Shown: positions 1 to 64,000 of the stretch, piece after piece
How the letters are laid out: every line of letters starts with the position of its first letter
Numbering within the stretch: the first letter of the stretch is position 1
Assembly (NCBI GenBank): GCA_964440565.1
Contig: CAYTTB010000006.1
Coordinates: 3,199 to 67,198, forward strand
Source: an uncultured Thermoanaerobaculia bacterium
GTDB lineage: Bacteria; Acidobacteriota; Thermoanaerobaculia; Thermoanaerobaculales; Sulfomarinibacteraceae
Reading direction: 5' to 3'
DNA length: 64,000 nt
Notes under the pieces: generated by a model
The model's database searches: none
What the model was told of the DNA's origin: nothing
Seen by the model: the letters and a program-made list of their open reading frames with translations, nothing else
Position numbers and translations under genes: made by a program

Positions 1-84
1 TTCGAGGTGGACCTCCCCACCGCCCGTCGCGACCTCGACGCGTTCCTCGACGAGCTCGCCGGCGCCCTCCTGCCCCACGGCTGA
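1..84 (+). CDS. PqqD-family peptide chaperone (RRE-like), C-terminal fragment; 5' end lies outside the window
   Basis: Frame 1 reads FEVDLPTARRDLDAFLDELAGALLPHG, then TGA at 82-84. The acidic helical tail resembles PqqD/RRE C-termini. Only 27 aa are visible. Confidence 0.35.
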   Translation, partial: FEVDLPTARRDLDAFLDELAGALLPHG

Positions 85-107
85 GCGGCCCACGGCGGGG
101 CCGCAGG

Positions 108-1076
108 TCAGCTCCCCGCGGGCGCGAGGCGGGCGACGAGACTCGCGAGGGTCCCTGCGGGTTCGTCCAGGAGCCCCCGCCCCATCCGGACCTCGAACGC
201 CGGCAGCCGCTCGGCGGCCCGCGCCAGCACGGGAAGGAGCGCCGCCCGCTCCTCGCGGTACCGGGGGGCCAGGAACAGCGGGGAACCGGCGCGGATCAGC
301 GCCGCCAGAGCCTCACCGGCGGCGAGCCGCCGCACCCGGAACTCCGAGAGCCTGCGGTCGCGCCTGAGCTCCACCAGGACCACGGGCCGGACCGTGTCCG
401 CCGCGGCGCGGCCGCACCGGGACCGCCGGAGGACCCACCGCCGCTCCCACGGCAGGACGACCTCCTCGAGCCCCCTCGCCAGTCCGGGGGGTAGCAGCCG
501 CCAGCTCCCGGCACGGAACCAGAGGTCCCGGCGCAGGGGTCGCACCGCCATCCCCGGCCCGTCGAGGACCACCGCGTCGTCCGACGCCACCCGCCCGCCG
601 CTGGCGAGGACAGCCGCGGCCAGGGTGGACTTGCCCGCCTCCCGCCCGCCCACGACGACCATCCCCACGCCGTTCACCTCCACCGCCGCGGCGTGCAGCA
701 CCGCCGCGCCGTGGAGCGCCAGCGCGTGTTCCAGCGCCACACCCACCACCTCCACACTCCCGGCCGGGGGCGCCCCGACGGGAGACCGCAGCCTCACCTC
801 CGCCTCCCGCACGCCCGGGGCGATCGACACCGTGCCCCCGGGCACCACCACCCGGTCCGACCCGCCGGCGCGGCGGAGGCGTGCCCACCACCCGGGTCGG
901 CGGAGCGGAAGGCGCGCCGCCCGCGGCCGCACCTCCGCGACCCGCACCCGGTACCCCGCCGGCCCGCCGCACGGAACCGCGCACAGCGCGCGGCGCACCG
1001 CCTCCACCACCCCGGGAGGCGCCGAGAGGTGCACCGTCGCCACCTCCGCCACGCGCACGGTGGACGATGTCCGCAC
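108..1076 (-). CDS. HPr kinase/phosphorylase-like P-loop protein (HprK-related kinase)
   Basis: Track ORF 108..1283. It has a Walker-A-like VVGGREAGKSTLAAAVLASGG followed by VASDDAVVLDG, the arrangement of the HprK C-terminal domain family. The first ~50-70 codons of the track ORF overlap the divergent peptidase gene, so an in-frame GTG at 1076 is proposed as the start (uncertain). Confidence 0.55.
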   Translation of the reverse strand: MRTSSTVRVAEVATVHLSAPPGVVEAVRRALCAVPCGGPAGYRVRVAEVRPRAARLPLRRPGWWARLRRAGGSDRVVVPGGTVSIAPGVREAEVRLRSPVGAPPAGSVEVVGVALEHALALHGAAVLHAAAVEVNGVGMVVVGGREAGKSTLAAAVLASGGRVASDDAVVLDGPGMAVRPLRRDLWFRAGSWRLLPPGLARGLEEVVLPWERRWVLRRSRCGRAAADTVRPVVLVELRRDRRLSEFRVRRLAAGEALAALIRAGSPLFLAPRYREERAALLPVLARAAERLPAFEVRMGRGLLDEPAGTLASLVARLAPAGS

Positions 1077-1137
1077 CGTCCGATCATAGCCGGGTCGGGG
1101 TACACTGGCGGCTGGCGAACCCGCTCCGGAGGACGTG

Positions 1138-3291
<2,154 letters not shown>

Positions 3292-3980
3292 GCCGCGGCC
3301 GTGGCGGGCACCGCGTCGCCCACTGGAGGCGTGCGATGCCGCGCACCCACGGGTTCTCGAGGTACTTCACCGGGATCCACGCCTCGTCGGGGCGGTACGG
3401 AAACAGCGCGAGCCGCACCGGATGTCGAGTCCACCACGTCGGGCCAGAGCGTCACCTTCTCGAGCCCGTGCTCGTCGAAACGCAGCCCGAGCAACGCGCA
3501 GTTCACGCCCAGCACCGCGTCCGGCGGGATGGGCTCGCCCGTCCGCTCCCGGTACATCCTCGCCGCCGCCCTGGCGGTCCCCGGCGGCGCCACCAGCTCC
3601 TGGTGGTAGGTCACGGCGGCCTGGGTCTCGAGGAGCGCGAAGAAGCTCCCCCTCCCCACCGCCTGGAGCCCCACGACGTACAGGCCCTTCCAGCCGCCGG
3701 CGGAGATGGACGGGGGCAGGTCCCGCCCGTTGCCGTGCCGGGCCGGGCCTCGGCTCGCGCAGACACCGCGCCCGGCGGTGGGCATCGCGGGCCCCACTGT
3801 CACCCCGCGGGGCGGCCGGAGGTCGCGACGAGGGACCTCGCCGGAGGGAGGGGCGGTTCGGCGTCTCCGGCGTGAGCCCCCCGGGCCTGCGGCCCCGGGG
3901 GCCGTTCGAACGGCGCCGGAGAGCCGGCGGGTCTCACGGCGCCCGTGCCAGGGCCCCGGGCCGGCGGGGCCGGGAAGGCC

Positions 3981-5237
3981 TCAGACGAACAGCCTGCCGT
4001 TGGCGCTCTTGGCCCGGTCCCAGCGCTCGATGAGGTAGTACTTCTCGTGCTCGAACACCCGGAGGATGTTCTCCAGGTACTCCTCCGCCTCCCGTGCCGA
4101 GTGGCTGCGGGTCTTGTTGACGAACGACAGCACCCGGGCGTGATAGAGCGGGATCAGCGCCTCGAGCAGCGCCTCGCACTCGTCGTCGTGCCCCTCGCAC
4201 CCCTTGTACGCCACCGCGAAGTCGAACAGGACCTTCGCCCACAGCTGGGAACGCACGTAGAACGCGTCCTCCTCCAGGGCGCCGAGCCGCTCCACCTCCG
4301 CCATGACGGGCGCCGTGAGCACCCGCGCCCACAGCTCGCCGTGCCCCTCGAGACCGCGCCGGAAGCTCCGGTGGAGCGCCGCGGTGTCCACCTCCACCGC
4401 CGGCGGCTTCTCGTCCACCCCCAGCCCGAACCCGTAGATCGCCGAGGGGCGGCTCGCCTCGGTGTCCTTCCACAGGTACTCGAAGTCCACCATCAGGTCG
4501 AACAGGGTGGACACCACCTGGGTGAACATCTTCGACAGGTCCGCCGCCGGGTCCTTGGGGCGGTGGATCTTGGGGCTGCCGAGGAACGCCTGGCAGACGT
4601 TGAACCGGCGCGCGATGGCGATGGTGGTCATCCAGATGTCGATGCCGAAGCTCGCGACCTTCTCGTTCCACATCTTCTCGGCCAGGAACGCGCGCGCCAG
4701 GCGCCCGGAGAACCCGAAGTCGCCGCCGATCGGCTGCCGGACGCGCAGCCCGTACAGGGTGCGCAGCATCGGGTAGGCGATGTGGTTGGTGATGGTGCCG
4801 TCGTACTTGTGGCGGAGGTATATCGGGCTCACGTAGTCGAACCGTCCCGTCACCGGCTCCGCCAGCGCCCAGATCCAGCCGGGGGTGATGCTCTTGAGAT
4901 CCGCGTCCACCACCACCACCGCCCGCGCGCCCAGCTCCACCGCCGCCTTGAACAGGTTGCGCAGGTTGTTCCCCTTGCCCCGCACCCCGGGCGGGGTGGA
5001 GATGTACACCTTGGGCACCGGCGTGGGCGTGTCCAGGAACGCCTCCCGGGTGCCGTCCTCGGAGGCGTTGTCCACGTTGATGATGACGGAGGGGACACCC
5101 GGGAAGTACCGGTCCAGCCCCTCGCCCGCCATCGCCGTCGGCAGCGCGATGCTGTCCGCCTCGTTGTACGACGGGATGCCGACGATGATCTCCGCCGACG
5201 TCACGTGCTCCGGGTTCTCCACGATGGGTCGGTCCAC
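3981..5237 (-). CDS. GT-A fold glycosyltransferase (family 2-like; resembles compatible-solute type glucosyl/mannosyl-glycerate synthases)
   Basis: 418 aa. Motifs: IIVGIPSYNEADSI nucleotide-sugar binding start, VDNASEDGT, and VVVVDADL (DXD). The long helical C-terminal domain ends in KYYLIERW. GTG start at 5237. Confidence 0.7.
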   Translation of the reverse strand: MDRPIVENPEHVTSAEIIVGIPSYNEADSIALPTAMAGEGLDRYFPGVPSVIINVDNASEDGTREAFLDTPTPVPKVYISTPPGVRGKGNNLRNLFKAAVELGARAVVVVDADLKSITPGWIWALAEPVTGRFDYVSPIYLRHKYDGTITNHIAYPMLRTLYGLRVRQPIGGDFGFSGRLARAFLAEKMWNEKVASFGIDIWMTTIAIARRFNVCQAFLGSPKIHRPKDPAADLSKMFTQVVSTLFDLMVDFEYLWKDTEASRPSAIYGFGLGVDEKPPAVEVDTAALHRSFRRGLEGHGELWARVLTAPVMAEVERLGALEEDAFYVRSQLWAKVLFDFAVAYKGCEGHDDECEALLEALIPLYHARVLSFVNKTRSHSAREAEEYLENILRVFEHEKYYLIERWDRAKSANGRLFV

Positions 5238-5806
5238 TGCACCCCCCGCGCGATTGTACGGCCGGCCACCCGGACCGGCAACCGCGCCGCCTCCGCCGGG
5301 CCGCCGGCGGCGAGCCAGTTCTCCCCTGGCTCACCGCGGCGCACCCGGCCCTCGGCCACGGACGCACCTCGCTCGCCGGGGCGCCCGTCCCGACGGGCCC
5401 GACCGCGCCTCGCTCCGCGGCCGCTCGAGCCGCGTGACGACCCGCGGCACGGAGCCCGCGCGGTCGGCGGACGGCAGCGTCCACCCCGGACCGGCGGCAA
5501 CGCGCGCGGGCGCGGCGGCCGAGAGCGCGTCGAGGGCACGATCACGGACGCGGGCCCGGAAGCCGTCCCGGAGGTGGGGGCCGTCCCGCCGCAAGAGGAG
5601 TGTCCCCACCTCGACGCTCCGGCGCCGGCGCCGCCAGGGGCCCTCGAGCGGCCGGCGGCGGGGCCCTCGCCGCGCGGTGGTACGCTGGGGCGTGGCCCGC
5701 CCGCCGCGGCGCGGCGCCGGCCGGGAATCGCGCGCCGCCGCCGGCGGTTGCCGCAGGGCGGGAGCCGCCGCAGGGCGGTCGGCCCCGCCGCGAGGAGGAT
5801 CGTGCC

Positions 5807-8551
5807 GTGTCCGTGAACCGAGAGGAGCCGCCGCCGGTCCCGCCGCTGGTGTCGAGCCCGGAGTTCCTCGACGACCTGTACCGGCGGTGGAAGGCCGACC
5901 CCGCCTCGGTGGACGGGGCGTGGCGGTACTTCTTCCAGGGGTTCGAGCTGGCCATGTGCCCGCGCGACTGCGTGTCGGCGGAGCGGGCCCAGAAGCAGTC
6001 ACGGGTGGCGAGCCTGATCTACGCCTACCGCGACATCGGCCATCTCGTCGCCGACCTCGACCCGCTGGCGCCCCCTCCCGGGAGCCATCCGCTGCTGGAG
6101 CTTGCCGCGTTCGGGCTCGACGAGTCCGACCTGGACGAGGTGTTCGACACCGGTCACCTCGCCGGCGCCCCGAGGCGGGCGACGCTCGCCGAGATCCTGG
6201 CGATCCTGCGCGAGACGTACTGCCGCACCGTCGGGGTGGAGTACCTCCACATCCAGGACCCCAGGATCCGGCGCTGGCTGCAGGCAGAGATGGAGCCGCG
6301 GCGCAACCGCCCGCGCTTCCCGCCGGAGCTCCGGCTCGAGATCCTGGAGCACCTCACCGACGCCGAGCTGTTCGAGACGTTCCTCGGCAGCCGCTACCCC
6401 GGCCACAAGCGGTTCTCGCTCGAGGGGGCGGAGGCGCTGATCCCGGCGCTGCACGACGGGATCGTGGAGCTCGCCCCGGAGCTGGGCGTGGAGGAGATCG
6501 TCATCGGGATGGCCCACCGCGGCCGGCTCAACGTCCTCGCCAACATCCTGGACAAGCCGTACGAGCTGATCCTGTCCGAGTTCGAGGACGTGCCGCTGCC
6601 GGACATGTACGGCGGCGACGGCGACGTGAAGTACCACCGCGGGTTCTCCTCCGACCACGTCAGCCGCAGCGGCCGTCCGCTGCACATCAGCCTCGCCGCC
6701 AACCCCAGCCACCTCGAGGCGGTGGACCCGGTGGTGGAGGGGAAGGCGCGGGCCAAGCAGCGCCGTCGCGGGGACACCGAGCGCCGGAGGAAGGTCGTCC
6801 CCGTGCTCATCCACGGCGACGCCGCCTTCGCCGGCCAGGGGCTGGTGGCCGAGACCCTCGAGCTCTCGCAGCTGCCCGGTTACCGCACGGGCGGCACGGT
6901 GCACATCGTGATCGACAACCGGATCGGGTTCACCACCAGGCCGGAGGAGGCGCGCTCCACCCGCTACCCCACCGACGTGGCCAAGATGGTGGACGCCCCC
7001 ATCTTCCACGTCAACGGTGACGACCCGGAGGCGGTGGTGTACGTGACCCAGCTCGCCCTCCGCTTCCGGCAGGAGTTCGGCCGCGACGCGGTGGTGGACA
7101 TCGTCTGCTACCGGCGCCACGGCCACAACGAGGGCGACGAGCCCGCCTTCACCCAGCCGGTGCTCTACGAGCGGATCCGCCAGCACCCCCCGGTGCGGGT
7201 GCTGTACCGCCGTCGGCTGGTGGAGGAGGGGGTGCTCACGCCCGAGGAGGCGGACCGGCGGGCGAAGGAGTTCCGCGAGCGGCTCGACGCCGCCCACCGG
7301 ACGGTCAAGGTCGCCTGCCCCCTTCCCGACCCCGAGGAGCTCGCCTACGGCGGGGTCTGGAAGGGGCTCGACCGGCCGTACCGCCACGATCCCGTGGCCA
7401 CCGGCGTCGCCAGGGCCGACCTGGAGGCCGTGGGCCGGGCGCTGACCACCGTGCCGGACGGGTTCCGGGTCAACCCGAAGGTGGCCCGCCTGCTCGAGCG
7501 CCGCCGCCGCGCCGTGGCCGGGGAGGGGCCGGTGGACTGGCCGCTGGCCGAGCTGCTCGCCTTCGGCACGCTCCTGCTCGAGGGGGTCCCTGTCCGTCTC
7601 TCGGGCCAGGACTCCGAGCGCGGGACGTTCTCGCAGCGCCACGCCGCCTGGTACGACGTGCAGACGCAGGAGCGGTACGTCCCCCTCGACCACATCCGCG
7701 AGGGGCAGGCGCGGTTCTGCGTGTACAACTCGATGCTGTCCGAGGCCGCGGTGCTGGGCTTCGACTACGGCTACTCGCTGGTGGAGCCCCACATGCTGGT
7801 GGTGTGGGAGGCGCAGTTCGGCGACTTCGCCAACGGCGCGCAGGTGATCTTCGACCAGTTCATCGCCGCGGCGCGGGCCAAGTGGCAGCGGTCCTCGGGG
7901 CTGGTGATGCTGCTGCCGCACGGGTACGAGGGTCAGGGCCCCGAGCACTCCAACGCCTACCTGGAGCGGTACCTCGCGGCGTGCGCGGAGGACAACATCC
8001 AGGTCTGCCACCCCACCACCGCCGCCCAGTACTTCCACCTCCTGCGGCGGCAGCTGAAGCGGCCGTTCCGGCTGCCGCTGGTGATCATGACCCCCAAGGG
8101 GATGCTGCGCTCGCCGAAGATGGCCTCGCCGATCGAGGAGCTCGAGCGGGGGCGGTTCCACGAGGTGCTCGACGACCCGGCCCCGCCCGGGGCCCCCGAG
8201 CGGCTGGTGCTCTGCTCGGGGAAGGTGTTCTGGGAGCTCGCCGAGGAGCGCGACCGCGCCGGCGCGCCGGCAGCCCTGGTGCGGGTGGAGCAGCTCTACC
8301 CGTTCCACGAGGAGCTGCTGCGGGAGGTGACGGGCCGGTACGCGGGGGTCCGGGAGGTGGTGTGGGCTCAGGAGGAGCCGGCCAACCGCGGCGCGTGGAG
8401 CTTCATGTTCCCGCGCCTGCTGGAGCTGTTCCCGGAGACGCCGGTGCGGTACGCCGGCCGGCCGCCCTCGGCGAGCCCGGCGACGGGGTCGCTGCGCGTG
8501 CACCGGGAGGAGCAGGCGGCGCTCGTCCGCGACGCGCTGGGGATCGCCTGA
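5807..8551 (+). CDS. sucA: 2-oxoglutarate dehydrogenase E1 component
   Basis: In the frame of ORF 5600..8551. [31 protein letters not shown] is the canonical E1o N-terminus. The ThDP-binding region reads [15 protein letters not shown]...[10 protein letters not shown], and the transketolase-like C-terminus reads [14 protein letters not shown] 5807 lies 8 nt after GAGGAGGA; the upstream part of the ORF is Arg/Pro/Gly junk. Confidence 0.93.
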
Positions 8552-8576
8552 GAGCGGCCCGGCGGAGGAGGAACTC

Positions 8577-9929
8577 ATGACCGTCGAGGTGAAGGTCCCG
8601 TCGGTGGGGGAGTCGGTGGAGGAGGGGCTGCTCGCGGAGTGGCTCAAGGGCGACGGCGAGGCGGTGGCCGCCGACGAGCCGCTCTACGTGCTGGAGACGG
8701 ACAAGGTCACCATGACCGTCAACGCCGAGACCGCGGGACGGCTCGAGATCGTGGTGCCGGCGGGGGAGACCGTGCGGGTGGGCCAGGTGGTGGCCAGGAT
8801 CGATCCCGACGCCGCGGGCTCCACGCCCCCGCGGGAGGAGGCGGCGCCGGCGGCCGGCCACGCCGCGGGGTCCGCCACGCCCCCGCCGGTGCCGGAGGCC
8901 CCGCACCCGGAGCCGGGGCCGCCGCTCACGGTCCCCGCGGGGGCGCCCCAGGCGGCCGCGAAGCTGGAGGCGGCGGCCCACCTCTCGCCGGCGGTGCGCC
9001 GCCTGGTGCTGGAGCGGGGGCTCGACCCCGCCCGCATCCCCGCCACCGGCCCCGGCGGCCGGATCACCAAGGAGGACGTGCTCCGCCACCTCCAGGAGCT
9101 CGACGCCGCCCGCACCGCCCCCGCCGCGGAGGCCCCGGGACCGGCGGAGCCCGCCGGGGCCGCCACGGCTGCCGCGGAAGAGGCCGCGCCGGCCACGGCG
9201 CGCGCCGCCGCCGGGGCGGGCCGTCCCCGGCAGACCCGGCGGAAGATGTCGCCGCTCAGGCTGCGGCTCGCGGAGCGCCTGGTCCAGGCCCAGCGCACCG
9301 CGGCCATGCTCACCACCTTCAACGAGGCCGACATGAGCCGGGTGCTCGAGCTGCGCGCCCGCTGGCGGGAGGCGTTCGAGCGCGAGCACGGGGTGCGCCT
9401 CGGGCTCATGAGCTTCTTCGTCAAGGCGGTGGTGCGGGCACTCCAGGACCATCCCGAGGTCAACGCCTTCATCGAGGGCGACGAGATCGTGACCAACCAC
9501 TACTACGACATCGGGATCGCGGTCTCCACCGAGCGCGGGCTGGTGGTGCCGGTGCTGCGCGACGCCGACCGGCTCTCCTTCGCGGGAATCGAGCGCGGCA
9601 TCGCCACCCTCGCCGAGCGCGCGCGCACCGGGAAGCTCACGCTGTACGACCTCGCGGGCGGCGTGTTCACCATCACCAACGGCGGGGTGTTCGGCTCCCT
9701 GCTCTCCACGCCGATCCTCAACCCGCCCCAGAGCGCGATCCTCGGCATGCACGCGATCCAGAAGCGCCCCGTGGTGGTGGGGCCCGACGACCGGATCGAG
9801 GTCCGCCCCATGATGTACCTCGCGCTGTCGTACGATCACCGCCTGATCGACGGCCGCGAGGCGGTCGCGTTCCTGCGCCGGATCGTGGAGTGCCTCGAGG
9901 ACCCCGAGCGGCTGCTGCTGGAGGTGTGA
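8577..9929 (+). CDS. sucB: dihydrolipoyllysine-residue succinyltransferase (E2o)
   Basis: Lipoyl domain with [10 protein letters not shown], Ala/Pro linker, E3-binding domain ([32 protein letters not shown]), and catalytic domain ending in [13 protein letters not shown]. The RBS GGAGGAGG sits upstream of the ATG. Confidence 0.93.
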
Positions 9930-9930
9930 G

Positions 9931-11325
9931 ATGGGCGAGCGCGACGTGGTGGTGATCGGCGGCGGCCCCGGCGGGTACGTCGCCGCGATCCGGGCCGCCC
10001 AGCTGGGCCTCGGGGTGGCCCTGGTGGACGACGGCCCCGCTCTCGGCGGCACCTGCCTCAACGTGGGGTGCATCCCCTCCAAGGCGCTGCTCGAGTCGAG
10101 CGAGCTGTACTGGGCCGCCCGCCACCGGTTCGCCGGTCACGGGATCCACGTGGAGCCCCGGCTCGACCTCGCCGCCATGCAGGAGCGCAAGCGGCGGATC
10201 GTGGCCGAGCTCACCGCCGGGATCGGCCTGCTCATGAAGAAGCACCGGATCGAGGTGGTGCGCGGCCGCGGCCGGCTGCTGGGCCCGGGCCGGGTCGCGG
10301 TCCCGGGCCCGGAGGGCGAGCGCCTCCTCGAGTGCCGGCACGTGATCCTCGCGATGGGCTCGGTGCCGGTGGAGCTTCCCGGCCTTCCGTTCGACGAGGA
10401 GCGGATCCTCTCCTCCACCGGGGCGCTGGAGCTGCCCGAGGTACCGGAGCACCTGGTGGTGGTGGGCGCGGGGGCGATCGGGCTGGAGCTCGGCAGCGTC
10501 TGGGCCCGCCTCGGGGCCCGGGTCACGGTGGTGGAGGCGCTCGACCGGATCGTCCCCTTCGCCGACCGCCAGCTCGCGAGGCGGCTCCGGAAGGCGCTCG
10601 AGGCGCAGGGTCTCGCGTTCCGCCTGCGCTCGACGGTGGCCGCGGCCGTCCCCGCGGGCGAGGGGCTCGAGGTCACGGTGGAAGGCCCGGAGGGGGCCGT
10701 CGAGACGCTTTCCTGCGACCGCCTGCTGGTGGCGGTGGGACGCCGGCCCGCCACCGCCGGCCAGGGGCTCGCGGAGGCCGGGGTCCGGCTCGACGAGCGC
10801 GGCTTCGTGGTGGTGGATGGGGCCGGCCGCACCTCGGTGGACGGCGTGTGGGCCATCGGCGACCTCACGCCGGGCCCGATGCTCGCCCACCGCGCCTCGG
10901 AGGAGGGGGTGGCGGTGGCGGAGCGCATCGCGGGGCTGCCCGGGCACGTGGATCGCGACCTGATCCCCAGCGTGGTGTACACCGCTCCGGAGCTCGCCGC
11001 GGTGGGCCGCACCGAGGAGGAGCTCGAGGCCGCCGGGGTGCCGTACCGGGTGGGACGGTTCGCGTTCCGGGCCAACGGACGCGCCAGGAGCCTGGGCGAG
11101 GTGGAGGGACTGGTGAAGGTGCTCGCGCACGCCGAGAGCGACCGGATCCTGGGGGTGCACATGCTGGGGCCGCGGGTGTCCGAGCTGATCCACGAGGCGG
11201 TGGTGGCGATGGCGTTCGCCGCCTCCTCCGAGGACCTCGCCCGGATCGTCCACGCCCACCCCACCCTGGCCGAGGTGGTGCACGAGGCGGCGCTCGCGGT
11301 GGAGAGACGCCAGATCCATGGGTGA
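9931..11325 (+). CDS. lpdA: dihydrolipoyl dehydrogenase (E3)
   Basis: FAD fingerprint VVVIGGGPGGYVAA, redox-active disulfide GGTCLNVGCIPSK, and C-terminal interface HAHPTLAEV. It starts 1 nt after the sucB stop. Confidence 0.93.
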   Translation: MGERDVVVIGGGPGGYVAAIRAAQLGLGVALVDDGPALGGTCLNVGCIPSKALLESSELYWAARHRFAGHGIHVEPRLDLAAMQERKRRIVAELTAGIGLLMKKHRIEVVRGRGRLLGPGRVAVPGPEGERLLECRHVILAMGSVPVELPGLPFDEERILSSTGALELPEVPEHLVVVGAGAIGLELGSVWARLGARVTVVEALDRIVPFADRQLARRLRKALEAQGLAFRLRSTVAAAVPAGEGLEVTVEGPEGAVETLSCDRLLVAVGRRPATAGQGLAEAGVRLDERGFVVVDGAGRTSVDGVWAIGDLTPGPMLAHRASEEGVAVAERIAGLPGHVDRDLIPSVVYTAPELAAVGRTEEELEAAGVPYRVGRFAFRANGRARSLGEVEGLVKVLAHAESDRILGVHMLGPRVSELIHEAVVAMAFAASSEDLARIVHAHPTLAEVVHEAALAVERRQIHG

Positions 11326-12424
11326 GGCGCTCGTCGTCCGCTACCGGCTGGCGGTGCCGGACGGCGGCGCCGCCCGCGACCTCGCCCGCCGCATCGCCCA
11401 CGAGCAGACCGTGGAGCTGCCGCCCGCGGCGGTCCCCGGGCACCTCCGCGGGACCGTGCCGGGCCGGATCCTCGCCGTGCGCCCCGCGGGCGGCGCCCAC
11501 CTCGCGGAGATCGCGTACGCACCGTGGCAGGCGGGCCGGGACCTCGCCCAGCTGCTCAACCTGATCTACGGCAACGTCTCCATGTACGGCGGGGTACGGG
11601 TGGAAGCGGTGGCCTGGCCGGAGCCGGTGCTGGCCGCCCACCCCGGCCCCCGCCACGGGCCGGAGGGGCTGCGCCGCCTGGCCGGGGTCTCCCGCCGCCG
11701 GCCGCTGCTCGCCTCGGCCCTCAAGCCCATGGGCCTCGACCCCGCGGCGCTCGCTCGCCTCGCCCACGAGCTGGCCGCGGGCGGGGTGGACCTCGTCAAG
11801 GACGACCACGGGCTCGCCGACCAGGAGCCGGCACCGCTTGCCGAGCGCATCGCGCGCTGCGCCGAGGCGGTGGCGGAGGCCAACGCCCGTCACCGGCGCT
11901 CGGCGCTGTACCTGCCCAACCTCACCGGGCCGCCGTCGCGGATGGAGCGCGGCGCCGAGGCGGCCCTCGCCGCGGGCTGCCGGGCGGCGCTGGTGAGCCC
12001 GCTGCTCGCCGGCCTCGACGCGGCGGCCGCGCTCGCCCGCGACACCGGTCTCGCGCTGCTCGCCCATCCGGCGCTCGCGGGCGCGTTCTTCGGCCCGGAG
12101 GCCGGGATCGCTCCCGAGGTGCTGCTGGGCGAGGTGTTCCGGCTGGCCGGGGCCGACGGCGTGATCTTCCCCGACGCCGGAGGACGGTTCCCGTTCGACC
12201 GCGCCGCCTGCGAGCGCATCGGGACGGCGTGCCGGCGGGAGCTCGGTCCCGTCGGACCCGCCGCGCCGGTGCCCGCCGGAGGGATCGACGCCGCCAGGGC
12301 CGGCGAGGCGGCGCGCCGCTGGGGGCCCGACACCGTCCTGCTCCTCGGGGGATCGCTGCTCGCGACCGGGGATCCGCGCGCCGCGGCGGCGCGGGTGCGC
12401 GAGGCGCTGGAGGAGACGGCATGA
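11318..12424 (+). CDS. RuBisCO large-subunit-like protein (form IV RLP), not a carboxylase
   Basis: 368 aa. RRPLLASALKPMGL aligns to RbcL RPLLGCTIKPKLGL. AAGGVDLVKDDHGL aligns to RGGLDFTKDDEN. LLAHPALAG aligns to the H294 region. PVPAGGID and LLLGGSLL align to PVASGGIH and the GG loop. By-eye alignment gives K177 to M, E204 to H, R295 to P. The ATG overlaps the lpdA stop by 8 nt. Confidence 0.8.
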   Translation: MGEALVVRYRLAVPDGGAARDLARRIAHEQTVELPPAAVPGHLRGTVPGRILAVRPAGGAHLAEIAYAPWQAGRDLAQLLNLIYGNVSMYGGVRVEAVAWPEPVLAAHPGPRHGPEGLRRLAGVSRRRPLLASALKPMGLDPAALARLAHELAAGGVDLVKDDHGLADQEPAPLAERIARCAEAVAEANARHRRSALYLPNLTGPPSRMERGAEAALAAGCRAALVSPLLAGLDAAAALARDTGLALLAHPALAGAFFGPEAGIAPEVLLGEVFRLAGADGVIFPDAGGRFPFDRAACERIGTACRRELGPVGPAAPVPAGGIDAARAGEAARRWGPDTVLLLGGSLLATGDPRAAAARVREALEETA

Positions 12425-12891
12425 GCGGCTCCCGCGTCCTCCGTCACACCGGTTCCGGCTGGGAGGGGGTCGAGCCCACCCGCTACAAGGACCGGCCGGC
12501 GCTCTTCGCCCACATCGTCCGGCACACCCTCCTCGGCGGCGACGCCGACCCGGGGCTGCCGTTCGAGGTGCGCTGCTTCGAGATCGCCCCGGGCGGCTAC
12601 TCGTCGCTGGAACGTCACGAGCACCCGCACGCCGTGGTGATCGTCCGGGGGCGGGGCGAGGTGATCCTCGCCACCGAGGTGCACGACGTGAAGCCCCTCG
12701 ACGCGGTTCACATCGCCCCCGACACCCTCCACCAGCTCCACGCCTCGCGCGGCGAGCCGCTCCTCTTCCTGTGCGTGGTCCCGCGCCACCGCGACCGCCC
12801 GCGCGTCGCCACCCCCGAGGAGGTCCGCGCCCTCGCCGCAGCGAACCCCGACGCCGCCCGGCTGCTGCGGCGGGCGGGGCTCCTGACCTGA
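12421..12891 (+). CDS. cupin-domain protein
   Basis: 156 aa in the frame of ORF 11524..12891, starting at ATG 12421 (ATGA overlap with the RLP stop). Cupin motif 1 is GGYSSLERHEHPHAVVIVRG; motif 2 is VHIAPDTLHQLHA. Confidence 0.7.
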   Translation: MSGSRVLRHTGSGWEGVEPTRYKDRPALFAHIVRHTLLGGDADPGLPFEVRCFEIAPGGYSSLERHEHPHAVVIVRGRGEVILATEVHDVKPLDAVHIAPDTLHQLHASRGEPLLFLCVVPRHRDRPRVATPEEVRALAAANPDAARLLRRAGLLT

Positions 12892-13049
12892 GCGCCCCCC
12901 GGCGAGCGGCCGCCGGGAGCGTCGCCCGGCCCCCGCCGGTGTGCGCCGTCCCGCCCTCGCTGTCCCCCCAGGGGGTCGGTGAGCGTCACCTCGAGCGGCC
13001 GGCGGACGGGCCGGCGCCGGGATCCCGGCGCCGGCGCGCCCTCCGCGTC

Positions 13050-13065
13050 CGGCACGGAACGTGCT
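13050..13065 (+). promoter_or_regulatory. candidate sigma-54 (-24/-12) promoter upstream of the Ser/Thr kinase
   Basis: CGGCACGGAACGTGCT versus consensus TGGCACG-N4-TTGCW. GG and GC are at the correct spacing, 50 nt before ATG 13115. It is weaker than the island promoters. A TAGAAT box at 13090-13095 is an alternative sigma-70 -10 element. Confidence 0.3.
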
Positions 13066-13114
13066 TTCCCCCGTGCGGTGGCGGTGGGGTAGAATCGGGG
13101 CATAGGAGTCCGAC

Positions 13115-14968
13115 ATGAGGGAACGGATCGCTCACTACAGGATCGTGGAGGAGCTCGGCCGCGGTGGGATGGGCGTGGTGTACAAGGCGCTCGAGGAATC
13201 GCTCAACCGGTACGTGGCCATCAAGGTGCTCGGTGCCCACCTCGCGGCCGACCAGGACTACGTGAAGCGGTTCGTGCGGGAGGCACAGGCGGCGGCGGCC
13301 CTCAACCACCCCAACATCATCCAGATCTATGGGATCGGGGAGGAGGGGGGCGAGCACTACTTCGCGATGGAGTACGTGGACGGCGTGTCGCTGCAGGAGC
13401 TGATCCGGCGCGAGGGCCGCATCCCCAACCCGAGGGCGGCGGCCATCGTCCTGGAAGCCGCCAAGGGGCTCGCCGCGGCCCACGACCGCGGGATCATCCA
13501 CCGCGACATCAAGCCGGCAAACATCATGATCGACCGCCAGGGGATGGTGAAGATCGCCGACTTCGGGCTCGCCCTCCGCCCCGCGGACCAGACCCGCATC
13601 ACCGCCTCGGGTCTCCTGATGGGCACGCCGGGGTACCTCGCGCCGGAGCAGTGCCTGGACGGCGAGGTGGACCGGCGGACGGACATCTACGCGCTGGGCG
13701 TCACCTTCTTCGAGGCGCTGGCCGGCAGGCCGCCGTTCCAGGCCGACAGCCCGGCCTCGCTGATCCGCAAGATCGTGGACGGCGAGGCCCCCGACATCGC
13801 CGAGCTCGCGCCCGACGTGGACGAGGAGACGCGGGAGATCCTGGCGCGCATGATGGCGAGGGACCCCGGCGAGCGGTACCAGACGTGCTACCAGCTGGCG
13901 GCGGACCTCAAGAGCTACCTCGCGCGCCACGGCGGCGAGGAGATCGGCGCCGTGGCTCCCGCTCCTCACGCCCACGGGGCACCCGCGGACGAGGCCGCGC
14001 CCACCACGCCGGTTCCCAGCGGGCCTGGCGGGCCCGAGGCGGAGGCCCGGCGCGGGGTGCCCGCCGCGCTCCTGGCGGTGCTGCTCCTCGTGGTGCTCGG
14101 GACGGCGGGCGCCGGGGTGGTGGCGTGGCGGGCGGGATGGCTGGCCGGTGTGGGCCGGACCCTCGCCTCCGTACTGCCCGGAGGCTCCGGGCCGGACAGC
14201 TCCGGCACCTCCCCCGGGGGCGCCGCGGCCGACACCCCGCCACCGGCGGTGGCCGCGACGGAGACGGAGCTCGCCCCCGGAAGCGACGTGGCGTTCCAGG
14301 GTGCCGCCGCCCCGCAGGGCGAGGCCACCGGCGGCACGATCTCCCCGCCGGCCGGGGCCGCGCCGTCCAGCGAGGAAGGGCCCGCGGTGGCCGGCGGCGG
14401 CACCGTGGAGCTGGTGGGTGGGCGGCGGACGGCGGAGCCCGAGCCCGGGGCTCCGCCGCTCCACCCGCGGCCGGGCCCCGAGGAGCCGCTTCCACCGGTG
14501 GGCGGCCCCGCGACCGCGCCGGCGCCACCGCCGCCGCGGGGGGTGGCGGTGGTGGACCTGGGCGAGCCGCTGTTCGGCGGCGCCGCCGAGGCGTTCGTGG
14601 AGCGGGAGCTGGCCAGCCGCGGTGTCGAGGTGGTGGACGAGGCGGGGTGGTCCGACGTGGGTGCCCGGCTCGCCGCCGGTCGGCTCGCCGCACCCGAGGC
14701 GCTCGAGCTCACCCGGGGCCGCGTCGCCGCGGCGGTGCTGATCCAGGTGGAGCCGGTGGGCGAGCGGCAGCTGCGCTACATGGGGCGCTCGGACACCGCC
14801 TGGACCGCCGACGTCACCGTGACCGCCTTCGACCCGGAGACCGGGGCCTCGCTCGCGCCGCCGTGCCGCGTCCGGCTCGAGTACACCACCCTCTCGGCCC
14901 AGCGCGTCGCCGAGCAGAAGCTCGCCGACTGCGCCTGGAGCCTCGCGGACGCGCTGCTGCGCCGCTGA
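13115..14968 (+). CDS. transmembrane Ser/Thr protein kinase (Hanks type)
   Basis: Kinase motifs: GRGGMGVVYKA, AIKVL, HRDIKPANIMI, DFGLA, GTPGYLAPE. One TM segment (ALLAVLLLVVLGTAGAGVVAW), a Pro/Ala-rich linker and a C-terminal extracytoplasmic domain. RBS AGGAG precedes the ATG. Confidence 0.9.
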   Translation: MRERIAHYRIVEELGRGGMGVVYKALEESLNRYVAIKVLGAHLAADQDYVKRFVREAQAAAALNHPNIIQIYGIGEEGGEHYFAMEYVDGVSLQELIRREGRIPNPRAAAIVLEAAKGLAAAHDRGIIHRDIKPANIMIDRQGMVKIADFGLALRPADQTRITASGLLMGTPGYLAPEQCLDGEVDRRTDIYALGVTFFEALAGRPPFQADSPASLIRKIVDGEAPDIAELAPDVDEETREILARMMARDPGERYQTCYQLAADLKSYLARHGGEEIGAVAPAPHAHGAPADEAAPTTPVPSGPGGPEAEARRGVPAALLAVLLLVVLGTAGAGVVAWRAGWLAGVGRTLASVLPGGSGPDSSGTSPGGAAADTPPPAVAATETELAPGSDVAFQGAAAPQGEATGGTISPPAGAAPSSEEGPAVAGGGTVELVGGRRTAEPEPGAPPLHPRPGPEEPLPPVGGPATAPAPPPPRGVAVVDLGEPLFGGAAEAFVERELASRGVEVVDEAGWSDVGARLAAGRLAAPEALELTRGRVAAAVLIQVEPVGERQLRYMGRSDTAWTADVTVTAFDPETGASLAPPCRVRLEYTTLSAQRVAEQKLADCAWSLADALLRR

Positions 14969-15035
14969 GGACGCCGCGCGGTTCAGCGACTCGCAGGCCG
15001 CCACGCGCGCGGCCGGCCTCTGGTAGCCTTGCGGG

Positions 15036-16295
15036 GTGGAGAGGGCGCGGCTCGAAGGAAAGGGGGGTGACGTCCCCGGGGGCGCGTCGGCGCCCGCCGG
15101 GCGCGAGGGCTCCATCCGCGTGGGGGTCCTCACCACCTCGTACCCGGTGGAGGACGGCTCGGCGAGCGGGATCTTCGTCCAGCGCCTCCTGCGGAGCTTC
15201 CCGTCCTCCATCGAGCCCACGGTCCTCGCACCCGCCCCCCCGCACCGGTCGGGGTGGGTGGAGGGGGCCCGCCCTCGCGTGTTCGCGTTCCCGTACGCGC
15301 CCCCCCGCTGGCGCCGTCTCGCCCACGAACCCGGCGGGATCCCCGTGGCGCTCCGCAGGAACCCGCTGCTGTGGCTGATGGTCCCCCCGTTCCTCGCGGC
15401 GTTCCTCGCCGCCGCGCGCCGGCTCGCCCGCGAGTCGGACCTGCTCCTCGCCAACTGGGCCCCGAGCGGTGCCGTGGGCGGGGTGGCCGCCCGGGCCGCT
15501 GGCGTGCCGCTCGTGACCGTGCTGCGCGGCGAGGACGTCACGGCGCTGGCCCGCTCCCGGTGGCGCCGGGCCGCCGTCGCGGCGGCGCTCGCCCGGAGCG
15601 ACCGGATCGTCTGCGTCAGCGAGGCGATCCGGGACGCGGTGATCCGGGCGTTTCCCCGCCACCGGGACCGCATCGTGTTCATCCCCAACGGCGTCGCCGC
15701 GGCCGATCCGCCCCATCGCCCACGGCGTCGCGGGGCGCCCCTCACCGCCATCACCGTGGGTAGCCTCGTGCCGAGGAAGCGGCTGGACACGGTCCTCCAC
15801 GCCGTGGCCTCCCTCCCTCGGGAGGACGCCGTGCAGGTCCTAGTGGTGGGCGACGGACCGCAGCGGAGCGAGCTCGAGCGCCTCGCCTCCAGCCTCGGGC
15901 TCGTGCGACGGGTCCGGTTCACCGGGATGGTGGCCCCCGAGGAGGTCCCGCGCCGTCTCGCCACGGCGGACGTCTTCGTGCTCGCCAGCGAGAGCGAGGG
16001 ACGCCCCAACGCCCTCCTCGAGGCGATGGCCGCCGGGCTTCCCGTGGTGGCCACCCGCATCCCGGGTGTGCGGGAGCTGGTGGACCACGGCGTGACGGGG
16101 TTCCTGTTCGACGTCGGCGATGCCGCCGGGCTGGCCGCCGCCCTCGGCCGGCTCCGCGACGACCCGGGTCTGAGAGCACGGCTCGGAGCCGCCGGCCGCC
16201 GGAGAATCGCGGAGCTGGGGCTCACCTGGGAGCGCACGGGGCTCGCGTACGCCCGGCTGTTCACCGAGGTGCTCGCCCGGTGGCGTGCGGGGTAG
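15036..16295 (+). CDS. GT4-family glycosyltransferase
   Basis: The C-terminal GT-B motif is SESEGRPNALLEAMAAGLPVVATRIPGVRELVDHGVTGFLF (the E-X7-E region). The start is uncertain: GTG 15036, or GTG 15120 giving MGVLTTSYP. Confidence 0.8.
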   Translation: MERARLEGKGGDVPGGASAPAGREGSIRVGVLTTSYPVEDGSASGIFVQRLLRSFPSSIEPTVLAPAPPHRSGWVEGARPRVFAFPYAPPRWRRLAHEPGGIPVALRRNPLLWLMVPPFLAAFLAAARRLARESDLLLANWAPSGAVGGVAARAAGVPLVTVLRGEDVTALARSRWRRAAVAAALARSDRIVCVSEAIRDAVIRAFPRHRDRIVFIPNGVAAADPPHRPRRRGAPLTAITVGSLVPRKRLDTVLHAVASLPREDAVQVLVVGDGPQRSELERLASSLGLVRRVRFTGMVAPEEVPRRLATADVFVLASESEGRPNALLEAMAAGLPVVATRIPGVRELVDHGVTGFLFDVGDAAGLAAALGRLRDDPGLRARLGAAGRRRIAELGLTWERTGLAYARLFTEVLARWRAG

Positions 16296-16298
16296 CCG

Positions 16299-18197
16299 AT
16301 GTGCGGCATCGCGTTCCTCCTCGATGGACGTGCCCCGCGCGACCGGCGACGGGAGCGGATGGCCGCGGCGCTCGCGTGCCTCGCCCACCGCGGGCCCGAC
16401 GATCGGGGGCTCTGGGACGACGAGGTGGTCACGGTGGGGCACCGCCGGCTCTCCATCGTGGACCTCCGGGGGTCCCGGCAGCCGATGGTGGACCGCTCCG
16501 GCCGCTGGGTGCTCACCTACAACGGCGAGATCTACAACTACCGCGAGCTGCGGCGGGAGCTCGAGCCGCGGTGGACGTTCTCCACCCGCGGCGACACCGA
16601 GGTCCTGCTCGCCGGCCTGGCGCTCGAGGGGCCACGGTTCCTGGAGCGCGCCGAGGGGATGTGGGCGTTCGCCCTCTGGGACCGGCTCGAGCGGCGCCTG
16701 CTCCTGGGCCGCGACCGGTTCGGCAAGAAGCCGCTGTACTACCGTCTCCTTCCCGGCGGCCTGTGCGTCGCCTCGGAGCTCGCGGCCCTCGCCGCCCTGG
16801 ACCCGTCGTGCTGGGAGGAAGACCTCGACAGCACCGCCGACTATTTCCGCTACGGCTTCTACCTGCCCGGAACCACCGCGTACCGCGGCGTCCGCGAGGT
16901 GCTGCCCGGTCACACGGCGCGCTGGGCGGAGGGGACGCTCAGCCAGGAGCCGTACTGGCGGCTGCCCACCGGGCCGTTCGCCGGCTCGAAGGCCGACGCC
17001 ATCGCCGCGCTCCGGGAACGCCTCGAGGCGAGCGTCCGCCTCCGGCTGGTGGCCGACGTGGAGGTGGGGGCGTTCCTCTCCGGCGGGGTGGACTCGTCGC
17101 TGGTGAGCGCCCTGGCGGCGCGCGAGCTGGCCGGGGACGGACGGCGGCTGAAGACCTTCACCATCGGCTTTTCCGAGTGGAGCTTCGACGAACGGGCGTA
17201 CGCCCGCCTGGCGGCGCGCCACGTCGGCAGCGAGCACGTCGAGGAGGTGCTCCCCGGCTGGGACGAGGGCCGCCTGGAGGAGCTGCTCCTCCGTCATCTG
17301 GGGCAGCCGTTCGGCGACTCCTCCATCCTGCCCACGACCCTCGTCTCCGAGGTCGCCTCGCGGCACGTGAAGGTGGCCCTCTCCGGCGACGGGGGCGACG
17401 AGCTGTTCAGCGGCTACCAGCGGTACCAGGCGCGCGTGCTGCTGCGCTGGTACCTGGCCACCCCGTCGGCGGCCCGCGCGGCGGTGGAGCGGGTGGTCCG
17501 GGCGCTCCCGGAGCCTGCCGTCCACCACAGCCGCAGCCTCCTCAAGAAGGCGCACCTGTTCGTCCGCGCGGCTCGGCGCGCCGATCCCGACGTGCCGGAG
17601 CTCATCCCCCGCCTGTTCACCGAACCCGAGCTCGCGCGCCTGGTGCCGGATCTCGCCCGCCGTGGGCACCGCCCGCCGGCGCTGCCGGAGGCTCCCCATC
17701 TCGACGACGTGCTCCGCATGATGGCGATGGACGCGCTGGTCTACCTCCCCCAGGACATCCTCGTCAAGGTGGACCGCGCCTCGATGGCGTGCTCGCTCGA
17801 GGCGCGAGCCCCGTTCCTCGACTCCCGGCTCGCCTCCCTGGCGTTCGCCGTCCCCCGCCGGTGGCACCGCCGGGGCGGGCGCGGGAAGTGTCTGCTCCGC
17901 GAGGCGTTCCGGGACCTCCTGCCGCCCGCGATCTGGCGGCGCCGCAAGCAGGGGTTCGGCGTCCCGCTCGGCACCTGGTTCCGCGGCACGCTGGGCGACG
18001 CCCTCCTGCAGCTCGCGGGGGAGGATCCGGGGCCCGTGGCGCCGACCGAGCTCCGGGCGCTGCTCGCCGAGCACCGCGCGGGAGCGGCGGACAACGGGTT
18101 GCGGCTCTGGCCCGTGTACGCCTACCTGCTGTGGCGGCGGCACGGCGGGCGCCCGCACGGCGAGGTCCGGCCTTCCGGGAGGGGAGCGGGACCGTGA
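16299..18197 (+). CDS. asparagine synthase (glutamine-hydrolysing)-type amidotransferase
   Basis: MCGIAF Ntn nucleophile Cys2, YNGEIYNY, and the PP-loop SGGVDSS. 632 aa. It starts 3 nt after the preceding stop. Confidence 0.9.
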   Translation: MCGIAFLLDGRAPRDRRRERMAAALACLAHRGPDDRGLWDDEVVTVGHRRLSIVDLRGSRQPMVDRSGRWVLTYNGEIYNYRELRRELEPRWTFSTRGDTEVLLAGLALEGPRFLERAEGMWAFALWDRLERRLLLGRDRFGKKPLYYRLLPGGLCVASELAALAALDPSCWEEDLDSTADYFRYGFYLPGTTAYRGVREVLPGHTARWAEGTLSQEPYWRLPTGPFAGSKADAIAALRERLEASVRLRLVADVEVGAFLSGGVDSSLVSALAARELAGDGRRLKTFTIGFSEWSFDERAYARLAARHVGSEHVEEVLPGWDEGRLEELLLRHLGQPFGDSSILPTTLVSEVASRHVKVALSGDGGDELFSGYQRYQARVLLRWYLATPSAARAAVERVVRALPEPAVHHSRSLLKKAHLFVRAARRADPDVPELIPRLFTEPELARLVPDLARRGHRPPALPEAPHLDDVLRMMAMDALVYLPQDILVKVDRASMACSLEARAPFLDSRLASLAFAVPRRWHRRGGRGKCLLREAFRDLLPPAIWRRRKQGFGVPLGTWFRGTLGDALLQLAGEDPGPVAPTELRALLAEHRAGAADNGLRLWPVYAYLLWRRHGGRPHGEVRPSGRGAGP

Positions 18198-19363
18198 CCC
18201 CACACGTGCGCCTCGCGTTCGTGGTCTCCTCGCTCGCGTGCGGGGGGGCCGAGCGGGTCGTGCAACTGCTCTCGGGCGGCCTCGCGGAACGGGGGCACGA
18301 GGTCACGGTGATCACCACCACCGAGCGAGAGGACTTCTTTCACCTTCCTCCCGGGGTCGACCGGATCCGGATCGGGCTGGTGCGGTACGTGGAGGACCCG
18401 TACCCGCGGCTCGCCGATCCGCCTGCCGTCGTCCCCCTGCGCGCGATCCGGGGTGTGGTCCGCCTCCGGCGCACTCTCTCCTCCCTCCGGCCCGATCTGG
18501 TCATCGCCTTCACCGACCGGATCGCGGTGCTCACGCTGCTCGCCGCACGGGGCCTGGGGATCCCGGTGGTGGCGAGCGAGCGCTCCGACCCGGCGCTGAA
18601 GCCGCTGGGACCGGCATGGCGCCTCCTGCGGCGGGTGCTGTACCCGTCGGCCGCGGCCCTGGTGTGCCTCAGCCACGGGGTGGCGTCCCGCTTCACCTGG
18701 CTTCCCGCCGACCGGTGCCTCGCCATCCACAACCCGGTGCCCCCGCCTCCACCCGACGACGGATCGCCGCCGCCGCTTGGGCTCGCCTCCGGCGGGTACG
18801 TGCTGGGGATGGGGCGCCTCGCCCACGAGAAGGGGTTCGATCTCCTGCTTCGCGCCTACGCCCGATCGCTCGACCGGGTGGATCCGGGTCCCCTCGTGAT
18901 CGCGGGGGAGGGCGAGGAGCGCCCCCGTCTCGAGACGCTCGCGGCCGAGCTCGGCATCGCCTCGCGGCTCGTGCTGCCCGGTGCGGTGCGGGACCCGTGG
19001 CCCCTGCTCCGCCACGCCGCCTTCCTCGTGCTCTCCTCGCGGTTCGAGGGGTTCGGCAACGTGCTGGTGGAGGCGATGGCGTGCGGCCGTCCCGTGGTCG
19101 CCTTCGCCTGCCCCTCGGGCCCGGACGAGATCGTGGAACACGGCCGGTCGGGGCTGCTGGTGCCGCCGGGGGACACCGCCGCCCTGGCGCGGGCGATGGC
19201 CCGGCTCGCCGCCGACCCCGGCCTCCGCCGGAGGATGGGCGAGGCGGCGCGGGAGCGTTCGCGGGCGTTCTCGCTCGAGCGGATCCTGGATCTCTGGGAG
19301 GACCTCGTGATCGGGACCTTCGCCTCGAGCCCCGGCATCCCCGGGCGGGAGCGGCACCGGTGA
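18194..19363 (+). CDS. GT4-family glycosyltransferase (paralog of 20232..21356)
   Basis: In the frame of ORF 16280..19363 from GTG 18194 (GTGA overlap with the upstream stop). N-terminus: RLAFVVSSLACGGAERVVQLLSGGLAERGHEVTVITT. C-terminus: SSRFEGFGNVLVEAMACGRPVVAFACPSGPDEIVEHGRSGLLVP. Confidence 0.85.
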   Translation: MTPHVRLAFVVSSLACGGAERVVQLLSGGLAERGHEVTVITTTEREDFFHLPPGVDRIRIGLVRYVEDPYPRLADPPAVVPLRAIRGVVRLRRTLSSLRPDLVIAFTDRIAVLTLLAARGLGIPVVASERSDPALKPLGPAWRLLRRVLYPSAAALVCLSHGVASRFTWLPADRCLAIHNPVPPPPPDDGSPPPLGLASGGYVLGMGRLAHEKGFDLLLRAYARSLDRVDPGPLVIAGEGEERPRLETLAAELGIASRLVLPGAVRDPWPLLRHAAFLVLSSRFEGFGNVLVEAMACGRPVVAFACPSGPDEIVEHGRSGLLVPPGDTAALARAMARLAADPGLRRRMGEAARERSRAFSLERILDLWEDLVIGTFASSPGIPGRERHR

Positions 19364-20235
19364 GAGCCGGCCGGGCTCGGATCCCCCGGACGCACCGCGC
19401 GCTGCGCGCCGTGATGCGGGCGCTCTATGCGCGGCGCGGTCCCCGGACGCTGGCGCACCTTCTCCGCCCGCTGCTGCCCGGGTCGGGCTGGGTCTGGATC
19501 GAGGACTTCGACGGCGATCTCCGCTTTCGCTGCAACCTCGACGAGCACATGGGCTCGTACATCTACTGGCGCGGCGCCTACTCCTGGCGGCAGCTGCGGG
19601 TGCTGGACCGGATCCTGGAGCCGGAGATGGTCTTCCTCGACGTCGGCGCCAACCAGGGCGAGTTCACCGTCTTCGCCGCCAAGCGCCTCGTCCGGGGCAC
19701 GGTCCACGCCGTGGAGCCGATGTCCGGGATGCGGCGCCTCCTCGAGATGAACGTCCGCGCCAACGGGTTCACGAACGTCCGGGTCCACCCCGTGGCGCTG
19801 TGGCGCGGCGAGGGGCGGGCGACCCTCTACACGCGGCCGGGGAGGTTCCTCGACAGCTGCCGCCACGACGGCCTCGGGACGCTGTTCCGCTCCGAGCACC
19901 GTCCCGCCGCCGTCGAGGAGGTGGACGTCACGACCCTCGACCGGTGGGCGGAGACGGTGGACCTCGAGCGGCTCGACGTGGTCAAGCTCGACGTGGAGGG
20001 AGCGGAGCTCGGGGTCGTCCAGGGCGGTCTGGCCACCCTCGAGAGGTTCCGGCCAGTGATCCTCCTCGAGGCGAACCGGGACACCGCGGACGCTGCGGGG
20101 TGGCAGCTGGAGGAGCTATTCCGGCTCCTCGAGCCGTGGTACACGTTCGAGGCGATCACGAGCTCGGGGCGCTGCCGTCCCGTGCGCCCCGAACGGCTCG
20201 GCAGGCTCCAGGAGGTGCTGTGCCGCCCACGATGA
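19360..20235 (+). CDS. FkbM-family SAM-dependent methyltransferase
   Basis: In the frame of ORF 18238..20235. Contains FLDVGANQGEFTVFAA (SAM motif I of the FkbM family) and VDVVKLDVEGAELGVVQG. GTG 19360 overlaps the upstream stop; ATG 19414 is an alternative start. Confidence 0.75.
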   Translation: MRAGRARIPRTHRALRAVMRALYARRGPRTLAHLLRPLLPGSGWVWIEDFDGDLRFRCNLDEHMGSYIYWRGAYSWRQLRVLDRILEPEMVFLDVGANQGEFTVFAAKRLVRGTVHAVEPMSGMRRLLEMNVRANGFTNVRVHPVALWRGEGRATLYTRPGRFLDSCRHDGLGTLFRSEHRPAAVEEVDVTTLDRWAETVDLERLDVVKLDVEGAELGVVQGGLATLERFRPVILLEANRDTADAAGWQLEELFRLLEPWYTFEAITSSGRCRPVRPERLGRLQEVLCRPR

Positions 20236-21356
20236 ACCTCGCCCTGGTCGCCGCATCGCTCGACTGCGGCGGGATCGAGCGGGTGGTCCAGCTGCTCGCG
20301 CGGGGGCTCCACGAGCGCGGCCATCGCGTCACCGTGATCACCACCACCGACCGGCCGGACTTCTTCACCCTTCCCGCCGGGGTCCGCAGGGTCCGGATCG
20401 ATCTCGTGCGGACCGGGGGCGGTGGACCGGCCGGCCCCCTCGCCGCCGGGCTCAAGGCGGGCCGGGGGATCCTCCGCCTCCCCGCGCTGCGGGCCGCCAT
20501 CTCGGCCTCCCGCGCCGACGGGGTGATTTCCTTCGCCGACCAGGTCAACGTGGTCACACTCGTGGCCACGGCGGGTCTCGCGGTGCCCGTGGTGGTCACG
20601 GAGCACTCCATCGCGGAACTCGAGCGCCTGGGCCGGGGCTGGCGGGCTCTGCGGCGTCTCGTCTACCGCCGCGCGGCGCTGCTCGTCTGCCCCTCCCGGG
20701 GAATCGCGGGCCGGTTCCGCTGGCTTCCGGCGCCCCGCCGGGTGGTGATCCCCAACCCGGTGCTCCCGCCGCCTGCGATGAGCCCACCACCGCTCGGCCT
20801 CGAGCCGGGCACCTACGTGGCCGCCATGGGACGCCTCACGCGGTCGAAGGGCTTCGACCTCCTGATCCGGGCGTTCGCCAGCCTGCCGCCGGAGGCTGGG
20901 CGGCTGGTGATTCTCGGCGAGGGCCCCGAGCGCCGCGCGCTCGAGCACCTCGCGGAGGAGCTCGGGGTGCGGCGGCGCCTGGTCCTGGCCGGCCGGGTCG
21001 CCGATCCGGTCCCCGCGCTGCGTCACGCGCTCCTGTTTGTCCACCCGGCCCGGTGGGAGTCGTTCGGCAACGCCATCGTCGAGGCGATGGCGTGCGGCGT
21101 TCCCGTCGTGGCGGCTCACTGCCCGCACGGCCCCGGGGAGATCGTCACCCACGGCAGCGACGGGCTGCTGGTCCCGCCCGAGGACGTGGACGCCCTGGCC
21201 GCCGCCATCCGGAGACTCACCGAGGACGTCGCGACGCGGCGCAGGATGGCCGCCGCGGCCGTCCGAAAGGCCCGCCGGTTCCAGCTCGAGGCGGTGCTCG
21301 ACCGCTGGGAGGCGGAGGCCCTGTCCCGCCTCGGGCGGAGGGCGGGGCGGGCATGA
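20232..21356 (+). CDS. GT4-family glycosyltransferase (paralog of 18194..19363)
   Basis: ATG 20232 forms an ATGA overlap with the upstream stop. N-terminus: MNLALVAASLDCGGIERVVQLLARGLHERGHRVTVITT. C-terminus: PARWESFGNAIVEAMACGVPVVAAHCPHGPGEIVTHGSDGLLVP. It is collinear with the other GT4 along its whole length. Confidence 0.85.
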   Translation: MNLALVAASLDCGGIERVVQLLARGLHERGHRVTVITTTDRPDFFTLPAGVRRVRIDLVRTGGGGPAGPLAAGLKAGRGILRLPALRAAISASRADGVISFADQVNVVTLVATAGLAVPVVVTEHSIAELERLGRGWRALRRLVYRRAALLVCPSRGIAGRFRWLPAPRRVVIPNPVLPPPAMSPPPLGLEPGTYVAAMGRLTRSKGFDLLIRAFASLPPEAGRLVILGEGPERRALEHLAEELGVRRRLVLAGRVADPVPALRHALLFVHPARWESFGNAIVEAMACGVPVVAAHCPHGPGEIVTHGSDGLLVPPEDVDALAAAIRRLTEDVATRRRMAAAAVRKARRFQLEAVLDRWEAEALSRLGRRAGRA

Positions 21357-22681
21357 TGGGTGAGCGCCTCCCGCTGCTGCGACGCCTGCCCACGGGGCGC
21401 CTGGCGCGAGGGTTCGTCCTCACCGCCGGCGTGAAGCTCGCCGCGATGGGTCTCACGCTGTCGCTCCAGTGGGTGCTGGTGCGCCTGCTCGGCACCCGTG
21501 GGTACGGCGACTTCACCTACGCCGTGACCTGGTACGGCGCGATCCTGGCGGTGGTGGCGTTCGGCCTCCAGGAAGCAACCGTCCGCTTCGTCGCCGAGTA
21601 CCGCGCCCGCCGTGACGCGGCTGGCCTGCGCGGCTTCCTCGCCTGGTCCCGGCGCCGGGCCCTCGCCCTCGGGCTCGCCGCCGCAGCGGGAGGGCTCGGG
21701 GCGGCAGCCCTCCTCGGGCGCTCCGGGCACTCCGCCCTGGCGGCGACGGCTGTTCCCGTCGCCCTCGCCCTGGCGCCCGGGGCCATGTTGCTCCTCACCG
21801 GAGCGTTGCTCCGCGCCGAGGAGCGGTTCGTGCCCGCCCAGGCGCCCGTCCAGGTGGTCCAGCCGGCCGTGGTGATGGCGCTGGCCTGGCTCGCGGTGAG
21901 CCGCCTCGGCCTTCGCGCCGCGGCGTCCACGGCGGGATGGGCGTTCCTGGTGGCGGTCGTGGCGGCGTACTGCACCTCGAGCGCCCTCGCCGCCCCCTCC
22001 CTCCGCCGTCTCGGCGCCGGGGAGGCACGACGAGAGCCGCGTAGGTGGCGCGAGGCCACGGTGCACCTCGTGGGGCTCGCGGTGGTCCCGCTCCTCGCCC
22101 GGACCGACGTCATGATGCTGGGCGCGCTCGCGGGCACGCGCGAGGCCGGGATCTACGCGGCGGCGGTGCACCTCGCCACGGTGATCGAGACCGGCTTCAA
22201 CCTGCTGACGTCGGTGACCATGGCGAGGATCGCCGCCCTCCACGCGGCTGACGACCGCCGTGGCCTGGCCCGGCTCATGCGGCCGTTCTCGGCCGCGGCC
22301 GCGGCGACCGCGGTGCCGGTGGCGGCGGTCCTCGTCGTCGCCGGAGGTCCGGTGCTCTCCCTCTTCGGCGCCGACTTCGTGGCGGCCCGTCTGCCGCTGG
22401 CCGTGCTCGCCCTGGGCGGCCTGATCCACGTCCTCACGGGGCCCGTGGCCCGCCTCCTCACGATGACGGGGCACCACCGCCCGGCGCTGCGACTGATGAT
22501 CGCCGCCGCCGTGGCCAACCTCGTCCTCAACGCGCTGTTGATCCCGCCTCTGGGCGCTCTCGGCGCCGCGGCCGCCACGGCGTCGGCCATGGTCGCGACC
22601 AAGATCGCGGGGGTCATCCTGGTGCGCCGCCGGCTGGGGATCGACCCCACCGTGATGTCGCTGCTCCGGAGGAGAGCGTGA
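21353..22681 (+). CDS. polysaccharide flippase (Wzx/MOP superfamily)
   Basis: 442 aa from ATG 21353 (ATGA overlap). It is a multi-pass hydrophobic protein with the typical N-terminal FVLTAGVKLAAMGLTLSLQWVLVRLLGTRGYGDF. Confidence 0.75.
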   Translation: MMGERLPLLRRLPTGRLARGFVLTAGVKLAAMGLTLSLQWVLVRLLGTRGYGDFTYAVTWYGAILAVVAFGLQEATVRFVAEYRARRDAAGLRGFLAWSRRRALALGLAAAAGGLGAAALLGRSGHSALAATAVPVALALAPGAMLLLTGALLRAEERFVPAQAPVQVVQPAVVMALAWLAVSRLGLRAAASTAGWAFLVAVVAAYCTSSALAAPSLRRLGAGEARREPRRWREATVHLVGLAVVPLLARTDVMMLGALAGTREAGIYAAAVHLATVIETGFNLLTSVTMARIAALHAADDRRGLARLMRPFSAAAAATAVPVAAVLVVAGGPVLSLFGADFVAARLPLAVLALGGLIHVLTGPVARLLTMTGHHRPALRLMIAAAVANLVLNALLIPPLGALGAAAATASAMVATKIAGVILVRRRLGIDPTVMSLLRRRA

Positions 22682-23604
22682 GGTGGCCCGACTGCTTCAT
22701 CGTCGGAGCCCCCAAGTGCGGCACCACCACCCTGTACGAATGGCTGGCCGCGCACCCCCAGGCGTACATGTCCGACCCCAAGGAGCCCAACTTCTTCTCC
22801 ACCGACCTCTCCCGCTGGTGCTGGATCCGCGACGAGCGCCGGTACCTCGAGCTGTTCGCGGATGCCCGCCCCCACCACCGGGTGGTGGGTGAGGCGTCCA
22901 CCCAGTACCTGATGTCGCGGGAGGCCGTGCCGGCCATCCTCCGCCGGTGCCCCGACGCGCGGATGGTGGTGGCGCTCCGGGACCCCGTGGCCATGTTCCT
23001 CTCGTACCACAACCAGGCGCTGGCCGCCTTGCTCGAGGACCGGACGGATCCGCGGGAGGCGTGGGAGCTCTCCGCCCGCCGCCGGCGCGGCCTCGACGTG
23101 CCGCCAGCGTGCGACGAGCCGAGGCTCCTCGACTACCCCGAGGTCTGCGCCACGGGATCGCAGCTCGAGCGCCTCCTCGCCACGGTGCCGCGCGATCGGG
23201 TGCTGGTCCTGTTCCTCGACGACATCGCCGCCGATCCCAGGAGAACCTACCTCCGCCTGCTCCGCTTCCTCGGCCTCGACGACGATGGCCGCACCGAGTT
23301 CGGGGCGCGCAACGTCGCGTACCGGCTGCGCGTGCCCTGGATCTCGCGGCTCGACGGGGTCATCGGCCGGATCGGACGGCGGCCGGATCCGCTCGGGCGG
23401 GCCGTGGCCGCGGCGGTGGCGGCGGTCCGTCCCTTGGGCCGGGCGCTCCACCGGTGGAACCGGATTCCGGCCCCCCGGCGCGAGGTCTCGCCCGGGTTCC
23501 TGGCCAGCCTGCGCGAGCACTTCCTCCCCGAGGTGGAGCGGATCGAGGCGCTCACCGGGCGGGATCTCACCGCCTGGAAGCGGGGCCCGAGTCAGGGAAG
23601 CTGA
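22678..23604 (+). CDS. PAPS-dependent sulfotransferase
   Basis: 5'-PSB loop FIVGAPKCGTTTLYEWL, and 3'-PB motif VVALRDPVAMFLSYHNQ. GTG 22678 overlaps the Wzx stop. Confidence 0.8.
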   Translation: MRWPDCFIVGAPKCGTTTLYEWLAAHPQAYMSDPKEPNFFSTDLSRWCWIRDERRYLELFADARPHHRVVGEASTQYLMSREAVPAILRRCPDARMVVALRDPVAMFLSYHNQALAALLEDRTDPREAWELSARRRRGLDVPPACDEPRLLDYPEVCATGSQLERLLATVPRDRVLVLFLDDIAADPRRTYLRLLRFLGLDDDGRTEFGARNVAYRLRVPWISRLDGVIGRIGRRPDPLGRAVAAAVAAVRPLGRALHRWNRIPAPRREVSPGFLASLREHFLPEVERIEALTGRDLTAWKRGPSQGS

Positions 23605-24595
23605 GCGTCCCTCCCCGCGGCGCCCTCCCACCCGGTCCGTACAGGTGGCGCTTGTGGAGGTAGAGGAGACGCTCCTGGTTGAGGCGGATCCTGTCGAACA
23701 TGTCGGCGAGCAGGCCCACCCCCGCCACCAGGATCCCGGCGAGATCGAGCCCCCCGCCCACGAACCCGAGCACCTTGTACGGGGTCAGCGCCCCCGTGCT
23801 CAGGTAGTGGTGGAGGAGGAAGCCCAGCGCCGCGGTGCCCAGCGCCACGAGCACGGCGGCGAGCGCCCCGAAGAAGCGGAGCGGCCGGTAGTCCCGCGTG
23901 GTCCTGGCGACGATGGCGAGGCTCTGGAGGGCGTAGCGGACGAGGTTGCCCGCGACGCGCGACCGCCGGCCGGGGAAGTACCGGACCCGCACCGCGACCT
24001 CCTCGACCCGCAGCCCCTTGAAGGAGAGGTCGAGGATCGTCTCCTGGGTGTAGGTGAAGGTCCCGAACAGGTTGAGGTGGAGCAGCGCCTCGCGCGAGTA
24101 GGCGCGGAAGCCGCACGAGACGTCGCCCAGGCGTACGCCGCACAGCACCCGCAGCAGCCGGGCCATCCACAGGTTGCCCCAGTACTTGGCCAGGGGCATC
24201 CCGGCCGGACGGCGCGGCCGGCCCCGGAACCTGTTGCCGGTCACGAGATCCGCCCGCCCCTCGACGATGGGGGCCACCAGCTCCGGGATCTGGGCGGGAT
24301 CGAACTGGCCGTCCGCGTCCACCGTGACCAGCACGTCGGCCCCGTCGTCGAGCGCCACCTCGAGAGCGGTGCGGAACGCCCGGCCCACCCCCTCGTTGCG
24401 CCGGTGGCGCACGACCCGCGCGCCGTGCGCGACGGCCACCTCGGCGGTGCGGTCGGCGCTGCCGTCGTCCACGACCACGACCGCCGCCGCGGGCATCGCC
24501 TCCTGGACGGCGTCCACGACGCCGCCGACCGTCGCCTCCTCGTCGTACGCCGGCACGGCCACCACCACGCGGAGGTCACCCGAGGTCGGGCTCAT
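23567..24595 (-). CDS. GT2 polyprenyl-phosphate glycosyltransferase (DPM1/ArnC-like) with C-terminal TM helices
   Basis: Starts at the MSPTSGDL part of track ORF 23567..26254. Motifs: VVAVPAYDEE, VVVDDGSADRT, TVDADGQ (DXD). Two C-terminal TM helices. ATG 24595 overlaps the upstream stop by 4 nt. Confidence 0.85.
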   Translation of the reverse strand: MSPTSGDLRVVVAVPAYDEEATVGGVVDAVQEAMPAAAVVVVDDGSADRTAEVAVAHGARVVRHRRNEGVGRAFRTALEVALDDGADVLVTVDADGQFDPAQIPELVAPIVEGRADLVTGNRFRGRPRRPAGMPLAKYWGNLWMARLLRVLCGVRLGDVSCGFRAYSREALLHLNLFGTFTYTQETILDLSFKGLRVEEVAVRVRYFPGRRSRVAGNLVRYALQSLAIVARTTRDYRPLRFFGALAAVLVALGTAALGFLLHHYLSTGALTPYKVLGFVGGGLDLAGILVAGVGLLADMFDRIRLNQERLLYLHKRHLYGPGGRAPRGGTLSFPDSGPASRR

Positions 24596-26199
24596 CGCGC
24601 CGCCCCCGCGATCCGCGCCAGCGGGCTGCCCGGCGCGAACAGCCCCGGCGGCGCGTGGCGCACCACCCAGGGCAGGCCGTTGGCCAGGAACAGGAGGATC
24701 ACCCCGCACGCCACCGCCACCCGCATCCGGCCCCGGAACGGCCGCAGCACGCTGTCGGCGACGAGGAGGGCGGCGGGCACCAGCACCGGGAACAGGTACC
24801 GCCCCTGCACGCCGAGCAGCGGAGCGTGGGTCCTGAGGTAGTGCGTGTAGTTGAACCATCCCACCAGGATCAGGTAGTACCCAGCCACCAGCGCCGCGAG
24901 GCCGGCCCAGATCCGCTCCTCGCCCCGCAGCGAGAACCGGCGCACCCAGAGCACGAAGGCGGCGAACAGGAACGTGTCGAGAGCGGCGAGGGAGCGCGGC
25001 GAGCGCACCAGCGAGACGTGCGCCTGCACCCCGAACATGGTTGGCTCCAGCGCCCGATGCCACACCTCCCGCAGGTACGCCCAGAGCGGCAGGAGCTCCG
25101 GGCGTGCCAGCCGGTACATCCGCTCGTTGTCGAGCAGCCTCCGCGCGTGGTCGCGATCCCCGGGGTTCCGGATACGCGCGGTCTCGCGCCACGCCTGGGC
25201 GTAGCTCATCCGCCCCTCCAGGTACTGTCGGAACACCCAGTCCCGCGCGAAGATCCGGTTCTCCAGGCACTGATCCAGTGTCAGCACCTGGGTGCACCCC
25301 GGCACCAGCCGCCCGAAGCGGACCAGGTTCCCGCCGTAGAGGACCACACCCGTCGCGGCCGCGAGACTCACCGCCGCCGCCAGCGCCAGCGCCGCGGGCC
25401 GGAGCGCGCGGAGCGCCCCCCACGCCTCCCCCACGCTCGTCCACAGCTGGCGCCAGGCCATCGCCGGAACGAGCACGGCGAGCAGCGCCGCCACGGGCAG
25501 GAAGGTCACTTTCGTGAGGCACCCCAGGGCGCCCCACAGGCCGAGCCGGAGCAACGGCCGCCAGCCGGGTTCCCGGACCAGCGACACCGCCTCCAGCACC
25601 GCCAGCGTCGCGAGCAGGTTGGTGAGGTTGTCGTAGCTCACGGAGGCGCCGAGGAACACGAACATGGAGACCCCGCCCAGGATCCCCGCCAGCGCGGCCC
25701 ACACCGTGGGATCCCGCGACACGCGGCGGGCCAGCGCGAGGCCCGCGAGCACCGTCAGCAGCGCCAGCGCGGCGTCGAGCAGGCGCAGCGGCACCGTGGG
25801 ATCGGTATCCGCGGGCAGCGCCGCGGCCGCGGCACCCATCACCACGTAGTAGAGGTTCGGCGTGTGGCTCACGAGTCCCAGCCGGTACGACGCCGGCGAG
25901 TCGGCGACCGAGAGCGCCGGGAACTGCCGGCGGTACAGCTCGACGATCCCCAGGTGGGTGCTCTCGTCCGGAGGCACGCCAGCCGGCACCGACACCGCCA
26001 CCAGGACCAGCTGCACCGCGAGCCAGGCCACCGTCGCAGCCACGAGCCAGCGCATCACCCGCTCCCGGCGCCCGCCCGCGCCGCCGGCCACGTCGTCCCC
26101 GTGCCGCATCCCGTCCACCCTCCCGAGCATACCGTCGCCTCCGCTGGCACACCCGCCCGCGGCGCCCGCCACGGTCCCTCTCCGCTCGCCCCCCGTCAC
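24592..26199 (-). CDS. GT-C fold membrane glycosyltransferase (ArnT/PMT_2-like)
   Basis: Multi-pass membrane protein with an acidic first-loop motif (VPPDESTHLG), paired with the GT2 downstream. GTG 26199 forms a GTGA overlap with the upstream stop, and the Gly-rich N-terminal extension keeps high GC3. ATG 26055 (MRWLVAAT) is an alternative start. Confidence 0.65.
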   Translation of the reverse strand: MTGGERRGTVAGAAGGCASGGDGMLGRVDGMRHGDDVAGGAGGRRERVMRWLVAATVAWLAVQLVLVAVSVPAGVPPDESTHLGIVELYRRQFPALSVADSPASYRLGLVSHTPNLYYVVMGAAAAALPADTDPTVPLRLLDAALALLTVLAGLALARRVSRDPTVWAALAGILGGVSMFVFLGASVSYDNLTNLLATLAVLEAVSLVREPGWRPLLRLGLWGALGCLTKVTFLPVAALLAVLVPAMAWRQLWTSVGEAWGALRALRPAALALAAAVSLAAATGVVLYGGNLVRFGRLVPGCTQVLTLDQCLENRIFARDWVFRQYLEGRMSYAQAWRETARIRNPGDRDHARRLLDNERMYRLARPELLPLWAYLREVWHRALEPTMFGVQAHVSLVRSPRSLAALDTFLFAAFVLWVRRFSLRGEERIWAGLAALVAGYYLILVGWFNYTHYLRTHAPLLGVQGRYLFPVLVPAALLVADSVLRPFRGRMRVAVACGVILLFLANGLPWVVRHAPPGLFAPGSPLARIAGAAR

Positions 26200-28124
26200 C
26201 GCGTGCCTCTCCGCCGCGCCGCCCGCACCCGCTCCAGGTTCTCGCGCATCGCACGGTCCTCCGGCCGGAGCGCCACCGCCCGCTCGAGCAGCCGCTGGGC
26301 CCGTTCCAGCCGGCCCTCGCGGTAGGCGATGAAGGCGAGCTCGTTGAGCGCCGCCACGTTCTCCGGCTCCAGCGCCAGGAGCCGCTCGAACGCCCGCTCG
26401 GCGGCGTCGAGACGTCCGCGCTCGAGCTCCAGGCTTCCCAGCCTCCCGAGAAGCCGCGCCCGCGGCCCCCCCAGGGCCAGGGTTCTCCGGATGTTCTCGA
26501 TCTCGAGCTCCGGCCGGCCGAGAAGCGCCAGGAACCGCCCGAGGATCAGGCCGTCGTCGGGACGCCGGGGCCGGGGCAGGCGCCCGGGGTCACCGAGGTC
26601 AACCTCCGGCACGCCGGGATAGGCCGAGGTCAGGACCCAGAACGAGGCGGCCGTGTCGAGGTAGACGAGCCGCCACCGTCGGTCGCGCGCCACCTCGGGC
26701 ACGATGGCCGCCGCCTCGGGCGAGGTGTGCGCGAGCAGCAGCCCCCGGATCCCGTAGCGCGCCACCACCCGTCGCCACGCGCCCGGCCGCCGCGAGTCGC
26801 GAAGGACCTCCTCGAGGGCCCGGGGCTCGTACACCTCCCACCGCCCATCGGTCAGCGGCAGGCGCCCGGGATACCCCCAGTACAGGTAGAAGCCACCGAG
26901 CGTGTTGGAGTTGAGCACGTTCCCGCGGAAGCCGATCCGGTCCAGGAAGGCGGGCAGGCGGTGCGGGAAGAACGATGGCGTGGCCCCGAGGCCGAACCGT
27001 GCCGGGATCTCCATGTGGAGGTAGTAGCCCCCGGAGAGGGGGTACCACGCCCACCCCAGTGACGCCGCGATGGCCACCGCCGCGCCCGCACGGCGCAGTG
27101 CCGGTCCGGGCGAGGGCAGCGCGGCCGCGGCCTCGGCCACCAGCGGCGCGGCCACGAGCGCGAACAGCACCACGTTGCGGCGCCCGGTGAGCGCAGCGGC
27201 CAGGAGGGCGGCGGCGATGGCCAGCCGGGGCCAGGCCTCCCGCCGCCGCACGAGCGCCACCGCCGCCGCCGTGGCCAGGGCGACCAGGCCGGCGAAGAAC
27301 CAGAACGCGGGCGAGGAGCGTGCGGCCGTTCCCAGCACCGGCGAGAGCTCCCCCAGACCCGCGAACACGGCCGGTCCCCGCCCCCCGGCCTCGGTCGCCA
27401 GGAGGACGGCGTACCGCCAGCCGGCGAGCGGATGCGGCGAGAGCAGCGTACCCCCCGCGATCACGGCGAGCGCCGCCAGGCGGCCCCGGCGGTCGCGCAG
27501 CGCCACCCGACCGCCGGGCAGCCACGCATCCAGCGCGTAGCAGAGCGCCATGAAGGGACCGAGGACGAACAGCCCGTGGGCGTTGGTCCAGACCGCCCCC
27601 AGCGCGCCCAGGGCGACGAGGCCGGTGGGCGAACGCCACGCGCGCCGCTCGAGCAGGAGCCAGGTCCAGGCGATACCCACGTACGTGACCAGCTCCGGCC
27701 GCGGCAGGAACCGCTCCACGGAGGCCATCGCCGCGAGCCAGGCGAGCGCGGCCGCCGGGGCCGCGGCCACCCGGCGCCGGCACGCCCGGTACACCGCGAC
27801 GAGCGCGACCGTCCAGAGCGCCACCGCGAGCGCCTCCACCCCCGCCATCCCCGCCACCCGGTCCGCGAGCGCCGCCACCACCTGGAACAGCCAGTGGGAG
27901 TCGTGGTACGGCCGGCCGAGCCCCAGGACCGTGTACCGGTCCACACGCGGAATCGCGAGGCGCGCCAGGATGTCGCGCCCGATGGCGACCTGCCACCAGA
28001 CATCGAGCGAGTACACCTCGCACACCAGGAAGGCGAGGACGCCGGCGGCCGCCGCGGCCGGGACCGCCGCCTCGAGGCGGGACCTCCGCCCGCCGGAGAT
28101 CCCGCCCTCAGTGCGCCCGGGCAT
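26196..28124 (-). CDS. large multi-pass membrane protein with C-terminal TPR repeats (putative GT-C-like)
   Basis: 642 aa with about 10 hydrophobic segments. The C-terminal TPR region reads LGSLELERGRLDAAERAFERLLALEPENVAALNELAFIAYREGRLERAQRLLERAVALRP. No catalytic family is confidently recognised. Confidence 0.65.
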   Translation of the reverse strand: MPGRTEGGISGGRRSRLEAAVPAAAAAGVLAFLVCEVYSLDVWWQVAIGRDILARLAIPRVDRYTVLGLGRPYHDSHWLFQVVAALADRVAGMAGVEALAVALWTVALVAVYRACRRRVAAAPAAALAWLAAMASVERFLPRPELVTYVGIAWTWLLLERRAWRSPTGLVALGALGAVWTNAHGLFVLGPFMALCYALDAWLPGGRVALRDRRGRLAALAVIAGGTLLSPHPLAGWRYAVLLATEAGGRGPAVFAGLGELSPVLGTAARSSPAFWFFAGLVALATAAAVALVRRREAWPRLAIAAALLAAALTGRRNVVLFALVAAPLVAEAAAALPSPGPALRRAGAAVAIAASLGWAWYPLSGGYYLHMEIPARFGLGATPSFFPHRLPAFLDRIGFRGNVLNSNTLGGFYLYWGYPGRLPLTDGRWEVYEPRALEEVLRDSRRPGAWRRVVARYGIRGLLLAHTSPEAAAIVPEVARDRRWRLVYLDTAASFWVLTSAYPGVPEVDLGDPGRLPRPRRPDDGLILGRFLALLGRPELEIENIRRTLALGGPRARLLGRLGSLELERGRLDAAERAFERLLALEPENVAALNELAFIAYREGRLERAQRLLERAVALRPEDRAMRENLERVRAARRRGTR

Positions 28125-29784
28125 GTCCCCCCTCCATCGCCCGGAGCCTCGCCGCCACCCGGCGAGCCACCTCGGCGAGCTCGGGGGGTGCGACGCGGAG
28201 GAAACGCCGGTACAGGCGCACCGCCTCCTCCATCTCCCCGCGTCGCTCGAGCGCCTGCGCCAGGTTGTAGACGGCCTCGGCGTTCTGCGGATCGAGGCGC
28301 ACCGCCTCCCGGAACTCCTCGAGGGCCCGGTCGGCGAGGCCGGCGTCGTTGTACGCGGCGCCGAGCTGGTTGTGCGCCCAGGAGGAGTCGGGGGCGAGCT
28401 CCACCGCGCGCTTCAGCGGCGCGATCGCCTCGAGCGGCCTGCCGTGGACGCCGAGGTACGTGCCGAGGTTGAACCACGGACGGAACGTGCCGGGCGCCTT
28501 CCGGGCGGTGTCCCACCGGAGGGCCACCGGGTCCGCCCACACCTCGTTCCGGGCCCGCGTCGCTCCCGCGAGTGCCGCCGCCGCCACCACCGCCGCCACC
28601 GCCGCCGCGCGCCACCACCGGCGCGGCATCTCCGCGAGCACCACCGCGACCAGCAGCACCAGGGCCGTCATGGGGAGGTACATGCGGTGCTCGAACATCA
28701 GCTCGAGGTTGAGCGGCCCCGCCTCGAGCAGGTGCCACTCCAGGTAGGCGAGGAGGGGGAACCCGTACCGCGGACGCCGCCGGGCGAGCGCCACCGCCGC
28801 GACCACGATCCCGGCCCAGACCACCGCTGCGGCGAGCGTGGCCGGGGGGTCGAGAAGGCCCCGCGACACCGTCACCTCGTGCTCCAGGGCGAGCCGCCCC
28901 GGCGAGGGCCAGAGCAGGAGCCCCAGGTACTCGAGCTGCACCCGCAGCTGGGTCAGCATCCGCTCGAGCCCGTCGTAATCGCGGTTCGGCCACCTGTGGA
29001 GCAGCCCCACCGTGCCGGGTCCCATGGCGCGCCACAGCGCCGCCACCCCCGCCGCAACGACGAGCGGACCGGCCACGACGGCCGCCCGCCTCCGAGCGGC
29101 GGGCATCTCCCGCCACCGCCGCCGCCACTCCCCGCCGTGTACGGTCACCTCGTACGTCGCGAGCACGAGCGGCAGGAGCACCGCGTTCTCCTTGCTGCCC
29201 AGCGCGAGCAGCCACGACACCACCGACAGCGCCGCCACCGCCAGGCGCCGGCGGCCCGCCGGCAGGCCACGGGCCTCCAGGTAGGCCGCCATGGAGAGCA
29301 CGCAGAACAGGGCCGCCAGCGACGCCATCCGCTGCACGACGTACGTCACCGCCTGCGTGCCCAGCGGATGCAGCAGGAAGAGCGCGGTGGCCAGGCCCGC
29401 GGCCACCGCGGGCGGCATCCCACCGTCGCGCTCGACCGCCGGGGCCGTCCGCCGGAGGTACACCATCGCGAGCCAGAGCAGCGCCGGCCCCATGAGGAGA
29501 TGGATCGCGAGATTCACGACGTGGTAGCCGTGCGGATCCAGCCCGCCGGCGAGGTAGTTGAGGGCCAGCGTGAGGTTGGCCACCACCCGGCGTGGGTTGG
29601 GCGTGGCCTCCACGAGGGCGCGGACCCACCGCCCCGAGATGGACGTCCAGTGGACTCCGGGCGCCTCGATGATGTTGGGGGCGTCGTCCAGCACGAAGCC
29701 CGCCCGGAGCGCCGGGGCGTACGCCCATGCCGTGACCAGGAGCGCGCCGGCGAGGACGGCGACGGCGGCCCGCCGGCCACTCAT
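28108..29784 (-). CDS. TMTC/PMT-like membrane protein (DUF1736-type) with C-terminal TPR repeats
   Basis: Real start taken as ATG 29784 (MSGRRAAVAVLAGALLV); the upstream 156 codons of track ORF 28108..30252 are junk. It has the FVLDDAPNI loop motif typical of TPR-containing protein O-mannosyltransferase-like proteins, and TPRs at the C-terminus (WAHNQLGAAYNDAGLADRALEEFREAVRLDPQNAEAVYNLAQALERRG). Confidence 0.7.
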   Translation of the reverse strand: MSGRRAAVAVLAGALLVTAWAYAPALRAGFVLDDAPNIIEAPGVHWTSISGRWVRALVEATPNPRRVVANLTLALNYLAGGLDPHGYHVVNLAIHLLMGPALLWLAMVYLRRTAPAVERDGGMPPAVAAGLATALFLLHPLGTQAVTYVVQRMASLAALFCVLSMAAYLEARGLPAGRRRLAVAALSVVSWLLALGSKENAVLLPLVLATYEVTVHGGEWRRRWREMPAARRRAAVVAGPLVVAAGVAALWRAMGPGTVGLLHRWPNRDYDGLERMLTQLRVQLEYLGLLLWPSPGRLALEHEVTVSRGLLDPPATLAAAVVWAGIVVAAVALARRRPRYGFPLLAYLEWHLLEAGPLNLELMFEHRMYLPMTALVLLVAVVLAEMPRRWWRAAAVAAVVAAAALAGATRARNEVWADPVALRWDTARKAPGTFRPWFNLGTYLGVHGRPLEAIAPLKRAVELAPDSSWAHNQLGAAYNDAGLADRALEEFREAVRLDPQNAEAVYNLAQALERRGEMEEAVRLYRRFLRVAPPELAEVARRVAARLRAMEGGHARAH

Positions 29785-30038
29785 TCCGAACGCCCCTCCC
29801 CGCCCACGGTCACCTCCGGATCCCGATCCCGGTGTGCCGGCGCTCGCCGCACCCCGCCCTCCCGGCACGTGGACATCATACCGGGGCCCCGCGGCGCTCC
29901 GGCCCGGCCACGCCTCGGCACCCCACCTCCCGCCCCGGCCCGGACCGGGCCGCCCCGAGGTTGCGGAATACTCCGCACCCACGCTGCGCCCGGTGCGGGA
30001 AAACCCGGATCCTGGAGCCCGTGCGGCGGCGGCTGCGG

Positions 30039-30054
30039 TGGCACGGGCCTTGCG
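30039..30054 (+). promoter_or_regulatory. sigma-54 (-24/-12) promoter for the pentaheme small cytochrome
   Basis: TGGCACGGGCCTTGCG versus consensus TGGCACG-N4-TTGCW, with one mismatch at the last base. It lies 26 nt before ATG 30080, and GGAGG at 30069-30073 serves as the RBS. Confidence 0.7.
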
Positions 30055-30079
30055 TGGCCGTGCACGCCGGAGGCGTAAC

Positions 30080-30784
30080 ATGGGACGGTGGCGATACACC
30101 CTGATCGCGCTGGTGGCGGTCGCGGTGGGGATCGCGTCGGTGGTGCTGGCGGGGTCGGTGGCCGGCACCAAGCACGATCTCTCGACCAACTTCGACCAGT
30201 ACTCCAACCGCGTGTGCGTGTACTGCCACACGCCACACTTCGCCAACACCACGTTGAGCTACCAGGCCCCGCTGTGGAACCGCTACGTGGACGTCTCCAA
30301 GACGTTCACGCCGTACTCGAGCGACACCATGGACACCACCCCGGGCGACGTGCGGACCACGGTCTCCATCCTCTGCCTCGGCTGCCACGACGGCACGCTG
30401 GGGACCGCGGTGGTCAACGGGTACACCGGCAGCGACAAGCACGACCTGGTCAACGCCCCCGGCCCCGGCGGCATCCCCGACACCACCTCCTGGCCCAACT
30501 GCGAGCGGTGCCACCCCGACAAGTACCACGGCGGCCCACCCGTGCAGTGGATCGGGACCGACCTCTCCAACGATCACCCCATCACCATCTCCTACCCGAC
30601 CCCCTCGCAGGACCCCGACTTCACCACTCCCCCCGATCCCGTCAGCGGCTGGAGCGACGTTCCGCTCTATGACGGTCGCATCGAGTGCCCCACCTGCCAC
30701 GAGCCCCACGACGCCACGTACGCCCCGTTCCTGCGGATGGACAACCAGAACAGCGCCCTCTGCACGCGCTGCCACGTCAAGTGA
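30080..30784 (+). CDS. small pentaheme c-type cytochrome (paralog family with 51018..51665 and 55436..56116)
   Basis: 234 aa with an N-terminal signal/TM. Five CXXCH motifs: CVYCH, CLGCH, CERCH, CPTCH, CTRCH. Shared family motifs: GTKHDLS, VCVYCHTPH, PLWN, LCLGCHDGT, GTDLSNDHPI, and the C-terminal NSALCTRCHVK. Confidence 0.85.
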   Translation: MGRWRYTLIALVAVAVGIASVVLAGSVAGTKHDLSTNFDQYSNRVCVYCHTPHFANTTLSYQAPLWNRYVDVSKTFTPYSSDTMDTTPGDVRTTVSILCLGCHDGTLGTAVVNGYTGSDKHDLVNAPGPGGIPDTTSWPNCERCHPDKYHGGPPVQWIGTDLSNDHPITISYPTPSQDPDFTTPPDPVSGWSDVPLYDGRIECPTCHEPHDATYAPFLRMDNQNSALCTRCHVK

Positions 30785-31967
30785 CCGCGGGCGGCTCGGC
30801 CCCCGCCCCGCGGGAGGCCGCGGCCCGGACCGGTACCCGGGAGGACACGAAGTGGGCGGTGCCCCGCCGCTCGAGACAGCGCCGGAGGGCCCCCACCACC
30901 TCGGGATCGAACTGGCTCCCCGCGCACCGCTCGATCTCCTCGAGCGCCGCCTCGGGAGTGCGCCGCCTCCGGTACGGCCGCGGCATGACCATGGCGTCGA
31001 AGGCGTCGCAGACGCCGATGACGCGGCTCTCCAGCGGGATCTCGTTCCCGCGGAGACCGTCGGGATAGCCGCTTCCGTCGAGACGCTCGTGGTGCCCCCG
31101 GATCAGCGGTGCGAGATCGCTCAGCAGCGGAATCTCGCCCACCATCTCGGCCCCGAGGACCGGGTGGCGGCGGACCAGAAGCCACTCGGCGGAGCTCAGC
31201 GATCCCGCCTTGTTGAGGACCCGCTCCGGCACGCCGATCTTGCCGATGTCGTGGAGCGAGGCCGCGACCTCCAGCCGCCGGAGGCTCGCCCACCCGAGGC
31301 CCAGCTCTTCCCCGAGGTGGGCGCTCAGGTGAGCCACCCGCGCCGAGTGGCCCCGGGTCACCGCGTCCTTGGCCTCGAGCGCGGTGGCGAGGCCGCGGAT
31401 GATGCCCAGGAGGTTGCGGGCCTCGGCCTCCCGGTACCGCCTGCACCTGAGCCCCAGCGCCAGGCTCGCCGCCAGCGCCTCGGCGGCCAGCAGGTCGTCC
31501 TCCCCGAGCGCCCGGGGCTCCGGGCTCGCCAGCGTGAGTACGCCGAGGAGCTGCCCCTGGTACTCGATGGGCACGCTCACCGCGCTCAGGCGCTCGTACC
31601 CGAGCGCCGAGACCGGGGTGAACCTCCGGTCGGCCGTGATGTCGTGCACGAGGACCGGGCGCCCGAGCGCGGCCACGTACCCCGAGAGCCCCTCTCCCAG
31701 GACCACCTCGCCCCGGCCCGCACCACCGCCCCCGTCGAGCCCGCGCGCCGCGGCCACGCGGAGCTTGCGGCCGTCGTCGTCCACGACGAGCAGCAGGCCC
31801 ACGGGTACGCCCAGGTGGCGGCACGCGGCCTCCAGCGCCTCGTCGTGCGCCCTCTCGCTGTCTCCCACCAGGCAGTGCCCCGCCTCGGCCACCGAGCGCA
31901 GGCGGGCCACCGCACGCGCCGCCACCTCTTCAGGCCCCCCCACTGGCCGCTGCGGATCGTTACCCAA
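30777..31967 (-). CDS. GAF domain-containing HD-GYP phosphohydrolase (c-di-GMP phosphodiesterase type)
   Basis: N-terminal GAF domain (GEGLSGYVAALGRPVLVHDITADRRF). The HD-GYP domain carries HSARVAHLS, LHDIGKIGVP and HHERLDGSGYPDGL. TTG start at 31967 lies 5 nt after GGAGGG. Its stop overlaps the convergent cytochrome stop by 8 nt. Confidence 0.88.
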   Translation of the reverse strand: MGNDPQRPVGGPEEVAARAVARLRSVAEAGHCLVGDSERAHDEALEAACRHLGVPVGLLLVVDDDGRKLRVAAARGLDGGGGAGRGEVVLGEGLSGYVAALGRPVLVHDITADRRFTPVSALGYERLSAVSVPIEYQGQLLGVLTLASPEPRALGEDDLLAAEALAASLALGLRCRRYREAEARNLLGIIRGLATALEAKDAVTRGHSARVAHLSAHLGEELGLGWASLRRLEVAASLHDIGKIGVPERVLNKAGSLSSAEWLLVRRHPVLGAEMVGEIPLLSDLAPLIRGHHERLDGSGYPDGLRGNEIPLESRVIGVCDAFDAMVMPRPYRRRRTPEAALEEIERCAGSQFDPEVVGALRRCLERRGTAHFVSSRVPVRAAASRGAGAEPPAVT

Positions 31968-32034
31968 GGACGCCCTCCACGATGGGCGAGAATCCGCACG
32001 CCGGGCGCGCGACGCCCACCGTGAGGTTCCTTCA

Positions 32035-32050
32035 AGCAGGCACCGTGCCA
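32035..32050 (-). promoter_or_regulatory. candidate sigma-54 (-24/-12) promoter for the HD-GYP gene
   Basis: The minus strand reads TGGCACGGTGCCTGCT (TGGCACG-N4-CTGCT). It lies 8 nt downstream of the radical SAM stop and about 69 nt upstream of the TTG start at 31967. Confidence 0.5.
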
Positions 32051-32057
32051 GCCCGGG

Positions 32058-33587
32058 TCAGGCGTCCGGGTCGGCGGCGTCCCGCGCATGACCCGGGGCG
32101 TCGCCCAGGACGATACCGGCACGCTCGAGCATCCGCTCCATCGCCGGTGGCATCCCGGCCTCCGCCGCCATCCGCCGCATCTGCTCCCCCAGGTAGCTGT
32201 GCTCGATGAGGAGCTTGAGCACCGCCACCATGAACCGGCGCTTGTGCCCGGGCAGCTCCCCGAGGCGGCGGAACCGATCCCTGAAGAACTCCCCCGTGGC
32301 CCGGTGCAGCTCGCGGTTCATCTCCTCGACGGTCATCGCCCGCGGCTTCACCACCGCCTCCACGAGGTTGTACCTCCGGTAGTCGCGCGTCGCGAGGTAC
32401 GGCTCCAGCTCCGGGTAGATCTCGGCGTACGGCCACGGGGTGATGGCCAGGAAGAACGCCATGTCCGGCCCGTACCACTTGGCGAGCTCCACGGTGGCCC
32501 GGATGCTCTCCGGCGTCTCGTCCGGGGTGCCGAGGACGAAGCTCGTCTCGCTCACCATGCCGTGCGCGTTGATCAGCTCGATGGCGCGACGCGACTCCTC
32601 CACCTTCACGTCCTTCCGGTAGAGGTCGAGCGTGGCCTGGCGGGTGGATTCCACGCCGACGTAGATGTGCGCCACCCCGGCCTCGGCGTACCGCTCCAGG
32701 ATGTCCTCGTCGCGCACGATGTCCACCACACGGGTCTCCAGCAGCAGCTGCACCCCGACCTCGCGCTCGACGAGAAGGTCGAGGATGCGCTCCCACCGCT
32801 CCCGGGAGACCGTGGGCGTCTCGTCCGAGAGCATCGCCACCCGGACGTCGTACCGGTCGCGGAGGTGCTCGAGCTCGGCCACGAACGACTCCGGCGACCG
32901 CGCGCGCCAGCTCCGCTCCCAGAACAGCTGCTGCGAGCAGAAGGAGCACCGCTGGCGGCACCCCCGGGAGGAGCAGACGATGGCCAGCCGCCCGTCGGGG
33001 TACGGGCGGTACCGGTACGGCGTCCAGTCGAGCAGGTCCCACGCCGGGTGCAGGGCATCCAGGTCCGCCACGTACCCCCGCGGCGGGGTGCACACCGGGC
33101 GGCCCTCGTGCCGGAAGGCGATCCCCTCCACCTCCGCCAGGCTGCCGCCGGCGGCGACCGCCCGCACCAGGTCCGCGAGGGTCGGCTCCCCCTCCCCCCG
33201 GACGACGACGTCCACGTCAGGATCCTGCGACAGGATCTCGCGCCAGCAGAAGGTGGGGTGGACGTTGCCCAGCACCGTGAGGATTCCCGGGGCGATCCGC
33301 TTCGCGGTGGCGCACACCTCGCGGGCGTCGGGCTCCATCGCGGTGATCGCCGTGACCCCCACGATGTCCGGACGCCACGTCTCGATCTCGCGCGCGATGT
33401 CCTCGTGCGTGTGGTCGAGCGACATCGCGTCGTAGATCCGCACCTCGGCGCCCGCCTCCCGCGCGGCGCCGGCGAGGTAGACGAAGTGGAGCGGCAGCCA
33501 GGTCCCGGCCGACTCCACGACGCCCGAGTGGTACGGTGGCGTCACCAGCATCACCCGGGGCCGCCTCCGGCGCGTCACGACCTCCAT
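32058..33587 (-). CDS. B12-binding-domain radical SAM protein (BchE-like class B)
   Basis: Real start taken as ATG 33587 (MEVVTRRRRPRVMLVTPPY). N-terminal cobalamin-binding Rossmann region (VRIYDAMSL...DIVGVTAITA). Radical SAM cluster motif CSSRGCRQRCSFC (CX3CX2C). 509 aa. Last gene of the minus-strand cytochrome operon, 8 nt after the preceding stop. Confidence 0.85.
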   Translation of the reverse strand: MEVVTRRRRPRVMLVTPPYHSGVVESAGTWLPLHFVYLAGAAREAGAEVRIYDAMSLDHTHEDIAREIETWRPDIVGVTAITAMEPDAREVCATAKRIAPGILTVLGNVHPTFCWREILSQDPDVDVVVRGEGEPTLADLVRAVAAGGSLAEVEGIAFRHEGRPVCTPPRGYVADLDALHPAWDLLDWTPYRYRPYPDGRLAIVCSSRGCRQRCSFCSQQLFWERSWRARSPESFVAELEHLRDRYDVRVAMLSDETPTVSRERWERILDLLVEREVGVQLLLETRVVDIVRDEDILERYAEAGVAHIYVGVESTRQATLDLYRKDVKVEESRRAIELINAHGMVSETSFVLGTPDETPESIRATVELAKWYGPDMAFFLAITPWPYAEIYPELEPYLATRDYRRYNLVEAVVKPRAMTVEEMNRELHRATGEFFRDRFRRLGELPGHKRRFMVAVLKLLIEHSYLGEQMRRMAAEAGMPPAMERMLERAGIVLGDAPGHARDAADPDA

Positions 33588-33595
33588 ACGCCCCC

Positions 33596-33934
33596 CTATC
33601 CTCCCAGCATCCGCACCGTCCGCCACTGCCACCAGGTGCCGAGTCCGAACACCACGAGGAGCACCACGTGCTTGATCACCAGCAGCCGCCGTCTGGCGCG
33701 CTCCGCGTCGGGCCCGTAGACGTCGGGGACGTAGGTGAACCCGCGCCCGGCGCCGGTGAGCAGGACCACGGCGATGGCCGCGAGCCCCATGTGGAGATGA
33801 GCGCGGGCCAGCTCCGCGACGAGCTCGCCGGGCCCCCGGCGGGCGAGCACCCACACCGCCACCACCGTCGCGGCCCAGAACCCCGCCGCGAGGTCGTGGA
33901 CGAACCCGATCACGATGGAAAGCGCCGTCCGCAT
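33596..33934 (-). CDS. small integral membrane protein (3-4 TM), unknown function
   Basis: 112 aa from ATG 33934 within track ORF 33596..34873. Hydrophobic helices include ALSIVIGFVHDLAAGFWAATVVAVWVL and VIKHVVLLVVFGLGTWWQW. It starts 9 nt after the ccsA stop. Confidence 0.5.
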   Translation of the reverse strand: MRTALSIVIGFVHDLAAGFWAATVVAVWVLARRGPGELVAELARAHLHMGLAAIAVVLLTGAGRGFTYVPDVYGPDAERARRRLLVIKHVVLLVVFGLGTWWQWRTVRMLGG

Positions 33935-33942
33935 CCCAACCC

Positions 33943-34764
33943 TCACTGGAAGTACGCGGAGTGCAGGGTCGGCATCAGGAACGGCAGCACCAGGAGCGTG
34001 AGCACCACCAGCGCGAAGGCGCCGACGGCCGACCAGGCGGTGGCCCTCGGGCCCATCCGGAAGAAGCGCCGGGCGTGCAGCAGCGAACCGTAGGCCAGCC
34101 AGGTCACCAGAGACCACGTCTCGATGGGGTCCCACCCCCAGTACCGCCCCCACGCCTGGTTCGCCCAGATGGCGCCCGCCGCGATGTTCACGGTCCAGAA
34201 CACCATCCCGAATCCGACGGCGCGGACCAGCGTCGCGTCCAGCACCTCCACCGGCGGCACGCGGTCCGCGAACCGGCCCCACGCCCGGCCGCCGCGGAGC
34301 ACGAGCACCGCCAGTCCCACGGAGACCAGGAAAGCCGCCGCCGAGAGCTTCGCGAAGGTGACGTGGAACACCAGCCAGATCGAACGCAGGGTCGGCGGCA
34401 CCTCGCGGATCGCGGGGTCCGCGAACTGCGCCAGCGCCACCATCAGGATCGCCGCCGGCAGGACGACCACGGCGACGGGCAGCCATCGCGGCCGGAAGCG
34501 GACGAAGAGGAGCAGGGCCGCCACCATCACCCAGGCGTCCGACGACAGCACCTCGAACCGCATCATGTACGGCCCATGGCCGGCGGCGATCCAGCGGCCG
34601 ATCAACGCCGCCCCGTGGACGGCGAGACCCCCGGCCGCCGCCCACAGCCCGGCCCGCGCCCACCTCTCGCGCCCGAACAGGGTACCCGCGGTGACTCCCA
34701 CCGCGGCGAGGATGTAGACACCCACCGCCGCCCACTGGAGCCCGATCTGCCAGGCCGCGCTCAC
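33943..34764 (-). CDS. ccsA: cytochrome c biogenesis protein CcsA (System II heme-handling subunit)
   Basis: Trp-rich heme-binding motif WANQAWGRYWGWDPIETWSL with flanking conserved His residues (FHV, LLHARR). GTG 34764 forms a GTGA overlap with the upstream lipoprotein stop. The rest of track ORF 33943..35220 is shadow. Confidence 0.85.
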   Translation of the reverse strand: MSAAWQIGLQWAAVGVYILAAVGVTAGTLFGRERWARAGLWAAAGGLAVHGAALIGRWIAAGHGPYMMRFEVLSSDAWVMVAALLLFVRFRPRWLPVAVVVLPAAILMVALAQFADPAIREVPPTLRSIWLVFHVTFAKLSAAAFLVSVGLAVLVLRGGRAWGRFADRVPPVEVLDATLVRAVGFGMVFWTVNIAAGAIWANQAWGRYWGWDPIETWSLVTWLAYGSLLHARRFFRMGPRATAWSAVGAFALVVLTLLVLPFLMPTLHSAYFQ

Positions 34765-35267
34765 CGCCCGCTCCCGTGCGGTGCTCGGCCCCCACCCTCC
34801 CATCCGGGGAGACGGCGGCCCACCCTGGGCGGCTCCCGGAACCAGGTACGCGCCACGATCCACTCCCCCCCACGGCGCTCGAGGCGGTACGCCACGCGAT
34901 ACTCGTCCTCGGACTCCGGACCCGTGGGCCGGCCGCTCCCCAGCTCCCGCTCGCGGTACCGCCACCGCTCGTGCGTCACCGCGGTCACGGAGCCGTCCTC
35001 CTCCCGGCGGAACCCTTCCAGCTCGAGCTCGACGAGCTCCGCATCCAGCACCCGGCCCATGTCGAGCCGGACACCGATCAGACCGGTGATCTTCTTCGCC
35101 TCCTCCGGGCCGGCCACCGACTCGACCAGTGCGGGGTCCGCGGTGCGGTACGCCTCGACCACAGTGCGATTGTAATTCAGAATCGCCTTCTCCACGGTCG
35201 AGGCCGCGGGCCGCCCGCACCCTGCCACCGCGCCCGCCAGCGCCACCGCCGCCGCGAGCCTACGCAT
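34761..35267 (-). CDS. lipoprotein of unknown function inserted between ccsB and ccsA
   Basis: 168 aa. Signal plus lipobox MRRLAAAVALAGAVAGC. The soluble domain reads AILNYNRTVVEAYRTADPALV...EWIVARTWF. Both ends are translationally coupled. Confidence 0.6.
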   Translation of the reverse strand: MRRLAAAVALAGAVAGCGRPAASTVEKAILNYNRTVVEAYRTADPALVESVAGPEEAKKITGLIGVRLDMGRVLDAELVELELEGFRREEDGSVTAVTHERWRYRERELGSGRPTGPESEDEYRVAYRLERRGGEWIVARTWFREPPRVGRRLPGWEGGGRAPHGSGR

Positions 35268-36498
35268 CCGTGCACGCCCTCTCCCGCGCGGCGATCCGCT
35301 CGAGCAACGTCGCGCCGAGCGGGACGAACCGGCGCGGCCACACGGCCACCGTCACCCGCTCGACGTCCCCCTGGGGCTCCACCACCACCGCGACGTCGGC
35401 CGGTACCACCGCGAACAGCAACGTCACCCCCAGCACCACCAGCCCCATGCCGAGCCACGCCAGCACCAGGAACGGATCCTGGCCGCCCAGCAGCCGCACC
35501 CAGGGACGCACCCCCCTGTGGGTGACGCGTCCGAGTCCGGGAACGAACGCCGACTCCCCGGGCGCGAGCGACCCCACCCACACCGCCACCCCATCGCGGA
35601 GGAGGCGCAGGGCCGCCACCCCCGAGGGCGCCACCCGGACGCGCAGCTCCGATCCTCCGCCCAGCCGGGCCCGTCCGCTCGCCGCGGCGCCGGGGCGGTG
35701 CTCCGCCAGCACCGCGAGCCGGCGGCTGCCCACCTCGAGCAGGGCGGCGACCCCGTGCCGCTGGTCCAGCCACACGGTTCGCGAGCCCAGGTGCAGCGGC
35801 CGGTTGATGGCGAGGCGGCGCTGCCGGCCGGCCACGGAGACCACCGCCTCCAGCGCCCTGAGACGTCCACCCTCGCCGTACTCGGCGTGAACGCGCCGCA
35901 GCGTGAGGGGCCGCCGGAGTGCGAACGACCGGCCCAGCGCTCCCGGCCATTGCGCCGCCCACGCCGAGGAGACGGGGCGCAGCGTCTCGCCCTCCAGGAG
36001 GTCCACCACCCCGCCCGCCCCCAGGAGCGCACGCAGCATCCCCGCGATCGCCACCAGCAGGAGCCCGAGGTGCAGGAGCGGGGAGCCCGCCAGACCCAGG
36101 CGGCCGTGCCGCCTCACCCACGTCCTTCCCCCACCCGCCGGCCGCGTGAAGACCGTCCTGTGTGGCGCGGCGAGCAGCCGCCCGGGGGTGGGCCGGCGGC
36201 GCCACTCGCGTGGCAGGCGCCCGAGCAGGTCCCACGTCACCACCGCCAGCGAGGCGGTGCACGCCGTGACCACCGCCACGAACGGCCACGATGCGAACAC
36301 GTGGTCGAGGCCCAGCGCCGCGGCCCATCCGGGCGTGGGAGGCCCCGCGGCGCCGCGCTGCGGGATCGCCGCCCCCACCACCGCCAGGACGGCGAGCGCG
36401 CCGAGCTCCGAGGCGATCACCGCGCGGCGGCGCAGCACCCTCCCCGGACGGAGTCGCCGGGGGAAGGCCGCGGCGGCGCGCGCGGCGGTGACCGCCAT
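35260..36498 (-). CDS. ccsB: cytochrome c biogenesis protein CcsB/ResB-like
   Basis: ATG 36498 overlaps the giant cytochrome stop (TGATG). N-terminal TM with the VVGAAIPQ motif, a second TM (FASWPFVAVVTACTASLAVV), a large periplasmic domain and a C-terminal TM. This is the typical ResB architecture. Confidence 0.7.
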   Translation of the reverse strand: MAVTAARAAAAFPRRLRPGRVLRRRAVIASELGALAVLAVVGAAIPQRGAAGPPTPGWAAALGLDHVFASWPFVAVVTACTASLAVVTWDLLGRLPREWRRRPTPGRLLAAPHRTVFTRPAGGGRTWVRRHGRLGLAGSPLLHLGLLLVAIAGMLRALLGAGGVVDLLEGETLRPVSSAWAAQWPGALGRSFALRRPLTLRRVHAEYGEGGRLRALEAVVSVAGRQRRLAINRPLHLGSRTVWLDQRHGVAALLEVGSRRLAVLAEHRPGAAASGRARLGGGSELRVRVAPSGVAALRLLRDGVAVWVGSLAPGESAFVPGLGRVTHRGVRPWVRLLGGQDPFLVLAWLGMGLVVLGVTLLFAVVPADVAVVVEPQGDVERVTVAVWPRRFVPLGATLLERIAARERACTDA

Positions 36499-39400
36499 CA
36501 GTTCCAGTTCTCCGTCGCCGCCCGCCTGTGGTTGCCGGTGCACGCCGCCTGACAGTTCCGCTTGTTGTAGTTGTTGTACGCCGACGCCTTGGTGAACGAC
36601 TGGATCTGCATGGTGTTGAGATCACCGTTGTAGGCGTACCGGGGCGGCATCGCAGAGTCCCGGTCACCGATCAGGCGCGACATCTTGCCCCCGTGCGGGA
36701 TCACGATGTGGCAGGAGTAGCACCTGATGCTGGTCCGGTTGTGGTCCCCTTTCGAGTGCACGTTGTTCACGTTGACGTGGCAGTTGGCGCAGAAGCTCTG
36801 GTCGTACTGGTTCAGCTGCAGGTTCGGCCACGCGGTGTTGGGCCCGCGCAGCAGGAACTGCGCCGCCGAGCCGTGCGGTCCCTGGACCGCCCCAGCCGCC
36901 GTGTCGTCGTTGTCGTGGCAGTCCGAGCACATCATGGTCTGGTTGCCCGGGTTCGTATTCCACGGTGCCTTGAGCTGGGCCGCGGCCAGCGGCGTGGTGT
37001 TGGGGCCCGAGCCGGTCGTGGCCACCACCGGATGGAACGACCGGTTGTTGGGGTTGAACTCCTGCGCCACGTCGGTCTCCGGTGCGTTGGCCTGGCTCCC
37101 GTTGGCCGAGATGCCGTTCGGGGGGTTCACGCCGAAGGCGAAGGAGCTGTGGCACTTGAAGCAGATCTCGTACTCGTAGGTGGCCTCGTTCACCGGCGTG
37201 AAGTTGGACGCCGTGGTCCCCTGGAAGTTCGCCAGGCCGGCGTACGCGAAGCTCACCCCGGAGACCCCCTTGAGCGGGCTGTCCGCCGCGATCTGGTTGC
37301 GGCTGGCGGTGGCCGTGGCGCTCCAGTCGTGCCGGGTCGGCCCGGCGGCGTGCGGCGCGTGACAGTCGAGGCAGCTCACGTGGCGGCTGGCACCCGAATA
37401 GGTGCCGTCGTTGTAGCCCGCGCCCTGCTCGGCCACGGTGTCGTGCACGGTGTCGGCCTCCACCGGGTGGGCGACCGTCTTGGCCATCACCGTGGCCAGG
37501 TCCTTCCCCGAGAGGTCCTGGCCCTTCGTCCCGTTGCCGTGGCAGTTGTAGCAGATGAAGTCGGCGGGGGTGCCGGCTGGGTTGATGGAGCCCGCGAGCA
37601 GCTTCGGGTAGTCGGAGAAGTGCACCGCACCGAGGCCGGTCCCCGAGGCATCGGGGAACCCGTCGGTGCGGTTCGCGTGGCACTTGGTGCAGTTGCGGTC
37701 GAACGTCGAGCCGTCGTGGAGGGTGTACGTCCAGGTCCCGTACGCGTTGGCGGTGTAGTTGTGGGCCGAGGCGGCAAAGGTCGCCGCGTCGATCGCCGGC
37801 CGCCCGGTGGCCACCGCGTTGCGGTGGCACGAGACGCACATCCCGCCGCTTCCCGCTCCGGCGTCGAAGTCGGTCCTGGCCGGCGACCCGGCGGTCACGA
37901 GCCCGCCGCTGTCCCGGGCAACGGAACGGCTCGCCGCCGTCGAGGCGTCGGTGTGGACGTCGTACTCGTGGGTCGTGGAGCCCGGCGTGTTGTGGACGTG
38001 GTCGGTGTGGCACATGTTGACGCACGAGCGGTCCGCGGGAGCCACCGTGTCGAGCGGCGCGGTCCAGCTCACGCCGGAGTCCTGGAACGAGTCGTTCACC
38101 TCCCGGACGTTGCCCAGCGCGTGCCGGCTGGTCTTGGGCACGGCCCCCGTCATCCCCTCCCAGATGGTGGCGTGACACACGGAGCAGTCGGCGCGGCCCT
38201 TGCTCTCGCCGGCGGCGAACCCGTTCGAGTGCGGGTGACAGCCCACGCAGCGGGTGGCCTGGTTGTGGGTGTGGTCCCCGCCGGAGGTGTCGTTGCGGTA
38301 GTGGTTCGTCTTGGTGTGACAGACCTCGCAGATCCCGTCGGAGTAGTCGGTCAGCGAGGCACCGAGGTAGCCGCCCGAGGCCGGGTTGGTCGCGCCGGCG
38401 CGGTCGTCCTGGCGGAACACGACCGTCTTCACCCCGCTCGAGGGCGTGCGGAGCTGCTCCCGGATCAGGTAGATGTTCGTCGTCCCGTGCGGCGTGTGGC
38501 AGGTGAGGCAGTCCACCGCCCAGGACCCGTAGTTGCCTCCGGTCCGCTGGCTGGAGTGGGTCGGGATGTTGTGGCAGTCGAGGCAGATCTGCGATCCGTG
38601 CGTCCGCCGCAGGAGGGTCCCGCCCCCCGCCGGGCGCCCGCCGGCGTTCGCCACCTTGAACCCGCGGCCCGCCCGCGCCACGTTGCCCGCGGCGTCGGTG
38701 GCCTCCACCTCCAGGCGGTGGAAGCCGCCCGCGAGCACCGTGGTGTCGAGGGTGATCTCGTACACCGTGCAGGAGGGCCCGCAGTCGTAGTTCGCGCTCG
38801 CCGTCACCGCCGTCGACCAGCTCCCGCCGTCGAGGCGCCAGCGGACCGCCGAGCCCCCGGCCAGCCCGCCCTCGTCGTACACCTGCACCTTCGCCACCTC
38901 CGTCCCGCCCACGACGGCCCCCTCCGCGGGCACCAGGAAGACGATGGTCGGGGCCGCGGTGTCGGCGCCGCAGGCGGGGGTCGTGTACGGCCCCAGCACC
39001 TCGGGGTTGGTTCCGGTGACGCCGTCGGGGTCCGTGTAGGTCACCCGCAGCCAGTACTGGGTGCCCGGCGTCAGGTTGGTGACCAGGCAGACGCGCGGCG
39101 ACGGTCCCGTCACGGCGGCGCACGCCGTGGTCCCCGGCCACGCGTTCGTGGTGTTGTACTCCACGGCCATCGAGCCGTCGCCGTCCTCGTCGCCGGTGAA
39201 GTCGCCCGTCACGGTGATCTGCCGGCACGCCGACACCACGGCCGAGTTGGCGACGATGGTGGTGTCGTTCACGGTGCAGGCGGGAGTGGTGACCGGCCCC
39301 ACCACCTGCGGGTTGGTCCCGCTGACACCGTCGGGGTCGGCGAAGGTCACGCGGTAGTAGTACGTCGTCCCCTCGGTCAGGCCCGTATCCACGCAGACGC

Positions 39401-40994
39401 GCGGCGAGGGCCCGGTGACCCCGGAGCACACCGCCGTCCACGGGCCCGTCGCCGAGGCCCCGCGCTCGAAGGTGGTGCTCCCGTCCCCGTCGCTGTCCCC
39501 GTCGAACGGGGCCTGCACCGTGATCTGGCTGCACGAGTCGGCGGCAGCGGTCGCCGTGCCCACGGTGGTGCCGGGGACGGGCGCAGTCGGCGTGTGCGGC
39601 CCCGTCTCGCTCCCCACGGAGTAGTTCCCGCAGCCGTCGCGTGAGAAGATCTTGTAGTAATACCCGACACCGTTGACGAGACCCGTGTCGGTGAAGCTCG
39701 CGCCCGCGCCGACGTAGACCACCGTCGCGGTGCCGATGGTCTGCCCCGCGGTGTAGGTGGTCCCCTCCGCCGGCGCGACCCCTATCGAGACCGTGTCGCG
39801 GAGGATGAGGACATCGGCGAAGTCGGCGTCCCCCGGGTTGGTCCACGAGAGCGAGACCTGGCCGTCGCCCGGGGTCACCGTGCCCCACGTGGCGTCTCCC
39901 GGCGACAGGTTGTCCACGGTGATCGTCCCGTCCGTCGTGTCGTTGTACCGGACGGTGTTCGCGAGCGCATGGGCGATCCCGGTGACGGACGCGGTCACGG
40001 CGTACGCAGCGCCGGGCGGCGCGGGCATCGCCGCGTGTGTCCTGGGCACGACGTAGATCCGGTACGGGGTCGGGGTCCCGCTGGGCGCACTGAGCGACAG
40101 ACCGCTCACCGTCCACTGGTCGCCGCTCGGCGTCGTGGTGCTGCCGAGCACCGTGGTGCCGCTGCCGTCCCGGACCTGGACCTCGCCCACGCCCGCCGAC
40201 GTGCCGGCGGCGAGGGTCACGGTCACGGCACTGATCGTGTCCGCCGAACCCGCCGTGACCGAGAGATCGAACCCGTCCGCGAAGAGCGCTCCGTCACCGG
40301 GGCACGCCGAGGCGGAGGGCGCCTTCGCCGTGCCGTCGCCCACCACCGTCTCGGGCGTCACCGGCGTCGGGAAGCGGACCCACGCGTTGGCGCTCTCCAC
40401 CTCGAACTGGAACGCGTAGTCGCCGTTGTTGTCGTAGTTCACCCAGTACTCGATGACGAGGTAGTCGTTCGGCCCGAAGGTGTAGGAGGTCGTCTGGGTG
40501 GACAGGATGTTCTCGGAGTAGGTGCCGGTGCCCGTCGCGAAGTTGAACGTCCCGGAGACGGAGAACAGCAGCGTCCCGGACGTTCCCGTGCTGGCCCGGA
40601 ACACCCGCGCCTGGACGGTGGCGGTTCCTCCGGCCTGGTACTGGGTGACCCGGATCTGCCAGTTGAACGCCCAGTCCCCGGCGGGGATGACCCCATCGAT
40701 CGGGCTGGCACTCGCCCATCCGTACTGCGGGTTGGCACCCTGGGTGTCGGAGCCCAGGTGGTCCTGCCCCGGGTAGAAGAGGTAGGTGGTGCCGGGCCCC
40801 TGAGCCGGTGCCGCCACGAACAGCCCGGTCGTGAGGTCGGCGTTGTTGCCGGCGGTGGCGCTCATCTGCCAGTACTTCGTCCCGAAGGCGTGCTGGCTGT
40901 TTCGCAGGTAGAGCGTCGTCTGCGCGCCGGCGATGCTCGCCGTGCCGAGCAGGAGCAGCGCGAGCGCGATCCCGTGCGAGCCGCGGCGGATCAT
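36498..40994 (-). CDS. giant exported FN3/Ig-domain multiheme c-type cytochrome (13 CXXCH + 1 CX3CH)
   Basis: 1498 aa from ATG 40994 (ATGA overlap with the upstream stop). Signal peptide MIRRGSHGIALALLLLGTASIAGAQ. About 780 N-terminal residues are heme-free beta-rich modules (FN3-like, Ig-like). The C-terminal ~700 aa carry CLDCH, CLTCH, CEVCH, CVGCH, CSVCH, CVNMCH (CX3CH), CVSCH, CTKCH, CYNCH, CLDCH, CFKCH, CSDCH, CANCH and CYSCH. Confidence 0.9.
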   Translation of the reverse strand: MIRRGSHGIALALLLLGTASIAGAQTTLYLRNSQHAFGTKYWQMSATAGNNADLTTGLFVAAPAQGPGTTYLFYPGQDHLGSDTQGANPQYGWASASPIDGVIPAGDWAFNWQIRVTQYQAGGTATVQARVFRASTGTSGTLLFSVSGTFNFATGTGTYSENILSTQTTSYTFGPNDYLVIEYWVNYDNNGDYAFQFEVESANAWVRFPTPVTPETVVGDGTAKAPSASACPGDGALFADGFDLSVTAGSADTISAVTVTLAAGTSAGVGEVQVRDGSGTTVLGSTTTPSGDQWTVSGLSLSAPSGTPTPYRIYVVPRTHAAMPAPPGAAYAVTASVTGIAHALANTVRYNDTTDGTITVDNLSPGDATWGTVTPGDGQVSLSWTNPGDADFADVLILRDTVSIGVAPAEGTTYTAGQTIGTATVVYVGAGASFTDTGLVNGVGYYYKIFSRDGCGNYSVGSETGPHTPTAPVPGTTVGTATAAADSCSQITVQAPFDGDSDGDGSTTFERGASATGPWTAVCSGVTGPSPRVCVDTGLTEGTTYYYRVTFADPDGVSGTNPQVVGPVTTPACTVNDTTIVANSAVVSACRQITVTGDFTGDEDGDGSMAVEYNTTNAWPGTTACAAVTGPSPRVCLVTNLTPGTQYWLRVTYTDPDGVTGTNPEVLGPYTTPACGADTAAPTIVFLVPAEGAVVGGTEVAKVQVYDEGGLAGGSAVRWRLDGGSWSTAVTASANYDCGPSCTVYEITLDTTVLAGGFHRLEVEATDAAGNVARAGRGFKVANAGGRPAGGGTLLRRTHGSQICLDCHNIPTHSSQRTGGNYGSWAVDCLTCHTPHGTTNIYLIREQLRTPSSGVKTVVFRQDDRAGATNPASGGYLGASLTDYSDGICEVCHTKTNHYRNDTSGGDHTHNQATRCVGCHPHSNGFAAGESKGRADCSVCHATIWEGMTGAVPKTSRHALGNVREVNDSFQDSGVSWTAPLDTVAPADRSCVNMCHTDHVHNTPGSTTHEYDVHTDASTAASRSVARDSGGLVTAGSPARTDFDAGAGSGGMCVSCHRNAVATGRPAIDAATFAASAHNYTANAYGTWTYTLHDGSTFDRNCTKCHANRTDGFPDASGTGLGAVHFSDYPKLLAGSINPAGTPADFICYNCHGNGTKGQDLSGKDLATVMAKTVAHPVEADTVHDTVAEQGAGYNDGTYSGASRHVSCLDCHAPHAAGPTRHDWSATATASRNQIAADSPLKGVSGVSFAYAGLANFQGTTASNFTPVNEATYEYEICFKCHSSFAFGVNPPNGISANGSQANAPETDVAQEFNPNNRSFHPVVATTGSGPNTTPLAAAQLKAPWNTNPGNQTMMCSDCHDNDDTAAGAVQGPHGSAAQFLLRGPNTAWPNLQLNQYDQSFCANCHVNVNNVHSKGDHNRTSIRCYSCHIVIPHGGKMSRLIGDRDSAMPPRYAYNGDLNTMQIQSFTKASAYNNYNKRNCQAACTGNHRRAATENWN
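38970..39569 (-). repeat. tandem ~100-aa FN3-like module duplication inside the giant cytochrome
   Basis: Two adjacent units (39276..39569 and 38970..39275). Each carries an acidic DG(D/E)GS motif (DGDSDGDGS / GDEDGDGS). Both then share the block TGPSPRVC(V/L)..(G)LT.GT.Y..RVT(F/Y).DPDGV(S/T)GTNP.V.GP.TTPAC. Confidence 0.6.
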
Positions 40995-42013
40995 GGGCCG
41001 TCCTCCGTCTGCGTGTTGCCGTCCGCGTAGTGGACCCCGTGGCAGCTCAGGCACTGCACCCGGCCCGCGGCATCGAGGAGGTAGTCGTCACTCGCGATGC
41101 CGTCGCCCCCCGCCCCCTGGACGGAGCCGTCGCCGTCGAGCGGCGCCGTGCGATCCCACCCGTGGCCGTTGCTGCCCAGCGCCACCCCCACCGGGTGGCT
41201 CTTCACCGACCCGTCGTAGGTCTCCACCGCCGTGTGATCCATGGCCCACGCGCGGTGGCAGTCGCGGCAGAACCGGCTCCCCGCGGTGTTGTCCCCGGTG
41301 TCCAGCGGCACCCTCAGGAACGGGTAGGATGCCGTGAACCGCCACCGCTCGCCCACCGCGTAGGTGCCGGAGCCGAAGGTGATCGTGACCCCGCTGTCGA
41401 GCGCGATCGGGGTGCCGATGGTGATGCTCCTGTCGGGGAACCAGGTGGCGCCCTCGTCCTTGGAGTACTTGAAGCTCGAGTCCGCCACCGTGATCTCGAT
41501 CAGGTACGAGACACCGGACGCCCCGGTGTACGATCCACCCGCGGTCACGGTGCCGGTGCTTCCCAGGGAGGTCAGCCTGGCGACGGCACTGATCCTCGCG
41601 CGGCCTCCGTTCGCCGCCGAGGCCGCGTGCTGGTTGTGGCAGGTGGAGCACACGATGGAGCCCCCGTACACCCGCAGCGCCATCTCCTGGTTGGCCGGGA
41701 GCTGGGTGCCGACCGTCGGGTTGACCGCCGCCACCCCGTAGGCGTGGGAGATCCCGCTCTGCCCCAGCACGGCCATGTCGCCCGAGTTGATGGGCAGCGC
41801 GGAGGCGGTCCCCGTGGGGTTGTGGCACGACTGGCAGAGGTTCACGTTGCCGGCCACCGACGTGAGCGTCACCCCGGGGGCCGAGTGTCCCGTGTGGCAC
41901 GAGTCGCAGTCCATCCCCGCGCCCCAGTGGGGCGGATCCACGGCGGCCGCCGGTACCGAGACCGCGAGCGCCACGATCCCGACCCACACGCCTCGCCGTG
42001 CATGCGCCATCAT
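40991..42013 (-). CDS. pentaheme c-type cytochrome with a central non-heme beta domain
   Basis: 340 aa from ATG 42013 (MMAHARRGVWVGIVALAVSVPAAA signal). CXXCH motifs: CDSCH, CQSCH, CSTCH, CRDCH, CLSCH. A ~110-aa heme-free insert lies between hemes 3 and 4. The upstream part of track ORF 40991..42268 is junk. Confidence 0.85.
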   Translation of the reverse strand: MMAHARRGVWVGIVALAVSVPAAAVDPPHWGAGMDCDSCHTGHSAPGVTLTSVAGNVNLCQSCHNPTGTASALPINSGDMAVLGQSGISHAYGVAAVNPTVGTQLPANQEMALRVYGGSIVCSTCHNQHAASAANGGRARISAVARLTSLGSTGTVTAGGSYTGASGVSYLIEITVADSSFKYSKDEGATWFPDRSITIGTPIALDSGVTITFGSGTYAVGERWRFTASYPFLRVPLDTGDNTAGSRFCRDCHRAWAMDHTAVETYDGSVKSHPVGVALGSNGHGWDRTAPLDGDGSVQGAGGDGIASDDYLLDAAGRVQCLSCHGVHYADGNTQTEDGP

Positions 42014-42015
42014 GG

Positions 42016-44619
42016 TCACACCCCCCGTCTCGAGAGCACCGCCACGCCCGCGGCGGCGATCAGCAGCACGAGCAGCGCCCTCCCCGCCGGGCCCTGGACG
42101 GGTATGCCCGTGGCGGTGACGCCCGTCCCCTCGACGTACGCCACGTCCGGGCTCGACGGGGCGTCGCTTCTCACCTCGAGCACGGCGGTCCTGGTCCCCT
42201 CGGCGGTGGGCGCGAAGACGATCCTGAGCTCGCACGACCCACCCGGATCGAGCGTCCGGCCCGTGCACCCGTCCGCCGCCACGTCGAAGTCAGCGGGCTC
42301 GCGGCCGGAGAACGTGACCGCGCCGAGGTTCACCGCCGCTCCACCCACGTTCGAGACCGTCAGCACCCGCTCGAGCGACCTCCCGCCCACGGGCACGGCC
42401 CCGAAGACCACGACGCTCGCCGACAGGTCCAGGGAGGGACCCGCGATCACGCCCCGTCCGGCGAGAGCCACGGACACCGAGCCGGCCGGGGCGGCGAGGG
42501 CGATGCGGAGCGACCCCGCCCAACGGCCCGTCCCCTCCGGCCGGAAGCTCACGGACACCGAGCACACGCCGCCCGCCGGCACCGTACCGCCGCAGGTGGA
42601 GCCCACCACCCGGAACGGGGCCGCTGTCGCGACCTCCGACACCGCGAGCGGCCCCGCGCCGACGTTCCGGAGGTTCACCACCAGCGGAGCGCTCTCCACG
42701 CCCACCTCCTGGGGCCCGAAGTCCAGCGCCTCGGGCAGGGCCAGCGGCTGCCCGGCCCCCACCGCGGCGCCGTACCCCTCGAGCGCCACCGTCTGGGGCG
42801 TTCCCGGGGCGTCGGTGCGGAACGCCAGGGTCCCCTCCCGGGCGCCCGGCACCGCCGGCACGAACGTCACCGCGACCGTGCAGCTCTCGCCGGGGGCGAG
42901 CTCCCACGGGCAGGTGCCCGACACACGGAAGTCGCCCGTGGCCTCGACCCCGAAGAGGGCGAGCGGCGCCGACCCGGCGTTGGTGAGCGTGACCTCGCGC
43001 GGCCCGCCCACGGCCCCCACCGCGACGCTGCCGAAGGCGACCGCCGTCGGGTTCACGGCAGCGGCGGGAGCCGCGAGCTGGGTGTCCGAGAGGCGGAACA
43101 CCTCGAGCCGCCCGGTGTTCGCCGAGGCCACCACCAGCCGGCCCACGTCCTCCGCCACGGCAGCGTCGGTGGGCGTCTTCAGCTCGCCCAGCTCGTCACC
43201 GTACGTGCCCAGGATGTCGCGGAGCTGCCCGTCGAGGGTGAAGCTCTGCACCCGGTCCTGGAATGCATCCGCAGCGAACACCAGCCCGCCCGCGCTCGCC
43301 ACCGCTCCCTCGAGCTGGCCGAACTCGCCGGGCCCGCCCCCGAGGCCGCCGAACGACCCCAGGTACGTCCCGGTGCCGTCGTACCGGCGCACCACGCCGG
43401 CCACCGTGTCGGCCACGGCGAAACCACCTCCCGGAAGACCCTCGACGTCACGGGCCCCGAGGAGCTCGCCCGGCCCGCTTCCGTAGCCGCCGAAGCCGAA
43501 CAGCGCCTTCCCGGCCTCGTCGAACACCACGACCCGCCCACGGTCCCCGTAGAGCACCGCGTACCGGCGGCCCGTCCGGTCCACCGCCACGGCCAGCGGC
43601 GACACCGACCCGTCGCCCGGGTCCAGGTCACGCACCGGCCGCCCGAGCCGGTTCACCACCCTCGCCCCCGACGGGGTCGCCAGCACCAGGTTGCCGTCCC
43701 AGTCCACCTCGAGGTCGTGGACCGGCCCGAGCGGGAGAAAGGTCACGACCTCGCCCGAGGCGAGCCCCACCACCGCCACCCCCTCGAGCCCGTCGTCGGC
43801 GACGTACACCAGGCCGCCGGGCCCCGCCGCCACCCGGTGGGGCGCCACCAGCCCCGCGCTGATGAACTTCTCGGGCACGGCGTCGGTCACCGCCACGCCG
43901 ACCGTGGCGGTCGCGATCCCTCCGTTGCCGTCATCGGCGGTGCAGGTGACGGTCACGATCCCAGGGGTGGCCGGGGCCGAGAGCTCCGCGGTGAACGACC
44001 CGGTGGGGGTGATCGTCCCCGCATCGGCCGTCCACGTGAGCGTGACCGGGTCGCCGTCCGGGTCCGACACGGTCGCCGTGATCACGCTTGTCCCGCCGGG
44101 CAGCACCGCCTGCGGATCCGCCACCAGCGCGTCGAACACCGGGGGCTGGTTGCCGCCGGTGGTCACCTGGATCTGGAGGGTGGCGGTGGCGGTCTGCCGC
44201 CCGCCGCAGAGGAAGGTGCCGCTGTCGGCGATGTCCACCGTGATGGTGTAGCTCCCCTCGACGGCCGGCGCCTGCCAGGTGGCGGTGGTGGTGTACGGAG
44301 AGGCGGAGACACCGGGGTCGATGGCGGTGAACGTTCCGCCCGAGGCCGACCACGATGTGAGGTCGGCCCGGATGTACAGTCCACATCCGCTCGTACACGT
44401 GCCGGTGCAGTCGGGGTCGTGGGCGTCCAGCACCAGCGACACCGTGCCACCGGGAGCCACGGACGGCGGGCTCGCGGTGAACGCGTCCACCACCGGCGCC
44501 GCCGCGCGCGCCACCCCCGGGGCGGCGAGCAGCGGGGCCACGATCCCGGCGGCCAGGACGGCGCGCGGGATTCTCCCCAACTCGACCGGCGGAATGCGAA
44601 AAATTCCGCGCTTCGCCAT
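42016..44619 (-). CDS. exported multidomain surface protein: Ig/PKD-like domains + NHL-type propeller + three ASH/choice-of-anchor-D-like beta-sandwich repeats + C-terminal hydrophobic anchor
   Basis: 867 aa from ATG 44619; the 5' 503 codons of track ORF 42016..46128 are antisense to the kinase gene. Signal peptide present. Ig-like modules (TATVSDPDGDPVTLTWTA). NHL-like blades (GSGPGELLGARDV, GGGPGEFGQLEGAV, DRVQSFTLDG). Three repeats of the type FG.V.VG......L.N.G...L........F......C.....PG.SC...V.F.P. The tail reads IPVQGPAGRALLVLLIAAAGVAVLSRRGV. Confidence 0.8.
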   Translation of the reverse strand: MAKRGIFRIPPVELGRIPRAVLAAGIVAPLLAAPGVARAAAPVVDAFTASPPSVAPGGTVSLVLDAHDPDCTGTCTSGCGLYIRADLTSWSASGGTFTAIDPGVSASPYTTTATWQAPAVEGSYTITVDIADSGTFLCGGRQTATATLQIQVTTGGNQPPVFDALVADPQAVLPGGTSVITATVSDPDGDPVTLTWTADAGTITPTGSFTAELSAPATPGIVTVTCTADDGNGGIATATVGVAVTDAVPEKFISAGLVAPHRVAAGPGGLVYVADDGLEGVAVVGLASGEVVTFLPLGPVHDLEVDWDGNLVLATPSGARVVNRLGRPVRDLDPGDGSVSPLAVAVDRTGRRYAVLYGDRGRVVVFDEAGKALFGFGGYGSGPGELLGARDVEGLPGGGFAVADTVAGVVRRYDGTGTYLGSFGGLGGGPGEFGQLEGAVASAGGLVFAADAFQDRVQSFTLDGQLRDILGTYGDELGELKTPTDAAVAEDVGRLVVASANTGRLEVFRLSDTQLAAPAAAVNPTAVAFGSVAVGAVGGPREVTLTNAGSAPLALFGVEATGDFRVSGTCPWELAPGESCTVAVTFVPAVPGAREGTLAFRTDAPGTPQTVALEGYGAAVGAGQPLALPEALDFGPQEVGVESAPLVVNLRNVGAGPLAVSEVATAAPFRVVGSTCGGTVPAGGVCSVSVSFRPEGTGRWAGSLRIALAAPAGSVSVALAGRGVIAGPSLDLSASVVVFGAVPVGGRSLERVLTVSNVGGAAVNLGAVTFSGREPADFDVAADGCTGRTLDPGGSCELRIVFAPTAEGTRTAVLEVRSDAPSSPDVAYVEGTGVTATGIPVQGPAGRALLVLLIAAAGVAVLSRRGV

Positions 44620-44645
44620 CGGCAGGCCTCCCCCCTCCCGGTCCG

Positions 44646-44661
44646 TGCAACCAGGATGCCA
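44646..44661 (-). promoter_or_regulatory. sigma-54 (-24/-12) promoter of the 12.6-kb minus-strand cytochrome operon
   Basis: The minus strand reads TGGCATCCTGGTTGCA (TGGCAT-N5-TTGCA). It is followed by CGGACCGGGAGGGGGGAGGCCTGCCG and ATG 44619, so the promoter, RBS and start codon are all in register. Confidence 0.75.
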
Positions 44662-44721
44662 GAGCGCGCGCCCCGGCGCCACCCCTCCGCAGCGGGCGTA
44701 CAATCGTCCTCCGGAGGGGGC

Positions 44722-46191
44722 GTGGAGAGAAGCCAACCCAGCACCGGCCGCGCATGGCGGCTTCCGTGGCCGCCGCGGACCGTGTTCGTCGTGATCCCCC
44801 TCCACCTGGTGGCGTTCCTGTTGCTCTACCTCGGCGTGGTCCAGCTCGCGCTGAACCAGGTGACGGTGGCCCACGAGCAGGACATCAAGGTGATGATCCG
44901 GACGGTGGTCGAGGAGCTCCACCCCGCCATGGTGTGCGGCGACGCAGAGAAGGTCCGTGAGCGGCTCGCCCAGTACGTCGCGGCGCACCGGCTGCTGGCT
45001 CTGGAGCTGTACGACCGCCGGGGGCGCCCCCTGGGGCCCACGGCGCGGCAGGACCCCGAGGTGCGGGCGTTCCTCATGGCTCCGGAGCACGAGTCGTACC
45101 GGGTGATCCGCGCCGCGGGCTCGTCGGTGCAGCTCGCCCTGATGCGGATCACGGCGGAGGAGCGGTGCGCGCCCTGCCACACCCCCGGCGAGCCGCTCGG
45201 GGTGGCCTCCGTCGCCCGCGACCTGCGACACGAGCTCGCCGAGACGAAGCGCCGCCTCCGGGTGCACGCGGGGCTCCTCACCGGCGGCTGGATCCTCCTC
45301 GTGGGTCTCCTGAACCTCGTGCTGTCGCGGGCCGCCCGGCGGACCGTGCGGTCGCTCGCCGCCGGCGGCGAGGATGCCAGGCCCTCGCTGGCCATGGACC
45401 CCGTGGCCCTGGAACTCTACCGCTCGCTGCGCGCTACGCTCCGGGCCCGGCGCGAGGAGCGGCGGCGGATGGACGACCACCTCCAGCGCACCGACCGTCT
45501 CGCCACCGTCGGCACCATCGCCGCCGGGATCGCGCACGAGATCAAGAACCCGCTGGCCGGCGTCCAGGGGGCGCTCGAGCTGCTCGTGGAGGAGTGCCAG
45601 GACCACGACCGGCGCGACCTGTTCGAGCGAATGCTGGAGGAGATCCGGCGGGTACAGCGGACCGTGCAGTCGTTGCTCGCCTTCGCGCGGCCCCGGCCCG
45701 TCCAGCCCCGCGTGGCGGACCTCGGCGCCCTGCTGGCCGACGTCGCCGCCCTGCTCGAGCCCGCCTGCCGGCGGCAGGGGATCGAGCTCCGGACCCGCGT
45801 CGCGGCGGGCACCGGAAGCTTCGTGCTGGATCCCGAGCAGATCCGGCAGGTGCTGGTCAACCTGGTCACCAACGCGATGGAGGCCACCGGCCGCGGTGGC
45901 ACCGTCGAGCTGTCGGCGGCGCCGCTCCCGGAAGGTGACGGGGTCGTGCTGGCGGTGCAGGACGACGGCCCGGGAGTCGCCCCGGAGGTGGCCGGACGGC
46001 TGTTCGAGCCGTTCGTGACGACGAAGCTGCACGGCACGGGGCTCGGTCTCGCCGTGGCGCAGCGGATCGTGGAGGAGCACGGGGGCGAGATTCAGGTGGA
46101 GAGCACGCCGGGCCGGACCATCTTCCACATCGTCCTGCCGGCCCGGAGGGGAGGGGAAACGGATGCCGCTGATCCTGATCGTCGAGGATGA
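44722..46191 (+). CDS. sensor histidine kinase (NtrB-like) with a CXXCH heme-c motif in the extracytoplasmic sensor domain
   Basis: In the frame of ORF 41998..46191. TM1 is VFVVIPLHLVAFLLLYLGVV. The ~130-aa loop contains ERCAPCH (45166..45180). TM2 is LLTGGWILLVGLLNLVL. H-box GIAHEIKNPL, N-box VLVNLVTNAME, G-boxes DDGPGV and GTGLGL. Start is uncertain (GTG 44722 after GGAGGGGG; alternatives ATG 44656 and GTG 44782). Confidence 0.85.
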   Translation: MERSQPSTGRAWRLPWPPRTVFVVIPLHLVAFLLLYLGVVQLALNQVTVAHEQDIKVMIRTVVEELHPAMVCGDAEKVRERLAQYVAAHRLLALELYDRRGRPLGPTARQDPEVRAFLMAPEHESYRVIRAAGSSVQLALMRITAEERCAPCHTPGEPLGVASVARDLRHELAETKRRLRVHAGLLTGGWILLVGLLNLVLSRAARRTVRSLAAGGEDARPSLAMDPVALELYRSLRATLRARREERRRMDDHLQRTDRLATVGTIAAGIAHEIKNPLAGVQGALELLVEECQDHDRRDLFERMLEEIRRVQRTVQSLLAFARPRPVQPRVADLGALLADVAALLEPACRRQGIELRTRVAAGTGSFVLDPEQIRQVLVNLVTNAMEATGRGGTVELSAAPLPEGDGVVLAVQDDGPGVAPEVAGRLFEPFVTTKLHGTGLGLAVAQRIVEEHGGEIQVESTPGRTIFHIVLPARRGGETDAADPDRRG

Positions 46192-47524
46192 GGACCTGCT
46201 GCGCTGGTCGCTCCAGCGGCGGCTCGAGAAGGCGGGGCACGAGGTCCACCTCGCGGCGGACCTCGCCGAGGCCGAACGCCACCTGGAGCAGCACCAGCCC
46301 GACCTCCTCCTCCTCGACCTCGCCCTCCCCGACGGTCACGGGCTCGACTTCTTCGAGCGCAACCGGGAGAAGCTGGCGCCCACCGTGGTGATCGTCATGA
46401 CCGCCGTCGGCGAGGTCGAGGACGCGGTCCGGGCGATGAAGCTGGGCGCGCTCGACTTCCTCACCAAGCCCGTGGACCACGACGACCTTCTCGACCTCGT
46501 GCACCGGTCGCTCGAGCGCCGCCAGGAGCAGCTCGACGCGGAGGCGGCGCGGCGCGACCGGCAGCTCCTGATCAGCTCCGACATCGTGGCCCACTCCGAG
46601 GCGTTCCGGCGCACGCTGGCCATCGCGTGCGAGGTGGCCCGGTCGGAGATCGCCACGGTGCTGATCACCGGGGAGAGCGGGACCGGGAAGAACGTCGTGG
46701 CGAGGTACATGCACGCGGTGTCCTCGCGGGCCGAGCGTCCGCTCCTCGAGGTCAACTGTGCGACGCTGCCCGACCAGCTCGTGGAGAGCGAGCTGTTCGG
46801 TCACGAGCGCGGCGCGTTCACCGACGCCAAGACGCTCAAGCGGGGCACCCTGGAGCTCGCCGACGGCGGGACCGTGGTCCTCGACGAGATCGGGGAGCTG
46901 CGGCTGGACGTGCAGGCCAAGCTGCTCCAGTTCCTCGAGAACCGGAGGTTCCGCCGGGTCGGGGGCGTGCGCGAGATCCAGGTGGACACGCGGGTGTTCG
47001 CCCTCACCAACCGCGACCTCACGGCGATGGTGGCCTCGGGCGAGTTCCGCAAGGATCTCTACTACCGGCTCTCGGTCTTCCCCATCGTGGTTCCGCCCCT
47101 TCGCGACCGGCGCGAGGACATCCTCCCGCTCGCGCGTCATTTCCTCCACACCCTCCAGCCGAAGGTGGGACGGCGCTTCGACGGCTTCAGCCGCGAGGCG
47201 GAGAACCGCCTCCTCGCCCACGACTGGCCGGGCAACGTCCGGGAGCTCCGCAACGTCGTGGAGCGGGCCGTGATCCTCGCGCAGGGCCCCACGGTGGGCC
47301 CCGAGTCGCTGGTGCTCGACGTCCGGATGGCGGGCTCCGCGGTGGACGAGTCGTCCGCGGTCCGCGGGATCATCCCCCTGGCCGAGGCGGAGCGCCAGCT
47401 GGTGGAGCGCGCGATGGAGGCCGCCGGAGGCAACCAGACGCGGGCCGCGGAGCTGCTCGGCATCACGCGCGACCAGCTCCGCTACCGGCTCCAGAAGCTC
47501 GGGCTGCTTCCCCGCCGCAAGTGA
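46163..47524 (+). CDS. sigma-54-dependent response regulator (NtrC family bacterial enhancer-binding protein)
   Basis: REC domain (LIVEDE...DLLLLDLALPDG). AAA+ domain with GESGTGKNVVARYMH, the sigma-54 contact loop ESELFGHERGAFTDA and VRELRNVVERA. C-terminal Fis-type HTH RAAELLGITRDQLRYRLQKLG. Confidence 0.92.
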   Translation: MPLILIVEDEDLLRWSLQRRLEKAGHEVHLAADLAEAERHLEQHQPDLLLLDLALPDGHGLDFFERNREKLAPTVVIVMTAVGEVEDAVRAMKLGALDFLTKPVDHDDLLDLVHRSLERRQEQLDAEAARRDRQLLISSDIVAHSEAFRRTLAIACEVARSEIATVLITGESGTGKNVVARYMHAVSSRAERPLLEVNCATLPDQLVESELFGHERGAFTDAKTLKRGTLELADGGTVVLDEIGELRLDVQAKLLQFLENRRFRRVGGVREIQVDTRVFALTNRDLTAMVASGEFRKDLYYRLSVFPIVVPPLRDRREDILPLARHFLHTLQPKVGRRFDGFSREAENRLLAHDWPGNVRELRNVVERAVILAQGPTVGPESLVLDVRMAGSAVDESSAVRGIIPLAEAERQLVERAMEAAGGNQTRAAELLGITRDQLRYRLQKLGLLPRRK

Positions 47525-47526
47525 TC

Positions 47527-47542
47527 CGGCACGCAACTTGCA
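47527..47542 (+). promoter_or_regulatory. sigma-54 (-24/-12) promoter of the pseudo-receiver / 21-heme cytochrome / NHL operon
   Basis: CGGCACGCAACTTGCA matches TGGCACG-N4-TTGCA at every position but the first. It lies 3 nt after the regulator stop and 22 nt before GTG 47564, which has GAAGGAG as its RBS. Confidence 0.65.
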
Positions 47543-47563
47543 GGTCGGCGAGCCCGAAGGAGC

Positions 47564-47983
47564 GTGACGCGGATGCGGCTGATGCTGATGGAGGCGTCGC
47601 CAGTCACCGGCTGGCTGATCCGCCGGCTTCTCCCGCCGGACGTGGAGCTGGTGCAGGTCTCGGATCCCGAGGAGGCCGAGAGGGTGCTGCGCGAGGAGCC
47701 CCTCGACGGCGCCGTCTTCGGGCTCACCACGGCGAGCCTCCCGTGGTCGCGGCTGCGCGACCTGTGCGAGCGCCGGGTCCCCCGGATCCCGCACATGTGG
47801 TATTACTCCCTGTGCGAGGTCCCGGGCGACGGCGAGCTCTCGCCGGAGGCCGCGCCCGAGCTTCCTCCGGTTCTCCTCGAGGAGCTCGAGGAGCGGCTCG
47901 CACGGTTCCTTGCCCGGATCGGGGCGGGCCGCACGGAGCGTCCGGTGCGCGCCAACCCCGGGGAACGGAGGGTACGAGAGTGA
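47564..47983 (+). CDS. small cytoplasmic protein, possibly a degenerate receiver (pseudo-REC) domain
   Basis: 139 aa with very high GC3 throughout. Its RBS sits directly after a sigma-54 promoter. The RLMLMEASPV...VELVQVSDPEEAERVLREEPLDGAVFGL pattern resembles REC beta1-alpha1-beta2-alpha2-beta3, but with Gly where the phospho-acceptor Asp is expected (by-eye alignment). Confidence 0.5.
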   Translation: MTRMRLMLMEASPVTGWLIRRLLPPDVELVQVSDPEEAERVLREEPLDGAVFGLTTASLPWSRLRDLCERRVPRIPHMWYYSLCEVPGDGELSPEAAPELPPVLLEELEERLARFLARIGAGRTERPVRANPGERRVRE

Positions 47984-49689
47984 GGCGTGCGATGCTGCTG
48001 CTGGCGCTGGCCCCGGCCGTGGCGATGGCGGCGCGACACCCGCGGCTGGTCTCGGTGGAGAACACCCGCTGCACCACCTGCCATGCGGAGAAGACGCGCG
48101 GCACGACCGTGCATCCACCCGCGGCCGAGGACTGCACCACGTGCCATGAGATGACCATCGCCCCCTCCGGCACCACCGTGGCGCTGGCCGAGGAGGAGCC
48201 GGCGCTGTGCGTGGGCTGCCACGACGACAAGGCCGCCGCCGCGGAAGGCGAGCTGCCCTCCCCCCACGCCCCGGTCACGGACTCCTGCCTCGACTGCCAC
48301 GACCCGCACGCCACCGACACTCCACATCTCATCACCGCCGACTCGGTACCCGAGCTGTGCACCGGCTGCCACGATCCCGGCGACCTCGAGGGTCCGCACG
48401 GAGGCGTCCTGCCGAGGAACGCCCGGTGCACCGCCTGCCACCTGCCGCACGGCGGACCCAACCCGAAGCTGCTCCGCGCCGCCGGTCAGCACCCGCCGTT
48501 CGCGGAGGGCTCGTGCGACGCGTGCCACCGCAAGCCGCTCGGCCCGCGGATGCGGCTGCGCGGCCGGATCGGCCGGATCTGCTCCTCCTGCCACGGCGAC
48601 CTCACCGAGGGGAGCACGGTCACCCACCCGGCACTGGACCGGCGGCGCAATCGGCGCCAGTGCGTGGCCTGCCACGACCCTCACATGAGCGACGTGGAGC
48701 CGCTGCTGCGCGCCGAGGGACCGGCTCTCTGCGCGAGCTGTCACCCCGGTGAGGCGAAGGCGGCGACGGGGGACGGCGGTCACGCGCCCGCCGCCGAGGC
48801 GTGCACCACGTGCCACCAGCCGCACGCCGCGGCGCGCCGGTACCTCCTCGACGACGCGCCGCCCGAGCTGTGCCTGGGCTGCCACGACGCCGACGACCTG
48901 CGCGCGCCCCATCTCGGGGCCGATCCGGAGTCGCTCACGTGCACCGACTGCCACACCCCGCACGGCTCCGACAACCCGAAGCTCCTCGCCGCGAACCTCC
49001 ACCCTCCGCTGCTCGACGGGTGCGACACCTGCCACGAGGGGGCGTACGACCGTCTCGAGGCCGACGGCGGCTCCGAGCTGTGCCTGGCCTGCCACGACGA
49101 CATCGGCGAGGCGGCGGCGGCGGCCAAGGTCCCGCACCCGGCGATGGAGCTGGCACGGTGCGCCGACTGCCACAACCCGCACGCCTCGCCGCAGGAGCAC
49201 CTGGTGAAGGAGCCCGCGGGTGGCGAATGCCTCGCCTGTCACGACGACATGGGGCCCCGGGAGGGGGAGACCGCGCACGGGGTCATCACGCTGATCGGCT
49301 GCCGCGCATGTCACGAGCCCCACGGCGGACAGCGGCCCAGGCTGCTCCGGGCGGAGGGCGACGCCCTGTGCCTCGCCTGCCACGACGCGAGCCACGCCCC
49401 GGCGCGCGGCAGCTCGCAGCCGGTCACCGTGCTGGGGCGGTTCGAGGTACCGGCGCACGCCGCGCGGCGGATGGCGGTGGTCGAGCTCACCGACGGGAAG
49501 GGGCACCCCGTCAGCGGCCACCGCGCCGTGGGTCCACCCACCCGGCAGGAGGTGGAGCGGGCCGAGACGACCTTCACCGGCACGCTGGGCTGCCTCACCT
49601 GCCACGACCCGCACCGGGGACGGTACAGGCTGCTGCGCTGGGACGCGGAGTCCCCGTTCGCGGCGTGCTCCCACTGCCACCCGAAGTGA
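47980..49689 (+). CDS. 21-heme c-type cytochrome (modular, c7/doubled-CXXCH-like repeats)
   Basis: 569 aa from GTG 47980, which lies 7 nt after GGAGGG and overlaps the upstream stop. Signal VRRAMLLLALAPAVAMA. 21 CXXCH motifs counted, arranged in repeating H-P-P...C..CH / C..CHD / C..CH.PHG..NPKLL units. Confidence 0.9.
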   Translation: MRRAMLLLALAPAVAMAARHPRLVSVENTRCTTCHAEKTRGTTVHPPAAEDCTTCHEMTIAPSGTTVALAEEEPALCVGCHDDKAAAAEGELPSPHAPVTDSCLDCHDPHATDTPHLITADSVPELCTGCHDPGDLEGPHGGVLPRNARCTACHLPHGGPNPKLLRAAGQHPPFAEGSCDACHRKPLGPRMRLRGRIGRICSSCHGDLTEGSTVTHPALDRRRNRRQCVACHDPHMSDVEPLLRAEGPALCASCHPGEAKAATGDGGHAPAAEACTTCHQPHAAARRYLLDDAPPELCLGCHDADDLRAPHLGADPESLTCTDCHTPHGSDNPKLLAANLHPPLLDGCDTCHEGAYDRLEADGGSELCLACHDDIGEAAAAAKVPHPAMELARCADCHNPHASPQEHLVKEPAGGECLACHDDMGPREGETAHGVITLIGCRACHEPHGGQRPRLLRAEGDALCLACHDASHAPARGSSQPVTVLGRFEVPAHAARRMAVVELTDGKGHPVSGHRAVGPPTRQEVERAETTFTGTLGCLTCHDPHRGRYRLLRWDAESPFAACSHCHPK

Positions 49690-49705
49690 GACCGCGGAGG
49701 GACCG

Positions 49706-50746
49706 ATGCGACATCTGACCTGGCGTGTCCTCGCCGCAGCCCTCACGCTCTGGCTCGCCGGCTGCGCCTCCACCGGCCGGCGCCCCGTCCAGGACCCGTA
49801 CGCCGAGTACGTCTGGCCGCCGCCCCCCGACCCGCCCCGGATCCGCCTCGAGACGATCCTCACGGGCCGCGCCGACGTCGAGGCCGAGTCGGGATGGCGG
49901 AAGGCGCTGATCGGGGCCGGCCCGAAGAACCCGTACGACCGGCTCCGCAAGCCGTTCGGCGTGGCGTTCGACGGTCAGGGCCGGATCCTCGTCACCGACA
50001 CCGCGCTCCACGCGCTGGTGCGGTTCGACCGGGAGGGCCACCGCTACGACGTGTTCGGCACCCGCGGGCCCGCCCGGCTCCGCCTGCCGCTGGGTCTCGA
50101 CGTGGCCCCCGACGGGACCGTCTTCGTGGCCGACGCCGGGCGTGCCCAGGTGGTGGCCTACACCGCCGAGGGGAAGCTCGTCGCCCTCTACGGACAGCCC
50201 GGAGAGCTCGTGAACCCCACCGACGTGGCGGTGTCGCCCGACGGCACCCGCCTGTACGTCGCGGATTCCAAGGCGCACCGGATCGTCGTCTACGGCCGCG
50301 CCGACGGGCACCGGGAGGGGGCCTTCGGACGCCGCGGCGAGGGCCCGGGCGAGTTCGCCTTTCCCACCTCGCTCGCCTTCACCCCCGACGGCGACCTCCT
50401 GGTGGTGGACCAGCTCAACTCCAGGGTGCAGCTGCTCACCGACGAGGGCGAGTACCTCGACGAGTTCGGCGGGCTCGGGACCGGCTTCGGGAACTTCGTG
50501 CGCCCCAAGGACGTGGCCGTGGACCGGGAGGGGATCATCTACGTCACCGACGCGGCCTTCAACAACGTCCAGCTGTTCGACTCGGACTTCGAGCTGCTCA
50601 CCTTCGTCGGCGAGGGCGGCGCCGGGCCGGGGCAGTTCCGCATCGCCGCCGGCGTCGCGGCCCACGGCGACCGGTTCGCGGTGGTGGACCAGCTCAACCG
50701 GCGGGTGCAGGTCTTCCGCTACCTCCAGCCCCGCGGTGGGGAATAA
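49706..50746 (+). CDS. NHL-repeat beta-propeller lipoprotein
   Basis: Lipobox LTLWLAGC. Six NHL-like blades, for example FGVAFDGQGRILVTDTALHALVRFD, PLGLDVAPDGTVFVADAGRAQVVAY, PTDVAVSPDGTRLYVADSKAHRIVVY, GPGEFAFPTSLAFTPDGDLLVVDQLNSRVQLL, PKDVAVDREGIIYVTDAAFNNVQLF. Confidence 0.85.
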   Translation: MRHLTWRVLAAALTLWLAGCASTGRRPVQDPYAEYVWPPPPDPPRIRLETILTGRADVEAESGWRKALIGAGPKNPYDRLRKPFGVAFDGQGRILVTDTALHALVRFDREGHRYDVFGTRGPARLRLPLGLDVAPDGTVFVADAGRAQVVAYTAEGKLVALYGQPGELVNPTDVAVSPDGTRLYVADSKAHRIVVYGRADGHREGAFGRRGEGPGEFAFPTSLAFTPDGDLLVVDQLNSRVQLLTDEGEYLDEFGGLGTGFGNFVRPKDVAVDREGIIYVTDAAFNNVQLFDSDFELLTFVGEGGAGPGQFRIAAGVAAHGDRFAVVDQLNRRVQVFRYLQPRGGE

Positions 50747-50768
50747 TACGCACTCCGCCGCGGCCCCT

Positions 50769-50797
50769 GCGCGATTTCGCGCGCGCCCGAAGCGCGC
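50769..50797 (+). terminator. two adjacent GC-rich hairpins downstream of the NHL gene (candidate terminator or protein-binding palindrome)
   Basis: GCGCGA-TT-TCGCGC (50769-50782), then GCGCGC-CCGAA-GCGCGC (50781-50797). They start 23 nt after the stop at 50746 and lie about 150-175 nt upstream of the sigma-54 promoter at 50944. No U-tract follows. Confidence 0.3.
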
Positions 50798-50943
50798 GGT
50801 GTGCGCCCACCGCAGGGCGGCGCGCGTGCGCCGGCCGCGGGAGCGCCCGCGGCGCCCCGAGAGCGCGGCCTCCCGGGCGGTTCGACGGCGTGCAGGACGC
50901 CGCCGCGACGGGATCCGCGGCGGTCACCGCCCGCCCGCCCGCG

Positions 50944-50959
50944 TGGCACGCGCCTTGCA
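50944..50959 (+). promoter_or_regulatory. sigma-54 (-24/-12) promoter of the tetraheme cytochrome / PPIase / barrel / NHL / cytochrome operon
   Basis: TGGCACGCGCCTTGCA is a perfect match to TGGCACG-N4-TTGCA. It lies 59 nt before ATG 51018, with GGGAGGG as the RBS. Confidence 0.8.
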
Positions 50960-51017
50960 GCGGGAGGGGCGGCCCCCGGGAAGGGGCCGCGCGAAAAACC
51001 ACACGAGGGAGGGTCTG

Positions 51018-51665
51018 ATGAAGCGCATCGCAACTGTCACCCTGGCGGTCCTGGCCGCCGCGAGCCTGGCCGGGGCGGGCGTGGTCGGGTCCAAGCACGA
51101 CCTCAGCTCCACCGGCCCGGGGGCCACGACCAACGTGAACCGGGTGTGCGTGTTCTGCCACACCCCGCACCAGAGCGGGACCAACGTGGACCCGCTGTGG
51201 AACCACACCCTGTCCACCGTCACGAGCTACGGCGTGTACTCGTCGTCGACGCTGAACGCCACCCCCACCGACATCGGCGGCGGGAGCGCGGTGTCGAACC
51301 TCTGCATGTCGTGCCACGACGGCACGGTGGCGGTCCACTCGCTCTACAACGAGCCGAACGAGGTGGGCACCATCACCCTCACCTCGGGCGGCAACGTGGA
51401 CAGCAACGGGTTCATGACCGGCACCCCGAACCTGGGCACCGACCTCACCAACGACCACCCGATCAACTTCACCTACGACACCGCGCTGGCCAACGCCGAC
51501 GGCGAGCTGGTGGATCCGGCGACGAACAGCACGGTGGCCGGCCTGCTGTTCAGCGGCACGGTGCAGTGCGCGTCCTGCCACGACCCGCACGACGACACCA
51601 ACGCGCCGTTCCTCGTGATGAGCAACACCAACAGCGCTCTCTGCACCACCTGTCACATCAAGTGA
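51018..51665 (+). CDS. small tetraheme c-type cytochrome (paralog family)
   Basis: 215 aa. Signal MKRIATVTLAVLAAASLAGAG. CXXCH motifs: CVFCH, CMSCH, CASCH, CTTCH. Family motifs: GSKHDLS, VCVFCHTPH, PLWNH, LCMSCHDGT, GTDLTNDHPI, and the C-terminal NSALCTTCHIK. Confidence 0.88.
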   Translation: MKRIATVTLAVLAAASLAGAGVVGSKHDLSSTGPGATTNVNRVCVFCHTPHQSGTNVDPLWNHTLSTVTSYGVYSSSTLNATPTDIGGGSAVSNLCMSCHDGTVAVHSLYNEPNEVGTITLTSGGNVDSNGFMTGTPNLGTDLTNDHPINFTYDTALANADGELVDPATNSTVAGLLFSGTVQCASCHDPHDDTNAPFLVMSNTNSALCTTCHIK

Positions 51666-51699
51666 CCGTGGCCCGGGTCCACCGGGTTCTGCTACTGTC

Positions 51700-51726
51700 C
51701 GGGCGGGGCCGAGGCCCCGCCCGTTT
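51700..51726 (+). terminator. intrinsic-terminator-like hairpin (possible intra-operon attenuator) after the tetraheme gene
   Basis: GGGCGGGGCC-GA-GGCCCCGCCC followed by GTTT. It lies 35 nt after the stop at 51665 and 13 nt before ATG 51739. Confidence 0.45.
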
Positions 51727-51738
51727 CCTGGAGGTTCG

Positions 51739-52716
51739 ATGCGACGCGCCACCGTCCTGCTGCTCGCGCTCCCCCTCCTGCTCGCCGCCCGTCCCTCCGG
51801 CCAGGTGGTGGCCCGCGTGGGCGACCGGGTCATCACCCGCGCCCTCCTGGACGCCGCCGTGGACCAGGCCCTCAACTCCCGCTTCCGGCACGCGGCGCTG
51901 ACCCACGAGCGGCGCCTCCAGCTCGAGCGGGAGCAGCTCCGCACGCTGATCCGGAAGGAGCTGTCCGTGCTGGGCGGGCTCGACGCGGGGATGGAGCTGC
52001 CGCTTCAGGAGGCGGAACGGCGGCGGCGCGAGATCCGCGAGCGTCTCGGCCGGAAGCGGTACCGCGAGGGGCTCCGGGCCGCCGGGATGACCGTGCGCCA
52101 GCACCGCCGGGCCATCGCCGAGACCCTGCTCGCCGAGCAGGCCTACCGGCGGTTCGTGAAGGAACGGGCCGCGGTGACCGATGCCGACGTCCGCGCGGCG
52201 TACGACGCCGATCCCGGCCGCTGGCGCCGGCCCGAGGCCCGCCGGCTCCGCCACCTGGTGCTGGCGGTGCCCCCGGGCGCGGACGCCGCCACCGTCGCCC
52301 GCGTGGAGCGGGAGGCGCGGGAGCTCCTCCGCCGGATCCGGGCGGGGGAGCCGTTCGAGAAGCTCGCGGCCGAGCGCAGCGCCGACATGTACCGGATCCG
52401 CGGGGGCGACCTGGGCTGGGTCCACCGGGGCCGGCTGCTGCCGGAGCTCGAGGCGGCGGCGTGGAGCGCGACGGTGGGCGAGGTGGTGGGGCCGATCCGC
52501 ACGGACACCGGCTACCACCTGCTCCAGATCCTCGAGGTCCGGCCCGAGGCGCAGCTGAGCTTCGACGAGGCGGCACCCATGATCCGGAAGAAGCTGGAGG
52601 CCGAGCGGCTCGAGGCCGCCGAGTCGGCGTGGTTCGGCGAGCTGGCCCGCCGCCACCCGGTGGCGGTGCTCGTGCCCGAGCTGGCCGCCGCCTGGGACGG
52701 TGCGGGAGGTCGGTGA
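51739..52716 (+). CDS. exported parvulin-type peptidyl-prolyl cis-trans isomerase (SurA/PpiD-like chaperone)
   Basis: Signal MRRATVLLLALPLLLAA. N-terminal SurA-like helical region. PPIC domain RLRHLVLAVP...FEKLAAERSADMYRIRGGDLGWVHRGRLLPELEAAAWSATVGEVVGPIRTDTGYHLLQI. Confidence 0.85.
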   Translation: MRRATVLLLALPLLLAARPSGQVVARVGDRVITRALLDAAVDQALNSRFRHAALTHERRLQLEREQLRTLIRKELSVLGGLDAGMELPLQEAERRRREIRERLGRKRYREGLRAAGMTVRQHRRAIAETLLAEQAYRRFVKERAAVTDADVRAAYDADPGRWRRPEARRLRHLVLAVPPGADAATVARVEREARELLRRIRAGEPFEKLAAERSADMYRIRGGDLGWVHRGRLLPELEAAAWSATVGEVVGPIRTDTGYHLLQILEVRPEAQLSFDEAAPMIRKKLEAERLEAAESAWFGELARRHPVAVLVPELAAAWDGAGGR

Positions 52717-54487
52717 GGTGGGCGCCCGGCGAGCGCTCCTCCCCATCGTGACGCTGGCGCTGGCGGCCGCGGCCCCCGCCGCGGCGCAGCGGTACGGGCA
52801 GTGGTGGCTGGACGGCCGGATCGGAGCGGAGTACCGCTCGTACGAGAACCGCACCGACGGCGAGCTCGCCTCCCGTTACGACCAGCGGCGCTACCGCCTG
52901 AGCCTGGCCCTCAACGGCTACATCGTCCACCCGGCGCTGGCCTCGTTCCGCCTGGAGCTCGAGGGGATCCTCGACCGGTACCGGGACGGGTTCGGTCTGG
53001 ACAGCGACCGCACCGGGGCGCGGGCGGAGATCCGCCTCTTCCCCGAGGGGTGGTACCCGATCCGGCTGTGGGTGGGACGCACCGCGTACAGCTACGACAC
53101 CCGGGCGACGCCCCGGCAGGGAACGTTCCTGCCCGCCATCCCCGACACCCAGACCGTGGCCGGGGGCCGCCTGAGGTTCAGACGGGGCCCGCTGCGCGGC
53201 ACGCTCCTGGGTGTGGACCGCTCCACGCTGCGCCTGGTGGACGGACGCCGCCAGCGGGACGACCGCGAGTTCGTGGACTGGGCGCCGGGCAACGGCCCGC
53301 TCGGGCACCACTACCGGCTCGAGCACCGCGTGCTCCGCTACGCCGCCACCCCGTACACCCTCGACGACTGGACGTTCAACGGCGACGAGCACGGCGACAT
53401 CGGCCGGGGCTGGCGCTGGGACATGACCGCCGTCGGCGTCCGGCGCGGTTTCGAGGCCGCCGGGACCACCCTCACGACCACCGTGACCCGGCTGGCCAAC
53501 CGGTTCACGCGCCAGACGGCCCACCGCGGCCTGCTCACCCTCGGCTACACCGCCGGCTGGACCTCCTCGGACGCGATCACGAGCTCCAGCCACCTGGTGG
53601 AGGCCCGCTGGGAGCGCGACCTGGGGAAGGGAGTCCGCGCCGGTCCGTTCGCCGCCCTGGCGTACAGCACCGGCGGCGGCAGGTCCTCGAGCAGCCAGCG
53701 CCTGGGAGGGTACCTCACCTGGTCCGGCGCGGCGGGTCCCCTCGACAGCGTGGTCTCCGCCCAGGTGGCGGCGGGACGGTTCGCGCCGCCCGAAGGGCCC
53801 GCGCGGACCTCCAGCTCGCTGGCCCTCGCGACGACCCTCGGCCACGGCACGGAGGAGACGCTGCGCAGCGAGCTGGAGCTCGGCTGGACGCACTCCACCG
53901 CCGACATCGCGGGACCGGAGGCCGCACTGCCCGATCTCGGCGCCGCCGTGATCGGCTCCGCCACCGCCGACAGCACGCGCGCCCGGCTGAGCCTCCGGCG
54001 CCGGTTCGGGAGAACCCGGGCCTACGCCTACGCGGAGCTCCGTCGGCGCGAGGGCCAGAGCCTGCTGCGGGTCGGCCGGTCCACCGTCGAGGGACGGACC
54101 TACTCCGCGCAGGTGGACGGCGGCCGCCTGACGCTCGCCGTCCTGCACACCGAGGTGGACTCCATCGCCGGCTCCCGTCAGCGGGTCGAGGCCGACTCGG
54201 TCTCGCTGGGGTTCCGTCCCTTCAGGGCGCTCTCGCTGCACGCCTCCTACCGCACCGACGTCCGCCATCTCGAGCTCGTCCCCGACGTGGACGGGGAGCA
54301 GCTGCAGGCCCAGCTCACCTTCCACCTCGGGATGCTGGACCTCCGGGCGGAGTTCTACGACAGCCGCGAGCGGCTCGAGGGGGACGGGGATCGCCGCAAC
54401 CGGGGCGTGGTGGTGATCCTCTCGCGCCGCTTCGCGACGCTCCTGCCCATCGTGACGGCGCCCGAGCGGCGGGGGGTGATCCGGTGA
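52700..54487 (+). CDS. putative outer-membrane beta-barrel protein (no family recognised)
   Basis: Signal ALLPIVTLALAAAAPAAAQ. The rest is dominated by alternating-polarity strands rich in R/Y/G/T (RYRLSLALNGYIV, ARAEIRLFPEG, RARLSLRRRFGRTRAYAYAELRR, QLQAQLTFHLGMLDLRAEFYD). A late strand, GVVVILSRRF, ends in Phe. Start is uncertain (52700 or GTG 52718). Confidence 0.55.
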   Translation: MREVGEVGARRALLPIVTLALAAAAPAAAQRYGQWWLDGRIGAEYRSYENRTDGELASRYDQRRYRLSLALNGYIVHPALASFRLELEGILDRYRDGFGLDSDRTGARAEIRLFPEGWYPIRLWVGRTAYSYDTRATPRQGTFLPAIPDTQTVAGGRLRFRRGPLRGTLLGVDRSTLRLVDGRRQRDDREFVDWAPGNGPLGHHYRLEHRVLRYAATPYTLDDWTFNGDEHGDIGRGWRWDMTAVGVRRGFEAAGTTLTTTVTRLANRFTRQTAHRGLLTLGYTAGWTSSDAITSSSHLVEARWERDLGKGVRAGPFAALAYSTGGGRSSSSQRLGGYLTWSGAAGPLDSVVSAQVAAGRFAPPEGPARTSSSLALATTLGHGTEETLRSELELGWTHSTADIAGPEAALPDLGAAVIGSATADSTRARLSLRRRFGRTRAYAYAELRRREGQSLLRVGRSTVEGRTYSAQVDGGRLTLAVLHTEVDSIAGSRQRVEADSVSLGFRPFRALSLHASYRTDVRHLELVPDVDGEQLQAQLTFHLGMLDLRAEFYDSRERLEGDGDRRNRGVVVILSRRFATLLPIVTAPERRGVIR

Positions 54488-55443
54488 GGCGGGCGCTCGT
54501 GACGATACTCGCGGCCGCTCTCGCCGCCTGCACCGCCACGGGAGGCTGGCGGCGCCCCGGCACCACCGTCACCGCGGGACCGGCCACCATCGCCGTGGAG
54601 CGTGTGTTCGCGGGCGGCGGCCGGCGCGGGGTGGTGGGCTGGCTCACGGGACGCCGGCCCGGTCCGGCGCTGGTACGTCCCTACGGGGTGGCGTGGGACG
54701 GCGACGATCTCCTGGTGACCGACCCCGGGGCCGGCCGCGTGGTCCGCATCGGGCCCGGGGGCCGGCTGCGGGGCGGGCCCCGCGGCGGACTCGCCTCGCC
54801 GGTGGGTGTCGCCGTGTGCACCGATGGGATCCTGGTCACGGACTCTCGGGCGGGGACCGTGGTCCGCCTCTCCCGGGGACTGCGGCCCGCCGCACGGCTC
54901 GCCGAGGGGCTCCTCCGCCCCACCGGCATCGCCTGCGTCGGCGGCGCGGTGGTGGTCGCCGAGACCGGCGCCCACCGCCTGGTGGTTCTGGATCCCGGCG
55001 GCGGCCGGCGGACCATCGGGCGCCGTGGGAGCGGACCGGGCGAGTTCAACTTCCCCACCGCGCTCGCCGCCGACGGCGACACCGTCTGGGTGGGTGATAC
55101 CCTCAACTTCCGCCTGCAGCGGATCCGGCTTGCCGACGGGGAGCCGCTCACGGTGTTCGGGCGCCTCGGCGATGCCCCGGGCGAGCTGCCCCGGGTGAAG
55201 GGGATCACCGTGGACCCCGCGGGCCGCCTGTGGGTGACGGAGGAGCGGCTGGACCAGGTGATCCTGTTCCGGAGAGACGGCACGCTGCTGGCCACCGTCG
55301 GCGGATCGGGCCAGGAGCCGGGCCGGTTCGCGTTCCCGGCGGGGATCGCCGCCCGGCCGGACGGCGCGGTGGCGGTGGCGGACTCGCTGAACCGGCGGGT
55401 GCAGGTGCTGCGCCTCGTCGTGGAGGGGGTGGGCCATGGCTGA
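54484..55443 (+). CDS. NHL-repeat beta-propeller lipoprotein
   Basis: In the frame of ORF 52801..55443 from GTG 54484 (GTGA overlap). Lipobox ILAAALAAC. NHL-like blades include PYGVAWDGDDLLVTDPGAGRVVRI, PVGVAVCTDGILVTDSRAGTVVRL, GPGEFNFPTALAADGDTVWVGDTLNFRLQRI, GRFAFPAGIAARPDGAVAVADSLNRRVQVL. Confidence 0.8.
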   Translation: MRRALVTILAAALAACTATGGWRRPGTTVTAGPATIAVERVFAGGGRRGVVGWLTGRRPGPALVRPYGVAWDGDDLLVTDPGAGRVVRIGPGGRLRGGPRGGLASPVGVAVCTDGILVTDSRAGTVVRLSRGLRPAARLAEGLLRPTGIACVGGAVVVAETGAHRLVVLDPGGGRRTIGRRGSGPGEFNFPTALAADGDTVWVGDTLNFRLQRIRLADGEPLTVFGRLGDAPGELPRVKGITVDPAGRLWVTEERLDQVILFRRDGTLLATVGGSGQEPGRFAFPAGIAARPDGAVAVADSLNRRVQVLRLVVEGVGHG

Positions 55444-56116
55444 CGCTCGAGCCCGATGGATCGGCGCCGGGGTCGCGCTGGCGCTCGCCGGCACCGCGCT
55501 GGCGCAGCAGGCCGGCGTCGCCGGCACGCTGCACAACCTCTCCGTGAGCGGACCGGGCGAGGTCAAGTCCCTCACCGAGACCCAGGTGTGCAAGTTCTGC
55601 CACATCCCGCACAGCGCCGTGGTGCCGCAGCCGTTGTGGGGGCACAGGCTCCCGGAGAACGTGCGCTACCGGACGGCCGAGCCGTGGCGTGGCCGCGGCC
55701 AGCGGGAGACGCTCCCGCAGCCGGACGGCGCCTCGCGCTTGTGCCTGTCCTGCCACGACGGGACGGTGGCGCTGGGCGACGTCGCCGGGGAGCCGCGTCC
55801 CATCCCGATGGCCGGCTCGCAGCGGCTGGAGCCGGGACGGCCCGGGTACATCGGGACCGACCTGAGCGGGTCGCACCCGATCTCCTTCCGGGTGACCGAC
55901 CAGGTGCCGCTCGCGCCCGAGCAGGACATGGGCGTCAAGCCGCTCGACGCCATCCGCTCCGATCCGGACGTCCGCCTCGACGCCGAGGGCAAGATGCAGT
56001 GCACCACCTGCCACGATCCGCATTCGGACGCCAACTACAGGCCCGGCGTGACCCCCCACTTCTGGGTCAAGCCCACCGTCACGGAGGTGTGCGCCACATG
56101 CCACGAGCTGCGCTGA
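55436..56116 (+). CDS. small tetraheme c-type cytochrome (divergent paralog of 51018..51665)
   Basis: 226 aa with a signal peptide. CXXCH motifs: CKFCH, CLSCH, CTTCH, CATCH. Family motifs are retained: GTLHNLS, VCKFCHIPH, PLWGH, LCLSCHDGT, GTDLSGSHPI. The ATG overlaps the upstream stop by 8 nt. Confidence 0.85.
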   Translation: MADARARWIGAGVALALAGTALAQQAGVAGTLHNLSVSGPGEVKSLTETQVCKFCHIPHSAVVPQPLWGHRLPENVRYRTAEPWRGRGQRETLPQPDGASRLCLSCHDGTVALGDVAGEPRPIPMAGSQRLEPGRPGYIGTDLSGSHPISFRVTDQVPLAPEQDMGVKPLDAIRSDPDVRLDAEGKMQCTTCHDPHSDANYRPGVTPHFWVKPTVTEVCATCHELR

Positions 56117-57204
56117 GCGCCGCCATCGTCCTCGCGGCGGCAGGCCTCGCCACCGCCGCGAGCCCCCACCTGGACCCGTCCCTGATGCTCGCGGGGTGCG
56201 CCTCGTGTCACGCGGGCCACGGCGCCTCCGGATCGCCGATGCTGCCGTCGGGACAGACCGAGCTGTGCCTGAGCTGCCACGGTTCGGAGAACGACGTGCA
56301 GCGACGGATCGCCGAGGGCGTGCTCGCCGCCGGGGCGGCGCCGCCCCTCCTCGACACCGCGCTGGCGCAGCCACACCGCCACCGTCTCGACGCGGCCGCC
56401 ACCTCGCGCTTCGAGACCCAGGCGGTGACCTGCACCTCCTGCCACGCTCCCCACCGCGGGCTGCCGCCGGCGAGCGACACGGGTCCCGGCCGGAGGAAGC
56501 TGTCGCCACTCGACCCCTCCCGGTTCGAGTTCCAGCTCTGCGAGGGATGCCACGGAGGGGCCGGTGCCGCCACCCAGGACCTGCTCGACATCTCGCGGCT
56601 GCTCAGCCCCGAGAACCGGTCGTTCCATCCCGTGGAGGCGCCCGCACCGGACCGCTCGCCGTCGGTCCGGCCCGAGCTCTCCGGGCAGTACATCAACTGC
56701 ACCGACTGCCACGGCAATGACGACCCGGCCGGGGCACGCGGGCCCCACGGCTCCAGCGTCGAGAAGCTGCTCGTGGCCTCGTACGTGCGGACCGACGGCA
56801 GCCCCGAGTCGGCCGACACCTACGCCCTGTGCTACCGCTGCCACAACCGCGCCGCGCTCCTCTCGGGGAGCGGCCCGTTTCCCGAGCACCGCACGCACGT
56901 GGTGGAGGAGCGCACCGCCTGCGCCACCTGCCACAACCCCCACGGCTCGGTGACCAACCGCGCCCTGATCCGGTTCGGCGAGGAGACCACCCTCGGAGGC
57001 GTGAAGCCCTCCTCCTCCGGGCGCCTCGAGTTCCTCTCCCCGGGCCAGGGCTCCGGGCTGTGCTACCTCACGTGCCACGGGGAGGATCACGATCCGAAGG
57101 GGTACGGCGCCGGCGCGGCCCTGATCGGGCGGACCGGGGAGCCGGTCCGGGTCCTCTCCACGCGGCCGCCCCGACGGCCGGTGGCACGGCCCCCGCGGCG
57201 GTAG
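56098..57204 (+). CDS. multiheme c-type cytochrome (7 CXXCH + 1 CX3CH), homologous to the C-terminal part of the giant cytochrome
   Basis: 368 aa from ATG 56098 in the frame of ORF 55456..57204. Signal MPRAALSAAIVLAAAGLATAA. Heme motifs: CASCH, CLSCH, CTSCH, CEGCH, CTDCH, CYRCH, CATCH and CYLTCH. It shares the NRSFHPV...C.DCH.NDD...GPHGS block with residues ~1337-1396 of the giant protein. Confidence 0.85.
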   Translation: MPRAALSAAIVLAAAGLATAASPHLDPSLMLAGCASCHAGHGASGSPMLPSGQTELCLSCHGSENDVQRRIAEGVLAAGAAPPLLDTALAQPHRHRLDAAATSRFETQAVTCTSCHAPHRGLPPASDTGPGRRKLSPLDPSRFEFQLCEGCHGGAGAATQDLLDISRLLSPENRSFHPVEAPAPDRSPSVRPELSGQYINCTDCHGNDDPAGARGPHGSSVEKLLVASYVRTDGSPESADTYALCYRCHNRAALLSGSGPFPEHRTHVVEERTACATCHNPHGSVTNRALIRFGEETTLGGVKPSSSGRLEFLSPGQGSGLCYLTCHGEDHDPKGYGAGAALIGRTGEPVRVLSTRPPRRPVARPPRR

Positions 57205-57241
57205 GCGCCGTGGTACCCTGCCCCGCCACGGGGTACGGGAG

Positions 57242-58054
57242 GTGCGGATGCCGCGACGGGTGCTGGCGCTGGACTTCGACGGCGTGATCGCGGACTCGGC
57301 GCCGGAGTCGTTTCTCGTGGCGTGCACCGCGTTCCGGGAGATGCGGCCGGGCTCGCCGCTCGCCGGCCGGCTCCCCGTGGCGGCTCCCGGCCGCCTCCGC
57401 CCGCCGTCCCCCGAGGACCCGGTGTTCCGCGCCTTCCTCGCCGGGATGCCGCTCGGAAACCGCGCCGAGGACTACGCGGTCCAGCTCCTCGCTCTCGAGC
57501 GCGGCCTCGAGATGCCCGACCAGGAGGCGCACGACCGGTTCAAGGCCGGGCTCGACCCCGAATGGCTGGCGGCCTTCCACCGCCGGTACTACGAGGTGCG
57601 GCGCCGCCTCCAGGACGGCGATCCGGAGGGATGGCTGGCCCTCATCCGCCTCTACCCGCACGTCGCCGCGACGCTTCCCGGGCTGTCCCGATCGTGGACG
57701 CTCGCCATCGCCACCGCCCGCGACCGCGAGTCCGTGGACCGGATCCTGGCCCGCCACGGCCTCTCCGCCCTCTTCCCCGGCGAGCTGATCCTCGACAAGG
57801 AGACCGGGGTGTCCAAGGCGGCGCACCTGCGGACGCTGGCCGGGCGGACGGAGATCGCACCCGGCCGCATCGTGTTCGTGGACGACAAGGTCAACCACCT
57901 CGACGCCGTGGCGCCGCTCGGCGTCCGCTGCGCCCTGGCCACCTGGGGCTACAACGGCGAGCGCGAGGCCCGGCTTGCGCGCGAGCGGGGATACACGTTG
58001 CTCGGTCCGGAGCGGCTCGGCGACCAGCTCGAGGCGCTGGTGCCCGCCGGCTGA
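57242..58054 (+). CDS. HAD-superfamily hydrolase (phosphatase-like)
   Basis: Motif I VLALDFDGVIADS, motif II IATARD, and motif IV FVDDKVNH. ATG 57248 is an alternative start. Confidence 0.8.
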   Translation: MRMPRRVLALDFDGVIADSAPESFLVACTAFREMRPGSPLAGRLPVAAPGRLRPPSPEDPVFRAFLAGMPLGNRAEDYAVQLLALERGLEMPDQEAHDRFKAGLDPEWLAAFHRRYYEVRRRLQDGDPEGWLALIRLYPHVAATLPGLSRSWTLAIATARDRESVDRILARHGLSALFPGELILDKETGVSKAAHLRTLAGRTEIAPGRIVFVDDKVNHLDAVAPLGVRCALATWGYNGEREARLARERGYTLLGPERLGDQLEALVPAG

Positions 58055-58094
58055 GGGCGGGCGCGCGCCGCGGGACACCCCGGAGCGCGGGCGG

Positions 58095-58817
58095 TCACCG
58101 CTCTCCCCGCGCTCCCGGGCCCGGCGCGGGCACCACCTCGAGCGGGGTGCGGCAGGGCGGCCCACCGGCGTGCCGGGCTCGCCAGCCGCCCTCGCCCAGG
58201 AGGGCGACGGTGGCGCTCACCGTGCCCGCAGCGGGTGCGTGGCGACAGGAGACGGGGTGCTCGTGGCGGGCGAGGAGGGCCACCAGCCGCTCCGTCCACG
58301 CGGCCGCCCCCTCGCCAGGGCGGGGCCTCCCGAGCTCGAGAAGCGCCTCCACCCTCGGATCGCCCTCGAACGCCGGGCGGTTGCCGAGGGCCAGTGTCAC
58401 GGTCTCGAGCTCGCGGACCTCGGGACGGGGCACGTTGGTCGCCACCACCAGCCGAGCCGGCGAGGCCACCACCACGTTCGCCGGCGCGTACCGCGCGAGC
58501 GGCTCGCGCCGGAGGCGGTCCGCGGCCGTCCCGGCAGTGGGCTCCGCGGCGAGGTCGAGAACGAGCAGGCCCCGCGAGCGCTGGCCCTCCCGGCGGCGCG
58601 CCCCGAGCCGCGCGTTGGTCACCGCCACCAGGAAGCCCGAGCCCGACAGCGCGAGCCAGCTCCCGCCGGCCTCGGGGTCGTGCCCGCCCCACACCTCGGG
58701 CGTCTCGCTCAGCCTGGCCCATCCGCCCACCGCCCGCGCGTGCAGCTCGTCGCGGGCCGCGGCCACGGCCAGCGCCACCCCGGGGAGCGGCCGCCGGTAG
58801 AGCAGCAGCGTGCACAC
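58095..58817 (-). CDS. NRDE/TANGO2-family protein
   Basis: Real start taken as GTG 58817, giving MCTLLLYRR (N-terminal Cys2, typical of the family) and AAARDE (NRDE-like motif). 240 aa. The upstream part of track ORF 58095..59168 is junk. Confidence 0.6.
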   Translation of the reverse strand: MCTLLLYRRPLPGVALAVAAARDELHARAVGGWARLSETPEVWGGHDPEAGGSWLALSGSGFLVAVTNARLGARRREGQRSRGLLVLDLAAEPTAGTAADRLRREPLARYAPANVVVASPARLVVATNVPRPEVRELETVTLALGNRPAFEGDPRVEALLELGRPRPGEGAAAWTERLVALLARHEHPVSCRHAPAAGTVSATVALLGEGGWRARHAGGPPCRTPLEVVPAPGPGARGER

Positions 58818-58953
58818 CGTGCCAGTGTACCCGCAGGTCGCACCCACGCCCGCCATGGCGCGGCCAGGATCCGTGCCGGCCAGCTTCTCCGGGGAGCCCG
58901 CGGCGGTTGCCTGGATCCCGGGCTCGTGCGAGGATACGCGCCGGAGGTCATCC

Positions 58954-60039
58954 GTGCGCCGATTCGCCGTGCTCGTCCTCGCCGTCCTCGTTCCCGCCTG
59001 CTCCCGCGGCCCCTCCCAGGAGCCCGCGCGCGCCGCCGGCGCCAGCGGGCAGGTCCCCCGGGTGGTCCAGCCCGACCCCAGGGAGGTCCACTTCTCGGAG
59101 CTGCACATGCTCACCGACGGCGGGGAGAATGCCGAGGCGTACTTCTCGTTCGACGGCTCGAAGCTCATCTTCCAGTCGACGCGGCCGCCGTTTGCCTGCG
59201 ATCAGATCTTCGTGATGGACGTGGACGGCTCCGGGCCGCCGCGGCTGGTCTCCACCGGGAAGGGACGCACCACCTGCGCCTACTTCTACCCCGACGGCGA
59301 GCACATCCTCTACTCCTCCACCCACCTCGCATCTCCGGACTGCCCCCCGCCGCCCGACCGGAGCCAGGGGTACGTCTGGGCGCTCTACCCGGGCTACGAC
59401 ATCTTCCGCGCCAACGCCGACGGCACCGGGATCGAGCGGCTCACCGACACGCCGGGGTACGACGCCGAGGCCACGATCTCGCCCAGGGGCGACCGGATCG
59501 TCTTCACCTCCATGCGCGACGGCGACCTCGACATCTACACCATGAACCTCGACGGTTCCGACGTGCGCCGCCTCACCCACGAGCTGGGGTACGACGGCGG
59601 GCCGTTCTTCTCGCCCGACGGCAGCAAGATCGTCTACCGCGCCTACCACCCGAGGACGCCCGAGGAGATCGAGGACTACCGGCGCCTGCTCGCGCAGGGC
59701 CTGATCCGGCCCACCACCCTCGAGATCTGGGTGATGAACGCCGACGGCTCCGGCAAGCACCAGGTGACCCACCTCGGCGCGGCCTCCTTCGCGCCGTTCT
59801 TCCACCCCTCGGGCGAGAAGATCATCTTCTCCTCCAACTACGGCGATCCCGAGGGGAGGGAGTTCGAGCTGTACCTGGTGAACCTGGACGGATCGGGGCT
59901 CGAGCGCGTCACCTACTCCCCGGAGTTCGACGGGTTCCCGATGTGGGCCCCGGACGGGAAGACCTTCGTCTTCTGCTCCAACCGGATGAACTCCCACCCG
60001 CACGAGACCAACGTGTTCGTCACCCGCTGGCGGGAGTAG
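58954..60039 (+). CDS. TolB-like WD40/PD40 beta-propeller lipoprotein
   Basis: GTG 58954 follows GGAGG. Lipobox-like AVLVPAC. PD40 repeats: YFSFDGSKLIFQS, YFYPDGEHILYSS, TISPRGDRIVFTSMRDGDLDIYTMNLDGS, FFSPDGSKIVYRA, FFHPSGEKIIFSSN, MWAPDGKTFVFCSNR. Confidence 0.8.
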   Translation: MRRFAVLVLAVLVPACSRGPSQEPARAAGASGQVPRVVQPDPREVHFSELHMLTDGGENAEAYFSFDGSKLIFQSTRPPFACDQIFVMDVDGSGPPRLVSTGKGRTTCAYFYPDGEHILYSSTHLASPDCPPPPDRSQGYVWALYPGYDIFRANADGTGIERLTDTPGYDAEATISPRGDRIVFTSMRDGDLDIYTMNLDGSDVRRLTHELGYDGGPFFSPDGSKIVYRAYHPRTPEEIEDYRRLLAQGLIRPTTLEIWVMNADGSGKHQVTHLGAASFAPFFHPSGEKIIFSSNYGDPEGREFELYLVNLDGSGLERVTYSPEFDGFPMWAPDGKTFVFCSNRMNSHPHETNVFVTRWRE

Positions 60040-60042
60040 ACG

Positions 60043-60978
60043 TCAGCGGACGCGGGTGGCGCGCGTCGGCTGCGCCAGGAGGCCGGGGGGCGGCCCCACG
60101 CACGCGATCTCCAGGACCGCCCCCTCCCAGCGTCCCGGGAAGAGCCACTCCCTCTCCCCGGGCAGCGCCACCACCGGCACGGCCCCTCCGTCCGGAAGCC
60201 GCACCTCCGCCCGCCGCCAGCCGCCTTCCGGTTCGGTGAGCCACACCAGCCCGCCGAACCCCTCCCCCAGGCGGTACCGCCAGACGCCGTCACCCGGCTC
60301 CGGCCGCACCCGCCACCGCTCCCCGGTCACCGCCTGCTCGAGCGGCACCGCGTGGAGCCGCGGCACCGGGTACGACCACGGGTGGTCCGGCGGCGACCCC
60401 CAGATCCACGGCGCGGCGCCCCCGCCCACCCCCTCGTCCAGCGCGTCGCGGCTCCACTCCCGGAGCACCCGCCAGTCGCGCCCGGAGACCACCACCGACC
60501 GCCCCGCCGGGTCGCCCGCGGCACGGCCCTCCGGGGTGGGCTCGAGGTCGAGGGCGAACAGCGCCGCCCCCACCGAGGTGGGGCTGCGCACCTCGAGCGC
60601 GAGCACGTTGCGGCCGGGGCGGAGCAGGTCCGTCACCGGCACCACGTCGAGGGGAAACCCGGGCCGGCTCCGTCCGGCGGCGACCGGCTCGCCGTTGACC
60701 CAGAGCACGTACTGCCGGTCGCCCGAGACCTTCGCCACCGCCCGGCGGGGGCGCGCCGCGAGCTCGAGCGTGCGCACGAACAGACCCGCCGTGGGCCGGG
60801 GCTCGGCCACGTCGTCGCTGACCCACATCCACGCCGCCGCGCCCGTGAGGTGGTACAGCTCGTGACGGTAGAACGAGCGCAGGTAGAGGAGCAGCGCGAG
60901 GCCGGCGACGAACGCCACCATCCACCGGAGCCGCCACCGCCGGCGCAGCTCGCGCGGGCCCGGGCCGCCACCGCCCAT
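60043..60978 (-). CDS. membrane-anchored hypothetical protein with a galactose-binding-like domain
   Basis: 311 aa with an N-terminal TM (WMVAFVAGLALLLYL). The segment AKVSGDRQYVLWVNGEPVAAGRS...VPVTDLLRPGRNVLALEV resembles the sugar-binding jelly-roll of GH2/rhamnosidase N-terminal domains. Confidence 0.5.
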   Translation of the reverse strand: MGGGGPGPRELRRRWRLRWMVAFVAGLALLLYLRSFYRHELYHLTGAAAWMWVSDDVAEPRPTAGLFVRTLELAARPRRAVAKVSGDRQYVLWVNGEPVAAGRSRPGFPLDVVPVTDLLRPGRNVLALEVRSPTSVGAALFALDLEPTPEGRAAGDPAGRSVVVSGRDWRVLREWSRDALDEGVGGGAAPWIWGSPPDHPWSYPVPRLHAVPLEQAVTGERWRVRPEPGDGVWRYRLGEGFGGLVWLTEPEGGWRRAEVRLPDGGAVPVVALPGEREWLFPGRWEGAVLEIACVGPPPGLLAQPTRATRVR

Positions 60979-60981
60979 GGC

Positions 60982-61989
60982 TCAGCAGCTGCGTTCGAGG
61001 AGGAGGTTCGCGGCCCGTTCCAGGGCCGCGGCCTCCGGCCGCCCCCGGAACTCCGCGAGCTGGGCCACCGCCTCCGCCGCGAACCGCTCGGCCCGGCGGC
61101 GCACCTCGTCCAGGACGCCGGAAGTCCGCACGAGCTCCAGCAGCTCCGGGGCGGTGATGGCCCCGAACTCGCCCTCCCGCGCGATCCGGGCGATGGCCTC
61201 GCGCCGCATCCCGTCGAGGCGCGGCAGGAGCAGGATGAGCGGCAGCGTCACGCGTCCCTCGCGCAGGTCGGCGAGCACCGGCTTGCCGAGCTGCTCGGCG
61301 CTCGCCGTGTAGTCCAGCACGTCGTCGATGAGCTGGAAGCAGAGGCCGAGGCTGCGCCCGAAGGCGGCGAGCTGGCCCGTGAGGTGCAGGGTCGAGGGCT
61401 GGAACAGCGCCGGCAGGGCACACGCGGCGGCGAACAGCTCCGCCGTCTTGCGCCGCGTGATCTCCATGTAGGTGTCCTCGTCGAGGTCGATGCGCCCCCG
61501 CACCTGGTCGGCCAGGATCTCGCCCTCGATCATCTTGAGGGTCGCTCCAGTGAGCAGGCGCATCACCTCCACGTCGCCCAGCTCGAGGCAGAGGTCCATC
61601 GTGCGGGTGTAGAGCCAGTCGCCCACCAGCACCGCCGGCTGGTTACCCCACCGCCTGTTGGCCGTGGGCCGCCCCCGCCGCAGCTCCGACTCGTCGATGA
61701 TGTCGTCGTGGATGAGCGTGGCGGTGTGAATCAGCTCCACCACCGCCGCGTAGCGCACCGAGCGCTCGCCCTCGTACCCCAGCATCCGCGAGATCAGGAG
61801 CACCAGCGCGGGCCGGATCCTCTTGCCGCCGCCGCCCAGCACCCACCCCGCGACCTCACGCACCATCGGCAGGGCCCCGGCGAGCTCCCGCTCGAAGAAG
61901 GCCTCCACGCCCTCGAGCTCCGACCGGACCGAGCCGAACACGTCGCGGATCTCCCGCGCGTGCTTCAGGGAGCGAACCGGACTCTCCAC
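60982..61989 (-). CDS. trans-polyprenyl diphosphate synthase (IspB-like)
   Basis: First Asp-rich motif LIHDDIIDES, second Asp-rich motif FQLIDDVLD, and GKRIRP upstream. 335 aa. Confidence 0.88.
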   Translation of the reverse strand: MESPVRSLKHAREIRDVFGSVRSELEGVEAFFERELAGALPMVREVAGWVLGGGGKRIRPALVLLISRMLGYEGERSVRYAAVVELIHTATLIHDDIIDESELRRGRPTANRRWGNQPAVLVGDWLYTRTMDLCLELGDVEVMRLLTGATLKMIEGEILADQVRGRIDLDEDTYMEITRRKTAELFAAACALPALFQPSTLHLTGQLAAFGRSLGLCFQLIDDVLDYTASAEQLGKPVLADLREGRVTLPLILLLPRLDGMRREAIARIAREGEFGAITAPELLELVRTSGVLDEVRRRAERFAAEAVAQLAEFRGRPEAAALERAANLLLERSC

Positions 61990-62196
61990 CGCTGCAGTCT
62001 AACCGGGAACGTCGGCGGGGACAACGCCATCCGGGGCAAGAAGCTCGCCCAGGATCGCTGCACCACCGCCTCGGCGCCGGCGGGCAGCACCGACGGCTCG
62101 AGCGAAGGCGCGATCCGCTGCCTCCGGCGGCCCCCTTCCCCTCCGCCGACGGAGCGACGGCCGGGGCCGGGCGAGGCGAGGGACCGCCCGGCGCAG

Positions 62197-62316
62197 GTGA
62201 CGTGAGGCAGCGAGCCGCGCAGCGGCTCGCGCGGCCGAACGTCACCCCGAGGGCGAAGCCCGAGGGGTCTCATCCCCAAGAAGCCGCAACGTGCTTCCCG
62301 TGGATGAGCTCCCTCG
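62197..62316. other. cluster of strong hairpins in a 467-bp non-coding gap (terminator array or unclassified structured RNA)
   Basis: Hairpin 1: GTGACGT..GCGAGCCGC-GCA-GCGGCTCGC..ACGTCAC (62197-62245). Hairpin 2: a small GGGC-GAA-GCCC (about 62250-62260). Hairpin 3: CGAGGGGTCTCATCC...GAAGC-CGCAACGT-GCTTC...GGATGAGCTCCCTCG (62261-62316). No convincing ORF lies across 61990-62456. Confidence 0.35.
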
Positions 62317-62456
62317 TCGCGGCCCCCGGCCGCTCGTCGGGATGACGGGGGCCCCGCACGGCCCCCCGCCGGGCCGGGCGCGGCCCGCAGGGTGGTGGCA
62401 GCCTTCACGGCCGTCTCGCCCCGACGGGCCGAAGGCCGCGCTCCCCGGGGCGTCTC

Positions 62457-63092
62457 TCACCCCGGCCGCGGAGGATCGGCGTCGGCGCAGCGGACGCCCG
62501 GGGGTGGCTCCGGCAGCCACGAGGCGGGCGGGGCCACCGGCGCCCAGCCCAGGAACCGGATCCGGTTCACCGCCCCGGCGGCGTCGTGCAGCGTCACCAC
62601 CGCGGGCAGCCCGTCGCCGCCGACGACGAGCTCCACCCTGGCGATGTCGCCCGGCGTCCGCGGGACCAGCACCACCGTCCCGCCCTCCTCGAGGATCGTG
62701 AACCGTTCCACCGCCCGGCCCGGATCCACCACCGCGGTGAGCGGCAGCCGCGCCCACTCCGCCGCGCCGAGCGTCCGCTCCTCGCAGCTGCCCACCTCGA
62801 GGTCCACGAGCCGTACCCGCCGCCCCGCGGCGCCCAGCCAGCGTACGGGCGGTTCGCCGGTCGCCCACAGGGCCCGGTCCGGCCATCCCACCCACACCTC
62901 GCCCCTCGCCGTCTCCCCCTCGGCGAACCCGGCCGGCACGTACCGCTGCTCGTAACGGGCGTGCCACGCGGGCCGGGTCCGGAACGTGTCCGCCAGGCGC
63001 TGGAGGCGCTCGAGCCCGCCGCCGGCCGCGGAGGGCGCGGCCGCGAGCGCCAGGGTCGCCAGGAGCGCGAGCTCAGCCCTCGATCTCCACAC
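62457..63092 (-). CDS. LolA-like outer-membrane lipoprotein carrier family protein
   Basis: Signal ELALLATLALAAAPSAAG. It has a LolA-like N-terminal pattern (LERLQRLADTFRTRPAWHARYEQRYVPAGFAEGETARGEVWV) and LolA-like length. Confidence 0.5.
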   Translation of the reverse strand: MWRSRAELALLATLALAAAPSAAGGGLERLQRLADTFRTRPAWHARYEQRYVPAGFAEGETARGEVWVGWPDRALWATGEPPVRWLGAAGRRVRLVDLEVGSCEERTLGAAEWARLPLTAVVDPGRAVERFTILEEGGTVVLVPRTPGDIARVELVVGGDGLPAVVTLHDAAGAVNRIRFLGWAPVAPPASWLPEPPPGVRCADADPPRPG

Positions 63093-63504
63093 CCTGAACC
63101 GCCCGCGCCACCACGAAGACGCGCTCGTTGTTGCTCTCGGGGTCGGTGGGAACCAGCATGAACCCGCGATCCTTCACCGAGTAGTGGTGCACGAGCCCCC
63201 GCATCACCTCGCCGTCCACGAAGTCCACCCGGGCCCGCGCCCCGCGGAGGTGCTCCCGCCCCCCGAAGGCGAGGTCGGCCTCGCGCTGGGCCGGGTGCTT
63301 CAGGAAGAACACGGCCTTGAGCGCGGGAAGCGGCGCCACCACCCGCTCCCCCTCCGGCGTCGTCACCGTCACCTCGTCGGTCCCCCGCGGGTCGAACGGC
63401 CCCTCGAGCCGTCCCCTGACGGTGCGGCCATCGAGGTAGCGGAGGACCACCTCAGGGCTCTCGCGTTCCATGCCGCGCACCTCCGGCTGCCTCCAATCGT
63501 ACAC
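63073..63504 (-). CDS. hypothetical protein (two-module beta-rich, unknown function)
   Basis: 143 aa with high GC3. Repeated pattern VLRYLDGRTVRGRLEG / VDFVDGEVMRGLVHHY. The start may be the internal MERESP. Confidence 0.45.
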   Translation of the reverse strand: MYDWRQPEVRGMERESPEVVLRYLDGRTVRGRLEGPFDPRGTDEVTVTTPEGERVVAPLPALKAVFFLKHPAQREADLAFGGREHLRGARARVDFVDGEVMRGLVHHYSVKDRGFMLVPTDPESNNERVFVVARAVQGVEIEG

Positions 63505-63507
63505 CGG

Positions 63508-64000
63508 TCAGTGCCGGAAATGGCGCCGCCCGGTGAACACCATCGCGAGGCCGAGCCGGTCGCAGGCGGCGACCACCTCCCGATCGCGGATGGAGCCCCC
63601 GGGCTGGATCACCGCCCGCACGCCCGCCGCCGCCAGTGCCTCGACGCCATCCGGGAACGGGAAGAAGGCGTCCGACGCGGCCACGCTCCCCTCCAGCGGG
63701 TGCTGGAACTGCCTCGCCTTCTCCACCGCGATCCGCGCCGCGTCCACCCGGCTCATCTGGCCCGCCCCGATCCCCAGCACCCGGTCGGCCGTGCCCACCA
63801 CGATGGCGTTGGAGCCCACGTGCTTCACCACCCGCCAGGCGAGCTCCAGCGCCTCCATCTCCTCGGGCTCCGGCGCGCGCCGGGTCACCACCCGCCGCTC
63901 CTCGCCCTCCCACCCCTCGTCCGCCGCCTGGAGCAGGAACCCCCCGTCCACGGAGCGCACCACCGGGACGCCGGGCACCGGAGGCGTCGCCTCGAGCACC
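63508..64000 (-). CDS. purH: bifunctional AICAR transformylase / IMP cyclohydrolase, C-terminal part (5' end outside the window)
   Basis: Canonical PurH C-terminus: [69 protein letters not shown] followed by a stop. Confidence 0.9.

Follow-up and report, generated by a model that had tools for sequence, protein, structure and literature searches.

An OmcE/Uet-type module for extracellular electron transfer, with a candidate nanowire subunit, in a very GC-rich genome, probably of the Thermoanaerobaculia (Acidobacteriota)

The gene cluster described here raises the question of whether it encodes an undescribed family of cytochrome filaments or belongs to a known kind of extracellular electron transfer (EET) locus. 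It lies in a stretch of 64,000 nucleotides (the window), and all features given below are on the + strand. The first-pass annotation had seen a cytochrome-filament or EET module in it, and the expected parts are all there: a small tetrahaem of polymerisable type, a periplasmic PPIase chaperone, a large outer-membrane (OM) barrel and beta-propeller lipoproteins. Its further proposal, an undescribed filament or conduit family, did not survive: the first tetrahaem (tet1) is an OmcE homolog and the gene set is that of the published omcE and uet clusters. The cluster belongs to this known kind and is not a new filament family; it is controlled by sigma-54, built round an OmcE relative, and moves electrons across the outer membrane. 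We read it as an OmcE/Uet-type EET module of a very GC-rich genome, probably of the Thermoanaerobaculia (Acidobacteriota), and as a candidate for a nanowire mechanism, with a probability of about 0.6.

The candidate nanowire subunit, tet1 (51018..51665), is an OmcE/UetA-type tetrahaem of 215 aa with a signal peptide and four CxxCH motifs, as first annotated. It matches the chains of solved OmcE filaments over its full length (7TFS_A, E 1.2e-37; 9YUQ_N, E 3.6e-33), and is 41-45% identical to G. sulfurreducens OmcE and 42-45% identical to each solved filament. Between themselves, the two OmcE filaments with experimental structures share only 41% identity (Petersen et al. 2025, bioRxiv 10.1101/2025.10.22.684050). 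Chain 7TFS_A has a 98% identical counterpart in G. sulfurreducens, encoded in the purHDE-resB-ccsB locus, which is the omcE locus as described by Petersen et al. 2025. Eight Cys and eight His (all haem-ligand His) are invariant between tet1 and the OmcE family, and the motifs that had not been recognised at first (GSKHDLS, PLWNH, GTDL.NDHPI and ...CT.CH.K) turned out to be the conserved core, or signature, of this family. The eight conserved His are compatible with a closed tet1 monomer as well as with a filament. AF2 modelling of apo tet1 was of no use (pLDDT 53, no Foldseek match).

The perfect sigma-54 promoter TGGCACGCGCCTTGCA (50944..50959) lies 59 nt 5' of the tet1 ATG and, judging from the sequence, would drive this gene. 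The window holds two exact copies of TGGCAC-N5-TTGC, where chance predicts 0.05. In three related MAGs (L005-L007) the promoter is the sole conserved block of the orthologous intergenic regions, at -74 to -85, with spacer and flanks diverged. Downstream of tet1 is a GC-rich stem-loop followed by TTT (51700..51726; 10-bp stem at 51700-51723), which is terminator- or attenuator-like. Taken alone, the window hairpin has a shuffle z-score of only -1.4, which is not significant; an equivalent hairpin is found 3' of the OmcE-type gene in L005-L007, L011, L016, L027, L042 and L052. The feature recurs across phyla, and the G. sulfurreducens version is a canonical terminator.

The five genes 3' of the hairpin, encoding the PPIase, the barrel, the second NHL protein (NHL2), a second tetrahaem (tet2) and an eight-haem cytochrome (cyt8), are translationally coupled. 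The gaps (negative for overlaps) are +1 or -17 nt for PPIase/barrel, +11 or -4 for barrel/NHL2, -8 for NHL2/tet2 and -19 for tet2/cyt8. The genes, the perfect promoter, the hairpin and these overlapping junctions were all found where the first-pass annotation had placed them. The single operon that it had read from them is not borne out as one simple operon: tet1 has its own promoter and terminator-like hairpin.

The PPIase (51739..52716) is, as proposed, an exported parvulin: it is a SurA-like, UetB-like chaperone with the Pfam domains SurA_N_3 and Rotamase, and E. coli SurA matches it at 2.6e-24 over residues 22-272. The next gene (52718..54487, or from an alternative GTG start at 52700; 589/595 aa) had been predicted to encode a beta-barrel, and AF2 gives a confident UetC-like OM barrel of 28 strands (pLDDT 92, pTM 0.83). 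Its 589 residues are accounted for by a signal peptide and the 28 strands, with no plug and no usher N/C domains. Searches of Pfam and NCBIfam found no family for the barrel, and Foldseek with the model returned only generic large OM barrels, the best being MtrB (TM-score 0.43). In about 60 of 80 related loci a homolog of this barrel is encoded next to an OmcE-like gene (hhalign 99.3%, E 1.6e-20). The NHL beta-propeller lipoprotein noted downstream of the barrel, NHL2 (54499..55443; alternative GTG start 54484), was borne out by its lipobox LAAC and Pfam NHL match (1.2e-21), and it shares 34% identity with the NHL protein of G. sulfurreducens.

The last two genes had been annotated as a second divergent tetrahaem and a 7+1-haem cytochrome. 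Both are present, and they are halves of one UetJ-type undecahaem rather than independent novelties. Tet2 (55436..56116; four CxxCH) is an OmcE-like module that matches 7TFS_A at 1.7e-18, corresponds to the N-terminal domain of UetJ-type undecahaems and aligns with the N-terminal part in 60/60 fused 10-12-haem ORFs. Cyt8 (56098..57204; 368 aa, seven CxxCH plus CYLTCH, a CX3CH motif) has its own signal peptide, corresponds to the C-terminal part of UetJ and is collinear with that part of all 60 fused relatives, 52 of which keep the CX3CH-G-x-D-H motif. In a neighbour-joining tree tet2 falls inside the clade of all 62 fused N-domains, and tet1 stands outside it, alongside both solved OmcEs. On the basis of the collinear alignment and the tree, the pair is a split UetJ-type 11-12-haem cytochrome with an OmcE-like N-terminal module. 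The split and the signal peptide of cyt8 are conserved in L005-L007. Since neither protein is a lipoprotein, their location at the surface is only assumed.

The unit is also larger than first noted, with a histidine kinase, an activator, a second sigma-54 site, a 136-aa gene, a 21-haem cytochrome and a further NHL gene upstream. The kinase (44722..46191; Pfam HisKA, HATPase_c at 7e-27 and a periplasmic sensor domain) has orthologs of 47-57% identity at the equivalent position in L005-L007. It is followed by an NtrC-type response regulator (46163..47524; Response_reg, Sigma54_activat at 2e-62, HTH_8), a sigma-54 activator with 68-69% identical orthologs in L005-L007; relatives of 37-41% identity adjoin such clusters in other phyla. 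Directly after the activator stop codon lies a sigma-54-type promoter, CGGCACGCAACTTGCA (47527..47542), with one mismatch to the consensus. L005-L007 carry a perfect TGGCACGATCCTTGCT at this position, so both sigma-54 promoters are conserved in these relatives. The upstream promoter would drive the 136-aa gene, the 21-haem cytochrome gene and NHL1. The 136-aa protein (47573..47983), of unknown function and without a signal peptide, is called as a gene in four assemblies and has orthologs of 40-44% identity in L005-L007; a Pfam search gave no match. The 21-haem cytochrome (47992..49689; 21 CxxCH) is of periplasmic type with MtrA/DmsE-like paired-CXXCH repeats (Paired_CXXCH_1, 2e-88), scores 195 bits against TIGR03508 (cut-off 192) and matches the MtrA chain 6R2Q_A at 4.5e-15. 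NHL1 (49706..50746; lipobox LAGC; Pfam NHL, 1.7e-26) is 32% identical to the NHL protein adjoining G. sulfurreducens omcE and 39% identical to the UetI-like protein of L083, a uet-type locus. A ResB-like gene lies upstream of the cluster. Conservation of gene order in relatives, proposed at the outset as a check, was found as an 8-gene synteny complete in three Acidobacteriota MAGs.

Two described clusters are directly comparable. The omcE cluster of Desulfuromonadia is known from the G. sulfurreducens GSU0615-0619 region and D. soudanensis WTL (Wang et al. 2022; Petersen et al. 2025), and its published minimal form (OmcE, a big barrel and a pair each of multihaem cytochromes and beta-propeller lipoproteins) is the gene set of the window cluster. 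Shared features are the homologous tetrahaem subunit, upstream multihaem cytochromes, a nearby ResB-type maturation gene and the order NHL lipoprotein, intergenic gap, subunit gene, terminator-like hairpin and large barrel. In contrast, Geobacter lacks a PPIase gene in the interval from omcE to the barrel, a second OmcE-like module (GSU0615/0616-like proteins match the paired-CXXCH repeat only) and a sigma-54 consensus 5' of omcE, and it carries a glycosylation island downstream. The window barrel has no detectable homology to the 752-aa barrel adjacent to G. sulfurreducens omcE beyond a C-terminal hhalign match (72-78%). The OmcE-like module of UetJ/tet2, absent from the Geobacter clusters, is a possible candidate for the base or cap that the filament still lacks. 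Petersen et al. 2025 list five phyla, and Acidobacteriota is not one of them.

An even better fit is the undecahaem electron transfer cluster, uetABCDEFGHIJ, of 'Ca. Tenderia electrophaga'/Tenderiales and some Gallionella, with tetrahaem UetA, PPIase UetB, predicted 28-strand barrel UetC, NHL proteins UetH/I and undecahaem UetJ (bioRxiv 10.1101/2022.05.06.490989; PMC10734462). Content and order in the window cluster (tetrahaem, SurA-like PPIase, 28-strand barrel, NHL proteins, undecahaem) match uetA-B-C...H/I-J, as checked against a textbook uet-type locus, L083, which served as a proxy for Tenderia in the sequence comparison. Tet1, the PPIase (26% identity to the UetB-like protein), the NHL proteins, tet2 and cyt8 are homologous to the corresponding L083 genes, and the two barrels are weakly related. 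Unlike uet, the window cluster has no separate c7 trihaems (UetDEG), their place being taken by the single upstream 21-haem protein, and no cupredoxin (UetF); its UetJ is split in two genes with a signal peptide on each, and one NHL gene lies 5' of the subunit. The role proposed for uet is electron uptake at cathodes.

For the window cluster we propose that all products are exported by Sec and would then mature through the system II cytochrome machinery. The SurA-like chaperone may help the barrel to fold or insert, or hold coil-rich cytochromes. The barrel would be filled by a single multihaem rod, either cyt8 or the 21-haem protein, to form a trans-OM haem wire, for which MtrA inside MtrB (PDB 6R2Q) is the precedent, with the OmcE-like module of tet2 at the outer end of the rod. 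With a promoter and a terminator to itself, tet1 would be made in excess and would polymerise head-to-tail by inter-subunit His-haem ligation into an OmcE-like filament wired to this conduit. Electrons may flow outwards to minerals or inwards as uptake. The two NHL lipoproteins could act as OM assembly scaffolds.

The strongest competitor, which we consider possible if clearly less probable, is a porin-cytochrome conduit without filaments. Barrel, split UetJ and 21-haem cytochrome would form a Uet/Mtr/Pcc-like trans-OM wire, and tet1 would be a monomeric or small-oligomeric partner at the surface or in the periplasm; it may dock on the OmcE-like module of UetJ without building micrometre filaments, in electron uptake as proposed for Tenderia. 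The uet cluster was indeed proposed as an electron-uptake conduit with UetJ as an extracellular haem wire, polymerisation being mentioned merely as a possibility. As in MtrCAB/Pcc (PDB 6R2Q), genes for a large OM barrel and for MtrA/DmsE-like multihaem rods occur together: the 21-haem protein exceeds the DmsE/MtrA family cut-off, it and cyt8 both match MtrA, and MtrB gives the best barrel TM-score. This likeness has limits, as the window barrel has 28 strands against 26, with a TM-score of only 0.43 and 7% sequence identity to MtrB, and the window cluster has no MtrC/OmcA-type lipoprotein decahaem, with OmcE-type modules and NHL lipoproteins instead. OmcE-like tetrahaems are also very widespread (4612 proteins, at least 594 species genomes), and Petersen et al. 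2025 caution that not all need form nanowires. Against this reading, the identity of tet1 to either solved OmcE filament (42-45%) is on a par with that between the two (41%), its place in the tree is with the stand-alone filament-forming type rather than with UetJ modules, and its strong own promoter and terminator-like hairpin are the layout of a major structural subunit, common to Geobacter omcE.

It is unlikely that the barrel is instead an usher-like pore of the kind known from chaperone-usher pili, through which tet1 would leave unfolded or partly folded with the help of the SurA-like chaperone and beneath which the multihaem cytochromes would stay periplasmic. A chaperone-usher-like model is discussed by Petersen et al. 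2025. The dedicated chaperone gene lies directly between the subunit and barrel genes, and the ushers FimD and PapC are among the lowest Foldseek E-values (about 1e-7); their TM-scores are low (0.23-0.30), however, the plug and usher domains are missing from the barrel, and only 19 of 82 related loci have the PPIase. Export of unfolded tet1 is itself improbable, because c-type cytochromes fold in the periplasm around covalently bound haem.

The original reading, in which an osc-like machine secretes and assembles an undescribed filament family unrelated to OmcS, OmcE and OmcZ, is now very improbable: the PPIase, the channel-like barrel without a Pfam or NCBIfam family and the beta-propeller do parallel the roles ascribed to OscH, OscEFG and OscD, but tet1 is an unambiguous OmcE homolog, a match that largely refutes it, the architecture has been described twice already (omcE cluster and uet), and no OmcS-like hexahaem is among the cluster genes. 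In the omcS-companion (osc) cluster of G. sulfurreducens (Shen et al. 2025, Cell Chem Biol), as summarised in PMC13194489, the filament cytochrome gene adjoins the PPIase OscH, channel-like OscEFG and the morphology-affecting OscD. The osc subunit is of OmcS type (six haems), whereas that of the window cluster is of OmcE type (four haems), and the resemblance appears to be an analogy in functional logic only. Further leads, likened to this cluster by published description only, are cytochrome-rich clusters that encode a PPIase, NHL-repeat proteins and an extracellular undecahaem (OccP, 922 aa), namely occ in 'Ca. Dechloromonas occultata' and DFE_0448-0451/0461-0465 in Desulfovibrio ferrophilus.

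The plus strand of the window carries an unbroken run of genes from 44.7 to 57.2 kb, in DNA with a G+C content of 71-79% across the whole window, and the cluster is real and functional-looking. The run opens with a sensor histidine kinase (44722-46191) and an NtrC-type sigma-54 activator (46163-47524; Sigma54_activat, 2e-62), with a sigma-54-like site at 47527, CGGCACGCAACTTGCA, that has one mismatch to the consensus. These are followed by a 136-aa protein assigned to no family, a 565-aa cytochrome with 21 CxxCH motifs in c7/paired-CXXCH repeats, and a first NHL lipoprotein (NHL1). A perfect sigma-54 promoter, TGGCACGCGCCTTGCA, at 50944 precedes a tetrahaem protein (tet1; 215 aa, signal peptide, four CxxCH), and a GC hairpin of 10 bp follows it. 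The remaining genes encode a SurA-like parvulin PPIase (matching E. coli SurA at 2.6e-24), a 589-aa barrel protein without Pfam or NCBIfam match, a second NHL lipoprotein (NHL2), a second tetrahaem protein (tet2; 226 aa, four CxxCH) and a 368-aa cytochrome (cyt8) with seven CxxCH plus CYLTCH. From the PPIase onward, gene junctions overlap or abut. Every secreted product of the cluster has a signal peptide, and both NHL lipoproteins have a lipobox. The identical sequence, with the same gene calls, was found in four independent metagenome assemblies (JGI 3300023440/3300023442, SRR9849954/5). The first-pass annotation had listed genes that are all present; the start of the unit, however, lies about 6 kb upstream of the one it reported. 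The cluster ends with a HAD hydrolase gene, and just 3' of this gene lies one for a PD40 (TolB-like) beta-propeller of 409 aa with a signal peptide (58810-60039, plus strand).

Among all PDB sequences, tet1 matched only two cytochromes, both over essentially full length: 7TFS_A (E = 1.2e-37, residues 7-215) and 9YUQ_N (E = 3.6e-33, residues 1-215), the latter from the OmcE bundle of Desulfuromonas soudanensis. tet1 shares 41-45% identity with Geobacter OmcE and 42% with the D. soudanensis protein; between these two proven filament formers the figure is 41% (Petersen et al. 2025, bioRxiv 10.1101/2025.10.22.684050). The 215 aa of tet1 also lie within the length of about 200-230 aa expected of a secreted OmcE-type tetrahaem. 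A G. sulfurreducens protein has 98% identity with 7TFS_A, and the locus of this protein (purHDE, ppcA, resB, ccsB, two cytochromes, NHL, omcE, a 752-aa protein and glycosyltransferases) is the omcE locus of Petersen et al. (2025). Eight Cys and eight His are invariant across tet1, tet2, their acidobacterial relatives and both solved OmcEs. Four of these His in tet1 belong to the CxxCH motifs, and the other four, the distal ligands H27, H51, H147 and H191, are 95-100% conserved in 84 stand-alone homologs. The OmcE family comprises 4612 proteins at E<=1e-5, with relatives in at least 594 GTDB species genomes. An apo AlphaFold2 model of tet1 (58-sequence alignment) reached a pLDDT of only 53 and had no Foldseek match, which is no evidence against homology because it is expected of a haem-organised coil protein. 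Judged by sequence, tet1 is an OmcE homolog and not a member of an unknown family: the proposal of an undescribed filament family gives way to full-length matches with both solved OmcE filaments, and the tetrahaem motifs that had seemed unrecognisable are the conserved core of the OmcE family. OmcE-like ORFs with five CxxCH motifs were also seen beside four-haem ones in L014, L020, L022, L023, L050, L064 and L065 (numbered loci are retrieved related ones); these are probably the 5-haem 'OmcE-like' family mentioned by Petersen et al. (2025).

The cluster type as a whole has already been described twice, as omcE and as uet. The minimal omcE cluster consists of two multihaem cytochromes, two beta-propeller lipoproteins, the OmcE subunit and a large beta-barrel (Petersen et al. 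2025), and the window offers the 21-haem protein and tet2/cyt8, NHL1 and NHL2, tet1 and a 28-strand barrel. The undecahaem electron transfer cluster of Tenderiales, also reported in Gallionella, fits even better. It is arranged as UetA tetrahaem, UetB PPIase and UetC barrel (predicted 28 strands), with UetD/E/G c7 trihaems, UetF cupredoxin, UetH/I NHL proteins and the UetJ undecahaem as the remainder. The window order tet1, PPIase and 28-strand barrel corresponds to UetA, UetB and UetC, and NHL2 followed by tet2 and cyt8 corresponds to UetH/I followed by UetJ, here in two genes. Unlike in uet, neither trihaem nor cupredoxin genes separate the barrel from NHL2, and the 21-haem protein is found upstream instead. 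The cluster is thus a uet-like variant and no canonical uetA-J, marked by a split UetJ, a 21-haem cytochrome replacing the c7 trihaems, absence of a cupredoxin, and sigma-54 control. A Chromatiales MAG (L083) shows the uet layout gene for gene, with haem counts of 4, 0, 0, 3, 3, 0, 3, 0, 0 and 11. Its UetA-like protein matches tet1 (E = 6e-31), its UetB-like protein the PPIase (E = 2e-10) and its UetH/I-like proteins NHL1 and NHL2 (34-39% identity), while the N-terminal part of its UetJ-like protein matches tet2 (34%) and the C-terminal part cyt8 (24%, E = 1e-7). The window barrel and the UetC-like barrel are only weakly similar. PCC3 of Gallionellaceae was considered, but the search led to uet instead. 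In the literature searched, no paper names both Uet and OmcE.

The AlphaFold2 model of the 589-aa protein (79 relatives aligned) consists of a signal helix and 28 beta-strands with no further parts (pLDDT 92, pTM 0.83). An exhaustive search found 160 relatives, against only two in a word-indexed protein search. With an iterated HMM on ORFs, about 60 of the 80 retrieved loci showed a barrel homolog adjoining OmcE-like and NHL genes. Profile drift was suspected here, as the leave-out barrel HMM scored only 44 bits, and was ruled out by an independent profile-profile comparison (99.3%, E = 1.6e-20, 561 columns). No HMM match was obtained between the window barrel and the barrel adjacent to omcE in Geobacter and Desulfuromonas (752 aa in Geobacter); hhalign matched only the C-terminal 77-133 columns at 72-78%, and gave 36% when 500 columns were covered.

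The gene order that recurs most often among the related loci is stand-alone OmcE-like tetrahaem, NHL, multihaem, barrel, NHL and 11-haem protein (E4 - NHL - multihaem - barrel - NHL - E11). In all 60 of the 60 ORFs with 10-12 haems, the N-terminal part aligns to full-length tet2 (36-43% identity in the 16 alignments printed) and the C-terminal part aligns to cyt8 (23-37%), in collinear order. In a neighbour-joining tree of 156 OmcE-like domains, a single clade holds all 62 fused N-domains together with tet2 and its orthologs; tet1 and the OmcEs of Geobacter and D. soudanensis fall outside it, among the stand-alone proteins. Both clades keep all eight haem ligands. By these alignments and the tree, tet2 and the 7+1-haem protein, which had been listed as separate items, are a split UetJ. 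The split recurs in L011 and in three Acidobacteriota/Thermoanaerobaculia MAGs (L005-L007), where the signal peptide of cyt8 is also kept (MPR...AxQ|TPHMDPS). A frameshift artefact was ruled out, given the four identical independent assemblies and the three diverged MAGs that keep both split and signal peptide. The C-terminal C-x3-C-H-G-x-D-H motif of cyt8 (CYLTCHGEDH, 57085-57110) is kept in all split proteins and in 52 of the 60 fused UetJ-type proteins (L013-L084), and owing to this conservation the published 'undecahaems' probably bind a twelfth haem. Two Sulfuricella/Sulfurimicrobium MAGs (L039, L071) have 24-haem ORFs that precede the NHL and UetJ-type genes; phmmer places these ORFs nearest to the tetrahaem, yet by HMM they lack a full OmcE-like domain.

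A mechanism can be proposed in which the kinase/activator pair would turn on sigma-54 transcription and the 21-haem protein would pass electrons across the periplasm. The barrel would be filled by one multihaem rod, as MtrB is by MtrA, and tet2 would cap this rod on the outside. On the capped rod tet1 would polymerise into an OmcE-like filament, with the SurA-like PPIase and the NHL lipoproteins helping assembly. OmcE subunits polymerise with a haem taking a His ligand from the subunit next to it (PMC9473688). Metal or electrode reduction is the setting of the OmcE studies; Uet has been proposed for electron uptake.

The main rival to this mechanism is a conduit without a filament; tet1, for its part, resembles proteins that do form filaments. 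MtrCAB-type porin-cytochrome complexes combine a 26-strand MtrB-like porin with an MtrA-like decahaem and an MtrC-like lipoprotein decahaem. The window has MtrA-like repeats, but its barrel has 28 strands and the cluster includes no MtrC/OmcA-type protein (TIGR03507 far below cut-off). Less likely, the barrel could be an usher-like secretion pore. Foldseek against the PDB returned generic large outer-membrane barrels only, with ushers and TonB-dependent transporters at E ~1e-7 and the best TM-score, 0.43, to MtrB (6R2Q_B). The new family with machinery like that of the omcS-companion (osc) cluster, as read in the first-pass annotation, is essentially refuted by the matches of tet1 to 7TFS_A and 9YUQ_N. 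The osc subunit is an OmcS-family hexahaem; the window cluster has no 6-haem protein, and tet1 and tet2 match only OmcE entries in the PDB.

The most valuable by-product is a testable idea, which we hold tentatively and consider rather unlikely: the OmcE-like module of UetJ-type cytochromes, tet2 here, could be the base (nucleator or anchor) or the cap that OmcE-type nanowires have so far been missing. As tet2 keeps the eight haem ligands of the filament subunit, it could accept or donate an inter-subunit His-haem bond, and through such a bond the filament would be joined, both physically and electrically, to the 8-haem rod and the 28-strand barrel. The UetJ-type OmcE-like module is present in the window and in most non-Desulfuromonadia clusters, and stand-alone subunit, UetJ-type protein and barrel occur together in 37 of 56 long loci. 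No second OmcE-like module was found in the Geobacter omcE cluster, which fits the report that Desulfuromonadia omcE operons encode no tip or stopper candidate (Petersen et al. 2025). An OmcE-like domain in GSU0615/0616-like proteins was ruled out, the short paired-CXXCH repeat alone giving the match. If the idea holds, the 'uet' and 'omcE' clusters would be united as one system, and the natural split form would make the adaptor tet2 separable for experiments, so that the anchoring and starting of cytochrome filaments become experimentally approachable.

The nearest relatives of tet1, of the barrel and of the whole eight-gene synteny are in Acidobacteriota/Thermoanaerobaculia MAGs, and three Acidobacteriota MAGs keep the full eight-gene order. 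Judged by record title, the module is also found in loci of Verrucomicrobiota, Planctomycetota, Nitrospirota, Alpha-, Beta- and Gammaproteobacteria, Desulfobacterota/Thermodesulfobacteriota, Calditrichota, Ignavibacteria/Melioribacteraceae, Gemmatimonadales, Zixiibacteriota, Binatia, Poribacteria and Schekmanbacteria. The cultured Geothrix fermentans (DSM 14018, L010) has OmcE-like, NHL and cyt8-like genes, with no barrel homolog detected in that locus; Planctomycetales bacterium ZRK34 (L030) and Deferribacter abyssi (L029) are further cultured organisms with related clusters. This range is wider than the five phyla from which omcE clusters were reported (Petersen et al. 2025), and with the window a very GC-rich lineage of Acidobacteriota, probably Thermoanaerobaculia, which lies outside them, gains a cluster of the OmcE-type nanowire/Uet-type conduit kind. 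With the module present in over a dozen groups at phylum level, wiring of the OmcE type may be a solution used by bacteria in general and not a speciality of Geobacter.

Regulation, too, comes out cleanly in the window, with a histidine kinase, an NtrC-type activator and sigma-54 promoters that are conserved. By chance, 0.05 exact copies of the consensus TGGCAC-N5-TTGC would be expected in the window, which has two. In L005-L007, whose tet1 orthologs are 62-69% identical to that of the window, the intergenic DNA has diverged except for TGGCACG-N4-TTGCA and the ribosome-binding site; by these comparative criteria the perfect promoter reported before tet1 is real. The same MAGs have a perfect second site right after the activator stop codon, where the window has the mismatched CGGCACGCAACTTGCA. 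The other exact consensus of the window, TGGCACGGGCCTTGC (30039-30053, plus strand), is flanked by a TPR gene (28108-30258, minus) and a GAF/HD-GYP-type gene (30777-32057, minus). Histidine kinase and sigma-54-activator pairs with 37-41% identity also flank related clusters in other phyla. In many phyla, OmcE/Uet-type clusters have a sigma-54-dependent response regulator in this identity range no more than 10 kb away, often accompanied by a histidine kinase (L018, L020, L029, L045, L054, L062, L063, L067, L068, L079, L082 and L084); in those 12 loci the matched tetrahaem or UetJ gene showed no sigma-54 consensus directly upstream.

A strong stem-loop lies 3' of the OmcE-type gene in all clusters examined. 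In AT-richer genomes, G. sulfurreducens among them, this stem-loop is a canonical intrinsic terminator; in GC-rich Acidobacteriota it is a GC stem with a short T run. The window hairpin alone is not significant against shuffles (z -1.4), and the case for it therefore rests on conservation. In the G. sulfurreducens locus (L085) the terminator directly follows omcE at 10699-10745, between the subunit and barrel genes, and terminators likewise follow the omcE homologs in L011, L016, L027 and L042; a terminator in this position appears to be a transcript architecture conserved across phyla. From the dedicated promoter and the hairpin we infer that tet1 is laid out as a major structural subunit expressed at a high level, and that read-through reaches the assembly genes.

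On the minus strand, a divergent operon (35260-44661) resembles a second extracellular electron transfer module. At its head is a sigma-54-like site, TGGCATCCTGGTTGCA (44661-44646), which stands 27 nt upstream of the ATG at 44619. Its products are a secreted Ig-like (HYDIN/ASH/Big_9) protein of 894 aa, a 5-haem cytochrome of 432 aa, a 13-haem cytochrome of 1529 aa with fn3-like matches, and a ResB-like cytochrome maturation protein. Because this operon has its own sigma-54-like site beside the histidine kinase/activator genes, the adjoining pair may control three promoters in an island of about 22 kb.

Follow-up and report, generated by a model that had tools for sequence, protein, structure and literature searches.

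The question raised by this locus is what is built from three small paralogous c-type cytochromes, each with four or five heme-binding motifs, that are encoded within the window (the whole 64-kb stretch of DNA that was analysed). In the initial annotation they were taken as candidate major and minor subunits of a polymer, or as alternative terminal modules. Two families of gene clusters provide the background against which this proposal can be judged.

The first is that of the OmcE nanowires. In Geobacter and Desulfuromonas, OmcE-family proteins assemble into extracellular filaments that conduct electricity, with a rise of ~34 Å for each tetraheme OmcE subunit. The only bacterial OmcE filaments solved by cryo-EM are those of G. 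sulfurreducens (7TFS) and D. soudanensis (an OmcE bundle, 9YUQ). In OmcE the interfacial heme is ligated by one histidine from each of two adjacent subunits, and four further conserved histidines are listed for OmcE-like proteins in the literature. The published minimal omcE cluster comprises two multiheme cytochromes, two beta-propeller lipoproteins, OmcE itself and a large beta-barrel. It has been cautioned that OmcE-like tetrahemes need not all form wires (bioRxiv 10.1101/2025.10.22.684050). The second is the uet (undecaheme electron transfer) cluster of Ca. Tenderia electrophaga and Gallionella, in which the order is UetA (tetraheme; ALP54622.1 in Ca. Tenderia electrophaga), UetB (PPIase), UetC (barrel), further genes, UetH/I (NHL) and UetJ (undecaheme). 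Features of the window are collected in Table 1.

Table 1. Features of the 64-kb window discussed in the text.
Feature	Position	Strand	Description
Polytopic membrane/TPR protein	28108..29784	-	Divergent from copy A; in Geobacter-type loci, homologues come after the omcE cluster
Sigma-54 promoter of copy A	30039..30053	+	TGGCACGGGCCTTGC; exact consensus
Copy A	30080..30784	+	234 aa, 5 CXXCH; 5-heme OmcE-like cytochrome
CcsB-like gene	33943-34764		Gene call in L166; near the ResB-like gene
ResB-like system II cytochrome c biogenesis protein	35260..36498	-	Pfam ResB; gene call in L166
NtrC-type sigma-54 activator	46163..47524	+	Pfam PF00072 receiver, PF00158 AAA+ sigma-54 interaction, PF02954 Fis-type HTH
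Third sigma-54-like element	47527..47542	+	CGGCACGCAACTTGCA; one mismatch, GG and GC kept; precedes orf136 and the 21-heme cytochrome
21-heme c-type cytochrome	47992..49689	+	21 CXXCH, signal peptide; Paired_CXXCH_1 matched 11 times
NHL-repeat beta-propeller lipoprotein 1	49706..50746	+	Lipobox LAGC; Pfam NHL E=1.7e-26
Sigma-54 (-24/-12) promoter of copy B	50944..50959	+	TGGCACGCGCCTTGCA; exact consensus
Copy B	51018..51665	+	215 aa, 4 CXXCH; OmcE-family tetraheme, Sec signal peptide; candidate filament (nanowire) subunit
GC-rich hairpin after copy B	51700..51723	+	Perfect 10-bp stem, 4-nt loop, then UUUCC
SurA-like peptidyl-prolyl isomerase (PPIase)	51739..52716	+	UetB-like position; Pfam Rotamase, SurA_N_3
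Predicted outer-membrane beta-barrel	52700..54487	+	About 28 strands; AF2 pLDDT 67, 28 consecutive strands
NHL-repeat beta-propeller lipoprotein 2	54484..55443	+	Lipobox LAAC; Pfam NHL E=1.2e-21
Copy C	55436..56116	+	226 aa, 4 CXXCH; OmcE-like tetraheme module, own signal peptide
Heptaheme cytochrome	56098..57204	+	7 CXXCH and a conserved CX3CH, own signal peptide; equivalent of the undecaheme fusion's C-terminal part

OmcE-like cytochromes

All three reading frames were recovered with the coordinates, lengths, heme-motif counts and sequence motifs first ascribed to them. They align collinearly, copies B and C being 44% and 34% identical to copy A, respectively. The motifs (K/L)H(D/N)LS, VCxxCHxPH, PLW, LCxxCHDGT, GTDLxxxHPI and CxxCHxPH are common to the three, while the C-terminal PFLxMxNxNSALCxxCH is present in A and B only and absent from C. 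Each protein is similar over its full length to the OmcE subunit 7TFS_A (copy B, E=1.2e-37 by phmmer; copy A, E=9.6e-26; copy C, E=1.7e-18), and all three match 9YUQ as well, copy B over its full length (9YUQ_N; phmmer, E=3.6e-33). The closest characterised homologues are these two OmcE filaments and not periplasmic carriers, the point that a homologue search had been expected to decide.

The heme-ligand positions are equally well conserved. The four CXXCH motifs of B and of C follow the order and spacing of OmcE, and copy A has the same four with one inserted. These four motifs are invariant in the three copies and both solved subunits, and across 245 family domains. Conserved histidines outside the CXXCH motifs had been proposed as distal ligands, and the same four (H27, H51, H147 and H191, B numbering) proved invariant in A, B, C, 7TFS and 9YUQ and are kept in at least 98% of 245 family domains. 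Copy B keeps all 8 cysteine and 8 histidine heme-ligand positions. The further suggestion that ligand exchange between subunits could be detected by counting histidines against hemes fails, since OmcE has exactly two histidines per heme and yet exchanges one between subunits.

The identity of copy B to the subunits of 7TFS and 9YUQ is 42-44%, compared with 41% between those two filament subunits. In the tree, B was placed among standalone tetrahemes including both solved OmcEs (Gs and Ds), and C among the N-terminal domains of fusion proteins. Like the Gs and Ds proteins, B is a tetraheme of similar length with an identical heme-ligand set. Homology gives good support to the proposal of polymer subunits in the case of B, a candidate filament former, but the three copies are not interchangeable, C being related to the N-terminal domain of UetJ and A belonging to a separate 5-heme class; minor-subunit roles for A and C are hypotheses.

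OmcE-like tetrahemes are very widespread, with 4317 clusters found at E<=1e-10. In source annotations they carry the name 'cytochrome c3 family protein'. Codon bias was tried as a proxy for expression; copy B has the lowest Nc (28.2) of 23 genes, but the spread is small and this is a faint hint only.

Promoters, activator and hairpin

Two of the copies had been described as lying directly behind a sigma-54 promoter of their own, and judged from sequence these promoters, of A and B, are real. When the whole window was scanned for the consensus TGGCAC-N5-TTGC (GG-N10-GC core), two exact sites were found, both on the + strand, against 0.05 expected; two were reached in 0 of 100 shuffles. The -24 element starts 41 nt ahead of the ATG in copy A, which also has a GGAGG ribosome-binding site 7 nt ahead of its ATG, and 74 nt ahead in copy B. 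The position of the latter is conserved: an element at exactly -74 also precedes the OmcE homologue (75% identical) of the related locus L004, and the element is exact in L020 too. Copy C is without its own promoter and begins before the preceding NHL gene has ended. In L004 a HisKA sensor kinase stands ahead of the orthologue of the NtrC-type activator, and related activators were found no more than 10 kb away in about 22 of 80 related loci. The rpoN gene is absent from the window. Activator-binding sites shared upstream of both promoters were also sought, and only GC-rich k-mers indistinguishable from chance were obtained.

The terminator-like hairpin reported after copy B exists as a perfect stem, beginning 35 nt past the stop codon. 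By the usual rules it would be a weak terminator: no more than three U's come after the stem, it was not called in the terminator scan, and shuffled sequences fold as well as this region does (z = -1.0). The same position after the OmcE homologue of L004 also has a hairpin, followed there by TTGTTGT. The element after B is possibly a partial terminator or an mRNA stabiliser. A tRNA-Gly call by ARAGORN (50929-51013, minus strand) was rejected as a false positive, with no Rfam match at E<=10, a fold that is not a cloverleaf and no counterpart in the orthologous loci.

The gene cluster and its relatives

Copy B lies in a cluster with the gene order NtrC-type activator, 21-heme cytochrome, NHL lipoprotein, copy B, PPIase, barrel, second NHL lipoprotein, copy C and heptaheme, and L004 and L020 have this entire order as well. 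All parts of the published minimal omcE cluster are present here in a single orientation. A propeller lipoprotein and a large outer-membrane barrel as neighbours, the feature by which OmcE was recognised in the preprint, were found for B and C; within 15 kb of copy A there is no propeller lipoprotein and no large outer-membrane barrel.

As in Geobacter-type omcE loci, an NHL lipoprotein lies directly upstream of the subunit gene, multiheme cytochromes lie upstream, a large barrel lies downstream, a second propeller is present, and ResB/CcsB and membrane/TPR proteins occur in the vicinity. In the Geobacter-type locus, the propeller encoded upstream of omcE is a homologue of NHL lipoprotein 1 (E=2e-49). 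Unlike the window, the Geobacter-type loci examined are without the PPIase, the second OmcE-like gene and the heptaheme after the second propeller; their barrels are of 749-806 aa compared with 595 aa here, and sequence similarity between the barrels was not detectable. No OmcE-like tip or stopper candidate was found in the omcE operons of Desulfuromonadia (bioRxiv 10.1101/2025.10.22.684050). The nearest named relatives are Acidobacteriota, a phylum not among the five in that preprint. In Geothrix fermentans DSM 14018 (L038) an OmcE homologue adjoins an NHL gene. An 'OmcS companion cluster' was not confirmed by PMC10954620 and was dropped.

No Pfam or NCBIfam family matched the barrel protein. 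Its model, which is of moderate confidence only, matched large outer-membrane barrels in Foldseek, the best TM-score among the top hits being 0.49 to MtrB (6R2Q_B). Like MtrCAB-type conduits, the window has a large outer-membrane barrel encoded beside multiheme cytochromes; specific homology to Mtr is lacking, however, and Mtr systems are without propeller lipoproteins and OmcE-family members.

The likeness to uet is one of gene order, with the tetraheme, PPIase and barrel genes in the same succession and NHL and undecaheme parts later; the sequence comparison covered the Uet-architecture loci L082 and L083. Loci of this architecture (e.g., L082) were retrieved because their tetraheme and the N-terminus of their undecaheme are both homologous to OmcE. 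The window differs from uet in having two genes, of 4 and of 7(+1) hemes, in place of a single undecaheme gene, in the 21-heme cytochrome and NHL genes ahead of the tetraheme, and in its sigma-54/NtrC-type regulation; triheme c7 (UetD/E/G) and cupredoxin (UetF) genes are absent from the interval between barrel and NHL gene. The DFE_448-451 and DFE_461-465 clusters of D. ferrophilus and the Occ cluster of Ca. Dechloromonas occultata may also be related.

A Uet-type porin-cytochrome complex without any polymer has to be weighed, in which B would be a UetA-like monomeric extracellular tetraheme on a barrel-cytochrome conduit and C with the heptaheme a UetJ-like terminal oxidoreductase, and in which electron flow could be inward, as in Fe(II) or cathode oxidation. 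The order tetraheme-PPIase-barrel and then NHL-undecaheme fits both the published uet cluster and L082, Uet has been modelled in the Tenderiales and Gallionella literature as a porin-MHC complex for electron uptake, and among the top hits the barrel model has its best TM-score to MtrB. Nevertheless, B is as close to the proven filament subunits as these are to each other, every ligand residue is kept in it, and the triheme c7 and cupredoxin genes of uet are missing from the window, while polymerisation was raised as a possibility by the Uet authors themselves. A complex of this kind is considered unlikely, and B is preferred as a polymerising subunit.

A split undecaheme

Copy C is the orthologue of the N-terminal OmcE-like domain of widespread undecahemes of about 555 aa (UetJ type), here split into C and the adjacent heptaheme. 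It nests in a clade of 54 fusion-protein N-domains. In an exhaustive search its best relatives were mostly proteins of 500-740 aa that matched at their N-termini. Fused proteins with 11 CXXCH made up 60 of a set of 161 hits. The heptaheme gene overlaps copy C by 19 nt in a different reading frame, and each encodes its own signal peptide. Given that the best 120 heptaheme homologues are all of 329-406 aa, the split form is lineage-wide; it was also found in L004 and L020, and fused and split forms both occur inside one subclade. The repeated fusion and fission, along with the 19-nt translational coupling, argue that C and the heptaheme act as one complex.

Three further leads on this pair were discarded. 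H208, in a PHFWVK insertion of copy C, was considered as a 'ninth histidine' stopper ligand; it is conserved in the window, L004 and L020 but was rejected as a conserved ligand, since the next relatives (P0249 and P0251) have Arg or Pro at this position and the residue varies within the subclade. The AF2 model of the heptaheme (pLDDT 58.7) gave meaningless Foldseek matches and was too poor for placement. A phmmer match between the heptaheme and MtrA (E=9e-8) was reduced in a profile search to the paired-CXXCH motif, and so cannot decide between a barrel-threading and an extracellular role.

Copy A and the 5-heme class

Copy A can be assigned to the 5-heme OmcE-like class already noted in the 2025 preprint, since it combines the OmcE length and ligand set with one extra CXXCH. 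The additional CXXCH of copy A lies between heme 2 and the DHP histidine, an insertion site that it shares with 38 of 39 five-heme relatives. The class has been described, from AlphaFold3 only, as potentially a new family of OmcE nanowires (bioRxiv 10.1101/2025.10.22.684050). Metagenomic 5-heme relatives usually occupy the cluster's structural slot together with a 4-heme gene placed in tandem, whereas copy A lies alone, 20 kb away, with its own sigma-54 promoter and adjoining TPR membrane proteins. The divergent membrane/TPR protein (558 aa in an independent gene call) matched positions 16197-17699 of L006 (BLASTP, E=5e-23 over about 550 aa).

A further reading is that of alternative filaments, with A and B used under different conditions (a 'leaky' 5-heme and an insulated 4-heme form) and C with the heptaheme polymerising as a third wire of larger subunits. 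Geobacter makes three different wires, 5-heme OmcE-like proteins have been proposed to form an OmcE/OmcZ-like family (bioRxiv 10.1101/2025.10.22.684050), A and B have separate promoters, and metagenomes repeatedly show a 5-heme and a 4-heme gene in tandem within one operon. However, the promoter cores of A and B are near-identical, which suggests co-regulation rather than alternation, the single-operon tandem elsewhere suggests co-assembly just as well, and polymerisation of the undecaheme is purely conjectural. Alternative filaments seem decidedly improbable.

That A, B and C are three redundant soluble periplasmic carriers of the cytochrome c3/c7 type, as their public annotation name and marginal matches to Pfam Cytochrome_C7 and Cytochrom_c3_2 might suggest, is scarcely credible. 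Those Pfam matches cover only part of the sequence and score close to or under the cut-offs, whereas it is OmcE filaments that are matched over the full length; the 215-234 aa for 4-5 hemes are far above the size of cytochromes c3 or c7 (about 70-120 aa); and a surface location is favoured by the conserved association with an outer-membrane barrel and propeller lipoproteins.

Proposed explanation and significance

What was observed is homology, conservation of the ligand set, the gene order, the promoter sequences and a model resembling a barrel. The window probably represents an OmcE/Uet-type extracellular electron-transfer cluster of a very GC-rich bacterium, itself probably a Thermoanaerobaculia-like acidobacterium, with B as the polymerising structural subunit. 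Polymerisation in this organism, the secretion route, the roles of C with the heptaheme and of A, and the direction of electron flow are what we infer. Copy B would be exported by Sec and then receive its hemes, ResB/CcsB genes being nearby. It would cross or mount on the outer membrane with the aid of the barrel of about 28 strands, the two NHL lipoproteins and the SurA-like PPIase, and would polymerise head-to-tail into an insulated heme wire. By analogy with Geobacter OmcE, bis-His ligation of a heme in one B subunit would be completed by a histidine from its neighbour. Transcription would be sigma-54-dependent, with the NtrC-type activator encoded at the start of the cluster as its presumed driver, and the separate promoter before B together with the hairpin after it would yield more B transcript than accessory transcript.

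C and the heptaheme would most likely form one unit that presents an OmcE-type surface towards the B polymer and serves as an electrical link to the cell envelope or as a cap. Copy A could be an alternative or minor subunit, its extra heme being probably more exposed. It is tentatively suggested, as a possibility on which we place limited confidence, that the Geobacter OmcE operon and the Uet complex may be two versions of one machine. The C/UetJ N-terminal module would then be an adaptor docking via the normal subunit interface, either joining the wire to the barrel-associated cytochrome (anchor and connection) or capping it as a terminator or tip.

The OmcE family, the OmcE/Uet-type cluster and the 5-heme class were already known. 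The secretion, anchoring, electrical charging and termination of cytochrome nanowires constitute an openly stated gap, and in the window and many other loci across phyla an OmcE-like module is encoded inside the operon, joined to a heptaheme in some cases and, as in the window, a small protein of its own in others. An operon-encoded module of this kind that may anchor, connect or cap the wire is a useful lead, and the separate copy C can be expressed and tested alone. The locus also extends candidate OmcE-type wires to Thermoanaerobaculia-like Acidobacteriota, and it suggests that wires may likewise be built by Uet systems, both in iron oxidisers and in bacteria that oxidise cathodes. If so, this would matter for the genome-based reading of iron and electron cycling in sediments and the subsurface.

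OmcE-like character of the three cytochromes

Although the 74% G+C of the window fills ORF lists with spurious frames, the three small paralogous cytochromes named in the initial annotation (copies A, B and C) proved to be genuine, with heme counts of 5, 4 and 4 as originally proposed, and all of the collinear motifs listed for them were found in their alignment. B and C are respectively 44% and 34% identical to A in this alignment, and each of the three has a plausible Sec signal peptide at its N-terminus. When the PDB was searched, all three matched 7TFS chain A, the OmcE filament of Geobacter sulfurreducens (E-values of 1.2e-37 for B, 9.6e-26 for A and 1.7e-18 for C), and 9YUQ, the bundled OmcE nanowire of Desulfuromonas soudanensis (bioRxiv 10.1101/2025.10.22.684050), and essentially nothing else.

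In a five-way alignment with these two structures, the CXXCH motifs keep all eight Cys and all four His in every sequence, and four further histidines (H27, H51, H147 and H191, B numbering) are likewise invariant. This set is exactly the conserved core reported for OmcE homologues, namely four CXXCH motifs and four other heme-coordinating histidines (bioRxiv 10.1101/2025.10.22.684050), in agreement with the earlier suggestion that the non-CXXCH histidines are candidate distal ligands. Among 245 OmcE-like domains drawn from 160 loci, conservation of the ligand positions was 98% or more in each class. In OmcE, as in OmcS, two neighbouring subunits each contribute one His ligand to an interfacial heme; the proposed count of histidines against hemes cannot expose such ligation, because a ratio of exactly 2:1 is what the proven filament itself shows. 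B is assigned with high confidence to the OmcE family, in a cluster of known nanowire type, and from homology alone would be predicted to polymerise in its source organism.

The gene cluster around copy B

A single co-oriented cluster was delimited from third-position GC, Pfam matches and independent gene calls.

Features of the window discussed in the text
Feature	Position	Strand	Remarks
Copy A	30080-30784	+	234 aa, five CXXCH
GAF + HD-GYP-type protein	30777-31967	-	convergent with A, 8-nt overlap of A 3' end
Protein, ~1500 aa	within 36498-46128	-	13 CXXCH, fn3-like region
5-heme cytochrome, 425 aa	within 36498-46128	-	
Protein, 1370 aa	within 36498-46128	-	Ig-like/ASH domains
NtrC-type sigma-54 activator	46163-47524	+	cluster head
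Third sigma-54-like element	47527	+	
orf136, small conserved ORF	47573-47983	+	136 aa
21-heme cytochrome	47992-49689	+	
NHL beta-propeller lipoprotein, first	49706-50746	+	
Inverted repeat, AT-rich centre	50766-50790	+	TGCGCGATTTCGCGCG
Sigma-54 promoter of B	50944	+	
B leader hairpin	~50968-50992	+	CGGCCCC-CGGGAA-GGGGCCG
Copy B	51018-51665	+	215 aa, four CXXCH
Hairpin after B	51700-51723	+	perfect 10-bp GC stem
SurA-like PPIase	51739-52716	+	
595-aa protein without family	52700-54487	+	
NHL lipoprotein, second	54484-55443	+	
Copy C	55436-56116	+	226 aa, four CXXCH
Heptaheme cytochrome	56098-57204	+	

The AF2 model of the 595-aa protein (pLDDT 67) begins with a signal helix and continues with 28 consecutive antiparallel strands; Foldseek grouped it with large outer-membrane barrels, MtrB giving the best TM-score among the top hits. 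The gene set described in the literature as the minimal omcE cluster, comprising a pair of multiheme cytochromes and a pair of beta-propeller lipoproteins as well as OmcE and a large beta-barrel, is matched in full; the PPIase, copy C and the activator are extras. Two related loci repeat the full gene order, C and the heptaheme included: L004, whose OmcE homologue is 75% identical to B, and L020, from an Acidobacteriota MAG. Among named homologues, the closest come from MAGs of Thermoanaerobaculia and Acidobacteriota, and Acidobacteriota is absent from the five phyla listed in the preprint (bioRxiv 10.1101/2025.10.22.684050). The product of orf136, which lies between the activator and 21-heme genes, right after the third sigma-54-like element, has no Pfam or NCBIfam family and is kept in L004 and L020 (44-47% identity).

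Elsewhere in the window, three large genes (36498-46128) are divergent from the cluster; they may belong to the same island, since L004 has a related Ig/ASH protein and cytochrome in the equivalent position. The region 1135-18197 holds ordinary housekeeping genes (prolyl oligopeptidase, a 2-oxoglutarate dehydrogenase E1/E2/E3 operon, Ser/Thr kinase, glycosyltransferases and asparagine synthase).

Copy C and the heptaheme cytochrome

A scan limited to one genome per species recovered more than 567 relatives in many phyla; the cultured iron reducer Geothrix fermentans is one of the carriers. The layout in most of them is an OmcE-like tetraheme, an NHL gene, a gap of ~3 kb, a second NHL gene and a ~555-aa protein with 11 CXXCH motifs, whose N-terminus is an OmcE-like module bearing the 'HNLSVSGPG' signature of C and whose C-terminus is similar to the window heptaheme. 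The genes for C and the heptaheme use different frames, share a 19-nt overlap and encode separate signal peptides; the two therefore constitute a split form of this undecaheme. Assembly error was ruled out as the origin of the split, which is conserved in L004 and L020; the best 120 heptaheme homologues are all 329-406 aa.

In a neighbour-joining tree of 138 domains, C fell within a clade of 54 fusion N-domains and B joined the standalone tetrahemes, among them the two OmcEs of solved structure. When C was used in an exhaustive search (3903 representative clusters), the best matches were mainly 500-740-aa proteins aligning at the N-terminus, with fused and split members interleaved in one subclade. 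C is the detached OmcE-like module of an undecaheme of the type of UetJ, from the undecaheme electron transfer (Uet) system. The usual reasoning from domain fusion, applied to parts that have been joined and separated repeatedly, indicates that C would work together with the heptaheme in one complex. The heptaheme may sit either in the barrel or outside the cell.

In addition to seven CXXCH motifs, the heptaheme carries a CX3CH (CYLTCH, residues 322-327). Both Cys and the His of this motif are unchanged in 40 homologues; given this conservation, the protein may hold eight hemes, and its fused form twelve. A conserved extra histidine in C was tried as support for an anchor, connector or cap role and failed.

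Copy A and the five-heme class

Copy A belongs to the five-heme OmcE-like class, proteins with an exposed heme in AlphaFold3 models that have been put forward as a possible new nanowire family (bioRxiv 10.1101/2025.10.22.684050). It keeps the OmcE ligand set, and its fifth CXXCH belongs to a segment inserted between heme 2 and the DHP histidine, at a site common to 38 of 39 five-heme relatives. H121 ('DKHDL'), ~20 residues before the extra motif, is conserved among close relatives of A and H150 is not, so that H121 appears the better candidate for distal ligand of the fifth heme.

The idea that the three copies are subunits of a polymer is supported in part: B groups with OmcE filament subunits, but the three are not equivalent, C being a UetJ-type module and A of the five-heme class.

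In metagenomic relatives the five-heme gene is often in tandem with a four-heme gene in the structural slot, whereas A lies 20 kb from the cluster, divergent from a TPR membrane protein. The order in L088 and L089 is NHL, 5-heme, 5-heme, 4-heme and PPIase; the three tandem OmcE-like genes (4002-6198 and 1211-3407, respectively) resemble major/minor pilin arrays. The GAF/HD-GYP-type protein beside A is a possible c-di-GMP phosphodiesterase, and B12-binding radical SAM, CopD-like, CcsB-like and ResB genes follow downstream on the same strand.

Regulation

The sigma-54 consensus TGGCAC-N5-TTGC has two exact matches in 64 kb against 0.05 expected, a count reached in 0 of 100 shuffles. One lies shortly upstream of A (30039) and the other shortly upstream of B, each on the coding strand, bearing out the earlier claim that two copies have their own sigma-54 promoter. 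C has none, because its ATG and the stop of the gene before it overlap. The B promoter occupies the same position, exactly -74 relative to the ATG, in L004 as in the window, the remaining intergenic region having diverged, and it is also exact in L020. Sigma-54/NtrC-type control, with the activator gene heading the cluster, is well supported by sequence.

The terminator-like hairpin postulated after B does exist as a perfect stem ~35 nt past the stop, in a position kept in L004, but only three U's follow it and a terminator scan made no call. The internal promoter and a leaky hairpin would favour the B transcript over the accessory transcript; codon bias, with Nc of B the lowest among 23 genes, gives only a faint hint of expression.

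The hairpin in the B leader, between promoter and ribosome-binding site, may be an mRNA stabiliser; L004 has a different GC hairpin in the same place. The inverted repeat that comes directly after the stop codon of the first NHL gene lies ~170 nt ahead of the sigma-54 promoter. It has a counterpart at ~9735-9760 in L004 (GTGCGTAATTTCACACGCAC) and could be an activator-binding site, although indistinguishable from chance with three sequences. An 85-nt tRNA-Gly(CCC) called by ARAGORN over the promoter and leader (50929-51013, - strand) was rejected as a GC-rich false positive: it has no Rfam tRNA match even at E<=10, a non-cloverleaf fold and no call in orthologous loci.

Relation to Geobacter-type and Uet systems

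The uet cluster (tetraheme, PPIase, barrel, ..., NHL, NHL, undecaheme) has been described in Ca. Tenderia electrophaga and also in Gallionella, where the model is of a porin-cytochrome complex that takes up electrons; the Uet authors raised polymerisation as a possibility. This order is reproduced gene for gene in L082, a locus recovered by OmcE homology of both its tetraheme and its undecaheme N-terminus. No paper linking Uet with OmcE was found in a literature search. A complete bacterial-type cluster (activator, NHL, OmcE-like, NHL, undecaheme) was also observed on a contig binned as a Thermoplasmata archaeon (L080), reflecting either mis-binning or horizontal transfer.

The window bridges the two systems. 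Like Geobacter-type loci it has an NHL gene ahead of the subunit gene, ResB/CcsB nearby and a homologue (E=5e-23) of the membrane/TPR proteins downstream of the omcE cluster, and its PPIase and split undecaheme are Uet-like. None of the Geobacter-type loci examined has a second OmcE-like gene, and Geobacter-type operons are reported to encode no OmcE-like tip or stopper candidate (bioRxiv 10.1101/2025.10.22.684050). The most interesting aspect of the window is its operon-encoded OmcE-like module, which could anchor, connect or cap the wire.
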